This document shows, piece after piece, positions 1 through 64,000 of a DNA stretch of 64,000 nt. This DNA comes from Eutreptiella sp. 'Long Island Sound 2002' (Eukaryota; Protista; Euglenida), in the NCBI GenBank assembly GCA_964036045.1, contig OZ038378.1, forward strand, positions 140,492,001-140,556,000, given 5' to 3'. Within the stretch, counting starts at the first letter, position 1; every line of letters begins with the position of its first letter. The notes beneath the pieces are model-generated. The model saw nothing but the letters and a program-made list of their open reading frames with translations. It was not told the DNA's origin and ran no database searches. Position numbers and translations under genes: made by a program.

Positions 1-183
1 CACACCATAGATGATAGACTCCGTCGAGAGAGGTGGGATGTTACCAAGAGGTCCATGCGTGGACAAGGGCCCGTGACAGTGCGGCATTTGGCGCGGCGTG
101 CTCGCAAGAGGGCACTTGGTGACCCCAACTATATACAAGTCCTCTCACAGCGTTTCAGACGCCGCCGCAAGCAGCGGGCCTAG
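1..183 (+). mobile_element. C-terminal end of a DDE transposase-like ORF, paralog of 4466-4640, truncated by the window edge
   Basis: Frame +1 reads HTIDDRLRRERWDVTKRSMRGQGPVTVRHLARRARKRAL. This aligns with HTIDNNLRRHGWVPTKRTMRRPGVVSVRLATRVRRMAL at 4466 onward. Confidence 0.6.
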
Positions 184-1009
184 GACATACGGACATGGGA
201 CCATGGGTTGTGGTGGCTCTACGTTCTTGAGTTGGTGCACGCCACACAGTGGAGGTGCGCGCGTGCGCGACAATGAATGCGAAAATCGCTAGATATTCGC
301 CCGAATTTGCGGCATATTCAAGTTCGCATTGCCGCTGCAGACAAAGGGAAAGCCCGCGGTAGGATAAGGGCATTTTGTGGGGCACCGTGGCACCGTGGCG
401 TGTGAAAAAAGGGGCCGTTTCTTTTCATGGGCACCAGGATTTTGTTTTTTTAGAATTTTTAGAAATCTTGCGACCATCCCAACTCTGTGAAAATAGTTGT
501 TCCCGGTCGGAATCGTTCAGAATCGTTCACTTCTGCAACCATATTCGCGTGATTTTCGCTCTCCATTCAAAGGTTACTTTACCGGCCGTCGGCAAAGGGT
601 GCACCTCCCTCACACTGTGGCCGCGCATTGGCCCACAACCCTACACTTACTTGACTATGAATCTTCACCCTCACGACACCCACGAATGACAACGAAGCGC
701 TGGCCTACAACCCCTACCTCCGTTGCGGCGGCGGCAGTGCCTGGGGTAGGCACACGGTAACGCAGACATGGGGCATGCGAGAAGCGGCGATGGGGGTTGC
801 GCAGAGGTGCCGTCAACCAGCGTCTCTTTCCTGCCCCCCCCCCCCCCCCTCGCAGTAGACCCAACCGCGACGGGTCCCCACTCGGAAGCCCCAACTGCAG
901 CCCACGGGGCGCCGAGACCCGGACCGTTCGCCGCTGTCTTTGTCAACGGACAAGACAATAACCTCGGGCACCCTCGCTGTATGGGCGGGGGGGGGGGCGT
1001 GCGCTGGGG

Positions 1010-1390
1010 AGTCGCGCCATCTCCTGGAGAGGGACTGAGTGTGAGGACTAGCGCCTGTCTCGGTCCCTTGCAGCTCAACTCCTGCGAGCTCGCGGGGGCG
1101 GGGAAGAGGAAGAGCGGCTCCCGCCGCTTGGGCTGTGTGGAGGCGGCAGTCCTGCCGTCGCCCGGAGACGGACACGGTGTGAGGACTGGCGCCTATCATA
1201 GTCGCCCTTAGCTGAGCGCGCGAGCTCTAGGGTCGGGGGAGAGGAGGGGCGCCCGTAGCTTGGGCTGTGTGGAGGGGGCTGTCCTGCCGTCTCCTGGAGA
1301 GGGAGTCGGTGTGTGGACTAGCGTCTATCGCGCCCCCTCGCCCCGGCTAAGCACTTCGGGCGTCTTGCCAAGGGAGAGGAGGGGCGGCGT
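1010..1390. repeat. GC-rich tandem repeat, unit about 135 bp, about 2.7 copies
   Basis: The motif ccrtckccyggagasgg...tgtgaggact recurs at about 1017, 1155 and 1287. gcttgggctgtgtggagg recurs at about 1126 and 1258. Confidence 0.8.
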
Positions 1391-2746
1391 TGGGGTTGTT
1401 GGCCCCAACCTTGGTGCTATAGAACTAGATCCCCTCTTTGCAATTGAGGTCACGGGGTCTGACGGACGTCTCCTCACAGACATACAGCCGCATAATCCAC
1501 GATAGGATCGCCAACGCCGCGACCGCCCTTTCTTTGGAGGTCCAAGACCCTCGGGGAGAAATACGCTTGTGGTCCTCGTCCCCTCCTAGATTTGGCGATG
1601 CAGCAATGCAATGGGGCTACGGTTGTGGGTATGAGCTCCAAATCCTCGGCAGCTCGCTTGCGTGCTTCCGTAGATTTGTGCCGCTTGGTGGAAGTATTGC
1701 TTTCTAGTTCACTTCCGGGTTCCCATGCACACCCAAGTGTATGAGTTTGCCCGAGCCCGACGGTGGTGGACATCCACAAGTATCCCCATGAGAGGACCCC
1801 CCCCCCCCTTGGTCGAATGAATGTTCCAGTCAGCGGAAGTGGTGCTGTTTCAAGTTGAACCACATTGTCTACTTTTTGACAGTGGTAAACACACGGTGTT
1901 TGTCACCGTTAGGTTACCCACGCACTGTCCCCTCGTAGGCAGTTGTATTTATTTCTGCCCGCGCACCCACCCATGACACATGTGGTTGGAGAGCCGATCG
2001 AGTCCTCGGACCATTGCCTGCGGTGAGGGCCTGTGGAGAGCAGCGTATGTAGGCTGCTATGTGCCGATACCATTGAGTTCTGTGTGTCAATCCAGGGCTA
2101 TTTGCTTGTGTCACTGGGCAGTGAGATGAGCTAAGACGAGGTATAGTGATACTTGTGTATCGCATGAGCCACCAAAGACCTATGCTGCAACCAACCGCCA
2201 CAAGATTTGGAGATTTGTGTCAGCAAGCATTGTCTACTTTTTGCTGGCGGTAAACGTCATCTCGTGACAGCCCACACCCTCAGCCGCAACTCAAGAAGTA
2301 TCTGTGTGTGGCTGTACATAGTCCCCGGGTAGGGGTGGTGGATTTGGACGCCATGTCAAGTGACGGTTGTCAAGTGAGGATGCTCAACGAAGGGGAGTAC
2401 ATCATGCACCGTTCAAATTAGGGGCACCAATCGTTCTCTTCTTTTTTGCATGTTTCTTTGCTAAGGGGAGGTATTTGGGTAGGAAGAATGTCATACTTCA
2501 TTGTACGGAACACTGTTGGGAAGACGCCTGGAAGTTTTTGAAATCCCTCGGAAAAATGCTTGGAACTTTTGGCAGCCAAATTCGGCCCCAAAACGCAACC
2601 AATATTGCGAGGAATCTTCCGTAGACCTTCCACAGTACCATCCCCCGGTAGCTCGGAAGAAATTTTGTTCCCGGTGTCTGAAGTTTACCTTGCGATATCA
2701 GTCCCATTTACTGACGCGCCGCGCGCACCCCGTTGTGCACCGCGCG

Positions 2747-2892
2747 CGCACCGCGCGGGCGTTTCTAGCAACCCTCTTCAGCATTGTTCAAGTTTTTTTC
2801 AGGGTGGCAAGGACGCGGTGGCCTGAGGGGTACGCATACAACAACGGAGGCCTCCACTCCGGCCTCCTCACCAAAGGTGCTTGTAGCTGCCC
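2747..2892 (+). repeat. Left arm of an inverted repeat of about 145 bp (partner 6431-6584)
   Basis: caaggacgcggtggcct...catacaacaacggaggcctccactcc..cctcctcacca occurs here and as the reverse complement at 6431-6584. Confidence 0.85.
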
Positions 2893-3379
2893 ATCATGTG
2901 CACAGGGGGTCCCAACTCCTTCATGATCCGCGCGTCACCGCACACCCCACAAGAGCTATAGAGGGAGGGGCGTGGCACCCTTGGCAATTGTCTGCCATCG
3001 CGACAGCCATCGCAACCTGGCTTGGCGCCCTATCCCGCAGCTACGGCACACGGGCTCAGCACAAGGGAGGGGCAAATAGTGGTGAGGTGCAGAAAAAAGC
3101 ACAAGGGGAAAGAAAAAGTGGTCCATGCACGTAGAAAACGCCCGCACCGCGCGCGCACCGCGTTGTGCACCGCGCGCACCGCGCGGGCACCTTTCTCATA
3201 GTTTATAGGATCGTACTTGGCACGATACTTATCGCAAACAAGGCGTGCATACACACGGGTTGGTGAATGCCATACGGGTGTATCATACACTCTGAAGAAA
3301 CACATGGCGCTGGTATGTACAGCACAGAAGGTAAAAAATGGCAGGAAAATGGTGGGCATATTATGAGTGTAGCGGCCCA

Positions 3380-4660
3380 CAATGGGAGGGCATACATTTT
3401 GATTGTCGGTCCCCCGCATGCATTGCACCTTAGCCTGTGTCCGTGACTCTTTACCCATGAATGATGAGAAAGCTCCTTCATCAGATCAAGGGTAGAGTGT
3501 CACAAACAACCAAGCAATAATAGTACATTGCATGCGTATTCTAAGGGTGTCATCTGTATGCGTAGCGCTTATGCTCGGGCACCTTCCTCTATAGGTACGA
3601 ATTGGATTGCACAACACACTTCAATGTTCCCTCAAAAATTGTGAATCTCATTTAATATGAAAAACGGCAAATCGCAATTGGTGCTTTGTATTCAATACCC
3701 TAAAGCACGTGGATGTGCGTCATCGAAAATGGCATCATGCCGTTGGGACCGTTGGGGTGGGCCGCAAGCCTAGCCAACATTACAACGCACTGTATAGTTT
3801 TATGACCATGAAAGAAGATGTAGTGCGCAACTAGCAAAAGCCGAAGGATGGTGCCCGAAACACGTGGTAGATGAACCAAGCAGTGTTGTTGCTCAAGACA
3901 ATTCACCCCTTGTATTCCTCTTTTTTGGCACATTATGAGACATTGTACCTACAAAGTACGGCTTCTGCAATGGGGACATCGACACAAGGTTTTTTTGAGG
4001 ATAAGTATGCGAAACGCTTGGAGTTCCATCTGCAAGACGAGTATGTGGCTTGGGCAGTAGAGTGTGATACACCGCGGAACACCATTCCCCATTTTGCCCC
4101 TCATCCAGACAAAGTGGGATTCAGGCATTGAACACCATTTCAAGGTGTAGGGGGACCGTGACCACTGCGGCACATATGTGTGTGTTTGCTCGGCAAACAC
4201 AGTGGTTCACTTGGGGGCACGTTGAGCGGTTGAGGGAGTATTGTGTGGACATGGGCCAAGCCCATTCACAGTTGCAATGGGAGAAATTGTTGTGGTCACA
4301 TTTGTGGAGAGATCACATGTATTTTTTCGCACACTAGTGGCGAATCCTCTCCAAATTTGCATGTTTCACCATTGAGGGGAGCCACCGGCGCCCTCGGTGT
4401 GTGTTGCGCAATATTCGGGGCCTAAGCCTCTTGTGGGGCAAGCTAAGTGTGCAAGTGGTGGTGGATCACCATACTATTGACAACAATCTTCGCCGACACG
4501 GGTGGGTTCCCACCAAGAGGACCATGCGCAGACCAGGCGTTGTGAGTGTGCGACTTGCCACTAGAGTGCGCCGAATGGCACTCAATGACCTAGGCTATGT
4601 TTACATTTGTAGGAACGATTCCAGGTACGGAAGAGGCGCTGTTAACTCAAGCACTGTTTG
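3380..4660 (+). pseudogene. Degenerate DDE transposase, Transib/RAG1-like C-terminal catalytic region
   Basis: 4297-4410 translates WSHLWRDHMYFFAH*WRILSKFACFTIEGSHRR. This is H-x4-H followed by E exactly 20 residues after the second H, the same spacing as RAG1 H937/H942/E962. Several stops and frameshifts lie upstream. Confidence 0.5.
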
Positions 4661-5008
4661 CAAAGTGGTGTCTCTTGTTTTGTCTATTCTGCAAGTTTTG
4701 TGTAGATACCCGTCAAGTTTGTGAAATTCGCGCCAAATTCACACAAAACTCGCATGAATTTCGCATTAAATTCACATTCACAAGCTAGTAGGAATGTTGG
4801 ATGACAAGAATAATGTGAATGCCAAAGAAATGGGTGTCCACATGAGTTCCTAGGCGCGCAAGTTGTATCTTGGACTTGCAATTGAAAAGCGCGCGTGTTG
4901 TGTTGTGTTGTGCTATGATGTGCTGTGCTGTGTTGACTTGTGTTGACCAATTTTTCATTTATTCCCTAAAATTACCACACATGCAGTTTTGTTGTAGGAA
5001 TTTCCCCC

Positions 5009-6044
5009 ATGGAAGACGCCGCCAACGGTGTCAATCCCCCATTTACTGATTGTGCTCACCACTTGGTGCTGAAATGGGAGCTGCTGCCCACTGCGGACTT
5101 TGGGAGCAAGGAGTTCAACAACATGGTTCGAAAATTGGCGGAGATTTTGAGAGGTCGATGGCGGTTAGGAAGCGGCAAATTCTGCAAGGAAAACCATCGT
5201 GCGTACGTGCGCCGTCGCAGCGAGGCGTTGGACTGCAACCTTCAGCATATTTATGATGTGCGGAAGCAAGTGTGTAATTTTGGCTGGGTGAGGTTCTCCT
5301 TTTTTATTTTCCCTTGCACTTCTGCTGCCTTTTTCCTCTGAAGATTGTTGCTTGCAAAGTTGTGGAGGATAGGGCGCTTGAGGCCTTGAACGAAAACGTT
5401 GCCCGGACACCGGCGTCCCCTATTCCAGCCTTTTACATTTCCAAGGGCCATAGAACCTTCAATGACAAGTTCAAGATTGGGCACTACAATTATTGGTAGG
5501 ATGCCGATTCCTTGTTGTACGGCCTTGCAGAAGATCCAGCGCTGCATGAGGAGGAGGAGTTCAAGATCCTGCTCATGAACGACTTCTTGGGCAACTGCGT
5601 GTGGTTTGGAGGTATCTGCTCTGGAGTTCGAGCGGATGCCCGGATTATGAAAGAGCAGGTGCCCCCTTCGCGCAACCTGGAGCGAGGGGAAGCACATTTG
5701 TTGGATGGTGGGTTTGGTGGCCGCCTCGGGTCCGTCACCCCTTTTTCAAAGCCCCCAAAGAGGGAGATGCCCAAGTGGAAGACGAAGGCAAATGATGGGC
5801 ATAGTTTCGTGCGTGCACACGTTTCGAGCATGTCTTGACGCAGCTACATGCATGGGGCGTCTGCCGTGACACCTACCAGAAATATGGACATTGCCTTCTG
5901 GACCGGATCCAGAAATTGCATTGGATTGTGCGTGCCGTTGTGCACATCCAACTATTTCTGAATGTCAAGAACGTCCGCTACGAGCTGCACGGTCTGTGCA
6001 GCCACTTTCCCGACGCCACCTTTGGCCAACCAAAGGCCGCATGA
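5009..6044 (+). pseudogene. PIF/Harbinger (IS5-like, DDE_Tnp_4) transposase pseudogene with a 74-nt GT-AG intron (5270-5343)
   Basis: Motifs ILLMNDFLGN..SGVRADARI, LLDGGF..VTPFSKPPKREM..KANDGHSFVRAHV/EHVLTQLHAWG. The intron splices in phase 0. There is one in-frame stop (5497-5499) and a frameshift near 5825. Confidence 0.7.
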
Positions 6045-6430
6045 CAGCACACGGACTTGGATTCATCCTCTTCCGACTCACATACATCATCCACCTCATC
6101 AGAGTCATCCCTTACAAGCGCCAAGGAGAACGAGGAGTAGACAAATGAATTGATGCAACTACCTTGTGGAATGGGGCAATCCATGAGGTAGCCAAGCGAA
6201 GCGCAAAACGGACGAAACGACTACCCAATGGGATTGGGCACCCCATTGGGTGGTGAATCAAAACGCGAAACGGTCGAAACGAAGTACCTTGCAAGTTTGG
6301 GCACCCGGTGAGGTACTTGGCAAGCATTGCAAAGTGCCTGCATGCTTGCCCCGCTCTTTGGTGTTGGGCCGTGCTAGAGAGCGGATCCTTCTCCTTTCAT
6401 CATCAACCAATGGCCCCCTTCGTCAGGGAG

Positions 6431-6584
6431 TGTTGGTGGCTACAACCACCATGCAATTGGTGAGGAGGATGGAGTGGAGGCCTCCGTTGTTGTATGCTTA
6501 CTCCTTAGGCCACCGCGTCCTTGACAAGCTGAAAAATCACTGAAATTTTTCGAGACTACGATGGAAAGAACGCGCGCGGTGCAC
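6431..6584 (-). repeat. Right arm of the inverted repeat (partner 2747-2892)
   Basis: Reverse-complement match. The ORF track shows QGRGGLR..HTTTEASTP on opposite strands at both sites. Confidence 0.85.
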
Positions 6585-7664
6585 GTACCTCCCCGTGGGG
6601 ACGATTTACCATGCTTGCACACTGCTTTCGTATTGTTTTTTCTGTGCACCATTGCCCCCCCTCCCAAACTGAACGTTTGACCAAGAAATTGAAGTTTGGG
6701 GTATGCGCGCGCGCGTGTGTGTTGGTGTGTGTGTGTGTACATCACTTGTTTCCCAGTTCTTTATTTCTGTGTCAGTAGAAGGCAGTAGAAGGGGGATTCC
6801 GCCCACCCACCCGCCCGACCCATACACTACCACGCTGAGTGCGCCTGCGATGCCCATTGGGACATGTGTTAAGGACGGTTTACCATGCTTGCGTACTACT
6901 TTCACGTTGTTTTTCCATGCCCCCCTGCCCCCCTTCCCGGACCAAGGTGGACAGTTGGTACAATACAAATTGCAATGGTTTGCTCTGGAGATGTGGTGTG
7001 TTTATTTGCAAAAAAAAAAAAGCAACATCAGAAAATAGATTGATATTTTTTGGCCCGACGCACATTATTGATCAAAGACTTGGTGGGCTGCGCGAAAACA
7101 GGATGTCCGTGCACAAAATGCGATGAGGGTTACTAGGCAAGGGTTACTGACCAAACACCCATTCTACACCCCTTTTCGCACAAATTTCAATGAATTGCAT
7201 GTCATCAATAGGCCCAAACTGGGGTTCAAAGGGTTGCCATTTTTACACTTTGTATGCATTGCGTGCGCACTCCATGAACGGCATTCCCAATTGACTGCCA
7301 AATCAGTCGGGATCAGCATGCCACTCAAGCATCTTGTTTCAGGCTGTGGGACAACAATAGTTAACAATAGTTGAGTATCTACACCTCCACATCTGTAAAC
7401 GGCATACATGCAGCAAATGGGCACAGTGCGATGCGGTGTGGTGTGGTGTGGTGTATTGTGGTGTGGTGTGGTGTGGTGTGGAGATGCACGGCATGGTGTC
7501 CTGTGGGGTTGGCTGAGCAATCTTGTTTCCCACAACAAAATGCAAAGTGCCAATGTTTTTTCTTGTGAGCTGTCGTTATTGCTATTATTGTTGTTATCCC
7601 AAACACTGAAAACAAACTTGCTGCATTTGGTGCACATGCCGCACCTCCAGCTTCTTTTGCTCAG

Positions 7665-7800
7665 GTGTCAGAGACTGTTGCAAGTACAGTGGCTGGCAAC
7701 ATCGCCAGTCTATGCATCAGTGAAGAGCGCCATTTTAGGATTGCGGCCGGAAAGTGCATCAGGGCCCTTTCATCGGTGACAAGCTCAGATTTTGATGAAG
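7665..7800 (+). CDS. Putative host exon A (HEAT/ARM-like protein)
   Basis: Acceptor cttcttttgctcag, donor AG|gtgtgt, open peptide VSETVASTVAGNIASLCISEERHFRIAAGKCIRALSSVTSSDFDE. Ends in phase 1. Confidence 0.55.
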
Positions 7801-8701
7801 GTGTGTGGTGCCACACGCTGTGCACCGGGTGCTGGCATGTGATGATTTGGTGGTCTGGGTCGGAGCTTACAGAGTCATGTGATTCTGATGTGGCTGTGGT
7901 CTGGTTGTTAGGGAAGTGTGGGATGCGTTTCGGGGGATGCCCCGATCGCCAGCACCGACCCCTCCGTCGCTGTCCTCGCGCGTCCGGTCCCTCACACTCC
8001 TGCCGTTCTTGCCTTGTTGGTTGCCACTCTCCGGCTCCCCACTGAGGGCCGAGCCCGCTGCACAGCACCGCCAGTCCCCAAGGCTGGACCTCAGCACGCT
8101 GCACACAAGGGCCCCACGGCTTGTGTGCCCCCCTCCACATTGCCCAGGACCGCTGTGTCATCAAACAGTGCCGTCGTTCTTACGTTATACGACTCCGTGG
8201 GCTCCTGTGCCTTCATGCCAGCCTGTGCATGCAGTGTGGCCCAATGCAAGGGGGCTGTGGCCAGAATGTGCATTGATGGTCGAGCCCCCCCCCAATCACT
8301 TGAATTGCTTCCCCCCGTTGTGCAAAGCATACACTGTGATGACATGTGCTGACATGGTTTCAAGCGCATCCAGCATTTCTCTCACTGTTTCCCCGACCTC
8401 CACATCCAGCTGTGTTGCCACATCCCGGATGATGCACTGCACTACCTCGTCATGTGTAGCTGCCAGGTCCAAAAACCACCACTGATGTCGACCCTGTTCT
8501 ATGGTGTGGTGTGGTGTGGTGTGGTCAAAGACGCTGTTGCCAAATGGCAATGGTCAGGATGGACTTGCACGTGGGAAAATGCAAGCCGGATGTGTCTAAG
8601 CGCGCGCTGTGTGTAGTGTGTTTCGCACTTGGGATAGCGAGGTCATGAAGCGTCCAGTCTCAGTTTAGGGCTGCCCAAGGGACGCCCTGCTCTTTTGTTT
8701 G

Positions 8702-8850
8702 CTAGTAATGCTGGAGTTCTCGCACTGCCCACACCATCGTTCCTCCTAGACCTGCGCGGGCTTTGATGAGGCCATCTCGAGCTGTGGCGTGGGCCATCCA
8801 GACCTTCCGCGACTCCGACAGTACTTGTCGGATGAATTCCGTTCCCATGT
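8702..8850 (-). mobile_element. Short non-LTR retrotransposon ORF2 C-terminal fragment, paralog of 14670-14830
   Basis: GTEFIRQVLSESRKVWMAHATARDGLIKARAGLGGTMVWAVREL versus GTEFLHHVMEESIRVWNTHAEAHATLLKARLGPNSTMAWVLQEL. Confidence 0.6.
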
Positions 8851-9468
8851 CGTGTGTTACAAGTGTAAAAAAAAATAAAACTAAAAATATAATATATATG
8901 TCCAGAAATGAGGGGGGGGGGTCAAATCCACGTACCAACAGGGGTTTCGCCGACACCGGGCCGATTTCTCAAAAATATGGTTCCGGAGGGGAGGGGTGGG
9001 TATGTTATACCTTTCCGAAAAGTGCTCACTCTTGGCTCTTGGCAACGCAATTGGAGTTTTGGTCTGACTCAACGATATGTCAAAATGCCAGCCCGAACGA
9101 AAAAACCGTTTCCCTGCCAGAGGCCCCGTTCTGCTGGTCTGTTGCAGACCATGCACGTACCTAGAGACCGTTCCGGGGTCATATCTCCAACATATTGTCA
9201 CTGCATCCAATTTCGAATGCAAAGTAAAAAGATGCAATTTTTCGTGCTGAATCCATTGCTTTTGGTCTCAGGTTCCAATTCAATGATATTTTTGAGAAAT
9301 TTACCATTTACTGTCTGCAGGGCACTGCTGGACCAGCCATTTTCTGGTTGGGTCTCCCAAGAAATCCACTAAGTCCTCAAACATATTGTTTGACAAGGGG
9401 GGGTTGTTATACCTTTTCGGAAAGCTCTTGAAATGGGCTTTCCAATGCAAGACATGAGGTCCTAACTC

Positions 9469-9617
9469 CACAACATGACGACGGTATGAGTGCCACACGG
9501 TTGTTAGTCCTTGCCCTGATTTTGAAATTCAGCACCAAAAGACACAACATGACGACGATATGAGTGCCACACGGTTGATAGTCCTTGCCCTGATTTTGAA
9601 ATTCAGCACCAAAAGAC
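9469..9617. repeat. Near-perfect tandem duplication of about 74 bp
   Basis: cacaacatgacgac..tatgagtgccacacggttg..agtccttgccctgattttgaaattcagcaccaaaaga occurs twice, head to tail. Confidence 0.9.
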
Positions 9618-10091
9618 ATGAGACACTCATATACGATGCGTTCACGGTAATGTCCACCAAATCACCTCATGCAACGCTTGGGGGTTGATGACACCCTCAT
9701 GATCTTGTGTGGCCAAGAGAGCGGCCTTCTCGGTGTCCCTCTCCGCGGTGTTTAACATGAATAAAGTGTACGAAGATTGACCCCTGGGTAGCGTTGTCTT
9801 ATGGTGAGGAGGGATGCACTTGAATCGGCGGAACGGAGGGAGAGGGGTGATAGTGAAAGGGATGGCGAGTTTGGCGTGGATGGTCCCTTGGAGGAGACCG
9901 TTGTCTCTTGGGGGTTTGGAAGAGAGCACGGGCATCCATAGTGACAAAAAAATAAGCAAAGAAGTGAAGAAAACTGTGAAAGGGGGGCCAAACATAGCAA
10001 GCAATGAGCAACACAAATCAGAAGTTCTGCAGCAAAATTCTATTGCCTTCGGCCTCGCAGAGAATCTACTCCAAGCAACACACACACAACA

Positions 10092-11150
10092 TAGGGAAAA
10101 AACGACATAAATGGGGCCTAAAATATGCTTTACATACCTTGGATGGTCATTTTAGGTGGTCACAATATCAAAAAAACATGTTTTGAAAACTTCGATTTTT
10201 GAGCTGCCTAGGGTGAAAAACTGCATAAGTAGGTTGTGTACCAATCCCTTGGAAGACAACCCCCCCCCCCCCCCCCCGTGCGCGCAATACCCAAATATGG
10301 TGAAAAGCACGTAAATACGGCCTAAAACATACATAGCTTGGATGGTCATTTTAGGTGATCATGGTATCAAAAAAATAAGTTTCGAATACTTCGATTTTTG
10401 AGCGGCGACCTCGGTGACCCCGTGGTACCCACTCTGAGGGGTGTTAGTGTGGATGTTGTGACAGTATATACCTACTAGGATACAAAAGGACGGTTTTTTT
10501 CAGTCTGTAGCGTTGCCGAGGGCCAGTCAATATCGGTGCTAAAGACGTGAAATGGCTGTCTCAACCAATACCGGCCTAGTGAATGGGCCGGTACACAACC
10601 TGCGAAGGCAGTTTTTCACCCTGGGCAGCTCAAAAATCGAAGTTTTCGAAACTTACTTTTTTGATATTGTGAGCACCTAAAATGACCATCCAAGGTATGT
10701 AAAGCATGTTTTAGACCGTATTCATGTGTTTTTCACCCTATTTGGGTATTAGGTGGGGGGGGGCTCCAAAGGGATTGGTACACAACCTGCTTATGCAGTT
10801 TTTCACCCTGGGCAGCTCAAAAATCGAAGTTTTCGAAACTTCTTTTTCTGATACCATGATCACCTAAAATGACCATCCAAGGTATGTAAAGCATGTTTTA
10901 GGCCGTGTTTATGTGTTTTTCACCCTATTTGGGCATTTGGCGCACGGGGGGTGGGGGGTGGGGGGTCTCCCAAGGGATTGGCACACAACCTGCTCATGCA
11001 ATTTTTCACCCCGGGCAGCTCAAAAATCAAAGTTTTCTTTTTCTGATACCGTGATCACCTAAAATGACCATCCAAGGTATGTAAAGCATGTTTTAGGCCG
11101 TATTTACATCTTTTTCACCCAACTTGGGTATTTGGTGCGGGGGGGGGTGC
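10092..11150. mobile_element. Foldback-type element with inverted arms built from repeats of about 190 bp
   Basis: The unit containing cagctcaaaaatcgaagttttcg...cacctaaaatgaccatccaaggtatgtaaagcatgtttt occurs about 3 times forward (10590-11150) and about 1.6 times reversed (10092-10405), around a spacer of about 180 bp. Confidence 0.8.
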
Positions 11151-11159
11151 GGGGGTTGA

Positions 11160-12235
11160 GGGGAGGCCAGAGCCCTCCTGTTGCGGGTGCACCTACCAAG
11201 GGGTAGATGGGTTGTCTCTCCATACCGATGGTCGCTGCTCGGGACCACTGGTTGCAAAAGAGAAGGCAAGAGCGCTCCTGCTGCGTTCACCGGCTAGGGG
11301 AAGACCGTTTGTCCCTCGGTGCTAGTGGTCGCGGCTCGGGAGGGGTGGTCGCTGTGGGAACGCCAGAGCCCTCCTACTGCGGGTACGGCTAGGAGGAGAC
11401 TGGTTGTCTCTCCATGATGGTGATCGCTGCTCGGGACCGGTGGTCGCTGAGGGGAGGCTACAACCCTCCTGCGGTAGGTTCACGGGCCAGGGGGAGACTG
11501 GTTGTATCTCCGTGCTGGTGGTTGCTGCTCTGGAGGGGTGGTCGCTGAGGGGAGGCCAAAGCCCTCGTGCTGCAGGTTCACCGGCCAAGGGGATGTTAGA
11601 GCCCTCCTACCGCGGGTTCAGCGGCTAGCCGGAGACACGTTGTCTCTCCGTGCCAGTGGTCGCTGCTCGGGACCGGTGGTTGCTAAGGGGAGGCCAGAGC
11701 CCTCGTACTGCGGTCCGGTGACCGCACAGCAAGAGGGCTCTGACCTCCCATCGGCGACCACCCCTCCAGAGCAGCAACCATCAGCACGGAGATACAACCC
11801 GTCTCCCCCTAGCCCGTGCACCTGCAGCAGGAGGGCTCTAGCCTCCCCTCAGCGACCACCGGTTGCGCTCATCGTTGCGGGTTGACGTGCCAGGGGTAGA
11901 AGGGTTGTCTCCCCGTGCTGTTGGTCGCTGCTTGGGAGGGGTGGTCGCTGGGGGGTGGCAAGAGCCCTCTTGCTGCGGGTGCACCGGCCAAGGGGAGATG
12001 GGTTGTTTGTTTGTGGTAGCGGTGGCTGCTCGGGAGTGGTGGTCGATGAGGGGAGGCCGGGGCCCTTGTGCTGCGGGTTCACCAGCTAGGGGAAGACGGG
12101 TTGTCCCTCCGTGCCAGCGGTCACTGCTCGGGAGTGGTCGATGAGGGGAGGCCAGAGCCCCCCTGCTGCGGAGTCACCTAACAGGGGTATACAGGCTGAC
12201 TCTCCGTGCCACCGGTTGCTGCTCGAAAGGGGTCC
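11160..12235. repeat. GC-rich minisatellite of about 97 bp with an internal inversion (about 11728-11870)
   Basis: gggaggccagagccctcc...gggttgtctctcc...ggtcgctgctcggg recurs every 94-100 bp, with a reverse-complement copy in the middle. Confidence 0.85.
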
Positions 12236-13349
12236 AGACTAGTTGCATTGTCTCACGAGAAATCCACAGTAGAGGACAAGCGGCCACCAGGTCTGCAGAA
12301 GGTTCCCCATTGCTTTACATAGTTCGCTCTTTGGTCGATCCATCGCCGTCCAACCGTGATCGGCAACAGCCTGTAACCTGTTCGACTTCCGCCGCAACTG
12401 CCGCAAGAAATGCGGCGCTCCTTTGAGGGGGGTTAGCTCTCCACTCGGGGCATGCACAACAACACAGGGATGGGTCTGGGTTTGTGGATGTGCCATGGTG
12501 CCCCCCCCACCCCCCCCCACACACACATACAGAGTGGCTGTTTGGTGTTGTGCAGATGGCTCAGATTTTTCAACAATTTTCTAAGAGCCGTGTAGAAAAA
12601 GAAAGTTGAAAACTCAAAAAATAGACTTTTGATTTAGAACTGACATTTTTTGAAAGAAGCTTTGAATTTGGGAAATTCGAAACCTCGCAATTTTGAGAGA
12701 AGGAAAGCGGTCGCTATGTCCTTTGCCCCCCCCCCCCCCCCCTGGATGTACCCCGACACCATTGGGGTCCCTAAACAAAGACAATTGGTGGCGGTCGATT
12801 GGCGTGTGGTAGCCATGGACAATTAGCAGTTGGTGGTTCAAGGGGGTTGGCAGCTGGTTGTTGTTGGTTAGTAGTGGTTGGTAGTATCTGGCGGTTGGCG
12901 GTTGTTGGTGGTTGACGCTTGGCATCCGTTGGCTGCACGAGTGCTGCGGGCTCTAGTGGGTCAAGCGTGCAGGCGGGGGAAGGGGGCCACATGCACCCCC
13001 CCCCCCCCAACCCCCGGGCCTATTCCAATAGATGGTGTCTAGTAGCCATGGACGTGATCTGCTATATCGGCGAAATCGGTTGCCGTTTGTGGTCGTGTCG
13101 CCCGCCTCCCACCCCCAGGCTGTTCATCTAGTTTGCCGCGAGGCCACATCCACCTCAGGGGATGTTAAATTCCACAAGCAACCCAGTTAAGTCGGGGGAC
13201 GCAAAGGGAAGAGAGCCATATTGCCTCACCTCCTCTCCTTGCTTGTTGTGCCGAGGGGCAGTTTGGCAACCTTCGTGGCCTAGATGACAAGTTGTTTGAC
13301 TAGAGGGTCAAGCATGCTCTTGGCCCCACTCAAAGGACCCTAACCAAGT

Positions 13350-13862
13350 GGTCGCTGTGGGGAGGCCAGAGCCCTCCTACTACGGGTTCACTGGCTAGGG
13401 GGAGACGGGTTGTCTCTCCATGCTGCTGGTGGCTGGTCGAGAGGGGTGGTCGCTGAGTGGAGGCCAGAGCACTCTTGTTGCAGGTTCACGGGCCAGGGAG
13501 ACACGTGATGTCTCTCCGCGATGGTGGTTGCTACTCGGGAGGGGTGGTTGCTGAGGAGATGTTAGAGCCCTCCTTCTGCGGGTGTGCCGGCCAAGGGGAG
13601 ATGGGTTGTTTGTGTGGTTGCTCGGGAGGGGTGGTCGCTGAAGCGATTTTAGTGCCCTTGAGCTGCGGGTTCACTGGTTAGGGGGAGTCGGCTGTCCCTC
13701 CGTGCCAGTGGTCGTTGCCCGGGAGGAGTGGTCGCTGAGGGGAGGCCAAAGCCCTCCTGCTGTGGGTGCACCAGCCAAGGGGAGATGGGTTGTCTCTCCG
13801 TGGTAGTGGTCGCTGCTCAGTAGTGGTAATCAATGAGGGGAGGTCAGAGCCCTTGTGCCGCA
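13350..13862. repeat. Second block of the same minisatellite (unit about 97 bp)
   Basis: Same consensus as 11160-12235, about 5 copies. Confidence 0.85.
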
Positions 13863-14139
13863 GGTTCCCATAGGTACGTGTATGAAAGGTAGTTTCGTTC
13901 ATCATATCTTGTTTTGTGAAGAATTAACGCATTTTGCTCTTGCCAGGGTACCCATGGGGTATTTGTGTTCGTCATTTCAGGGTCTGGGTCAACACCCTTG
14001 AGGTGAGGTTCTTCTTGTGGACCGCAAGTCTTTTGCAAAACTTGCCATTTTTACCAGTTTATGCAAAATATGAAAGCATCTTCTCCTCTTCATTATTCCA
14101 TTCATAATTTGCTTCATAATTCAGAACTCGCTTTATGGC

Positions 14140-15612
14140 AAACCTAGCCGCGGCTCTAATGGTGAAACCTCACCTCGAGGGGCCTATATGCCGCCAGCCG
14201 GTCCTCCTGAGGGGCAGTGGGTGTGGGCGGGCCCAGGGAGGCAGGCTCTTCTCCCGGCCCCCGGTGGTGGAGCTGCCGGCTAAGCCATGGGTAGGTGCTG
14301 CCGCGGGGCAGGGGGTGCAGGTGGGCATTGGGGGGAGTGGAGGGGGATTCGCCGGGGCGGGGGGGGGGCGTGTGTTGGGTGGGCGTATGTGGGGGAGAGG
14401 AGGGGGAGGCTTTGCCAGCCGTCCTCACTAGGGGTCGCTGGCCGTTCCTGAAGCCTAGGCGGCCGGTACTAGGGGGCCCGGGGCTCCCTGGGGCTGGTGT
14501 TTGGCACTAGGTGTGAGCACACAGGTAAATGGGAGGGCTGTGTGTGTAGCGTGCGCGTTGTGTGTGAGTGTGATGACATCCGCGGAAAGCGGGGAAAAGG
14601 GGAGACCTGGAGGTCATCCACCAGGCGACGGCTGTCAGTCCGGAAGGTCCTGCAGCTAAGATCCCCTCTCATTCCGCCTGCTGGTGCAAGCATAGCTCCT
14701 GCAACACCCACGCCATTGTGCTGTTCGGGCCCAGGCGGGCCTTCAGCAGCGTGGCATGTGCCTCGGCATGGGTGTTCCAGACTCTGATGGACTCCTCCAT
14801 GACGTGGTGCAGAAACTCAGTCCCCAGTGTGTGGGGCCTGGAGCATTCCATGTGAGCCCGCTGCATGGGTCGGGTGCGCAACGCAGCCGCCGGTGTTCCC
14901 GGCCAGCCGGCTCCCACAGCTCGTTGCGCAACGATACAGCCCGACTCCCCACTTTCTGGTCTCGTCACGCCGCGAGTCGCCGGCAAGCCGGTCTCCACTC
15001 GTGGGACTGGGCCGAGTAGGCCCAGAGGTGGGGCGCTGTTTCTGGTTGCGCTCCGCATAGGAGGCACGTTGTGTCTAGCACCGTGTTACGGTGAGACGAC
15101 CGGTGTGCTTAGAAAGTAATCGTTGGGATGTTGTCCATGCAGTGCGCCGATATGGCGCTGCTGGTCACTATCGAACCACTCGAGGTGGGGGGGGACTCCC
15201 CGTCATGTAGTTGGCCCCCCAACGAGCCTCATATCCGACCCGCGCCACAATGGAGGCTTGCTCCTGCAACTGGTTGCTCGGCGCCGTGGGGGAAAGCTGA
15301 CACTGGTCCCGGTAGGTTACCGGGGGGAGGAAGGAGAAGGGGCAGCGGAGGAGCCATGTGAGGTCTACCTCCGGTGGTTCCTACATTGCCGCATCTACGC
15401 GGACATTAAGGTCCATGATCTAGTGCGATGGCGTGGTGACCACATTAATAGCCGAGGTAGGGGCCAGGCGGCGGCCCCCCAGGACCGTGGCATACAGGTG
15501 GTGTATGCCATCTCCACAATGACCTCCCTCCTGGTAAGTACGGAAGGCCCCCAGCACCGCTTCGGAGTCCGGCACCAGCTACACTCCTGGCTGCTCAGCC
15601 AGCCGACGGACG
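14140..15612 (-). mobile_element. 3-prime fragment of a non-LTR retrotransposon: RNase H, CCHC zinc finger and putative 3-prime UTR
   Basis: Minus strand: LVPDSEAVLGA (15552-15575), INVVTTPSH*IMDLNVRVDAA (RNase H-like PxH...N..vD, 15393-15449), CLLCGAQPETAPHLWA (zf-RVT-like, 15019-15066). Confidence 0.65.
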
Positions 15613-15671
15613 TATGACACGAGGATCATGGCCTCTCCTTCATGGGAGGTGCCCACCCCGGAGGCAACGTG

Positions 15672-15937
15672 GGTGTGGTGTGGTGTGGTGTGGTGTGGTG
15701 TGGTGTGGTGTGGTGTGGTGTGGTGTGGTGTGGTGTGGTGTGGTGTGGTGTGGTGTGGTGTGGTGTGGTGTGGTGGGGTGTGGTGTGGGGTGGGGTGGGG
15801 TGGGGTGGGGTGGGGTGGGGTGGGGTGGGGTGGGGTGGGGTGGGGTGGGGTGGGGTGGGGTGGTCTGGTGTAGTGTGGTCTTGTGCGGTGCAGGCCAGGG
15901 CAGATTGGTGTGGTGTGGTGTAGTGCAGTGTGGTGTG
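15672..15937. repeat. Compound microsatellite: (GTGTG)n switching to (GTGGG)n
   Basis: About 20 GTGTG units, then about 15 GGGGT units, then decay. Shorter GTGTG tracts lie at 7436-7480 and 8503-8525. Confidence 0.95.
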
Positions 15938-16078
15938 GAGCATCTATGCTGAAGTTGTTCCAGTGTAGTGTGTCATCCCCGTTCATCTGGAAGTGCATCA
16001 TCTGCAGTGCAGAGCTTCGCTCCCATGCACACAGGCCTGCTCCCTTCAGCAGCCTTGCCTGTCCATTTTCTTGTGCAG

Positions 16079-16185
16079 CTGTTGAAGAAGTATTGGAAGA
16101 AATCTCCTCTGGGAAAAAGCCCACAGGACTTTCAGGGGTAGCTGGTCTGCTGCAAGTCTGTGCGCAAAAGCTCAGCAGTGGCCAT
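16079..16185 (+). CDS. Putative host exon B
   Basis: Acceptor ccattttcttgtgcag, donor cat|gtatgc. The phase-1 start joins exon A to read DFDEAVEEVLEEISSGKKPTGLSGVAGLLQVCAQKLSSGH. Ends in phase 0. Confidence 0.55.
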
Positions 16186-18399
16186 GTATGCGATGATCTT
16201 GGGGCTTGCATGTGGTGGTTGCGGGGCACGTCTGTGGAGGTTGTGGCATGGATATGGAAGGGTTGTAGGGCATGTATCAGGGGGTTGCCCTTGATGTATG
16301 TGATGGCTGTCATGGTTTTTGGGAGTACATTTGAGGTTTCGGAGCATGTATGAGGCGTGGAATGTGCAAGATGTGGAATGGCAAAAGGTAGTGTTAGAAG
16401 TCCTGGCTCTCTACCTCCTCTAGCCCATCAGAGCTCCCCACCCACCCAGGGGTTTCTCTGAGCCCTTCAACCACTGAACGCACGGGCCTACAGCCCCTGC
16501 AGACCACTTCAGACCATGTCCAGACCACACCATGTCCCCTAAGGCTCGTGAGTCCCGTGAGGTTCAAAGGGATTTAGACGGGGACACCCTCACGTCCCTA
16601 AGTCGGCTCAGGCCCCTACAGGAGCCTTCAATCCCCTGGGAGTAGCGGGTCTGATGGGGGGGCAGAGTTGTGATATACCGAAGTTCCCGCAATTTTTTGC
16701 CATGTCGTTGAGCAAGCACCAAGTTTGGGTCATTCGTGGGTTGTAATGTTTTGCACGTCAGGGTGTGGCAGGCCTGCCGGCCCATGCCCGCAGCTGGACT
16801 CCTTCATGCAACGTGCAGGTGTCGCAGCTGGTGGGGGCGTGTCTGCCGACTTTGAAGATGGACGACCCCGATTGTCTGTTGGCTCTCAGAGCCCTGCAAA
16901 AGGTGTGACCTCACGCTCAAGTGCCTCAGGGATGTATTGGAATGCTTGACAGCCACAGGAGGAGTGCCCCCAAGGGGGGCGGCTGGTTCGAATCCAGACA
17001 CCCCCCCCCCTCCCAGACCCCCCAAAGTTTTGGAACACATCTTTCTCCAAATTGAGAACTTTGGGGAAAACTAGTGGCGCCATAGGCGCCGAAGAATTTT
17101 TTTTCTGGCACATGGTATGGAATAAAATGGTTCATCCCCCATATGTGTGTATACTCAAAATGCTCAGCTCACATTGGGGATTCAAGAGTAGTGCATAGTA
17201 TGCTGAGTTGGAACCACTTTGATCTATCCCCACAATGACGAACATATCCCCACTTTTCGCCGGGCTGCGATGCTGTCAAACCCAACGTCCACGTCACCGA
17301 AGATCCACCCGCCTTGTAGCCAATGCTGTAGACTGCAATGTGAATCATCATCATGCAAGCACCCAAGCCGGTGGCACCCTATCCATTTGGGTAGGTTAGG
17401 GCGGTGCATGAGTCAGGCTACCTGGGCCACGCACGCAACTCTTCGGAGGTACCTGACCACCCCCCATTTCAAACCACCGTGAACCCCCGGCTCCCCCCGA
17501 CACTCCCCGGGGACCCTCCAGACCCCCAAAAGTTGTTGCACACGGTTGGGTGTCAATATGCGAATATGCGCCCCCCTTGAGCCTTCCCCCCTCCCCCCAG
17601 CCCACCTAGGCTCCCATGCTCAATTAAACCTTGGGGCTGGTGGGTGACCTTGTTGTGGTGTGAGGGCCGAAATGGCATCTGGCCATCACGAACAGACCGG
17701 AGAAGGGGGTTCCGCTGGAGGGGGCTCCGTTGGCTTAAAGTTGCCCGACAAAACGGTGGTGGCCTCAAGTTGCCCCACATCAGGGTGGTCCTTTGGGACC
17801 GAGATTTTTTTTTGTTAAGGACTGCCCTTAAGGACCCCCCCTTATGGGCTTTTTTCCACCGGCCTAGTGAGGGCCCTTTTTCAACCCCTTCTTGGGGACC
17901 CCCCGAGAATGCAGGGGTTGCGTAGCACTTCCGCCCTCTTGTGGGCCCCCGAGAAGGCAAGGGTGCGGCACACTTCTAATTTTGTGCTTTTTGTTGGGGA
18001 CCCTCGAGAACGCAGGGGTTACATAGCGCTTCCGCCCTCTTTTGGGCCCCCGAGAACATTCAACCTTCCTGTGCTATTGAGGAAACCGGGCCATATTTTG
18101 TTATGTTTCTCTTTGTGTTGCGGTTTTTTTTATGCTCGTATGCATGTGCTTTTTTTAATCAAGTGTTTGCAAGGGCGATTCTTTTGATGAAATTGAAAGC
18201 GGCAAATAGTGCTCAAACCCGAACTTGTGTGTGCCCAAACCTAAACCAAACCAATGCAGCAGCGGGAGTAGGCACCCAGGACAACACTCAGTGCAGAGGG
18301 ACGGGAGTAGATGTTCATGTTTGCTCTTTCATGTTTGCTCGCCACGTGCGGGTAGACGAGATTTGGATGAGGACCGTGCTGTGGTACGAATCCGCATTT

Positions 18400-18903
18400 G
18401 GCCGCACACTCATGTGGCTGATTGCGGGCGTTGGGGAGGCTAGGCGATGTGCTAGGCTGCCGTGGACTCATGTTGTTGTTCGGTGCCCGCTCGATTGCGT
18501 TGAGTTGGAAGAGCACATGGACAATGAAGATGAGGGGAATCTTTTCAAGCTTACGGTGGCCTTTGGTGCGATGTTTTGGTTGCGGTTTGTGGCACTAGCA
18601 AGAAAGTGCAAGCAACGAAGGGTGCACAACTCGCCGCAGTCCAGGGTAGGGAGCAGCTCCATCAAGCGCAGCCGAATTATGTCTCGTCGCAGTCTCATTG
18701 AAGATTTGCAAAAACTTTTTAAGGAATCTCAGTGGGTAGGTAGTGCTATAGTGGAGGATTGGGTTGCGGCAAGCTCCTGTTTGTGTGAGCGGGTTTTCAG
18801 CTACGTAAGGGCCACCAATTTTGGGCAGAACACGGAGCGCATGTGTGAGGTGCCATGGGTGAGGTGTAATGGGCAAGCTGTGGGGGCCTTTGGAGGTTTT
18901 TGA
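18400..18903 (+). mobile_element. hAT-like transposase C-terminal (dimerization-domain-like) remnant
   Basis: AIVEDWVAASSCLCERVFSYVR resembles the hAT S..xERxFS motif, within the 266-aa ORF. Confidence 0.4.
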
Positions 18904-20439
18904 TGAGCTCCGCAAGTTATAGCTCAACAAGAACATGAACAATGGTCAAAACCACCCAACCATTCAGGGGTTCAACGCGGACTACAGAGATTGGAAAAGA
19001 GCGTCCGTGGGAGCGCCGCCAAGGCCGAAAGCCGACTCGGCCACTTTTAAGCTCAACACAACATAGTTCAAGTAGGACTTTTGCGGCCCAATAAGTTTGG
19101 AGCAATCCACCACACAAGGGGCGCAAAAGAGCACAAGGAACCTAGAGACACATGTGCCGGCGGAAGACGGGGATGCTTTCTGGTCATTCTTGTGGAAGCA
19201 GAATGGGCGCCACACCGAGCGAGGGAACACCAAGGGGGGCACCACCACTGGGAGCAAGGGCGCAAAGGGTGCGTTGTCTCACGTCTTGGAGGCTTTTAGG
19301 TAGTACACACCAGACCTACACGCCGTCATGCAAAGAGGATCCTTTCGGAACAAAGGAGAGGGTGGACACCGGACTACCCATACTCAGGAACCAACATGTG
19401 TCTATTGGGACCGGACGCACTCTACCAAGTAAGAGTGGTGGCCTCAAGCGTATGCATGCCCGAGGAGAGAGGAGAGGAGTTGAGCGCCTGAAGTGTTCAT
19501 CATAAGGCAGGGAGTCAACTTCACAGTGGATGACCTGACAAGGTTGGTGTATAGCCTCCACAAGGCAAAGGTGATTGCCGTGCATGTGGGCATCCGGCAG
19601 TTCAAGTAGTACACAGGTGACCAACGGAAGTCAACCCCACGGGCGACAAAGGTCACCGAGGTGGTCAGCTCTCATGGCCCGACAACCTCAAGGTGACGGG
19701 GTGCACCAAGCCCAACGAAGTGCCGAGCACAAAGGTGTGAAAAGGAACCCACCAAGGTAAGGCCTAGGGGTTGCGGCAAGAAGGACGGAGACTAAGCGAC
19801 AACCATCTGTGGAGCCCTGTGGACGGCGACCGCACACAACGAGCAAGAAATCATAAGCAAAAGAAATCATGCAGCCCAATGGAAAAGAGAGTCTCACTCC
19901 ATCGCAAGGCTAAAGCTAGGGAGGAGAAGAACCCCGACCACCGGAGATTCTAACTGGGCCGCTGCGCCCCCACAATGATACATAAGCAAAGACCAAAGAG
20001 GGGACAAAGGCACGGCTGCGGATTGGCCCCTAGACCCCACTCCCAATGCAAAGGTCATGGCAATTCAACATTGGATGCTCCTTGACTATCACAACACGCA
20101 GTGAGCTTTCTCGCCGGTGAAGTGAGGGCCAAGGCCGAACTAAAGGCGGGGGAAGGCAACCCTCGTACCCTTTTTACTGAATGGGTGGTCAATCAATGGT
20201 ACATCGCTACCAACAAATGATGCAATCTACACGTGCACTAATTTCTTCTCAGGGGGCCCAATGGGACCCAGCAAGATGCCTGGTTTGGCAACACAAGGCG
20301 ACCGGGGGCTACGCTCTCGAGCCCCTCGCCCACGGAAAGAAAGCGGCACTGCCCCTTTGCATAGTGTTGGAGTCGATAATTTTGCTAGTGTTGTGTTCCC
20401 ACAGGGGAGTGGGGTGGGATTGGGCACATCCCGGAAGCG

Positions 20440-20660
20440 CTAGCGCCCCCGCCAGAACCCCCCGCTAGAACCCGTCCCAGCGCTAGAACCTCTGCCTGAA
20501 CCCCCCGCCGGAACAGGTTTCAGCGCCAGGACCCCCACCGGAGCCCCCCGCTAGAACCCGTTCCGGCGCTAGAACCCCCGCCGGAACCCCCTGCTGGAAC
20601 AAGTTTCAGTGCCAGAACCCCCGCTGAAACCCCCAACAGAACCCTGCTAGATCTAGTGAG
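20440..20660. repeat. Short-period degenerate tandem repeat (agaacccccgct-like)
   Basis: Repeated gaaccccc(g/t) and cagcgctagaacc motifs. Confidence 0.8.
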
Positions 20661-21618
20661 AGCAGAAACTGGGTGGATTGTAAATGGCCTGCCCAGGGGT
20701 CAACCTAGTAAAAGAATTTGAGATGCCAACGTTTGACACACAAGGGAAGAGTTTTGACTCGCCAATTGGGGGTTCGGACCCCATTACCCCCAAGTTCCAA
20801 AAAAACCGCTGGTGTGGCAAAGAGAACTGTCCGGAGGGCCATGGTATGAACACGTTTTGTCACTCCCACATCATAAATTGTTGACTCCACGTACTGCCAG
20901 CCATCGGTTGCCTCCGGCTTCATCAGCTCCATCTTGAAATTCCTTATGTCCAGGTGAGACTTGGAGCAAACAAAGGAGCATCCCATTGCAAATTCTCCGC
21001 CATCGGCGGCGGAATATAGTCACAGCTGTCAACAGTAACCTCCACCAGGATCTGCAAATAGTGGGAATCAATTTTGAATGCATAGCTGGGTGTTGGTACG
21101 TGCTTGTAGGGAGGGAACATGAGTGCAGGACACACCGCACAGCATGGATGGCCTAGCACATCTTTAGTTTTGTCCTCCCAGATCCACCTTGAAAAATCCT
21201 CAAGCAGGGAAGGTCATCATCGTGCAACATCCCATCAGCTGACTCTTGTCAACCAGTATTCTCTAGATGTAACGTAACTGACTTTTCTTCCCCATTAGGT
21301 ACGAGTGTTGGTTCTGCGAGGGGCTTCGTGACTGCCAGACAGAAGGGCTTCCATTGCTCATCAGACTAGGGGGGGGGGGGGCAAGTTGATATTGTCCCAG
21401 CTTGGGAACTTCCTCTATTGTAGGCTGCCGGCGACCTAGGTTGATGTTGATTGCTGCTGTGGAGGAAATCAATTTTTTGGGTCTCTCGAGCTGCAGATCA
21501 ATTCCTACATGTTGCAAAGGGGCATTTCAAGTTTGCTGATTTACAATGTGAGGACAAAATCACCAATTGAAGGCACATGCTTCTTCTCAGGTGTAGAAAC
21601 GGATTCTCTAGGTGCATC

Positions 21619-21708
21619 CAGATGTACCTCCAGTTTCTTGGCGTGTCCTCCCAGCAGTCCCGCCACTCTCAGTTTGGGTAGAGTCATGTACTTGAGAATC
21701 TCCTCCCC
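21619..21708 (-). other. SAM (sterile alpha motif)-like peptide fragment
   Basis: Minus strand reads GEEILKYMTLPKLRVAGLLGGHAKKLEVHL, resembling the SAM consensus G..LL.LT..dL..lGi.lGh.kKi. Confidence 0.35.
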
Positions 21709-22771
21709 TTGTTCAGCATCAAAACTAGTGGTCGCTCAAAAAATTGTCCCACATAGATCTGTGTGTGCAGTGCTAAAAAAATGGGATTGTGTGCAGACAA
21801 CATTGGTCAGCAAACCGATGTTGGAGTTCCGGAACGGCCAATGTAAAGGTGCATATGCATAGTTTGTTCTGGGGCATTCTCATTGGAAGTCTTCATGCAG
21901 TCAATAAATCGTTGCCCGCGGAGCCACAGACCCCTCAGCACGGGTTTGAAGTACTTCCACAGCTCGTCCTGTCAAAACAGTGGTTCCAGAAGCACCTCCG
22001 TGATTGTTTAATCTAAACAGGCCCAAGAGAGACATCAAATTGTGTGTTTCAAGCAGAGCAACCGACCACAACTGAACAAGAGACAGGCAGATAGATCGCC
22101 GTATACCACATTCGCATTTTGCTTTAATTGTCGAGCCTTCCGCGGCCCAACCAACATTGCTAGCTTGTCATGGGGTGTCCTGCCAGAAGCCCGAGGCTAA
22201 AAGTGGGGGGGGGGTGCTAGTACCCAACAAGTTCAAAAGAAAAGTGCCCCCTTTTTTCCTTGTGGAAGAGGGCCGGCTAAATTTAAGCATCACACCAGGG
22301 CGGCTGGTTTTGCTGGCCTTGCTTTGGGCCCCTGTGATACCGGACCCAGAGGATCTGCCGTGGCTGCCAACTTTTATCCACGTGCATGCATCGGTAGCTA
22401 AGCTATTCCGATCTTTGCCTGAGTCTATGTCACTCTCTGGTTGTTTCACGGGATTGGGTGTTGCTTGTAATTCCTTTACACGGATTGTTATGTGTTAAAG
22501 ACACCGATTCACTGATTCAATGTGCATCGTAGATTGGCAGCAGTGGAATACTTGTATTGCCGAAGGTAAACAGCTGCAATTACCAAACGGTGAGTGTGAT
22601 GAGTAGGATAGTGAAGAAGATGATGCTAACATTGTAGTCACTACTGTGATTGTTGATACACCAGCCAAGAAACGAACCGACAGTTTGGCTCTCGCTGAAC
22701 TGTTGTTTTCCTTGGAGGGCTTGTGGGACCTTTGCTGTTTGGTGACAGGTGTTTCTAACCTATGAGTTTTA

Positions 22772-24251
22772 TTGCGAATCGCATGGCCCTCGGGATACAG
22801 CCGAGGCTCAAGTCCCGGCACGTGGGACCCCAATGCCGTGAGGGGCGCTGGGCGAATCGAGCAGGCCCGATTCCGGGGCCTCTACGTCACCGGCACGGCA
22901 GCGGCCTACCTGGAGCGACGGGCCGCGGAAGAAGGCCGAGAAAGAGCGAAGGCAGTCGAGACTGCCGAGGTTTTGCATAGCGGCCGTGGTGGTGGTCGAG
23001 AGGAAACCGTCACCGGCAGCAAGGGCAACGAGGTCCAAGGCGAGCTGCGGGGGACCAGGGTGGCCGAGGGGGATATAGAGGGGAACGAGGGCGTGGTAGG
23101 GGCCGGCAGACTTGGCACCCAAGGCGGGGAGGAGGACCGAAGGGCAAGGGCCAGGCGCGGAAGCCACCCTGACGGCGCCCGAAATAACCACACCGCCGTA
23201 GCCGAGGGGGACGGATGCGCCAGGCCCTACCTCAGGGCGCCTCCGAGCCGCTGCGGGGGTTCGGGTCGGCTGAGTCAGGTGTGGGTGCAGGGGCCGGAGG
23301 GTTGGTGCCAGCGGTGAGTGGGTGGGATGGAGGATTTGCACCATGCGGTGCAGGAAGCTTGGGGGGCGCCTATGGGAGCCTGGTGGCGGGTTCGAGGGGG
23401 AAGAGTGCTATGTGAAGAGAAGGAGGAGTTGTACACGAGGGACCACATTCAGGTCCGCTTCCGCGGCGTGGGAGAGGGGGGGGGGGTGAGACGGGAAAGG
23501 TTGGGGCATCGGGGGGGACGCAGGGTGGGGAGGGTGGGACGGGACAGACGTTGGAGAAGACGATGGAGATGATGCGGCTGTAGGGCGAGCAGCTGCAGCT
23601 GCTGGCCGCCAGCACAAGCGGCTTGCGGAAGGAGGTGGAGGAGTTGAAGAGCGGCAAGGGGAAGGAGAAGCAGCAGGAGGAGAAGGAGGAGCCCATTCCG
23701 CCGCTCTCGGTGGCCAACGTGGAGAAGATGGAAGGCGCCCCGCATCTGCCTCGGTGGATGTCGGGGCAATGCAAACTCTTGAAGGAGTTGTTGGGGGGGC
23801 TGGGGGAGGAGTGGGTGGCTGAAGACATGGAAGGGGTAGAAGGGGGGGATGGGGGAGGGGTTGTGGATTCTCACATTGTCCTGACGATTCCAGAAGACGG
23901 GGGGACCCCTTGGGATAAGTTTGCGTGGGGGATCTGGGTGGGTATGGTCCGGAACCAACGTGAGTATGGAGCCAAATGGGGCGGTTCCAAGAAGGGGGCA
24001 AGTGGGCAGCAGACAGAGTCCAAGGGCGGAGGTGGGGGGGGTTGGTTGCTATCACACAACCGGGATTTTACAGGGGGGTGGAAGTGGCATTGCACCAGGG
24101 GGAGCTGTGCTTTAAGACCATGGGAAGCAACCCTAAATGGGTCCCACTTTCGGGCAAACCAAGCCAGCCATGCCAGCGGTGCACCCAAAAGGGGGTGAGC
24201 CGGGAGCAGGCACTCCACTGGAGGGTGTACTGTCCCCATTGGACAGGGTGA
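22772..24251 (+). mobile_element. gag-like region of a tyrosine-recombinase element (frameshifted)
   Basis: Charged, coiled-coil-like stretch (MRKEVEELKSGKGKEKQQEEKEE) and a terminal CQRC-x10-HWRVYC knuckle ending at 24251. Confidence 0.5.
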
Positions 24252-24404
24252 ATTGCTGCTGAGGATCCCGTGGATGGGTGGGACGAGGGCGTGTAGGGGG
24301 GGGGCTCAGACGGCGAAGAGAAGTGGTGGGCGGAGGGATACCGTTTCGCGTGGGGACGACTATAGGATGCGCGGGCGCAAGAGCCGGGGGATAGCCCGGA
24401 AGCG

Positions 24405-25764
24405 TTGGCAGCTCATTCCGTTGCTGACCGCACCTCCAGGCGTTGGGGGGGGACTTTGGGGAAGTTATGGAAGTTCACCATGGGGAGCCCGGGGAAGGGG
24501 AAGGGGGAGGTCCTTTCTGGATATTTGTTGCAGCAGTTCAGAGATGGAGCCTCGTCGTTCACGATGCGCGGGACGATCGCAGCCGTGCGGACAGCGGAGG
24601 ACATGGGGTGGATCCCTGCAACCGTGGCCCCGATTCACAGGCGACTTGCCAAGGGTGGGGGGGGGGGGGTCCTGAGTTCCAATTTTACCCCAGGTGTTGC
24701 GAGAAGCGGCTAGAAGAGGGTGGGGGGAACCGGGTGGGTGACCCTTGGTGGCTCTTATGTGCTTGTCCTGGTTTGCTTTCCTCCGGGTTGGTGAAGCCGC
24801 ATCCATACGGGTGGCGGATATTCGGGGGGAGAAAGCACTTGGATTTTGGGCTACCAAGAGGGGGTTGGTCAGAGATGGCGCAGGTGGTCGGAGTGGTCGA
24901 AGGCATGGGGGGGGGTACCTGCGCGATTACACCAAGGGTTGGGAGGGCGAAGAGAGGGTGGTTCCTAGGGGACCGCCGGTGTATGAGACTGCTTTGGCGG
25001 GGTTCCTTCAAGGGACAGAGTGGAAGGATGGGAGGTGGCATGGTCACCGCAAGGGGGGGGGGGGGGGGGCTGCGTGGGCACGTGGGCCGCCGGAAGCGTG
25101 GTTCACGTCCTTTGGGAGGTGGGAGGATAAACGCACGGCCATGGCGTATGCCAAGGATTTTCAGGATCCGAGGGTACTAGGCGACCTCCTCCTGCCGTGG
25201 CCCGGGGACGGGGACACTTTGGAGTTCCAGGACCCGGCGGCGAGCCAGGTTTGGGCGGGGGTGCAATTTGCATCAGAGAGGCTTGGAGGGGGGGGACAAC
25301 GGCGCGGGGGGGCGGACCTTGACTCGGATGACCCTGGCCCATCTGCAGGGGTTTCGCGATCCTCCAGGGCCAGGGGTCGCAAGGAGCGGAGTGCGGTTGT
25401 GGGGAGCGTCGAAGGAAGCAATGAGCGAGTATCGGGGGAGTCGACCTGCTCAGACGATGGGTCCCTCCCAGAACCCCCCCCCCCCCTTCCCCCCCAAGAC
25501 GTCCAAGGAGGCGGACAGCTGCCAGGGTTGGGAGGGCAAATGTGCGCTCAAATCCGAAGGCATCTGCCACCGGCAGGGGGGGGGGGGGGCAGGGCACCGA
25601 AACGTGACGACAAACCGCTGGCTGATCCCGCAGATTCCTTTGTGCTTGTGTTGCCGGCATGGGAAACAAATCCACAGCATCCAGTACCCCTAGTGACTGT
25701 CCCAGGCCCAAAAAGGGTATTGCCAAACCAAAGGCAGTCCCGAGCACTGTCTTGTTTGCTTTGA
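24405..25764 (+). mobile_element. Tyrosine recombinase of DIRS/VIPER/TATE type, frameshifted, with a low-complexity tail
   Basis: FLRVGE (R 24784), WATK, WHGHRKGG (H 25039, R 25048), FGRW (W 25120), AMAYAKD (Y 25147). An N-terminal core-binding-like helix YLLQQFRDGASSFTMRGTIAAVR lies in an upstream frame. Confidence 0.85.
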
Positions 25765-26485
25765 CTGCCAAGGCAAGCAAGGGTTCAAGGGCAAAGGCTT
25801 GATGCATTATGTGTTATTTGTATACTTATTTTGCTCTTTTTGGCTTCGAAACATCGGTCTGCAGACCGTTCTTTCAACGAAAAGCAGCATTTTTGCTGTG
25901 ATATGATCTGCTTTTCACATGGTCTGCTCTGTCGTACAAAGTCGTAGTGGTCCAGTCAAAAGTGTCATCCAGGGGCACATGCACCGTCGTCTTTTCTTGC
26001 CACAGTTCTCGAATGATTGGCGGAGGCTTGTGGTCCCCTCCGGCAGATATGTTGCTTTGGTTGGCCTTGCAAACAAATCAACTCGTCTCTGCATACTTCT
26101 CCCCCCCCCCCCCCCGTGCCCACAAACCCCTCCTCCCTACTGTCTGCCATCTCCTCCCACCCTTCCCTTGGCCCTGCAACGTGAGATGTGGTGGAGAGCA
26201 CCTCGTGAACCACACGCTCATGCAAACAATGCAAACAAAGAAGGGAGTGGTCGTCCTAGGGACAGTGCAATGTCGAGCAGTGGGACATATATCCCACTCT
26301 GACCTGCAAAACTGCACATTTCCTGTCCCACTCTTGATTGACACAAACGAGGTCTATGAACAACAACAGGTCATACAACAGGCACAGTACTGAACACCAG
26401 CTGCAACCCCCCCCCACCCGCACAGCGCGCGCCTGCATGCCCATTTCGCCTCCTGCCGCATTTTCCCCATGTAATGTTGCTTCAG

Positions 26486-26586
26486 GCCGCAGAGTTCCAT
26501 CCGGAATCGATGCCGTTCGATGTTGCGCAAAAGTGTTCCAAATTTACCAATGTCATCTTGAACGACGCCAGTCAGCATGGCACCAG
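26486..26586 (+). CDS. Putative host exon C
   Basis: Acceptor atgttgcttcag, donor CAG|gtgtct. Phase-0 start, peptide AAEFHPESMPFDVAQKCSKFTNVILNDASQHGT, ends in phase 2. Confidence 0.5.
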
Positions 26587-28299
26587 GTGTCTCTTGTCAC
26601 CCCCAATCTGCAATTCTTGGCCAATTAGCAGGTCTCCATGGCTGCCAATGTGGTGGCGAGCATTAACAAGTGGCGGCGCTTTGGCATTAGCGTTTAAATG
26701 GCCCGGTTTTCCCCTTAGCGGATTACGAGAAAAGTGTTAAAGTGTTTGTGATTTGGCAGGAAATGGTCGGAACACCAGGGCAAAACCAGGCAAAACAGGC
26801 AAAAACTGGGGAAAACCAGGGGAGAATAAAAGAACAAATGGGTACCAGGTGGCAAGAAACTCAGGGGTGAATTGGAAAATTGAGGGTTTCATGTAAAGGG
26901 ACAGGCATTGCGTTGAGGTCTAAGTTAGCTCCAGGAAAAGTGCCCTCCTCCAGCATATTTCCTTTTTTCTGTTGCTCCATTCTAGAATGTGGAAACGAAC
27001 ACTCTCCCCTGTGCTGCACACAACATAGTTTATTTTGTCCCCCCCAGTTCAATCACCATAGAAGAGTGGGTACATCCTCTCCCACAGAGACAATATCTGA
27101 ATCAGTGTTGACATCACCTGCATTTGTTGGTCGAGTGGTTTGTCAAGCTTGAGGAGATTCCCGTACTGACAACGAGAGGCAACAGGGAAGGTGGCCTTCA
27201 GGAAGCAGAAAACCTCACATGGGGTGTCGTATCGCAATGTGCCAATTGTTCGCTCAGACCAGAAGTATGAGACAAACACGGTGTTTGCACAAAGGTCATC
27301 AGGGGAGTTGCAGCAGCAGTATACCTACCTGCGATGAATTTTGTTGTCTCACATGGAGAGTACAGTGCATTAATGGAGTCCTTGGTTTAAAAAGTCCTGG
27401 ATTTACAAAACCTAAGTGGTGTATGAGAGTGCAGGAAGAGTCCAAAGTTGGTGTCCTACTGCAGTACCAGTATTGGTAGCTCCTCGTCGGTCTGAAAAAT
27501 AGCAATGAAAAGTCTGAAAATTTCAACAGTAGCAACAACACTACCAATCAGTCAATGTGACATACATTGCAGCGATGCATAGAAAAATTTCCAATTGTGT
27601 AAACATCAATGCATTCCAACAACTATTAATTGAATTGCATAAATCACAGGCACTACTGCGACAAAATCACGGATGTCCAACACAGAAATTAGTATATGTC
27701 AGCGTAGCTCATTATGTCATCCTACACAGCGCACGCTGTGAGGCCTGCGGCTCATCTATGGGCAACAGACTGGCATCCTGTGAAAATGCATCACGAAGCT
27801 TCCTCTCTTTTTTCAATCTTTTGAACTGCATCAATGCCATCGCTTCCACAGATTGTGTTTTGTTTTCAGCGCAACAAAACTTTGCAATGCAGGCACACAT
27901 TTGAGCATTCCAGCACAAAGGCAAACAGGAGTTGTGTGTCACAAACAAAGTGTGAATCACATATTTCACAACCCGACCCATGTGCCTGTGGCCGGTGACC
28001 CCCGTGTGGAGTGCCATCTGCTTTTCATACTTGACTCATGCCTTGGCACTTGTCCAAGCCCACTGCCAAGCAAGCTAGGAAGCCGGCGGCGCTTTCCCCC
28101 CTCACCCCCGAGCAGCGCTGTTAAGGGTGGTGCTGCATCCTCTAGTGGTTGTACGGCCACGCTACCTACCCTGTGCCCGCCCAGTGCACGTAGTGGGCGG
28201 CCTCTTTCTGCGCCCTAACGCCCATGGATGACCTGTGCCCCGGCGCCATTCGCCGCCAAAATATTTTCTTGAGAGCAAGGAACAGACGGTGCCGGACCG

Positions 28300-29640
28300 C
28301 TGGCCATTCCCAAGAGGGCACGATTATGGCTGCACGCCGTCTTGACCCCTTCCGGGTACGACCTTGGCTCCAACAGCGCTAGAGTGCATGAGGCCTTGGT
28401 GTGGTGCTACCCTGGCGCCTGTTTTGCACGCAGCCCCCAGCCCACCAGAATCCTTATGGCGGGGGCTAATGGAGATCATCCAAGGGGAAGCCGATGCCGC
28501 CCCCATCCAACTGGGGGCGTGGCCCCCTTCCTCAAGAGGCATCCCAGGCCACCAACCGGTCTGCTTCGACCTGCATGTGCAGGGGGCGAGGCAGTGGCTA
28601 CCGAAGCTCATTTGGCCCCCCTCCCGCATGAGACACGCAAGAAGGCCTCGCTAGTCTCCCCAATGGTGGCCCCCTTGCAGCAACGGTGGCTTGCTACGGT
28701 GACGGCGGGTGACGTGCACCGCCTCTGGGCCCTTTGGACTTTGGTGGCCGAGGAGATCCTTTTGGCCCTCTGGTGCCGTGTTTCAAGTCCGATCTTCGGG
28801 CCATTGAATCGCGACACCGTTGCCGGCGACACCTCCACATTGGCATGAGGGACCAGGGACAAACAGAGCCCTGAAGGTGGTCCGCCTGTGCCCCCGGCAG
28901 CTTCGGCCTAGGGCTACCGGACCACTTGCCCCCCTAGGTCACCAGCGAGCTCATGTGGCAGAAGAGCTGTGTGGCCCCCCGCATGGACCTCATCGGTAGG
29001 GTCTCGAGCCACACCATGCAATGTTAGGGGGATCACCATGGTGCTAACCGCACACAGTTGGCGCCGCAAGGCCGGCGGACGGCGCAAGGCTCTACGCCCC
29101 GCCTCTAGCCGCTTATTGAGGACCTGCCGGTGTGCCGCGAGCCATGGCTACATCCATGCTAAGTTGGCGGAAGCAATCTACCACCGGCAGGGCCAACCCA
29201 CGGAATAGGATCGCCGCGGCCCCGGCATCGCACATCCTGCCTCGCAACTGGGAACATGTCCTCCGTGGCCGGTGCCGTGCCTTGCCGCGCCACCACGCCC
29301 TAGGCCACGGCCTGGGTGTCGTCGTCGTAGCTTGACGACCCCAAGATATATACCCTACACCCTGGTGTGCTAACAGCCGCAGAGCCGCGGCGTCCGGCTC
29401 GTCCCCGGGGCCGATGTCCTCCACGTTGAGGGGAAGCGCCATGGCCACATAGACCTTGAGGCAGAGGGCGTCGAGCTACCGCTTGTAGGGTGTCGCGGAA
29501 GTTCACCGGGATCACCGATACCCCCCCAAACACGAATAGCCCTTGGAGATCCCACCCTCGTCCAACTTGGCAGCACCCATGCTCGACGCCACGGGGGGGA
29601 CGTCTCCTCGGTTCTGGTACGCGACTCCCCCCCCTCCCCC
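28300..29640 (-). mobile_element. Degenerate non-LTR reverse transcriptase fragment
   Basis: Ordered motifs on the minus strand: AKLD..ISKGY (A-like), DIGPGDEP (B-like), YDDDT at 29315-29329 (C-like), LFRGLAL (E-like). Several frameshifts. Confidence 0.5.
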
Positions 29641-30559
29641 CCCCCCTCCTGCCCTCCGGGCCCACTTACCCCCCCCCCCCTTGCGCAAGCACTGCCTTGT
29701 CTAAGCACATGAGCCCGTGCTACCGTTGTTTTGATGGAATTTTCTGACCATGGTTTTTATGGTCAGAAATATAACATTATGCGATTGTGCTTCGCTTGTA
29801 GAGGGAAAGGGGGGCTTGATCATGCTTGTGGTAGTTCCTCCTGCTCATACCCACATTCTGCTTGCAATTGCAACCCAATGATGTCCCCGTTGATGTGATT
29901 TTCAGCCATGGCTCATGTTGCTACACCTGGCATGGCTGTTACGTACATCCGGTCATGGGGAGGATGATGAAGTGCAGATTGTGTGGGCCAAAGCGGGCCG
30001 TGGGATTTGGGGCCTTGGCCATGTGTTTGAGGGCAAGCTTTACTTCACCAAAGATATTGTTGATGACAGTTTTGTCCCAAGGAATAGGAAGCCTAAACCC
30101 ATTCCAAAACCTGAAGCCAAGCCTGCCCCAAAGGCTGCCCCAAAGGGCAAGCATGTGCAATTGTTCAAGATGAGGCGCAAGGTGGGAAAGGGCTTCTATT
30201 CCACAGCTCCTGATGGCCCTGATGGGCAGTGAGGACCCCCAGAACTCGCTGAAATTTGCCTGCACATTGTGTTGTAGTGCCCTGTTGCGACAATTGTGCT
30301 TAGGGTGAGGTATGGGCAGGTTTCCGGTGACATACGTTCTTTTGGTACCGCGCGTCGCGCGCAAGCACGGCCTTGTCTAAGCACATGAGCCCGTGTTACC
30401 GTCGTTTTGCTGACTTTCAGCGTGCTTGCGCAAGGGGAGGGGGGGTAGTTGCCAAGGGTCAACAGCTACTGGCCATACATATGGTGGCACCAAAGGCGCC
30501 CGAAAATTTTTTTTTATTCCCCTTGCCCATTTTGTCCACTTTGCACCTCAACACTATCC

Positions 30560-30655
30560 TTGAAACCAACCTTGACTCTAATGCCCACCCCAACCCTCAG
30601 CCTACTCCTAACCCTACCCACAAACCTTACCCTTGACCCTAACCCTAATCAAGAC
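30560..30655. repeat. Degenerate interstitial telomere-like (CCCTAA)n tract
   Basis: ...cctaaccctacc...ccttacccttgaccctaaccctaat. Confidence 0.65.
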
Positions 30656-31673
30656 TGAATATTGGGACCGAGCTGGTGGGGGAGGGAACATCAGCTATGA
30701 CTGGTGAGGGACATCAAGAATGATTTACACATTGATGGCTCTTGACAAAGTGGAATCGGCTTGCAAGTGAACCCCATCACCATGAGGCCCACTTTCAAGG
30801 CTTTTTGGACTTCTGAGGGGCCAAAATACCCCAAAATGGGCTCAAAATGGGCTCATTTCACCCGTTTGTGCACCCCAAATGATCTAGGATGAGGTTTGGA
30901 AAAATGCGTTTTTGACCCATTTTTTACCCAATTTTGGTCCCAAAACAGCCCATTTCCAAGGCATTTTGGGATTTTCGGAGGACCAAAATGGGCCACCACA
31001 AGCTCAAAACGGTCCAAAAACACTTGTTTTAGCGTCGCACATGGTCGAGGATCATTTTTGAGAAAAGTCATCTTTTTGCCCGTACTGGACCCTGTTGACC
31101 CATTTGGGCACCCACCTGTTTGGGCTTGAGCTCGCAGCTTGCCGCAACCTAGTGGGCCTAGGTATGGGGGTCTAGACGTCCATTTGGGCAATTTTGAGGG
31201 GTGGAAACCACAAAAAGTGGGGGGTTGCAGGTGGAGTAGGTGCCCTCGGAATCGCATTTTGAGCCATGTAGCCAAAGATATGGCCTATTCTTGGTTTGTG
31301 GCTGTCGGCATTTGGAGCTTCTGGGGCCCTTTTTGGGCCGTTTCCACGACATATCATGGAGTTAGAGGGCTGCAAAGAGCTCGTTGACATGGGGAAGTCA
31401 AGCGGCACGTGGAGTGTACCCACCGTTTCCCTTTGTTTGGCCGTTTTGAATGTGTTCCAGGGCTTTTTAAGCCCAAAAATGGCTGTTTTTGGCCCTAAAC
31501 TGCAGTTTTTGAAACTGAGGTCCGCCACTTGCGAATCCCGTTCCCGGCCGCCACCATTCAGTTTCTTGCTCAAACTTTGTGTGATTGTACTTCACACCCA
31601 TAGGTATCATCCACCAAAATTTCACCCGAATCCGAAGCACCACGACGGAGTTCTGATTTTGGCCCATTTCGCG

Positions 31674-31735
31674 CGTGCTGCTTGCTGCTTGCTGCTTGCT
31701 GCTTGCTGCTTGCTTGCTGCTTGCTGCTTGCTTGC
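31674..31735. repeat. (GCTT/GCTGCTT)n microsatellite
   Basis: Directly visible. Confidence 0.9.
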
Positions 31736-31799
31736 TAAACCTGGTAGGTCCACCCTAGACACTAAAAAGGGTTATAAAACCAAGACTGGTTCCACCAGC

Positions 31800-31892
31800 T
31801 CGGTGACCCTAGCCCTAACTCTAGCTCTAACCCTAGCCCTGCCCCTAGCCCTAGCTCTCACCCGAGGCTCGGGTTAGAGTGAGTGTTGGGGT
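31800..31892. repeat. Degenerate (CCCTAA/CCCTAG)n tract followed by a short inverted GGGTTAG-like segment
   Basis: gaccctagccctaactctagctctaaccctagccctgcccctagccctag...gggttagagtgagtgttgggg. Confidence 0.65.
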
Positions 31893-32199
31893 CCAAAATG
31901 GAGAGCAATGATGCCCCCCCCCCCCGCCCCCCAACCCACCACCCCAAACCGCCCCACCTAGACCCCCCTCAGCCGACCCTCCCAACCCCCCCCCCCCTCG
32001 CCCCTCCCTGCACCCCACCCCCTCCAATCCCCCCCCCCCCGAAACAACACCCTGCCTTGCCGCCGGCTTAGTGCATGGTTCCCACACTTGTATGATCTTT
32101 TTCGGCGCATCTCTCATGCTATGTGGACCGAGCGGGCAGCGCCAAAGAGACCCCCCTCCCCACCAATGACCCCCCCCCCCCCCGAAGGGGGTGTTCACC

Positions 32200-32860
32200 A
32201 CGTGGAGGCACCAATGTGTGCAAACCTTGGCGCTAGCATCACTATGCCCTAGCCATGGCCCCCCCCAAAAGCCCTTAAATTGCGGTTGTTTAGATTGTTC
32301 TGTGGCAACGGACATTTTCTCAAAATGTCATTGTTTTGGAAACCCTTCTAACAACCGTAGTATGGGTTGGCGTGATGGTTTGGTGATAGCACGGGTTTGT
32401 GAGCACCCATGGGTACCACACATTGCCTTAGGCCCATGGCTATGGCGCCCTGAAAAGTCCCAAAATTTTATTGTTTCATTGTTTAGTGGCACTGAAAGGT
32501 ATTCAAAAATTTCAGTTTTTTCAAAACCATTCCGTCGTCCTTGGGATGGTTTTGGCTGGCATTTGGTGACAATACCGGTATTTGAGCACCCATGGGGATC
32601 CACATAGTGGCTAATGGGCCTATGTAGACGAGGCCATGGCCCCCCCAAAAGCCCCAAACTTGCTCGTTTTGCGGGTGTGCATTGTCACTCGAAATTTTCT
32701 GAACGTTTAACTTTTTTCAAAACCCTTTATTGCCCCTAGGATGGGGTTGGGTGATCATTGGGTGATAATAAGGGTACTCGAACACCCATGGGGACCAATG
32801 TACTGGCGGGTAGGCTCATGTAGCCCGATCCGTTGGCCCTCCAAAAGCCCCAAAGTTGAT
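32200..32860. repeat. Degenerate tandem repeat of about 190-200 bp, about 3.3 copies
   Basis: catggcccccccaaaagccc-like anchors at about 32253, 32440, 32634 and 32833. gagcacccatggg recurs. Confidence 0.8.
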
Positions 32861-33939
32861 GGTGTATGGTGTTCAGTTGACAATCACCCCGAAGAGGGTT
32901 GTTACCTTAAGCGCTGCCGTAGGTGCATGTATCCCTCAATTCTAGGATCATTGGTGTAGCATACCCCGAGAGATGGTGCTGGATGCGTAACCCCTAATAA
33001 ATCATCATTTTGGGTGACGCCAGGATCCCCCGAAGAGTTTTTCAACTCTGAACCCCCCCCTCCTTCCCGGGCACCTCGGTTGTGGGGTGTGTGGAGGGAG
33101 TTGGGGGGTTCTTTGCATGTTCCGGCCATTGTGCGTACATTTGGAACTCGGTCCTCTAGAACCTTTTTTTTGTTTTTAGACCCCATGGTGGGGGTCCCGG
33201 GTCTAGACTCCGGGTAACCGTCGCCCCCCCCCCCCCCCCCATGGGACCTTGATCAGGCCTTTGCCGTTTTTAGGTTTGTTGGGCTAGCATGTGTCGGTTG
33301 CTAATAGTTGAAAATTCACCTTTCTGTGAAATCCTTCTGTCACCCGTCCGATGGCTTTGGGTGATTGTTTGGTGACAATGTGTGTAATCAAGCACCCGCA
33401 AGTAGCCATGTAGTTGCCAGTATGCTCCATGTAGCCTTAGCTAGGGGCACTGCAAAAGCCCCGGAATCGTTGTTGTTTACATTTTTTCATGCTATCTGGG
33501 AAATCACCTTTGCAGAGGTTGTTAGATCAAAGCTAGGTAGGCCTGCAAAAAGGGGAAACCGCGACCTACCCTATCATTTTGGGCCTTTTTGGGCTTAGTC
33601 GCGTACCCCACCCCAAGGGGTTGAATTGTTGGTTTCACCCCTTCTAAGATCATCATTTTGTCCAATAAACGCATCCCCCAACGAGACTTTGGTCTGGACC
33701 CCACCCCCCATTGAAACCCACTTTTTTAAGGCATCATGAGGGGTGGGGGGGGTCGAAAATGTCGAAAAGATGACTTCCCCCCCTGTTTTGTGTCCGAAAT
33801 CATGAATCTTCTAGTTTTTTTCGGCTTTGAGTTGAAAAAGTGTTTCCGGATCCCAACTCCATGGGGTTTGTATCGGGCAGAGTGAGACAAGCGCTCATGC
33901 GGTTCCGGCCATTTTTGCTATGTTGGTGGTTTTGGTGGC

Positions 33940-34370
33940 CTCGGGGACCCGTGGTACCGACTCTGAAGGGTGCAAGCAGGGATGTTGTGGCAGTATATGC
34001 CTACTAGGATACGAAAAGACTTTTTTTTTGCAATCTCTAGCCTTGCCGAGGGCTGCTCAAGACCCGTGCGAAAGACGCGAAATTACTGTTTTCTACCAAT
34101 CATGGCTTACATGAGGAATGGGCCGGTGCACAACTTGCTGATGTAGTTTTCCACCGTGGGCAGCTCAAAAGTCAAAGTTTCCGATGCTTTTTTTTTGTGA
34201 TTTCGTGACCACACAAAATGACCATCCAACCTATGTAAAGCATGTTTTTGGGCATTTTTTGTCCGCTATTCACCTTATTTGGGTATTGATTGCGGGGGGG
34301 GGGGTCTCCCAAGGAATTGGTACACAACCGGTTTATATATTTTTTCACCCTGGGCACCTCAAAAATGGAA
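33940..34370 (+). repeat. Partial copy of the 10.1-11.15 kb foldback family (spacer plus right-arm unit)
   Basis: Shares gtggtacc.actctga.ggg...cctactaggatac, gaatgggccggt.cacaac and aatgaccatccaa..tatgtaaagcatgtttt. Confidence 0.8.
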
Positions 34371-34899
34371 GTTGTGGCCCATTGAGCTCAAGTTAAAGAC
34401 CCCCCCACCTTCGCCATGGCCCCTCGAGTTGGGGTTAGGGACTCCCACACTTCAATGTGGCCCTTGAGGTGCGGTGATGGACTCCCATGTTTCGTTGTGT
34501 TTTGGCTCGCAAGAAAAAGGCTACATTTCGCATTTGCCAAATTCACTGCAAATGTGCATCACACCTTAACCTCAACCCCCCCCCCCCCTTCCCCCCACCT
34601 TTACCTTTGCGATTAATGTTGCAAGCTCCAAAGTGCAGACAAAGTGCAGCTTTTGCGCTCCGAATTTGTATGTTAAACCACCCCCACTAATCGTTGACCG
34701 GAGGCACCTACCACAAGGAGGGAATTGTCACATGGAGTGAACATTTTTGGTCAATGTGCAATGCAATTGTTGTTATGGGTGATGGTAATGTCATTTTTGG
34801 TCAATGTGCAATCCAATTGTTGTGATGGGTGACGGTAATGTCATTTGTGATTTTGGGTAGTGATGATCCGAGTTGGACACATGCATTTTCTGCACTTCC

Positions 34900-35611
34900 T
34901 TTTTTGACGTAAACAAGGTAAGTCTTGAGAGGGGTCAACCACGCCCCGATATATTTTGCTTGTGTGTGCCGCATAATTGTAGTGGTGGGGTGTGCAATGC
35001 AACACCAAAATTGTCAAGTGTACCATTTGCGAAGCGGTGTAACGTGTGTGGCGTAGGGAAACACAAACAACATTGGCGAGTGTTCGTGCATAACCCGTGT
35101 ACCGTTCCACAAACTACAATGGACAAGTTTATGCTTCCAGATCGTCCCCATCAGCAAGCCTCAGATTATAGGCTTGTTTCGGGCGGAATGTTTTCGCATT
35201 GGATCTGCGCATGCAACTACTTGGTGCATTTGAAGCGAATGTTTTGACATAGCTCCGTTGTGCAAATAGTACATTGGTTTGAGGAATGAACGGTGTGGTG
35301 TGTATGTGCTGAATTTCATCGCATTAACACCACAATTGTTTTGTGAAATTGTTTGTGCCTTGCTTGTATACTTTCATGTGCATATGTTCCGTCCTAAAAT
35401 TGTTTACACGTTTATGAGAGCAACCAGCCATGATTGGCAATATGTTAGAGTACGGGATGAAGCCCATTTTGGCTCCAAATTTGGGCCAGATAGACAGAAT
35501 GGTGCTTTTGATTGGAAGGCACTACCATGTATGAACACAACAACCACCCCATCAACGTGTTGATGGCATTTAAACTCATTAAAATAATACTTTACCAACA
35601 ACAACAACGAC

Positions 35612-35672
<61 letters not shown>

Positions 35673-37620
35673 GCAACAATTATACTAAACACACAAATAG
35701 TTTCTTGGAAGTGGAGTCCACAAAAGATCCAGCACAAGCACGCATGTATAGCATTCCATAGCTTCCCAGATGATCTGTATGACAAACAAACGATGTGTGC
35801 ATGTGTATGCCAAGTTCTTCCAAACAATCAGTTGCTGAACACATACAAAACAACCACCACCGTGCTGTGCGGATTATCAAGCAGCCGATGTAGATGTTGT
35901 TACGCATGATGTGTTGCCCTCTATGTACGACACTATATGTGCCGACCCGAATGATTGTTCTCAGAGGGTTGTGTTACTAGTGTGGAACACAAATACTTTT
36001 GTGGCCATGGAGAAGAATGTCAACACCTTTGTTGCATCCCCCATGCCCCGTGTGTTGTGCCAAGGTAGTTCCTTTGTCGATGACGAGGTCAATGAGGCAC
36101 ATGTTGAGAGGGGCCAACCACGGCCCGTTATATTTTTTGCGTGTGGTGCACAAGTGTCATGGTGGAATGCGCAATGCGGCACCAACTTTATCGTGTGTAC
36201 CATATGCAAAGCGCTAGGAGGTGTCAACTTGTACGCGTACGGTGAATAAATGTGCAAAGTGGTAACATATGTGCACATGTACGTTTGTGATGCACGGCAA
36301 AGCAAAATGGGGCCATTTTCTTGTGTGCCACAGCGATGTTAACCGCATGATTGGGTCGTTGTGCAATGCAATTGATTTTCTGGGTATAACAATGTCCTTT
36401 GTGCTCTTTGGCAGCAATGATCCAACTTAGACACAATGCATTTCATGCAGTTCCTCGACAATGTAAATATCATATGAGGTAAATGTTGAAGGGGGGCAAC
36501 CACGACCCAAAGTAGTTTGCTTGGTCTGTGTTGCATTATTGTAGCGGTCGTAACTTTTTTGCAGCACCCGCAGGTCTGGTGCGTTGCCCAATGATAGTGC
36601 AACCTCCTTTTTCGACGAGAATGTCAATCGGGTAAGCGTAGAGAGGGGCAAACCACGGCAGAGGGGCAAACCACATTTTTCTTGCATGTGGTGCAGAATT
36701 GTAGCGGTGGAATGCACAATGGGGCACCAAAATGGTCCTATGTACCACGGGCATGAGGTTGTATCTACAATGTGGTGCAATGGTACAATGTGGTCTCTTT
36801 GCAGCCCTCCTTTTGTTTACACCATGCACATGAGGGGTTTATATTTGCTCTAATTTGGCAATTATCGAGTCACTGTGTGTTTGCCATCAGTATTTAGTGT
36901 CCATGAATGCTTGCATAAATTGTGTGTCATGGCAAGATTATCGTGGGTTGTATTAGAGATGCTCATAAAATGTTGGATTAATACCATCGCCCGTTGGCTT
37001 GTGCATTTCCGTTGCCTTGTGCTTAGGTACAAAATTTGTTGTTCGTTTACGGGTTACCCAATGCATCGAAAAAGAAGTGCATAAAATGCATGATGTGTCA
37101 CTCAAACCAATGCGCTTACATGCACCTTTGTAACAGCAACTAGTTGTTTCTTTTTCCTCCCTTCATTTCCGCCGTGGCTGCTATACACCAACAAACTATT
37201 GCTCCTGCGGGTTATATGATGGCATAGCATTCCATCTGTGGTGCCTTTTGTTTCTTCAAACATTCATTGCAAATTTGGTTGTAACTCATTGTGTTTTTTC
37301 AATTTTCACCGCAGATTTCGTTTGCATTGTGCGTTGTCTTCCTTTGACAACAATTACAAATTGCGTTCGGCACAAAGTCATCAAGGGGGGTTGCATATTG
37401 ACCAAACGCAATGGTGCAAAGGCTGGCACATATGGTGACTCAAACCCAAGTGTCGCCCTATTGTTATTATTCTCATATAAGGTAAGCATTGAGAGGGGTC
37501 AACCGCGGCCCAATGTATTTGGCCCACATGTGTTGCATAACAGTTGTGGGATGTGCAATGCGACACCAAAATTGTTGTGTGTACCATTTGCGAAGCGGTG
37601 GCACGTGTGATGTGTAGCAA
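34900..37620. repeat. Dispersed AT/GT-rich repeat family with the anchor gagaggggYcaaccac
   Basis: Anchor at about 34928, 36107, 36490, 36641 and 37492, with similar downstream sequence. Confidence 0.7.
35596..35679. repeat. (CAA)n microsatellite
   Basis: Directly visible. Confidence 0.95.
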
Positions 37621-37841
37621 GGCAACACTTGGGTTTGAGGCACCATATTCGCCAACCTTTGCACCATTGTGTTTGGTCAATATGTAACACCCCTTGATGA
37701 CTTTGTGCCCAACGCAATTTGTTGTTGTCGCCAAAGGACCAAATTGCACAATGCATGAATTGAGAAAACACAATGAGTGACAACCAAATTTGCAATGAAT
37801 GATTGAAGAAAGAAACGGCACCACGGATGGAATGCTATGCC
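37219..37841. mobile_element. MITE-like hairpin with inverted arms of about 220-240 bp
   Basis: 37219-37458 is the reverse complement of 37621-37841 (tggcatagcattccatc...caaacccaagtgt.gcc), with a spacer of about 165 nt. Confidence 0.8.
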
Positions 37842-39783
37842 ATCACACCACCTCCAAGAGCACACCAACAAATGGCATTTGATGGGCATGCAATATGTCG
37901 CCACACTTTGCCATTTGAACAATTGCTTTCGCTCGTGTAGCAAATTTTTTAAAGCAACTTCTCGTGGAATTGAATGGGTGTGTTTGAGTTTTATGATTGC
38001 AATGTCATGCATGAATGAGTGATGGATATCCACAAGGCGGTTTTACTTTCCCCCATGCATGAATGCTGGGTGATTATTCACAAGGCAATTTCATGTTGTG
38101 TGCATGGATGGTTTTGGTAGTAGTGACTGCAAAGTGAGGAGGCTTTTGATTGCATTTACTTGGCAAAGGAATTTCGGGGCATAGGTAAGTACCTCCAAAA
38201 GGTTGGTTAGAGAGTTTCAATTGTGTAATGCCACCAACAGCATTCTAAAGGGTTGAATATTGTTGTGTGCAATTGGGTTTATAACATGAACAAATTGGTT
38301 GAATATTTGGTTACGTCGCTCATTAGTGGTTACGCTTTTCTTACGTGTATAATACCACCTTTGTGCATGATTGCAAAGGCAATGATGAGCACCACCATGG
38401 ACCATGACCATGAGCAGCTTTTGATGCCATACGTGCTCGACGCGTACATGAGACGCCCGAAGGCAGGATTGAATGCCATTATTGAGGAACCGAAGTGCTA
38501 CCAGTGGGCTTTTCGTTGGAAGCAATGCAATGCGTTGCTGCAAGCACAGGCCCACATGGCAGATGCGAGAGAATACCGCGGTGGGTTCACCCGGTATTTG
38601 TACGAAGATTGCTCGCCGGGGAGAGTAATGCATCGAGCATTTGACATTGATAAGGGCTGGGTTCCTCTGGTTTTAATGGTAATCACACAATGTGCATCCA
38701 AATTGAGTCTGGTGGCAGGAAATTGCGATCATGGACCAAAATTATGAGGTTCATGCAAGTTGAGGTCGGCATCCGGAGACTGTTGCTCGACATCTATGAG
38801 GCTTGTGGGGTGTGCAACCAACATACCTTCATGACAAAGAAGGAGATTTGCTTTTACTTCTCTCGGTGAACTAGTCGTGTGTTTGTGTGTAGTCTCCTTG
38901 TGTGTGGGCTAGACCATGTTTACTTTACGTTTATGTGACACACACTCTTATTGGTGAAATGCGCAACGCAACCGCAACATGGTTGCGTGTATGAGCCATC
39001 AATAAATCATGTTGTACCTTCTCCGTGATTTCTTTTGTGCGCCATTTGAATGGGATTGTCATGTTTGCTTTTTTTTAAGTTTGCTTTTGCAATGCATGCA
39101 ACCAAATTATCCATCTTCATGTTGGCCTAAGAAGGCTGTTTTCATACCTCTTTTCATGGCACGCATGGTTTGTGATTTGGGAGATGCACAATGCAATCCC
39201 ATCCATTGCGTGTCCCATGTGCGAACTAACCATGTATTTCTGTGTAGTCTCTGTGGCCTTGTGCTCTCCTCTCGTCTCTCCTCTCTCCTTGAGGTGCCTT
39301 GCTGAAGGCAATAGAATTTTTCAAAATTTCGATTTTTTCCTCTCTTCGAGGTGCCTTGCCAAAGGTAATGGAATTGCCTGCAACAATTGCCCCTATGAAA
39401 AAGCGGGGATATTTTTCACAAGTCAAATTTAGGTGTTTGGACCCTGAGGCCAATGACAGTGTGCATCCTGACCACATTGTGGGTTTTGGGCAGTCAGGGT
39501 CTCTGTTATAAAGTCAGAGTTATTGCTATGTACTTATCTCATCGTGGTTTTGAGGTGCCCATGATAATTTTGATGCGGCCTACTCTTACTTGTACTGTAG
39601 CCATAAGTTTTGCAAATTTTCACATGGGCCTGTGTTGCTTGCTCTGTTTCTCTGGCCCAGACATCCTTCCTCGGCAACCCACAGCTGCCCTCAGTCCGTG
39701 TCCCCCGCCCAAGCGTAATGGCCCTGACCTTCCATATGCTCAATGCTGGTCACTGCTGACTGCACCCCTACTCCTTTCCGCAG

Positions 39784-39898
39784 GTTGGACCGGGTCGCCT
39801 TGGCAATGCTGGCCAGCCTTGCCAAAAACATGCCCAAGGCATTGAGTGCAGACATCGGCAAGATCATCGCCGGCCTATTACAAAAAGTCACGGCAAAG
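39784..39898 (+). CDS. Putative host exon D (HEAT-like helix pair)
   Basis: Acceptor ctactcctttccgcag, donor AAG|gttttg. The phase-2 start joins exon C (AG+G = Arg) to read GTRLDRVALAMLASLAKNMPKALSADIGKIIAGLLQKVTAK. Confidence 0.55.
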
Positions 39899-41729
39899 GT
39901 TTTGTGATGCACTGGGGTCTGCTGGTCGAATGGCGCGTTGGGTGTGCTAAACAATGGCCAAGGGGGGGTTTGCAGAGGTCATAACCCCTTTTCCTGATGT
40001 CAGGCCCCCCTTTCCTGGGGGGGCCTGTAGGGGCCACACGAAGTGCTCACTCCCCGATGGGCGTAGAAACAGACCTCTGACGATGGCACATGGCTCCAAA
40101 GGGGAAGCATTCGAGCATCGCCACAATCCTGCCCCAACAAATGGCTGTTGCAGCTGCGGTGCGCTTTTGCCAAGATACAGTCAAAAACATGTTCAACATG
40201 TGTTCAGCATATCTCTCGGGGACGTTGACTTTTGTGCCAACTTTGTGGTTTTTGCTGGTCGCCGTCATTCTTGCCTTATTTGTGCCCACTGAGTGTTCTG
40301 GAGGTAGGGGTATGTGGGGTATATTCGGAAAGCCCTTGGAAAGGGGTATTTGGAACACCCTGGGTCTGCATGCTGTACTGCCGACATGTTTGAGATTTTC
40401 GTCCATTTTGGACGGTGCCTGTGTTGCTTGCTGCCTCTTTTTGTCAACCGGCAGCTGCCATGTCTACATACAAATTCACTCCACGGGTTGTTGCTTCCCC
40501 AGATGCACCAGAAACCTTTGACGCACAAAAGGGCAGGTGCAGGTGCAGGTGACACGGCGTCCCATCCTGGATATGTATGGCTGAAATCAGGATACAGTGA
40601 GGCTATTGCCTGGCGCAAGGTCCGGTTAACCAAACAACGAAATGTGGACCTCACAACCGATGGCCTGTGGGCTATGCTCCTTAACGAAGGTTGGGTGCCA
40701 GTGAAGGCACAGAGGTTGCAGGATTGGGAAAAATTGAAGAAAGATGTCCCTGTCCACAAACAGGGGGATGTCTGCCCTAACGGCGTCCCAGCCCTGCCGA
40801 AAAAGGGAATGCTGATGATGACGATGATTCAGAATAAAAATGATTCAACGGTGCAGTGCCATGTTTGTATGCACCGTCCAATGTGTTGTGCTGTGCTGAA
40901 AAATGTGACCACCTACCCCCCAGCCCCCACTCGTACATTTCTGAAATGGGCTTTTCTTGCAAATTTCAAAAAGTGTACCCCCCCCCCCCCCCCCGATGTG
41001 ATGACATGTTTGCGCACGGAAGCAAAACCTGGAAAAAATCCCGAAAAGTGCCAAAGCCAACAACGCTGGCACATTATGAATGTCCCCGAGAGATATCATC
41101 ACACACACACCACTCTGCCCCAGATCTAATCTTGTGTTCCCTCCTACGCCCATCCCTCTAAACCCTTTGACGAATCTACGGACCCTGTGACCCACCACTA
41201 CACTGGACACCCTCTCGTAGGCTGCACTGAGGTGCCCAGTACTCAGTACCCAACAGCAATGAATGCGGTTGTCAGGCTCTGCCCACAGACACTTCACAGA
41301 CGTGAGGAGGTTCACTGGTGCGGGTGTACTCCCATGAAAGTGCCTCTGCTGCGTGGCCCGATGGCTTCTCGCTGTTACCCTTTCTCTCAATTTTAGGGTG
41401 ATCCTACATATTCCGCGAAGCTGAGCACCTGCTTCCACCATATTCAAGAGGTATGCCAGCGCTTTGCGTGTCAGCTGCAGCAGTTGTACTCAGGCAGGCA
41501 CGAGGCATGCTGCCAGCCTCTGCACGTTGATTCCCGGTGCACCTTGGGCAGATATCCATGATTCCTCCTTTTTGGGGGGCCAGTGGCCTCCCTGTCCTTT
41601 TTGGATATGCCATAAACCACCCAACAATCGGTGTATGCTGTAGCTCGTGTATTTTTTTTTTTTGCAGTAAATGGATGTGACAAAAAAATGGTCACGTTGT
41701 TTTTTTTTTTTTGCGTTAGTTACGTGTAA

Positions 41730-42130
41730 ACCGTACTTGTGTTTACCGCAGAAAAAATTTCAGGACGTGACAATTTTTTTGTACTCGCGTTTACCGCCAA
41801 AAAAGAATTGCAGGATGTGACAATTTTTTTGTACTCGCGTTTGCAGCAAAAAAAGATTACATGATTTTTTCGCAAAGAAAAAAAGTACGCAATTTTACCA
41901 AAAAAAATACATGCATGTAGCCAATCTGCCCACTTTTGGGGATCTTCTGATTTTCTCCCCCGCTCTGAAGCGTCAGGGACCCCCTCAAATGGCAAATGGC
42001 AGGGGTTGCGTAGCCAATCCGCCCACTTGTGGGCCATTTGTGATTTGTCCTGTGCTCTGAAGCGTTGCCCCCCCCCCCCCCGAGACGGCAGGGGCGATGT
42101 AGCCAATCTGCCCAATTGTGGGCCATTGGT
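41730..42130. repeat. Two adjacent short tandem arrays (units of about 50 bp and about 85 bp)
   Basis: gtgacaatttttttgtactcgcgttt occurs twice; gtagccaatcYgccca occurs three times. Confidence 0.8.
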
Positions 42131-45100
42131 TTGTTTGTGCCTTCGATTGTGGTGTGTGGTTGGACCTTTTCATTATTCACTCATGCCCGCGTGTAGGCTT
42201 GAAAGTGTTGTGTCCTACAATTTTGTTTTGAAAGGCCAGTTCATTGTGATTGTAGGCTTTCTTGCGCACAGCAGCACTGATTGAGGGACATTGCATTGCA
42301 AATGATAGATGACCACCAAGTAGGGGCAATTATATCTTTGTTGGCATGGTGTGAATGTCTCTTGGCATGCACCACTCTAAGCATTATCATTTCCGGGGGT
42401 AACACTCCACCTATTGTTGTTTGGACTCATCTTTTAAGCCTGCCGTTGTAAAAGTTGTCACAAGAGCATGGCACACATGGTTTGTTCTCGGGTGTGGTGC
42501 TGTACCGTTTCCCCCTTTTTGGGCATTTTGCGTTAAGCAAAAGCCTAGGGGCCACGATACACCATACGAAATCGAAGGTGGCAAGCAGTGCTTTCCTTAA
42601 GGAGGTTTTTTTCCGATCCCCATGGGGGCCAACTCCTTGTCACTTTTTCTGGTCTCCTGCAAAAATTTGTTGCATGGTAGCCGCAAGGAGACTTTTGACG
42701 GCACTTGGGTTGCAAGTAGGCGAGACAGTGGCCCCCGTGCCCTCCGTGCCCTCCATCACAACCATGCGGCTGCCGGTGCATTGCCGTCGGAATACGGGCT
42801 CCGTAGCCCCCGGCAAACCCATGATACTACCCGCCATAGTTACAACCCTGGATCCACATGGCCCGTTTGTGCTCCAAACACGGCGCTCGTCACACCCATT
42901 GGGTCTGCTATGGCCCCCGTAGCATCCGCTGCGGGCGCCTTGTGTGCCGCCACTTGTGCTACCGCTGTTGGTACCGGTGGAGAGGCTTAGCCACGCCCCA
43001 AGGACTACGGGTAGATGGCGTGGTGATGACAGTGGTGAGGTTAAGCTCCCCGATCGGGGTGTCTCTTGCGGCATCCAATTCTTTGCTGGGGCCTAGTGTT
43101 GCGGCGGTGCCCCAAGGATTTGTTGGTTGAGGTGGTGATGTGGCGGCTCAGCTCAGGATTGCAGCGCAGCAAGTAGCTTGAGGCCTTCCAATCCTCGTGC
43201 CCGTTGTTTGACTTGGTCCGCTGCAAGACCGTGGGCCTCTGCCAATGGTAAGCTTGTTGGGAGAGTGGTCCCCCAAGATTTAGGTGACCCCCTAAAACAT
43301 GGGCCCGGTCGGCCTAGGGCTCTTTGTAGACACTGCTCAACCATGCCACATAGCGCATTGTAGTACGGGTACAGGCCCTCAATGTCCAATTCCACAACCC
43401 CCTGCTTAAGTACAATATATCTAAGGCAGGCGTGAAGACGTTAGCTGCCGCAGCAGATTTTATGCTCGCGGCCCCGGATGCCATGAAGGCCATGGTTGTG
43501 TACTCTGAGTGCCAAGGATTGGTCCTCAATGTTATAGACCTGAAATTTCAACCATGCCCCCCGCCCCCTTTGCCCATGCGTGGAGTGGTGGCCGTGTCCA
43601 TGGTTTCTCAATTCTTGAAGTAACATCCGCCATTATGTGTGATGGAAGCAAGTTGACCTGCAGTCATGTTGCTTGGTGTCGGACTCGTGTTTAAATGCCG
43701 AAAAAATTGTTGTCATCCGAACATAGGCGCCTTGCTCGGGTAGTAGCATGTAGATTTCCTTGGCTATGACGGGGGGATGGGGGGATCATCGAGGCCCTCA
43801 TTCGTTCATTCTTCAGCCTCGCTGCCTTGAGTTGGTGTGTCATATCCTCCATGCACTAGTGGTGCACCTGGTCGGATTGGGGGTGGGGAGGTGGGGGTCT
43901 GAAGTTGGGGACAGGGACCGGCTAACCTTTTTTTTTGTGTCCCCCACGCGAGAACCAACATAGCGCGGCAACGTCCGTCATGTAGTCCATGCCGTTGAAG
44001 CGGCCAAGTCTTGGCCAATGGGAGCTGGTGTGTTGGCCACCAAGGTACGTTGATGGTGAGTGTCCTCCTTGTCTTTGTAAATATGTAAGGTCCGAAATGT
44101 CCTCAGATAGCACCCCTCAATGGCACCCGCTTTTTCCTTCTTTTTAGAACGCGTCGGAGTCATGGCAAGTAGAGACAAGGTGGGGTCGGGTGCACGGGAA
44201 TCCAAAGGGATGGTTGGTCTTGTGGTTTTCAGAGCCCGCACATCACAAACATGGTCCTGGATCACCAGAGTTCTGTTTTGGATGACCGCCTCACCCCAAT
44301 GCTCCCGCGTTTTGTCGACTATGTGTTGGACGATGTGAATGCCAATCGCTCCGTGCACGTCATTCAAGCGCCCAGTGACGATTTGAAGGGTGCCCAAGCT
44401 TTCTTGCCCTCATACGTCCGCCCCCACCACCCAAGTTCAAGGTGCATTCTTTGAGACTTAGGAGAGTGTTTAGGCTACCCCCACCCCCCTCAAAGCCAAG
44501 GATGCCTCTTCCAAGCAACGATCGGGAGGCCCGGAGGCCAAGGCGCAACCTTCGATGGCCACTCCTGCCGCAGAGGAGAACATCCCTCCCAAGGTCCTCA
44601 TCCGTGGAGAGTGGCGCCAGGTGCCAGATAGCTACCCACAGATGCATCCGGCCAGATGGATCCCGTGATCAGCAGTTGAGCAATGGGCCAACCAAGCAGC
44701 TGGTAGTTGAGTTGCGTTTGGCTTGTCAATTGAACACTAGTCTTGGTGCAAAGCCCAAGTCCAATGCAAAAAGTGACCTCATCTGCAAAGGTGTATTGTG
44801 CAACTATTCGTAGCGGGTGCATGTTTTGTAGGGATTTGCTTTACCATATTTTCCTCCGTGTATTTGGCGTACCAATGCTGGAGCATATAAGCAACTATTT
44901 TATTGTCTTGGTGGCCACTGAGAGTATACTCGTGGCACTACCGTTGGCTATGGCCTTGTCAAGCTTCTTTTCTTGAGCCTGATTTTGTTCGAAGTGCTAG
45001 TTACCGCATGTGATACTATGTTGCATTGGCCGAGTCTCAACTAATTGGTGGCCACACAGAGTACTTGGCGCTTTGTGGACTTGGTGTCCCCTCACTAAGG

Positions 45101-47159
45101 TTGCTATGGGATGCCATACGGAACCGGCAATGGTACATATTGTGTGCGTATGGCAAATTTTTTTTTTCATTTTTCTCATTTTTTTTTTCATAATTGCACG
45201 ACTTACTGCGAAAAACAATCACACACTTTGGCAATTGTTTTCATTGGTCCAATGTCTTTTATAATGTACATGACTTACCGCAAGAAAAAAGGATGGCGCA
45301 ATTTTGCCACAAATTTTTTTGACGTTTTGAATTTTTTTTGTATACGGGTACGTTTTTCACCTCCAATTGCCCTCATCACCACCACCAACTACCTCCAACT
45401 GCTCTTCTAGGCGCTACCAAACCGCTTTTGCAACTGCTCCTAGCACATGCCTTCGAGGCACATGGTGCAAACGGTGCGTCCCACGGTGCATGGCACAGTG
45501 CATCGTTCATGGGATGGGTTTGAAGTTTTCTCTCGTCTTTGCGGTAATTCTGCATGTGTGTTAGTGGTGCTGTCCCCCATGCATAATGAGGGCTTGAGCT
45601 TGAGGGCGGGACCAAAAATGTATGATCACCCATCTCCTTTCAAGGCACGCACACCCGCATGCTTTTCCTGTGGACAAAGATGGATGTCAAGTTGCAAGCC
45701 TAAGTCTTGATGCCCCGAGATGGATGTAAAGTTGCTTTTTTTCTTAGTCTGGGAAAGTGATGCATTTCTTTGGTTGGCAGTGTGCAACACCGGTAAGCAT
45801 CCAGCGTTCAAGCCCTTGAAGTACTCTAGCTCATCACCCCACAGCAAGGAGTCTGCTTGGCTCCTTATCACAACTATTGAATAACATAGTTCATCAAATG
45901 CGCAACCCCGCACTTGGGTCACGGGTGCACACGTGGAATGCCCGGGGAAAGCTTTGGCCCACCCAGCATGGTCCCATGTTTGGTTACGGGCCATTTGGTT
46001 CATCGTATATTTTCTCTGCATGGGGGCTTATGAATCCATTTGTTTGGGAAGGTTTTGAGTCCCGATATGATCCGCGTTTTTCAACGAAAAAGTCCATCTA
46101 CGTGTCACCAGTTTCCCCCTCACCAACACATCGTCACTATCACTATCCCACGCAACCATCCCACCCATTGTACACCCCTTTACTTGGGGAACCGGGAACG
46201 TTCTGCACCTGCCTCCAACAGCTCGTGGTGGAACTCCATGCCGTTGCCATCACCTAGCATGTTTTCAAACGTACAGGGGCAGTGGCCTTCATCAGAAAGC
46301 GGGAATTTATCCAAGGTCTCAGCTTTGGGCACAATCGAAGAGTCCCATGGGGCATGGCATTACAGCACACCCTCCCCCACGCTGATGGACCCTTTCTATG
46401 TAGTTGCACCCCGCAAAGCCTAACCAACCCGGTTTCTATGGGGAGCATCATGACCACAAGGTCGGGACGCCTCTAAAGGCTCCCGGAACCCACACGCCAC
46501 CCACCACCAAGTTGCAACCATTCCCCAACCGCAATGGACATTGGGGAATGGTTGGGAGTACCACGAACATGCCAAACCCCTCACGTTCACTAAGTGCTTA
46601 ACCAATCCAAGCAGTGATGACGCACACATCCCCGAAACAAGTACTCCCTGGGTCCCCTCACCGGGAGTCAACAAGCAAAAGGCTCTCCTATCCCCCAAGC
46701 CTCTAGGCCCCACCTCATCAGTGGAGCCCACTGTTGCGTCACGGGCACAACACGGATCGGAAAAACTTGTCACAGGCACTGATGTGGGCTAGCTGCCCAG
46801 CCACAGCGCGGTGGAACCAATAACTACCCCGCTTCGACAGGCCGGTCGAGGAATCGCCCCCAAAGAGCGCCATCCGCTTTCCCCCATCCCCCACGAAAGC
46901 AGCACGAGATGGGCCACCTTGTTCCCACCACGTGAATCCCACCAGCAATGGCTGTACCCCAGCGCCCCCAAAACAAAAGCGAAGTTGCGCAAGCAACTGA
47001 AGTTTTGCCGTGGGGAAGGGGGGGGGTGATAGGGACAGGGTCAGTGTCATTGAGAGTCCCCCCCACCTTTTTTGGCTGTACGATTGATGTCCTGTGTGAG
47101 CCATGTGCTTGCAAGGGGTTCTTATTAGTCTAGGCATGGTGGCGGGTGCCGATACCCTG

Positions 47160-49540
47160 CTGCGTATGTTGGTGAGCAGTTCGGTGAACGTGTGGGGTTC
47201 ATGGCTGGTGCTCTCACCTTCTCTGCAGGTGATGTTGACTACCATAGCAGCTCCAACCTAGTGCAAGCCTAGTTTAGCCTTGCCATTGTAGCCTACTAAG
47301 TTACCTTGATGGGTGCCATTGAGGCCTACCATGTGCACAGTGGTCCTCTGGGTGAGGATGTAGATCTGCCCCACCCTGGTGAAGCCCTCGACCCTTGGGG
47401 TTTGGATAGGGAAACTAACACCTTTGCTGAGCCGAAGACGAAGGAGATTAGGAAGGGCCGTTTGGCTATACCCTCTATTTTCAGCTACTACGTGCACGCC
47501 GTTGTGAGTGGTAACAGTTCATTTGCGATGTGGGCCTCCCACATTGCCGACCCATTTGCCGTGAGTGGCATGATTAGCACCCACGTGATTCAGCTCGCTC
47601 CGTCCTTTGTGGCAATTTTAGCCGCCACAAGCTCCCCGTACTACGGCCCCGGACCGTCCGAGGTGGTTCGACGACTACTCCAATGGTTCTATCACTAGCT
47701 ACCTCACTGGTGAGTGCTCTAGTGACTACGATTGGAACACTGCCGGTTTGGCCGCTGATGCCTTGACGTTCGAGAAGTAGTGCGAGGTTTAGATCGCCCA
47801 CACTCATTGCGCGATGTTGGGTATTTTGGGCCGCTTTACCCTTGAGTTGTCGACCAAGTACCCTCGTGAGCTTGTGTGGTTCAAGGCTAGTGCTCAAACC
47901 TTCTATGAGGGTTGTCTGGACTACCTTGGCAGCTCCAACCTTGTGCACGCTTAGTCCAGCCCGGCCATCTTGGCTTGCCAAGTTGTCATGACGGGCGGCG
48001 TTGAGACCTACCGTGTGCACAGGTGTCCCCTGGGTGAGGATGTAGTTGTGCCCCGCCCTGGTGAAGCCCACAACCCTTGGGGTTTGCGTAGCAAACTTGA
48101 TACCCTGGCGAAGCCGAAGGCGAAGGAGATTAGGAACGGCCGTTTGGCTATGCCTTCCACATTCACCCACTACATGTAGGTCATTCGGAGTGGTGAGGGT
48201 CCAATTGCGAACTGGGCCTCCCACACCGCCGACCCACTCGCCGTGAACGGCATGACCAGTGCCTCCGTGAGCGGCATGACCAACGCCCACGTGACCCAGC
48301 TCGCTCCTTTCCTTGTGGCAATGTTAGCCACCACAAGCCTCCCATACTCCGGCCCCGACTGTCCGAAGTGGTTTGACGACTACTCCCATGGTCTGTGATT
48401 GGCTGCCTTTTTGGTGAGTGCCCTGGTGACTACGGTTGGGACACCGCCGGTTGGGCCGCTAACCCCTAAACCTTCGCGAAGTGCTACGAGGGTGAGATCG
48501 CCCACAGTCATTGGGCAATTATTGGGTACTTTGGGTTGGTTGACCCGTGAGTTGTTGACAATGTACGCTGGTGAGCAGCTTGGTGAGCATGTGTGGTTCA
48601 AGGCTAGTGCTTAGGTCTTCTCTGAGGGTGGTGTGAACCACCTTGGCAGCTCCAACCTTGTGCATGCCCAGTCCTTCCTTGCCATTCTGGCCCGCCAAGT
48701 TGTCTTGATGGGCGCCGTTGAGGCCTACCGTGTGCACAGTGGCGCCCTACGTGAGGATATAGATTTGCCCCACCCTAGTGAAGCCCTCGATCCTTGGGGT
48801 TTGGCGGGCGAACTTTGGCTGAGCCGAAGGCAAAGGAGATTAGGCACGGGCGTTTGGTTATGCCTTTCAAGTTTGGCTACTAGGAGCCCGCCATTGTGAG
48901 TGGTGAGGATCCAATTGCAAAGGGGGCCTCCCACAATGCCCACCCACGTGCCGTAAACGGCATGAATACCACCTATATGACCCACCTCGCTCCTTCCCCT
49001 GTGGCAATGGCAGCCACTGCACGCTCCTCAAACCACGGCCCTCACCGTCTGAGGTGGTTCGACGACTACTCCCATGCCTGTGTTCCGGGCTACCTCACTG
49101 GTGAGTGCCTTCGTGAATACGGTTGGGACACTGCTGGTTTGGCTGTTGACTCCAAGACCGTCGACAGATACTGCGAGACGGAGGTCTCCCACGTTCGTTG
49201 GGCAATGTTGGGTACTTTGGGCTGCTTTACCCATGAGTTGTTGACCAATTACCCTGGTGTGCCTATCGTTGAGCCTATCTGGGTCAAGCCTGGTGCCCAA
49301 ATCCTCTATGACGGCGGTCTGGACGGCTTAGGATCCTCTAGGTTGACCCACGCTCCGTCCATCTTTACCATCCCAAGTCTCCACGTTGAGCGGATGACTG
49401 GCGCTGAGGCATATTGTATCATGGGTGGCTCTTTGTGTGGGGCCGCGGGCTTGTACCATGGTGGTGCCTTCGACCCTCTTGGTTTGGCTGATGACCCCAC
49501 ATGGTTGCTCGGCTGACGATGGAGGTGATCAACCGTGGAC
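47160..49540 (+). pseudogene. Lhcb: Intronless, degenerate LHCII (chlorophyll a/b-binding) polyprotein with four tandem units
   Basis: Repeated LHC motifs ([50 protein letters not shown], KEIxNGRLAM). Linkers APSFVAILAATS (47597), APFLVAMLATTS (48303), APSPVAMAATA (48989); period 686-706 nt. Many stops and frameshifts. Confidence 0.92.
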
Positions 49541-50799
49541 ATAAGTTGCAGCAACAAGCGCCCTAGGTGCAAAAGGGGCACAATGATGGCCGCATAGGGA
49601 GAAATGCACGGTGCAGCGCTGGTGGCTAAGTATGAGAAGGACTGGAATATGCGAGGGGGGGGGGGGGGGGGCGACCCCCCCCCCTATCCCTAGATACCTA
49701 CGTTAAAACCAGCATGCTTAGTTTTATGCTTGTGCGCGTGCTGTGCTCATTAAGGGTTTTTGGTTGGTCAAAGGGTGCACAACAAGGGTGGTAGAGGGGT
49801 TCCATACTCTTTGAGGTGGTTACATAGGCCCACATCCTTCTCCCCAGTGCCCCTACTCACACCACTCCCAACTACCCTATTCTATTTTGTAGCTCTTGTT
49901 ATGCCTTTGTCTCGGGACACCATTATCGAGCTAAGTATGACACTCATGTGTTTAAGTGGGGCCAAGAGTTTGCGTGATCCTTTGGTCTCACAACTCCTTG
50001 GTGAGTGGGTGGCCTCATCTCCTTTGGCCAAGGCCTAATGGTACGAGGCCACCGAGGTTGCCCAACTCCTCGTCATCGGCAACAAGCAAATTGAGCCCGT
50101 GAAGCAAAATTTCTCCGTCCTCTTCCCAGCGCCCGAGTTGATCGGGCTACTTATGGCCTTGAATGTCCCCAAGGGCAGCTTTCGGCTTGTGTCGGAGTTC
50201 ATGACCCGCCGCATACCTGCCATGACCCCGACCCATCCCCTCGCGTGCCATTTCACGGACACATGGAACGAGTAGCTCAAGCCCCTTGCGCTAGAGCCAC
50301 CAGTGTCCGTGGCGGATCCCCCTATGAGCAGCCGCTCGTGGAGATGCATACCCGTGTGCCGGTGGAAGTGGGACCCAACTATCCATGGCGCACGGAGCCA
50401 CACACCCGCCTGTTTGTGGGTCGTTGGAGTGGCCGTATGCAGGGACTAGGACATGGCCGCATAACTGACAATATCGTCTGAAAACCTGGAAGTATACGGC
50501 CCTTTCGTTTTCCTTTCCTTTTTGCGTTGATTTCTCGAGGTTAATGTTTAATATTTTGCAAATATTGATGCTGGCGCAAAAATTAATCTAATATTGACCT
50601 CAGAAAATTAATGCAAAAATGTACCTTTTTTTTTGCACGTCATGCAGCCTATTGATGGCCGCAAGAAGTTTTACTAGGCAACCATGTGGGTGCGTAATGA
50701 GCTCGTCATGAGGGGTTACCAGCCCTTAGTCTGCCGCCTCATTGGTGGCGCCCATAGTGTGCTCTATATACAAAATATATAGCATCTATGCATCTTTTC

Positions 50800-51270
50800 C
50801 TCATGTGCCCTTCTAAGAAACATATGCGCACACAGAGAGAGAGTCCGGAACAGGTCCTGGGGGAGAATGCCACACAGCTTTATGGCCCCGATGGGCCTGT
50901 ATGGCATGCAAGAAATGGGAATACCCGCCCTCGCTCGTCCACGTTCTCCTTGAGGGCGGCTAGGGCTTGCCGCAGCTACGCGGAGAGCGTCCTCTCACTC
51001 TCCAGAAGGACATCTCGCACCCAGGTGGTTGCGCACAGTGTCCATTTCGCATTTCACGCTAAGGGCACTTGGGTGCAATAGGGTTTAGCCGGGGCCGTGG
51101 TACTTGTCCTCGTCTGCGACGTGGTAGATCCTTTCGATCAGGATCTTGACCCAATTTACCCGGAAGATCACAGTGTCCTTTAGGGGCGTGGGCTTCACAT
51201 CGCGCAAATGATGGTCAGCCCAACGCTCAAAAATGAGCTGCCAGTGGCAGCTGCCAGTCACCTCCCTTGT
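50800..51270 (-). mobile_element. Possible diverged transposase N-terminal remnant related to 5009-5450
   Basis: LRQALAALKENVDERG resembles EDRALEALNENVART. The match is weak. Confidence 0.3.
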
Positions 51271-51529
51271 GGCCGAACCCCCCCCCCCCCCCTAGAAATG
51301 ATTGGGCCTACTCATTAGGGAGGGGCGTTGTGCGCCCCGACCCCGGCCCTGTCACCCACATCAGCACGGTCCTACTTGTTGCATCCCCATCCTCACGGCG
51401 CCGCCGGCAGTGGCTTTCGGCCTTGCTATGCAACTGCTTCCAAAGGAAGAGTTCTAACAGCCACCGCAGGGTGTAGATTGTGGGGTTGGCGGATTTCAGG
51501 ATGCAAGCATCCAGGGGGCTAGAGGACCA

Positions 51530-52900
51530 TCTCTTTTGCTGAAGGCTGCATAAACAGTTGTTAAAGATCGCATGAAGATTGTTGAAGATTGCCCAATGAT
51601 TTCCGAAGGGTGCATGAAAATGCCGGATATCAATTAAGATCACCAACCCTTGACAAGCCCTAAGCGACCAACCTCCTTCAACAATCTTCGCAGATTTTCC
51701 AATCAACCTCTAAGCAATTCCTAGCCAATGTCTAGCAACCTGTAGGCAACCTTCAACAACCCCCAACCGACCACCAACCGACCTCCAGTAATCTCCACAC
51801 AACCTCCCAATTGTCATCTTCAGGCATTCTGCAGTACCCCCGCTTGTCTAAGGCGTAGGGATTGTATTAATTCCGTACCCAGTTTAATTCGGTACGAAAT
51901 GTAGTGCAACCACAGAAGACATGGGTTTAGTGACAATTCTGCCAATTACATGGAGTCATGGACACATTTGTTGTGATTGTTTGCCCACTTGAACCCAAAG
52001 AGCTCTGATTTTGGGGATATTTGTGCATTATCTTCACCTCTCATGGTGGTGGCGTGTGTGCTGATAGTTTTGTGTGTCGCACGCAAGCTGCGGCCTTGTC
52101 TAAGCTACAGTAGGCGTAGGGACCATATTAATTCCGTACCTTTGCGTAGCTTAGACAAGGGGGGGGGGGTAATTTCAAGGCAACGTTCAAGCAAGTTTCA
52201 GAAATCTTTAGGCAATCTTCGGCAAGTTTCATGCAATCTTCATGCAAATTTCAAGAATCTCAGAGGAATCATCAGCAACGTTAGCATCACCACGAGGCTA
52301 GGCAACCTCTTGGAAACTTTCCTGAATCAACGGGCATCCCTGGCAACTGGTAGGCAACATCCAGCGAGTTCCGGGCAATCTCCATCCATTCTCTAACATG
52401 TTTCATAATTTTTCAAGCAATCTTTAGCAAGCTCAAGGCAAGCTTTGGCAATCTTTGGGCAATCCATCACCAGATCACAACCTACAGTCAATCTTCATCA
52501 ATTTTTCTGCAGTCTTCTGCAATTTTAAACAATCTTCAGCAATCTGTAGGAAATCTTCAACCACCTTCGGGCATCCTCTAGCAAACTCTAGGCACGTTTT
52601 AGCAGCCTCTTGCAAAATGAGTAATCTTCAGCCAATCTTCAGCAATCTTCACGTAGCTTTTAGGTGGTATTGAGGGTACATCCGGCAATCTTTATCTCTT
52701 GTGACAATTCTTATGATTTCTTCAGCATCTTCAACAACTCCCAGCGATCTTCAGCAATCTCCGGGCAACCTCCAAGCAATCTCCATAAAATCTCCAACTG
52801 ACCTGCAAATCACGAACCTCTGGGCAATCTCCAGCAACCTCCAGCAACCACCACCACCATCCCACAATCTCTAGGCAGACTTCAGCAACTTACCACTCGA
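51530..52900. repeat. Degenerate low-complexity (ttcagcaatct/gcaacct)-type repeat with a short inverted part at 51540-51640
   Basis: Dense recurrence of caatct/caacct; gaagattg occurs on the opposite strand at the start. Confidence 0.8.
52094..52160. mobile_element. 67-bp mini hairpin element with perfect 15-bp terminal inverted repeats
   Basis: ccttgtctaagctac (52094-52108) and gtagcttagacaagg (52146-52160). Confidence 0.7.
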
Positions 52901-55894
52901 CCAAACCGCTGTGCACAACAAATCAACATAGTGCAAACCCCATCTCTCAGGTGAAGAATAGGTGCAATGGACTTGGAACCTTGCAAACAGTGACCGAGAC
53001 TCACACCCCCCCCCCCCCCCCCGGACCTCTTCCCTGCCACCTACTCTTATTGTGTTGCATTACTCAGCTCAGAGATCTTGAGTGGGGTGTTCTGAGGACA
53101 ATGTCTCCTCTGCGTTCGGAAAGGTTTTTTTTCGATTCAAGAGCCTTTCCCTGACCCCTATTCACGCATCCCCGACCCTCCAACAACCATCCTCCTCCTC
53201 CAAAAAAACACGTGTTCTCCCCCTTTTTGAACAGAACTGTGATTTGGTGGCGCTCAAAGTGCCAAAAGTGCACATCACTAACATAAAGCAACACGCTGCA
53301 GACCAAGCTGCCAAAGCAGCAGAAGAAACGGAGCTGGAGGAGGAGCAGGCCTTGTATGACTATGAGAACCGCTGAACCCGCTCAACCCATGGAGCATTCT
53401 GCGGCAATTGTGGGGACCTATTCACCTTCGTGCCGAACACATGTCCAGTTCGGATTCAGTGCTGGCTGGTGAATTGCTGGCGTATATACGAATGCACCCT
53501 GGAGCACGCTGGTTCGCATTGAGAATGCCACCACAGGCTCATACGCTGCTGACGAGTCCGCTGCACGGTTGGCAAAGGGCAACTGTTCGGGGCTCGATTT
53601 GTGCCATGAATCCCTGAAGAGGAACTGGTAATTGCAGAGATGTAGTGAAAGATGCTTTGCCCAAGACTGCCCCTGAAAGCAAATTGAGTGCTGGTACGTC
53701 CGCTAAGGGAGTGAGGCGTTGCCCTGTTGCACCAGGATGCTCACAAGCTGCGCTCGTTAGGTTAGGTTAGTGGTGTTGGAGGAGAGGGCGGCTCAGCTGA
53801 TGCTCCCCTCTGTCTTGGGCTGTGAGGAAGTCGATTTGAAGAACTTGAAATCAAACTAAACGGGACACTCTACATGGCAGTCCCTCATCATTCACATTGC
53901 GTTTGCAGAGGTCACGCTGGCAGGGCTGCGGGAAGGCTGGGGCAACCTCTTCTTTGTGACATTCATAGGCCCTTTTTTCTTGATGAAAAGCAGCCATGTT
54001 TGAACCATCCCTCGGAACCAACTTGGCGTGGTGCAAGAAGGTTGGTATTCACAGCCTTCATCCCTCTCAAGGTTATACTCGATTGTGTGAGCCCACCGAT
54101 CAAGGCTGTCCGTACACTTTGGCTCATCCGAACTCCCATGACACTTGTTACATTCCGTTGCATTTTTTTGGGCACTTTTGAAGGAGCTCAAGAAATACCA
54201 AAGCAAACCACTAACGTGGTGCGTCAGATGCTGAGTGCTGCTGGAATTGTGATTTGCATGGCTGCTGAAAGTGTAGCAGTCTCTTGCGACGGGACGCAGT
54301 ATCGGCCGAGTCTTGGAGGAAGAAGCGGTTGGTTCTATTAGGGGCTGTGGGAAGTGCAGAACATGACCTGCGCAGTTTTGGTCAACGGTAGAAAATCACT
54401 GAGTGAAGGGAGTCAAGCAGACATGATGGAATTAGTGGTTGAAATGAAGCTTACATTGGTTGATGACGGCTGCACATGTGCATGCCCACCAGAGCCTGCA
54501 GCAGAGTAGGCAGATTTTGAGAGAGACCAAATACAATGTCAGTTGTTGTCTCATGCTGCTGCAGTGCTATTTGTGAAGGGCAGGGATGTTGGTTGGGATA
54601 CCAAGGCAGGTAGTTGAAATCAAGATCAGCCAGGCAGCCTGTCCATTCACAGCAGGCAGTGTGTCCAACTAGTGTTGATTTGGTGCAGTTGTTTGTAAAC
54701 CACCAGCACGTCAGCCTGAGGCACGTTACCATGCTGCACATGGTAGGGGACAAAACCCCCCCATTTTGGGTGAATAAACCCCTCTGAGGGTTTCTCCTCC
54801 ACAGAAGGTTTTTTTTTCACCTAAACTGGGGGTTTTTTTTCTGGGGGGGTTTAGGGGTTTGTTTCTCCCTGTTTTTTTGGGCGGGTTGCATCTGCTGGGG
54901 GAACTTTTTTTCAGGGTTTGTTCCCCTGGTTTGGCGGTTTTTTTTCCACCACTTTTGGGTTTTTTTTTCTCCCCGTTCGGTGGGGGGGTTCACCCATTCT
55001 GGGGGAGTTTTTCACCACTTTTGGGTTGTTTTTTCACCCTTTTACCAGTAGCCCATGGTTTCCAACATCTTTGCAAAGTGTGAGGTTGGAATGCATAGGT
55101 GCGTGTGGGCTGCGATGGTCGTCAACTGTGCCCCCCCCCCCCCTATTGTGCTACGGTGATTGTGCTACGCTGGGGGGTTTTTTTGTGACTGGGGGCGGGG
55201 GGGGGGGGGGCATTTCCATTTCAGGCATAGAGGTAAGAGGGGTGGTGGTAATGAAACTTTTGCGGTATGGAAGGGCAGCACAGAAATCACGGAGGGGACA
55301 GAAAGGGGGATGCACTGCCAAGAAAGAACAGATTCAGACAGGGGGCAGGAGAAAGACAAGTTCTGTTTCATTACCGAGTTGAATTCTCATTTTTGCGTTG
55401 CATTGTGCTGTTCGCTCTTTTGCAGGAGAGTGGAGTTTCAGTCAAAGTACAGAACTCAGTTTTTGGTCAGGTTCGGGGAGGGGGGCATTAACAATAGGGG
55501 ACCTGCAAAGGAACGTGTGTTGGTGAGAAGAAGGTTGAAGTTGCTTTGTGACAATGGCAGGAAAGGTTAGTTGTTGTGGTGGTGGTGCGTACCAAAAAAA
55601 CCCCCTGTTTTGGCGCAACCCCCCCCCCCCGGCTAAAATGTACCAAAAGCCCCCCCCCCCCCCAAATGTACGACCCCCCCTGGGATTTTTTGGCACAAGT
55701 TGGAGGGTTCTTTGGTACATTTTTCGGTTTTTTGTACATTTTGGGGGGTTTTTTGGTACATTTTGGCACGGTTTGGTACAATTTCGGTTTTTTGGTACAA
55801 TTTGGGTTTTTTTTTAATACAAAACGGGGTGTTTTATGGGACAATTCAGGGGGTTTTACGGTGCAATTCAGGGGGTTTCAAGTACACATCTGGG

Positions 55895-56147
55895 CAAAGG
55901 CTGATTAAAGTCCTGGACGCTGTGCGACGGGTTAAGCGAGAGGGTCATGGGTCAGGGGCTGGCGCAGCCTCCCCCCCCCTCCTGCCGCCCACCCCTTGGT
56001 GTCGCGGCGCTATGGAAGGACTGGTGCCCCGAGGTCAGGTTTCTTCCCCCTCCGCTCGCGCATGGCCCAGGCCCGGGTACCCTAAGTTTCTTGTGGACGC
56101 TGATTGCACGCCCGACCTTTGCGAGGCTCCTCATTGCCTCATCCTCA
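55895..56147. mobile_element. 253-bp GC-rich insertion flanked by a 17-bp target-site-like duplication
   Basis: tcaagtacacatctggg (55878-55894) and tcaagtacacgtctggg (56148-56164), one mismatch. Confidence 0.6.
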
Positions 56148-56649
56148 TCAAGTACACGTCTGGGGATTTTCAATACATTTCGTCTAGGCTTTGTCGGACA
56201 TTTTTCGGGCTGTTTTTTGTGCACATTGTTTGCAGGACGTGGCTGTTTTGGGGCTGAAAATATGGCACAAATACGTACAGGTGGGTACGGCAGGGGAGGT
56301 GGGGGGTGCTGTAGGGGGCTGACCTCGGGTTGAGCCCTTGGAAGAAGAAGCAACCCACCGTAAATGAATTGGCAGAAAAGAACGAGAGAGCACATTGCAG
56401 GGGCGGAGGGGGGGGCGTTCATATGGAACAAGTAAATATGGAACAGTGCAGGTATGAAAGGGCACGTGGCAGCATAACAAAGGAAGCACATGGCTGCAAT
56501 GCAAAGTTTTCACCCCCAAAAAGATGGACCTAATGGCAGACCAAAAAGTTGTGTAGAAAGGAAAAAAAGCCGAGTAATCCATCTGTGGGGTCTTTTTTTG
56601 TACAAAAGGGGGGCAAAGGCCAAATTATAGTCCTAGATGTTTCATTTTA

Positions 56650-57728
56650 GTACAAAAAGAGGCACCCAAGTTGTCTTTTCTGCACACAATGTTTTACAAG
56701 TGTAGCGTATGCGGGGAAGCCAAATGAGGGTTTGGGCGAAAGCGTGTTTTTGATGGTGCATATTTCACCGAATTTGGTGAAGAGGGGCTCAGATACTCTC
56801 CAGACACATGATTTGATCGCTTTTGGTTGATGAATCCTAGTATTGCGGAGCCAACTCTCCACTCCATTGCCGAACGTCAATTATAGCCATAAGGTTTCAC
56901 ATTGCATGGGGTAATGGTTTGGTATTAGAGGACAAGAGTTTTCGAGGGTTCTTTTTCCCAAGCGCGGACTTCACCACAGCTTTGTCGTCCACAAAAGGTT
57001 CGACTCATTTTTCTTACACCTTCGACTTTCCGTCCAAAGGGCTTGCCATGTGGTGCCATCGGACCTTGATATGAGTCGAAGTGTGGATAATGCTACTGGG
57101 GTGTTTGCGCTAGAGGCCTATGCATCGGCGGAGAAGATGGTGTTTGGATGTAACCGTTGAAGAACATGAGCGTTTTCGATAACTCTTCTTTTATCTTTAT
57201 AATTGTTGTGGATGCAGTTGCTTTGTAAGCCTCCAAGGTTTGCTCCATTTGTAAGCATCTTGTTGAGGCCATGTTGAGATCTGCAGTTGGAGATTCCAAT
57301 GTCTTAGTCGCGTTCTCTGCAACCACGGTCAAGAACTCGATCTTCTTTTGTAGCGCCATGCATTTTAGCTGGAGTTCATTACAATTAGCTGCAATTCGAA
57401 CCCGAATCGCATTTCAACTGGTCTTCAGCCGCTCAAACTGCTGCTCCAGGTTAGTAGCCGCATTCTTCGACACCCATTGATTCCACTTTGTCTCTTGTGT
57501 TAGCAGTTTCACTTGGAGTCCTGCATTCACCGTTTGGAGCCTATAGAGATCGAGTGACATCAAAGGTAACCATTTTGGTTCGCGATCGGTGCTCCGCATC
57601 ATGATTAGCTTATGCAACAAGTTCCAAAACTCTTGATGCAGCAGCGAGTCTAGACGGAACAAGCCGTTGCCGACAAAATGCAGCATAGCTTTGCCATCGA
57701 AGATGTTGTTGTTGCCCATCAGGTTCAA
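56650..57728 (-). pseudogene. Coiled-coil ORF remnant (gag/ORF1-like, unclassified)
   Basis: ORFs 57414-57728 and 57093-57359 are in one frame, separated by a single stop. Heptad-rich (LEQQFERLK...LQKKIEFL...LQMEQTLEAYK). Confidence 0.35.
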
Positions 57729-59099
57729 TTCAATATAGTTTTGTCTTCACGCACTGAAATTGAAATTGATCAAATGGATCGAATATTGATTCTCCGACCA
57801 CCAAACTTGGAAGCCAACTGATGTGGTCGTGTCTAAGTGGTAGACAAAATACGTCTAGCGGAACAGTAAGACTGCTAAGTCTGGAACAGCCTATACTGTT
57901 CCACAAGACGTAAGAGTTGTGCCAGATGACGTACTACCGTCTAGTCGAATAGTATGACAAACAGTTAGACGTAGGATCGAGCTCTACCAACCAACCACAG
58001 CCTAGACCCACCCACTATGTTATACTATGTTATCATATGTTATGTTATGTTTAACTGTCTGCAAGAGACATGTGTAATGTGTTTCGACGTATGTATGTGT
58101 CTTCATGTGATTGATTCAATAACCCAGGAGCTGCAAGAACTCTGGCCGAATATTTTCTCAGTAATTTACTTCTGTTTGTTCTGCAAAGTTGCGACTTGCT
58201 AACCGTCGGCATTGCTCTCCTGTGATCCGTCATCCATGATGGGAAAACGTTTCTGGTTTACTCTCACTTGTGTTTGTTCCTTGTATATGCTTTTGAAAAC
58301 CTTGCTGATTTTCCACAACTCAAAATGAAGTCCACACAGAGGTAATGTAGAGCAAGTCCAGACACCGGATCAATCGAATCAGGATAAGTCCTTCCACAAT
58401 CAAAAACATGTGTAACAAAGAGGGGCTGCAGATAGACAAATGTAGATCTAAATACAAAGCTCCAATGGTTTATAAACAAAAAAGATGATTTTATGTGAAA
58501 ACTGGCAAGACTCAGGCCACCAAGATAGCACCAAGCACTTCATGTGCACTCTTTTGGATGAAATGGAGCTGGTTAGGAATCTGGGGCAAAGGAGTTAGGC
58601 CAGACACAAAATATGGCTTGGCTAGCAAGGCCAAGCAACTGAATTCAGAAACAGCTACAAAGTAGGACCACAATAAGTGGTAGAATCAATTGAGTATAGG
58701 GGTCTTGAGGTGGGGGACCACTAGGCTTAACCTCCAAGGCCTTAGGCATGAAGTGCCTACCTTATTTCCGTATAACCTCCATGAAGGAAGATACCTCCGC
58801 TCAGTTGAGTGGTAGGGGTGAACTTCATGGGGGGCTAGGGTTATAACCCTAGTTACTTTGAGAAATTGTACTTCAAACTTCAAAAGAAAGACAAAAATGA
58901 TTAAGTTAGTCTCAACATCAACAAAAGGTTTTTAAGGGGGGGCTCAGTCTGGATCAAGTCCCCCAAGAAAGACATGGCAGTGACTTTTTTTCTTAGTCCC
59001 CCTGGAGTACTAGTTGATCAAGCTAGTAGGACCGAGGAAAAAGGCTCAAATTTCCCCAAAATTACCTCAGAAAATGCATTAAACCAGCCAAAGACACTC

Positions 59100-62000
59100 T
59101 CATCGGTTCATACTTGTTGCGATGTTGGTCGGTGCCAGGTGTGTGGGGCCGGCACGGTACGTTTGTACTGTGCGCCGCCCGCCCGCCGCGGGGGAGAAAA
59201 GCCATGACAAGTGGTCGGACCGCTGTAAAAACATTTTTCCCCTGTCGGTGCCCTGTTCCCTGCCCCGCCCTGGCAGTGTTGCATGCACAATCCATTATCC
59301 GGTATTTCGTGGTGCTCCGTAGCCGTACTTCCAGTTTCGCTTGTGCCACTCATATGTACACCCCCCGTCTGTGGCAAGGCCCCGCCGGTCCCCCTCGGTG
59401 TGTCCCTGTGCTCCCCATGGGAGCCCCAGGGTGTTGTCCCAGCTCGGTGGTGCTGTGCTCGTGCTCGTGCCTGTCTGTCTGCCGTGCGCCTTCTCGTGTC
59501 GTGCGTTGCGGGTCATTCGGGTGGCGTCTCTGTGTCACGGTGCTGGGTGTGGTGGCTAGGATGGTTAGGGTAGTTCGGCTTGTGCTGTGGTGTCGGGACG
59601 CTCCGTCCGACGTGGCGGGTTGGGCTCGGCGTAACACACCCGTGCCTGTTGGCAAGGGGGTCGGCGCGGCCCCGTGTGGTGAGCTTGTGGCCCCCCGCAT
59701 GCCCCGGGTAGGGTTGTGGAGGACAGGAGTACCGGGCAGTGTTGCAGCCCCCTTCCCTCTCATGGACGCTGTTAACTGTCTGCGGGGAGTGTGCCCCCCG
59801 TACCATTTGCATAAGTTATACGTGTCGTAACCTTACGCGTCCCAGGCGCTCAACTCCCCGGAGGAGGTGCGCGCTGGTCCCCGCGGTGCACTTATCTTCG
59901 GATGCTCGCCCTGGACGGTAATACTCTGGCCGGTGGTTCGCTAACATTCTTGTGGTTATCGGCCCGGCCGCGGGTTCCGCGTATTTGGCTGGGCCCTTTG
60001 CCCGGCCCCTTGTGGATCCAGCTCGCGGGAGAGGAGGATGAGGCGGGAGGACCGGTCCGGGCGTGGCGCCGCCTCGTTCCCTGCTGCAGGTGGATCGCGG
60101 GGTCCGAAAAGCGTGGCCCTCGCCCGGGGGGTTGTAGGAGGAAGTCGTGGGTTTTCCGTGCGTGCTTGACACCACGGGTTGCGAAGGCCGGCCTCCACTC
60201 TCCGGGCATCTGTTGCATGTGTCGGGCAGGTTGACGTCCGTCTCGTCGGTTTGTCGGACCGTCAGGTGTTGCTGGGGTGTGTTGCGTGGCTGTGTGCCAC
60301 TGGGTCGTCGCGGTAGTACCTGTGGCCAGGCGCGGCTCAGGGTCCTGAGGGGGCGTCCCATGCGTCGCACCAGCGCCCCTTGGAGGTTACTGAAGTTTGC
60401 GTGCACAAGGGCTGGGCGTGCCGCCCGGGTCTCCGCCTCAGTGCGGACGGCGGGTTGCCGTCAATTGCCCAGCGCCAGCGCCCGGATCCGGTGGCGTGCG
60501 CTGTTTGACAACACCCCCGTGATCATCCGTTCGGCTGCGGGCTCCGCGTGTTTGGCTGGCCCCGTTGCCCGGCCCCTCGCGGACCCGTTACGTGGGAGAG
60601 GAGGGTCAGGTGGGATGGCGGCCCTGGGTGTGGCGCTGCCCCCTTTCCTTGTTGCAGGCGGGTCGCTGGGGTCCGGGAAGTGCGGCCCCCGTCCGGGGGA
60701 TGTGGGAAGAGGTCGCTGGGGTCATATTTGTGTCCGACACCGTGGGCTGCTAAGGCTAGCCTCCACTCCTTGGGTGTCCGTCGTGCGTGCCGGGCAGGTG
60801 GACGCCATCCCCGCTGGTGTGTCCGGTCGACGGGTGGTGCCGTAGCATGTTGCACGGCCGCGCGTTGCTGGGTTGTACGAGGGGTCTTGTTGGGCGAGGT
60901 CTGCCCGGCCGGGGTCTTTGTGGTTCGTGGCCGACCCCGCTGCCGCTGGCGTGACGGTCATCGTCCGGTCATCTGGCGGGAGGAGGCGGTCCCAGCTTCG
61001 CCGCGCCGTCTCTTCCCTGCGCGTGGCCGGTGTGGGACTCGTGCCGTGCGCGTGCGGCCGTGCGTCGTCGCTGCAGGTCCTGTGGTCGGCCGCGGGTCAG
61101 GGCCCTGGGGGGTTACCCTCACGTCGTACAAGGGCGCTGCGGAGGGCACTGAAGATTTCGTGCACCAGGGCCGCGTGCGCCGCCCGGGCCTCCGTCTCAG
61201 TGCGGATGGCAGGCTGCAGCTGCCCGCCCAGCGCCAGTGCCCGGATCTGGTGGATCGCGAAGACGGGGCACAGGTTGGGCTCAGTGGGGGTTTCCGCCGT
61301 CGGTTCCGGGATGGCCTCCATCTGCTGCCAGCCGTCGAGGTAGAATCTCCACGCCGCTGACCACGCCCTGGTCCGCGGCCAGCGGCGCCGCGCCCACCGC
61401 CAGAGGCAGTAGAGGGCGTGGGCTGAATGCCAGGTGCCTGCCGTCCCCGACACAATGGCAGTCAGGGGGTCCGGGGGTTGGTCTGGGGGCAGGGGGGTAG
61501 CGTTGTCCGGCAGGTCCGTGGTCGCCCGGAGCATGGAGTCGACGGCCTCCGGGCTCCAATGGTTGTCCTGCGGGTGTGGGATGATCCGCACCTGGTAATA
61601 GTGGCCATTCTCCAACACGATCATGGCGATGGTACCGGGGTCACGTTCGCGCGGCGGGGGCGCTGCGCGCGCCGTCTCCGGGTAGTGTGCCGTCAGGTTC
61701 GTGAGGTTGTGCCCCCTGCTAGGGCGGTCCCGCTTTCCCATGCCTCCAGGCCCTCGTGCGGTGGGATACGGAGGTTGTCGGGTCTCGGTGGTGGGGCGGC
61801 CCGCTCCCGGCCTCCGGTGGTGGGTGCGCGCCTGGGGTCCGTCGGCGGCGCTATGAGCGTGTGTACCCAGCCCAGGTGTGGGACCCACACGGCCCATTGG
61901 GCCGGTTGGTGGGTGTTGAACCACCAGATCCACGCTTCAATGAGGTCGTCAGAGACCTGTGTCCCGGGGGTGACGAGCGCCTGGAGCTGTTGCACAAAGA

Positions 62001-64000
62001 TTTGGGTCGTCGGGGCATGTGGCAGGGGGACTACGGCAAAAAGCCTGTTCGGGTCGACGTTACGGAGGTGTTCCCGGAGGTTGGCCACCAGCTCGCTCGA
62101 GGGCGTGGAGGCGTGGATGTCGTAGAGCGCCCTCAGTTCCGCCTCGTCGAAGGGACCCGTGCCCCGTTGCTGTGGCGGTCGGGGGGGCGGGGGGGGCATG
62201 GCCACCCGGTCTTGGTCCAGTGCCGCGTCAGCCGGGGAGGGGTGCCGTGAGGTGGCGCCCGGGTGTCCCCCAGGCACGTACTCCGTGGGGGGTTCCCGTT
62301 GCCGGGGCATCGAGCAGGGTGTGGCGGTGGGCAGTGGGCCAGCGGGCTCCTTGGGGCTGGAGGTCCCTGTCATCTCTGTGTCCGCCCTTGGTCCGCTCGC
62401 GTCGTGTCCCGGCTGCCGCGATGTGCCCTCTGTGGCCTGGCAGCTTCTGGACTGCGGGGAGGGCTGCCCCCCCGCCCCTTGCGTAGGGCTGGGGTCGGGC
62501 GCGGGCTCCCTTGGTCGCGTGTCTGTGGCGTGTGGTCCTCTCGGTAGCGGATCGGCCGCTGACCCCGGGAGGGAGGCGGCGGATGAGCTGGACGTTTCGC
62601 CCGCCGTCTGGCGAGGGTCCGCTTGAAGCGCTGCTTGCCGCTCGCGCTCGGCCGGCGTGAGAATGGTGGGGATGTGCGTCCGCTCGGTGCGGGGCCTCTT
62701 GGACCGGCGTCTAGGGTCGGAGGTCGATGATGTTCGCCGAGCGTGGGGGTCGCGGGGGTCCCCGTGGTCCCTGTCCATATCCTCATTGAAGACGACTCGT
62801 TGCGCTGCGGGGGGCGGCGTGCGGCTGCGGCGACGGGATCGGCCAGGGTGCCTCGTCTCTTGGTGCTGCTCCGGCGTGTCGCCTTGCACCCTCGAGGCGT
62901 GGGGACTGCCCGGGCTCCTCCGTGGGGCGAACGGCCGCAGGGGGCTGCTGTATGTGCCAGAGGGGGAAGCCCTACCGGGTGGTGGACCCCGTGGGTGTTC
63001 CAGTGAGTTTCGGTGCGCCGCCTGCCTGGGGGGTTCCGGGACGTCTTGGGACCGCGGCCGCCGGTGGCCTCAAGTGGTCCCTGGTAGCCCGGTGATCCAG
63101 GGATGTCCCAGATATTATGGTCCTGCATGGCTGTACGGATGCGCAGGGCGGCGCGCTGGTGCCACCGCCAGTGCAGTCCGTTCATTTCATCTGGGCTGTA
63201 GGCTCCCATATGCGCCATGAGCCGGGTGGCCACATAGCGCCATTGGCCGGGGTGGTCCATGGTGGCGGGGGGTGTGTGCGCCGTCCGATGACCAAACGTG
63301 ACGTCTGCCATGGTGCGTGTTCCCTCCGCGAGGTGGCGGGACCGCGAAGAAGGTACCCATCGCATGCGGACCGCCAGTTCGAGCTGCTCCCCTGTGACAA
63401 GCCTGGGGATCCAGAAGCCTAGGTCTTGGGTCGCTTCCTGCTCCGCTTGTTCCCTGGGGTGGCTGGCGTCACCCTCCAAGCGTGCATAGTCCAGGGGTCC
63501 CCGCCCCCAGGGCGGGGCGGCCCCCGGCGGTGGGGCAACAGGCTCACTCGCGGTGTTGGTGGCCGCTTCCACGCGCGTGCCCTCACCTGGGGCGTTGCGC
63601 TCATCCGTAGTCCGGTCCGCCGCGCCGCTCGCGGTCGCCTACTTCTCGCCCGTAGTGGCAATCTGCCCCAGGACGGTGTAGTCGCGCTGGAGGTGCGCTT
63701 GTCGTGGCACCGTGAGGGGCGTATCGTCCGCCTGGTCGCGTTGTGGCTCCGGGTGGACGCGTGGCGTCTCCGGTGCTGGGACCGCCTGGGGGTCATCCCT
63801 GCAGGAGTCCATGAAGGCATCGAAGGAGTCGTCGTCGCGGTTGTGCCCGCTGGGTGACGTTCCTCCTTCGTCCGCGCGCTGGGGCGTGTCGGGCGTGGTT
63901 TCCCGAGCCTCTGACCCCACGCTGATTTCCGGTGGATCTCGTTGCAGCGCCTCCCCTGGCGTGCTCATGCCTGCGCGGGTCGCCAGGTTCTCCCGGGGGG
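59100..64000 (-). mobile_element. Young GC/CpG-rich element encoding a long low-complexity ORF with a Ulp1/C48-like protease; open at the right edge
   Basis: Sharp GC increase near 59100. Overlapping long minus-strand ORFs of 400, 398 and 278 aa are joined by few frameshifts. Confidence 0.7.
61230..62010 (-). CDS. Ulp1/SENP-like (peptidase C48) domain, split by one frameshift
   Basis: LVTPGTQVSDDLIEAWIWWF (resembles the L.DevIn.y motif), ENGHYYQV (H 61601-61603), EAVDSM (D 61538-61540), NLCPVF (C 61268-61270): the H-D-C order of clan CE. Confidence 0.7.

Follow-up and report, generated by a model that had tools for sequence, protein, structure and literature searches.

The minus-strand sequence at positions 59113-64000 of the window (the 64,000-nucleotide stretch of Eutreptiella sp. 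DNA analysed here, to which positions refer unless stated otherwise) is, with a probability of about 85%, a defunct piece, cut short at its 5' and 3' ends, of a giant 16.8-kb APE-type non-LTR retrotransposon which has recently spread to very high copy number. This copy is inert and has no likely function. The full element carries a long gene, ORF3, downstream of its reverse transcriptase (RT), and the C-terminal domain of ORF3 is the part that the original prediction had read as a Ulp1-like SUMO/ubiquitin-like protease.

Extent and state of the window copy

In a DNA search of the organism's own genome, 32 copies were scored, with identities of 94-100%, and every one of them begins at query base 13-17 (window ~59113), where the repeat edge is sharp; at the other side the repeat extends past the end of the window, to the window-equivalent of 64228. 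The fragment is 5.1 kb long and, in ORF orientation, spans positions 10090-15206 of the element, both ends of which it lacks. Alignment of full copy B with the window locus (A) is confined to A 2113-7228, and the flanks of all other copies are mutually conserved on both sides, unlike those of the window copy. It comprises the final ~1,040 codons of ORF3 followed by 2 kb of 3'UTR, and no RT or transposase lies within the window stretch itself, as originally noted. The predicted CpG-rich composition was also confirmed (70% G+C); from position 60001 on, G+C is 0.69-0.70 and CpG o/e is 0.90, compared to a CpG o/e of 0.46-0.73 over 4001-60000 (0.85 in the first bin). Elsewhere in the window, an ORF at 48896-49516 resembles an LHC polyprotein, and its best match is the polyprotein chain 9vfj_2 (620 aa), which fits a euglenid as the probable source.

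Identity among the copies is 94-96% for at least 30 of them, and a first look at the genome found 2,076 candidates by DNA and 16,043 by domain protein. This supports a young, high-copy mobile element and not a single-copy host gene, as had been proposed, with the correction that the window holds an internal fragment of the element and not the whole of it.

The overlapping minus-strand ORFs of 278, 398, 400, 133 and 109 aa in the window are a single broken frame. Compared to the intact 1012-codon copy (L003:3488-6523, minus strand), it has 1-nt deletions near 63787, 63077 and 61722, the last of which splits the C-terminal domain, in-frame stops at 63967, 63641 and 63072, and a 3-nt insertion at 63402-63404. 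Using dinucleotide shuffles of the 5.1-kb piece as the null, ORF length in the window copy is not beyond chance (longest 458 aa; shuffle median 305 aa, 95th percentile 473 aa), whereas the 1012-aa frame is longer than the longest found in 500 of 500 shuffles. The near-continuous minus-strand frame of over 900 aa described in the original prediction is a single frame that is intact in L003; in the window it is frameshifted and its longest ORF is within chance.

The 3'UTR of the window copy is without its final 1,576 bp, including the (CCTA)n tail. Within it, positions 60349-60494 hold a degenerate second copy of the ORF3 end, comprising its last ~50-68 codons (75% identity; direct repeat D2); an HMM of the C-terminal domain matches the 3'UTR translation at E 1.5e-16, and the Cys is missing there. 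No Pfam match was found in the 3'UTR frames, and the plus-strand ORFs of 270-347 aa are of a length within chance as determined from shuffles. The faint endonuclease-like traces that had been suggested at 59100-59560 fall in this 3'UTR and were not borne out.

Table 1. Features of the window copy (window coordinates) and of the full element (element coordinates).
Feature	Position	Strand or orientation	Basis
Internal fragment of 16.8-kb non-LTR retrotransposon	59113-64000	-	Own-genome copy comparison
First ~2 kb of the 3.56-kb 3'UTR	59113-61096	-	Direct repeat D2; no Pfam match in its frames
ORF3 stop TGA, ancestral, after ...GNPPGP	61097-61099	-	Common to both full copies; end of all aligned family proteins
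ORF3, last ~1,040 codons, pseudogenised	61100-64000	-	Alignment to intact 1012-codon frame L003:3488-6523:-
C-terminal domain of ORF3, 353 codons, candidate clan CE/C48-like	61100-62157	-	Motifs; ESM Atlas neighbours
Candidate Cys (TPTEPNLCPVF)	61268-61270	-	Motif
Candidate Asp (AVDSM)	61538-61540	-	Motif; alternative LPD Asp 61505-61507
Candidate His (GHYYQ)	61601-61603	-	Motif; alternative HW His 61559-61561
Pro/Arg/Thr/Ser-rich low-complexity linker of ORF3, upstream of C-terminal domain	62160-63100	-	Translation of intact copy
ORF1, ~900 codons, without recognisable domain	Element 41-2731	ORF orientation	
In-frame TGA, then ORF2 with APE and RT	After ORF1	ORF orientation	Pfam
Stretch between ORF2 and ORF3, with frame changes	Element 6.6-8.1 kb	ORF orientation	Two full copies
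ORF3, ~1,700 codons	Element about 8114-13219	ORF orientation	Full copies
3'UTR, 3.6 kb	After ORF3	ORF orientation	Full copies

The full element is a giant APE-type LINE

Two full-length readable copies were available, and the full unit in copy B (9925-26706) matches that in copy C (19924-36714) at 96.1% identity from end to end. In both, a stop at 4319 separates APE from RT and the frame changes at about 6.6-6.9 and 8.07-8.28 kb, so that the ORF layout given for the region upstream of ORF3 is provisional. The original prediction had suggested extending the sequence beyond position 64000 and determining whether an RT or DDE gene accompanies the element; APE and RT were found in the full copies, outside the window. 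RVT_1 is matched at 3e-19 in L013:2839-4497 (minus strand), and directly upstream of the RT frame on the same strand (L013:4501-6084) Exo_endo_phos is matched at 5.7e-07 with 29.9 bits (cut-off 24.5). The sole match of the RT in a PDB search was the R2 retrotransposon protein. Neither an RLE nor an RNase H was detected in the element. The (CCTA)n tail is present in two copies, and the 5' ends of copies vary (query ends 3157-4565), which identifies 5'-truncated relatives. One full copy is bounded by a 15-bp target site duplication (TSD), CCTACGTGAAGTGGG; no TSD was found in the second copy. Based on the RT, the APE upstream on the same strand, the tail, the TSD and the 5' truncation, the element belongs to the APE-type non-LTR retrotransposons, and it would move by target-primed reverse transcription.

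Ulp1 domains are known cargo of some MULE, CACTA and Zisupton elements, and an LTR retrotransposon with dUTPase, RT, integrase and chromodomain is located ~5-14 kb past the window end on the same strand, both of which could point to a Ulp1-bearing DNA transposon (MULE, CACTA or Zisupton-like) or LTR element. The full copies have APE and RT but no TIR, LTR or DDE gene, self-comparison of the full unit gave no LTR or TIR, and the neighbouring LTR element has nothing in common with the other repeat copies. A DNA transposon or LTR identity is refuted on these grounds, and its probability is close to negligible. Of the TIR and TSD suggested earlier as a check, a TSD was found in one copy and no TIR was seen.

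ORF3 as a gene of the element

As judged from its substitution pattern and open frames across copies, ORF3 is a genuine element gene, under purifying selection in active lineages. Its dN/dS is 0.59 in frame compared to 1.06-1.11 in the shifted frames, and three of its four segments (codons 1-149, the linker and the C48-like domain) have values of 0.58-0.64 in frame compared to ~1.0-1.1 when shifted. The linker, which is without family matches in Pfam searches, gives 0.64 and 1.0 respectively. Clear constraint is absent from codons 150-359 (0.81; shifted 0.70-0.85), where the globular N-terminal segment of the original prediction also has no family match, so that this claim was not upheld. The same frame is open for 735-898 aa in several other copies, copies L002, L004, L005, L006 and L008 have open frames of 824-979 aa which extend upstream past the 5.1-kb piece, and elsewhere in the genome open frames reach 1,840 aa. 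Subfamilies of ORF3 with 61-65% amino-acid identity align colinearly.

ORF3 appears to start with a RING-like zinc finger, located outside the window (L018:1-711, minus strand), in which the residues are spaced C-x2-C-x17-C-x6-H-x2-C-x2-C-x6-C-x2-C (CGVC...HWFCSPC...CPLC). The match to zf-RING_2 covers positions 3-44 of 44 and is below the cut-off (E 0.18; 12.5 bits, cut-off 27.3).

Ordinary LINEs are only 4-7 kb, ORF3 is set apart from the APE-RT frame by frame changes and shared stops, and the 3' region has been enlarged through internal duplications, all of which would fit a later addition of ORF3 from a host gene or other element, by 3' transduction or nested insertion, followed by co-amplification. 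This is improbable, as the TSD brackets the entire 16.8 kb, the junctions are identical in all copies examined, self-comparison gave no internal element ends, LTRs or TIRs, a single-copy host paralogue is absent among the scored matches, and purifying selection operates among element copies. Even an ancient capture would make ORF3 a gene of the element today.

Is the C-terminal domain a Ulp1-like protease?

The three motifs named in the original prediction (GHYYQ, AVDSM and TPTEPNLCPVF) were all found, and GHYYQ/HW, VDSM/LPD and NLCPVF are kept in the family majority and in its most divergent members. Four motifs are colinear with C48 in a greedy alignment: SDDLVEAWIWWFN, GHYYQVRI, AVDSM and NLCPVFAIHQIRALA. 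The catalytic triad is not uniquely defined, because His and Asp each have two candidate residues, and the candidate catalytic columns rank 74-260 of 356 in conservation, which is not above average. As had been predicted, the oxyanion Gln ~6 residues before the Cys is absent, both from the window (TPTEPNLC) and from the family alignment (majority TPTA(P/T)NLC), where the aligned position is A in 91, T in 22 and E in 8 of 134 sequences; the missing Gln makes catalytic activity of the domain doubtful.

In the ESM Atlas, PF02902 is present in 25/30 and 22/30 of the nearest clusters for two family members that are 65% identical. The scores for these members are 0.95 and 0.94, with 173-184 shared features, but with an Atlas recognition of 2253, lower than the tool's 2300 mark, the high score is weak evidence, and only 16-23% of the members of the neighbouring clusters carry PF02902.

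Profile and structure searches gave no match to C48. PF02902 was not detected in the window ORFs (E up to 1), in the long ORFs of intact copies (E up to 0.1), or by Pfam searches with each of 26 family members (no match at E up to 10). Scanning all six frames of the genome with PF02902 found 46 other loci, none of them of the ORF3 family, and the ORF3-family HMM did not match the genome's own C48 loci. There was no match to the domain in the PDB using phmmer and hmmsearch. Alignment to bona fide C48 domains with hhalign gave a probability of 0.3-0.5% (E 0.11-0.22), and the real score of 16.1 was equalled or exceeded by 14 of 150 column-shuffled templates, while a reversed template scored 18.3. 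The domain HMM had only 182 matches in 1.84 billion representatives, all apparently fragments of the same family. Two AlphaFold models of the domain, proposed originally as a check for a clan CE fold, are of low confidence (mean pLDDT 36 and 58, pTM 0.21 and 0.34), and Foldseek PDB, VIA wide and BFVD returned no clan CE structure for them; their secondary structure order is beta-beta(H)-beta(D)-alpha-beta-beta-(C)alpha-alpha.

The Ulp1-like identity keeps its H/D/C order and C48 language-model neighbours, but Pfam, PDB and profile-profile comparison all fail to support it; as a reading of motif order and language-model neighbours it is plausible but unproven. We put a very divergent clan CE (Ulp1/C48-like) fold at about even odds, or slightly better.

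Somewhat short of even odds is the explanation that the domain is lineage-specific and has no protease fold, its likeness in H, D and C and its language-model neighbours being superficial products of short motifs and element-protein composition. The profile-profile score, no higher than those of the shuffled and reversed controls, the apparent confinement of database matches to the family itself, the lack of structural matches and the low share of PF02902 in the Atlas neighbour clusters argue for this. However, the motifs of the original prediction and the Atlas features independently point to one family among thousands, the four motifs are colinear, and the predicted secondary-structure order is compatible with C48.

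The stronger version of the Ulp1 reading, that the domain is an active Ulp1/SENP-type cysteine protease which removes a SUMO/ubiquitin-like modifier from host or element proteins, or cleaves the element's large protein, in the original prediction possibly to counter host silencing, is possible but we hold it tentatively. It is consistent with H, D and C lying in clan CE order inside C48-like local motifs, the dominance of C48 clusters among the neighbours of two members at 65% identity, the dN/dS constraint on the domain, the coherent ubiquitin/SUMO theme given by a RING-like finger in the same ORF, and the precedents of Ulp1-like domains in NeSL/Utopia LINEs (PMC4640811) and Josephin-like ones in Dualen (PMC9977147, PMC8557442). 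Against activity are the A, T or E where the oxyanion Gln is expected, the duplicate His and Asp candidates, the lack of HMM, profile or structural support, and the Asp-to-Cys distance of ~87 residues. In Ulp1 this spacing is about 49 residues.

If the domain is of clan CE, ORF3 would combine an E3-like RING module with a protease for ubiquitin-like proteins, and the two may act on SUMO/ubiquitin conjugates of the host or on proteins of the element itself. That this euglenid APE-type LINE has its own ubiquitin/SUMO toolkit, in which a RING E3-like finger and a highly divergent Ulp1-like protease lacking the usual oxyanion Gln would rewrite SUMO or ubiquitin marks on the chromatin or restriction factors of the host, or process the element's giant proteins, is speculative and on balance rather unlikely.

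Comparison with known systems

LINEs usually carry just the genes needed for their own copying. Ubiquitin/SUMO-type cysteine proteases have been acquired by a few lineages (Ulp1-like in NeSL/Utopia, Josephin-like in Dualen), and to our knowledge no role has been established for them. Should the RING and Ulp1-like reading be true, the present element would be the third independent case of a LINE with such a protease. None of the three would be larger, and it would be the first in which an APE-type element has the protease encoded by a gene of its own downstream. The toolkit could then be part of the reason why the element has expanded to thousands of 17-kb copies in a genome of 2.3 Gb that is heavily methylated. 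Because its copies are numerous and young and many of them are near-intact, the family would lend itself to studies of retrotransposon interference with host SUMO/ubiquitin-dependent silencing. In the Euglena gracilis assembly LINEs make up only 1.49% and unclassified repeats 32.7% (PMC11252322), and the unclassified share may hide giant LINEs like this one.

NeSL and Utopia-1_TSP, which are nematode non-LTR retrotransposons, have a Ulp1-like cysteine protease domain (PMC4640811). They share with the present element an RT, an endonuclease and an extra domain of obscure role read as Ulp1-like (C48), but they are target-specific and encode one protein with an N-terminal protease and a C-terminal restriction-like endonuclease, whereas the 16.8-kb element is dispersed, has its APE-type endonuclease N-terminal to the RT, and has the putative C48 domain at the C-terminal end of ORF3, a ~1,700-codon frame of its own downstream of the RT. 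The type and position of the endonuclease and the position of the candidate domain do not fit NeSL/Utopia.

The Dualen/RandI LINEs of green algae encode a Josephin-related cysteine protease, a module for which interference with protein degradation has been proposed (PMC9977147, PMC8557442). These are also large protist or algal LINEs with APE, RT and a C-terminal cysteine protease module of ubiquitin-pathway type (a candidate only in our element). Dualen has RNase H and RLE and a Josephin-like protease (clan CA, Cys-His order), whereas in the present element neither enzyme was detected and the candidate motifs run His-Asp-Cys.

The ORF3 domain has its candidate His, Asp and Cys in the order of the cellular Ulp1/SENP proteases (PF02902, clan CE), among them the genome's own copies, and also resembles them in a Cys which opens a helix (xCxVFAxxxxxxLA), in an upstream 'LND/SDD...W' helix motif and in a C-terminal helix. 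It differs in having no oxyanion Gln, in not being significantly similar, by sequence or by profile, to the canonical C48 domains of the genome, in an Asn-to-Cys distance shorter by two residues, and in Pro-rich insertions (~75 residues ahead of the beta-sheet, ~30 following the Asp).

Ordinary APE-type LINEs (L1, CR1, RTE and the trypanosomatid Ingi) are like the element in having APE then RT on one strand, 5' truncation, a TSD, a simple-repeat tail and very high copy number. The element is distinguished from them by its length of 16.8 kb compared to 4-7 kb, a ~900-codon ORF1 without recognisable domain, a 3.6-kb 3'UTR with internal duplications, and a third ORF of ~1,700 codons.

The repeat and its parent element

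A DNA search of the organism's own genome (2.28 Gb), in which the window spans C1:140492001-140556000, gave 32 scored copies of the repeat with 94-100% identity, from 2,076 first-look candidates, and all of them start at query base 13-17, equivalent to window ~59113. From there to the window end G+C is 0.69-0.70 in binned composition, and CpG observed/expected in the repeat is 0.90, against 0.46-0.73 over 4001-60000 and 0.85 in the first 4-kb bin; the CpG-rich stretch claimed by the original prediction is therefore confirmed by measurement. The repeat also runs on beyond 64000, where the prediction had proposed to extend it, and similarity ends at window-equivalent 64228. The flanks of this 5.1-kb piece are conserved among nine other fetched copies and are different from those in the window, showing that the window copy is an internal fragment. 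The prediction of a mobile element thus holds for the multi-copy repeat, but the window itself contains only an inner part of it.

Extension of two loci by 10-20 kb defined a full unit of 16,782 bp with an end-to-end identity of 96.1%, and no LTR or TIR was found when the two were compared. The window fragment corresponds to element positions 10090-15206 in ORF orientation. Its 3' side stops 1,576 bp before the element's tail, and neither the window nor the 16 kb past its end contains any of the remaining parts of the element. The 5' break adjoins a 2.6-kb multi-copy element (L011:7216-9849, window-equivalent 64216-66849) bounded by 209-nt direct repeats that are 97% identical; genomic copies of it elsewhere are ~300 bp longer in the middle.

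Consecutive frames on the same strand of a full copy matched the Pfam families Exo_endo_phos (5.7e-07, passing the cut-off) and RVT_1 (3e-19). In PDB sequence searches the sole match to the RT piece was an R2 retrotransposon protein, and the APE and post-RT pieces had no matches. Both full copies end at the 3' side in a (CCTA)n run, a 15-bp duplication, CCTACGTGAAGTGGG, flanks one of them, and other copies end at varied points toward the 5' end. These are marks of target-primed reverse transcription, by which the element would move. The RT or DDE gene and the TIR or target site duplication to be sought under the original prediction thus prove to be APE and RT in the full copies and a duplication in one, with no TIR. 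Since the full copies carry APE and RT and lack terminal repeats, a MULE/CACTA or LTR element was rejected. Judged from the low divergence between copies (~4-5%, and 3.8% between the two full copies), the amplification burst is recent.

A separate LTR-type retrotransposon lies ~6.7-13 kb past the window end on the minus strand (L012:3659-9998, G000:C1:140562659-140568998 in the organism's own genome). It has no relationship to the LINE copies, and its three consecutive ORFs encode dUTPase (2.9e-33), RVT_1 (6.4e-23), integrase zinc-binding and rve core domains and a weak chromodomain. Elsewhere in the window, the best PDB match of an LHC-like ORF at 48896-49516 (+) is 9vfj_2, a 620-aa multi-domain LHC chain (1.7e-72 vs 1.7e-45 for the next). 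This match is in keeping with euglenid LHC precursors, which are polyproteins, and the ORF agrees with the pseudogene of a euglenid LHC polyprotein predicted at 47160-49540.

Gene content of the full copies

The gene layout was read only from stops common to the two full copies, L013 and L018. The TGA that separates ORF1 from ORF2 is in the same frame and could be passed by read-through or re-initiation. Between APE and RT, both full copies have a stop codon at 4319, TAG in one and TGA in the other, as would result from two separate mutations of TGG or TAA. Real gene boundaries may lie at the frame changes at 6.6-6.9 kb and 8.07-8.28 kb, or these changes may be defects that the two copies inherited from a shared progenitor.

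Features of the full element (element positions) and of the ORF3 fragment in the window (window positions)
Feature	Position	Orientation or strand	Basis or remark
ORF1, 897 codons	ATG at 41 to 2731	element orientation	no Pfam match
TGA ending ORF1	2732		common to both full copies; same frame then continues through APE and RT to 6877
Additional open frame	6625-8067	element orientation	two full copies
ORF3, ~1,700 codons	~8114 to common TGA at 13220		two full copies
3'UTR	3.56 kb		two full copies
1-nt deletions in window ORF3	near 63787, 63077, 61722	-	compared with L003:3488-6523:-
3-nt insertion in window ORF3	63402-63404	-	compared with L003:3488-6523:-
Stops in window ORF3 frame	63967, 63641, 63072	-	compared with L003:3488-6523:-
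GHYYQ	His at 61601-61603	-	window motif
AVDSM	Asp at 61538-61540	-	window motif
TPTEPNLCPVF	Cys at 61268-61270	-	window motif

Long open frames of 824-979 aa extend upstream past the 5' end of the 5.1-kb piece in five loci (L002, L004, L005, L006 and L008), and in a genome-wide protein search open frames that include the C-terminal domain (the last 353 codons of ORF3) reach 1,840 aa. The start of ORF3 (L018:1-711:-) reads MPEGE and contains the ligand pattern C-x2-C-x17-C-x6-H-x2-C-x2-C-x6-C-x2-C. The Pfam model zf-RING_2 spans this finger end to end, with an E value of only 0.18, below threshold, and the finger is described here as RING-like, not as a proven RING. Pfam scans of the window ORFs, the intact 1012-aa ORF, ORF1, the post-RT region, the UTR and the antisense frames gave only APE, RT and this sub-threshold RING.

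Within the 3'UTR lies a degenerate second copy of the final ~68 codons of ORF3, in frame but with the Cys lost (HMM E 1.5e-16; window 60349-60494 vs 61108-61253). A second repeat pair is present at window 59936-60082 and 60503-60649, with further internal duplications of 375-573 bp, and the 3' region of the LINE has grown by partial tandem duplication.

ORF3 as a coding gene

The fragment has overlapping minus-strand ORFs of 278, 398, 400, 133 and 109 aa, which form a single reading frame when compared with the intact 1012-codon copy (L003:3488-6523:-). The nearly continuous minus-strand frame of the original prediction is thus one frame, but it is broken by 1-nt deletions and stops. In dinucleotide-preserving shuffles of the 5.1 kb the median length of the longest ORF was 305 aa, with the 95th percentile at 473 aa, so the window ORFs, which measure no more than 458 aa between stops, are within chance length and coding has to be argued on other grounds. 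Plus-strand (antisense) ORFs of 270-347 aa were rejected as a gene, being of chance length for the composition and having no family matches.

Across ten copies the C-terminal domain has an in-frame dN/dS of 0.59 and the linker one of 0.64, compared with 1.0-1.1 in the two shifted frames, which indicates that part of the divergence dates from active lineages in which purifying selection acted. Family proteins in the databases are colinear over ~350 residues at identities down to 61%, and the genome encodes one such divergent member in an unbroken frame. On this comparative evidence we judge ORF3 to be a real gene. The same does not extend to the globular N-terminal segment originally proposed, where dN/dS is 0.81 against 0.70-0.85 in the shifted frames and there is no family match.

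The C-terminal domain and Peptidase_C48

The three motifs quoted in the original prediction are all present in the window. They fall in C48 order: an upstream helix motif SDDLVEAWIWWFN, a beta-strand His in GHYYQVRI (or the HW 14 residues on), an Asp-Ser in AVDSM, with LPD as the alternative, and a Cys at the start of a helix in NLCPVFAIHQIRALA; all are colinear with the genome's own C48 domains in a greedy profile alignment. The secondary-structure order fits C48 in both AlphaFold models (mean pLDDT 36 and 58). In the ESM Atlas feature search with the domain of the intact L003 copy, 25 of the 30 nearest clusters carried PF02902 (score 0.95, 183-184 shared features), as did 22 of 30 for a 65%-identical member (score 0.94, 173-175 shared features); the Atlas 'recognition' value for the L003 domain was 2253, under the tool's mark of 2300. 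That a reader without tools and a language model both arrived at C48 is unlikely to be pure chance.

Pfam had no match in 26 family members even at E 10, and a six-frame scan of the genome with PF02902 found 46 other loci, none of the ORF3 family. PDB searches with the domain sequence and the family profile were blank, and the family HMM did not match the genome's canonical C48 loci. A C48 profile was built from the genome's own Pfam-positive loci and three database relatives; hhalign of the domain family against it gave a non-significant probability of 0.3-0.5%, with 14 of 150 column-shuffled control templates reaching the real score and a reversed template scoring higher. An HMM search of 1.84 billion representatives returned 182 matches, apparently same-family fragments and all from ENA, that gave no link to any known family, and a word-index search with the domain likewise gave only same-family matches from ENA. 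The two AlphaFold models had no clan CE structure match in Foldseek PDB, VIA wide or BFVD, a result that the original prediction would take as refutation, although the confidence of the models is too weak for it to weigh as one. A majority-rule string of the domain served solely to pick P0003, the natural sequence closest to the centre of the family.

The oxyanion Gln, already noted as not apparent, is replaced by A, T or E at the aligned position across the family. The candidate catalytic columns are conserved no better than average, as expected where most sequences are decaying copies. Because the sequence-based tests of membership failed, the domain is not filed as C48 and is termed a C48-like candidate. 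What survives of the predicted Ulp1 identity is the motif order and the Atlas neighbours, but not family membership. On these grounds we place the probability of a clan CE-like fold a little above even, at roughly 0.55; that the domain is an active protease is judged less likely than not.

Pfam-significant Peptidase_C48 does occur in other multi-copy ORFs (G000:C1:197534960-197538505 and at least eight other loci, L033/L034 and L036; G000:C7:64742685-64744562, L037). In one such family the ORF has 1,182 aa, with C48 at residues ~139-237 and DEAD and Helicase_C ORFs ~4 kb downstream, and in another it has 626 aa; they seem to be additional mobile elements, of another kind, that carry Ulp1. A match to only the N-terminal half of Peptidase_C48 (positions 2-122/130, E ~1e-4) is seen in open frames of 338-360 aa at seven or more dispersed-tandem loci in G000:C13:6.85-7.65 Mb.

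Possible role and comparison with known elements

The element carries APE and RT and a constrained third gene, ORF3, which would serve the element and not the host. Should the RING-like and the Ulp1-like reading both be right, ORF3 would couple an E3-type module to a ubiquitin-like-protein protease, whose targets might be host SUMO/ubiquitin conjugates or the element's own proteins. The window copy can neither fill these roles nor move, as it is without ORF1, APE, RT, the ORF3 start and the 3' tail, and the frame that is left has six breaks.

No description of this LINE family was found in the searchable literature. The E. gracilis assembly paper gives bulk repeat classes only (LINE 1.49%, unknown 32.7%; PMC11252322), and a 2026 preprint that deals with retroelements of Euglena says nothing of proteases. 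Among known elements, NeSL and Utopia-1_TSP, nematode LINEs with a restriction-like endonuclease (RLE), have a Ulp1-like domain at the N-terminus of a single protein (PMC4640811), and the Dualen LINEs of green algae combine a Josephin-related cysteine protease with APE, RNase H and RLE (PMC9977147, PMC8557442). Unlike either group, the element described here is APE-only (neither RLE nor RNase H was detected), places the candidate domain at the C-terminus of a separate downstream ORF that has a RING-like start, and is 16.8 kb long.
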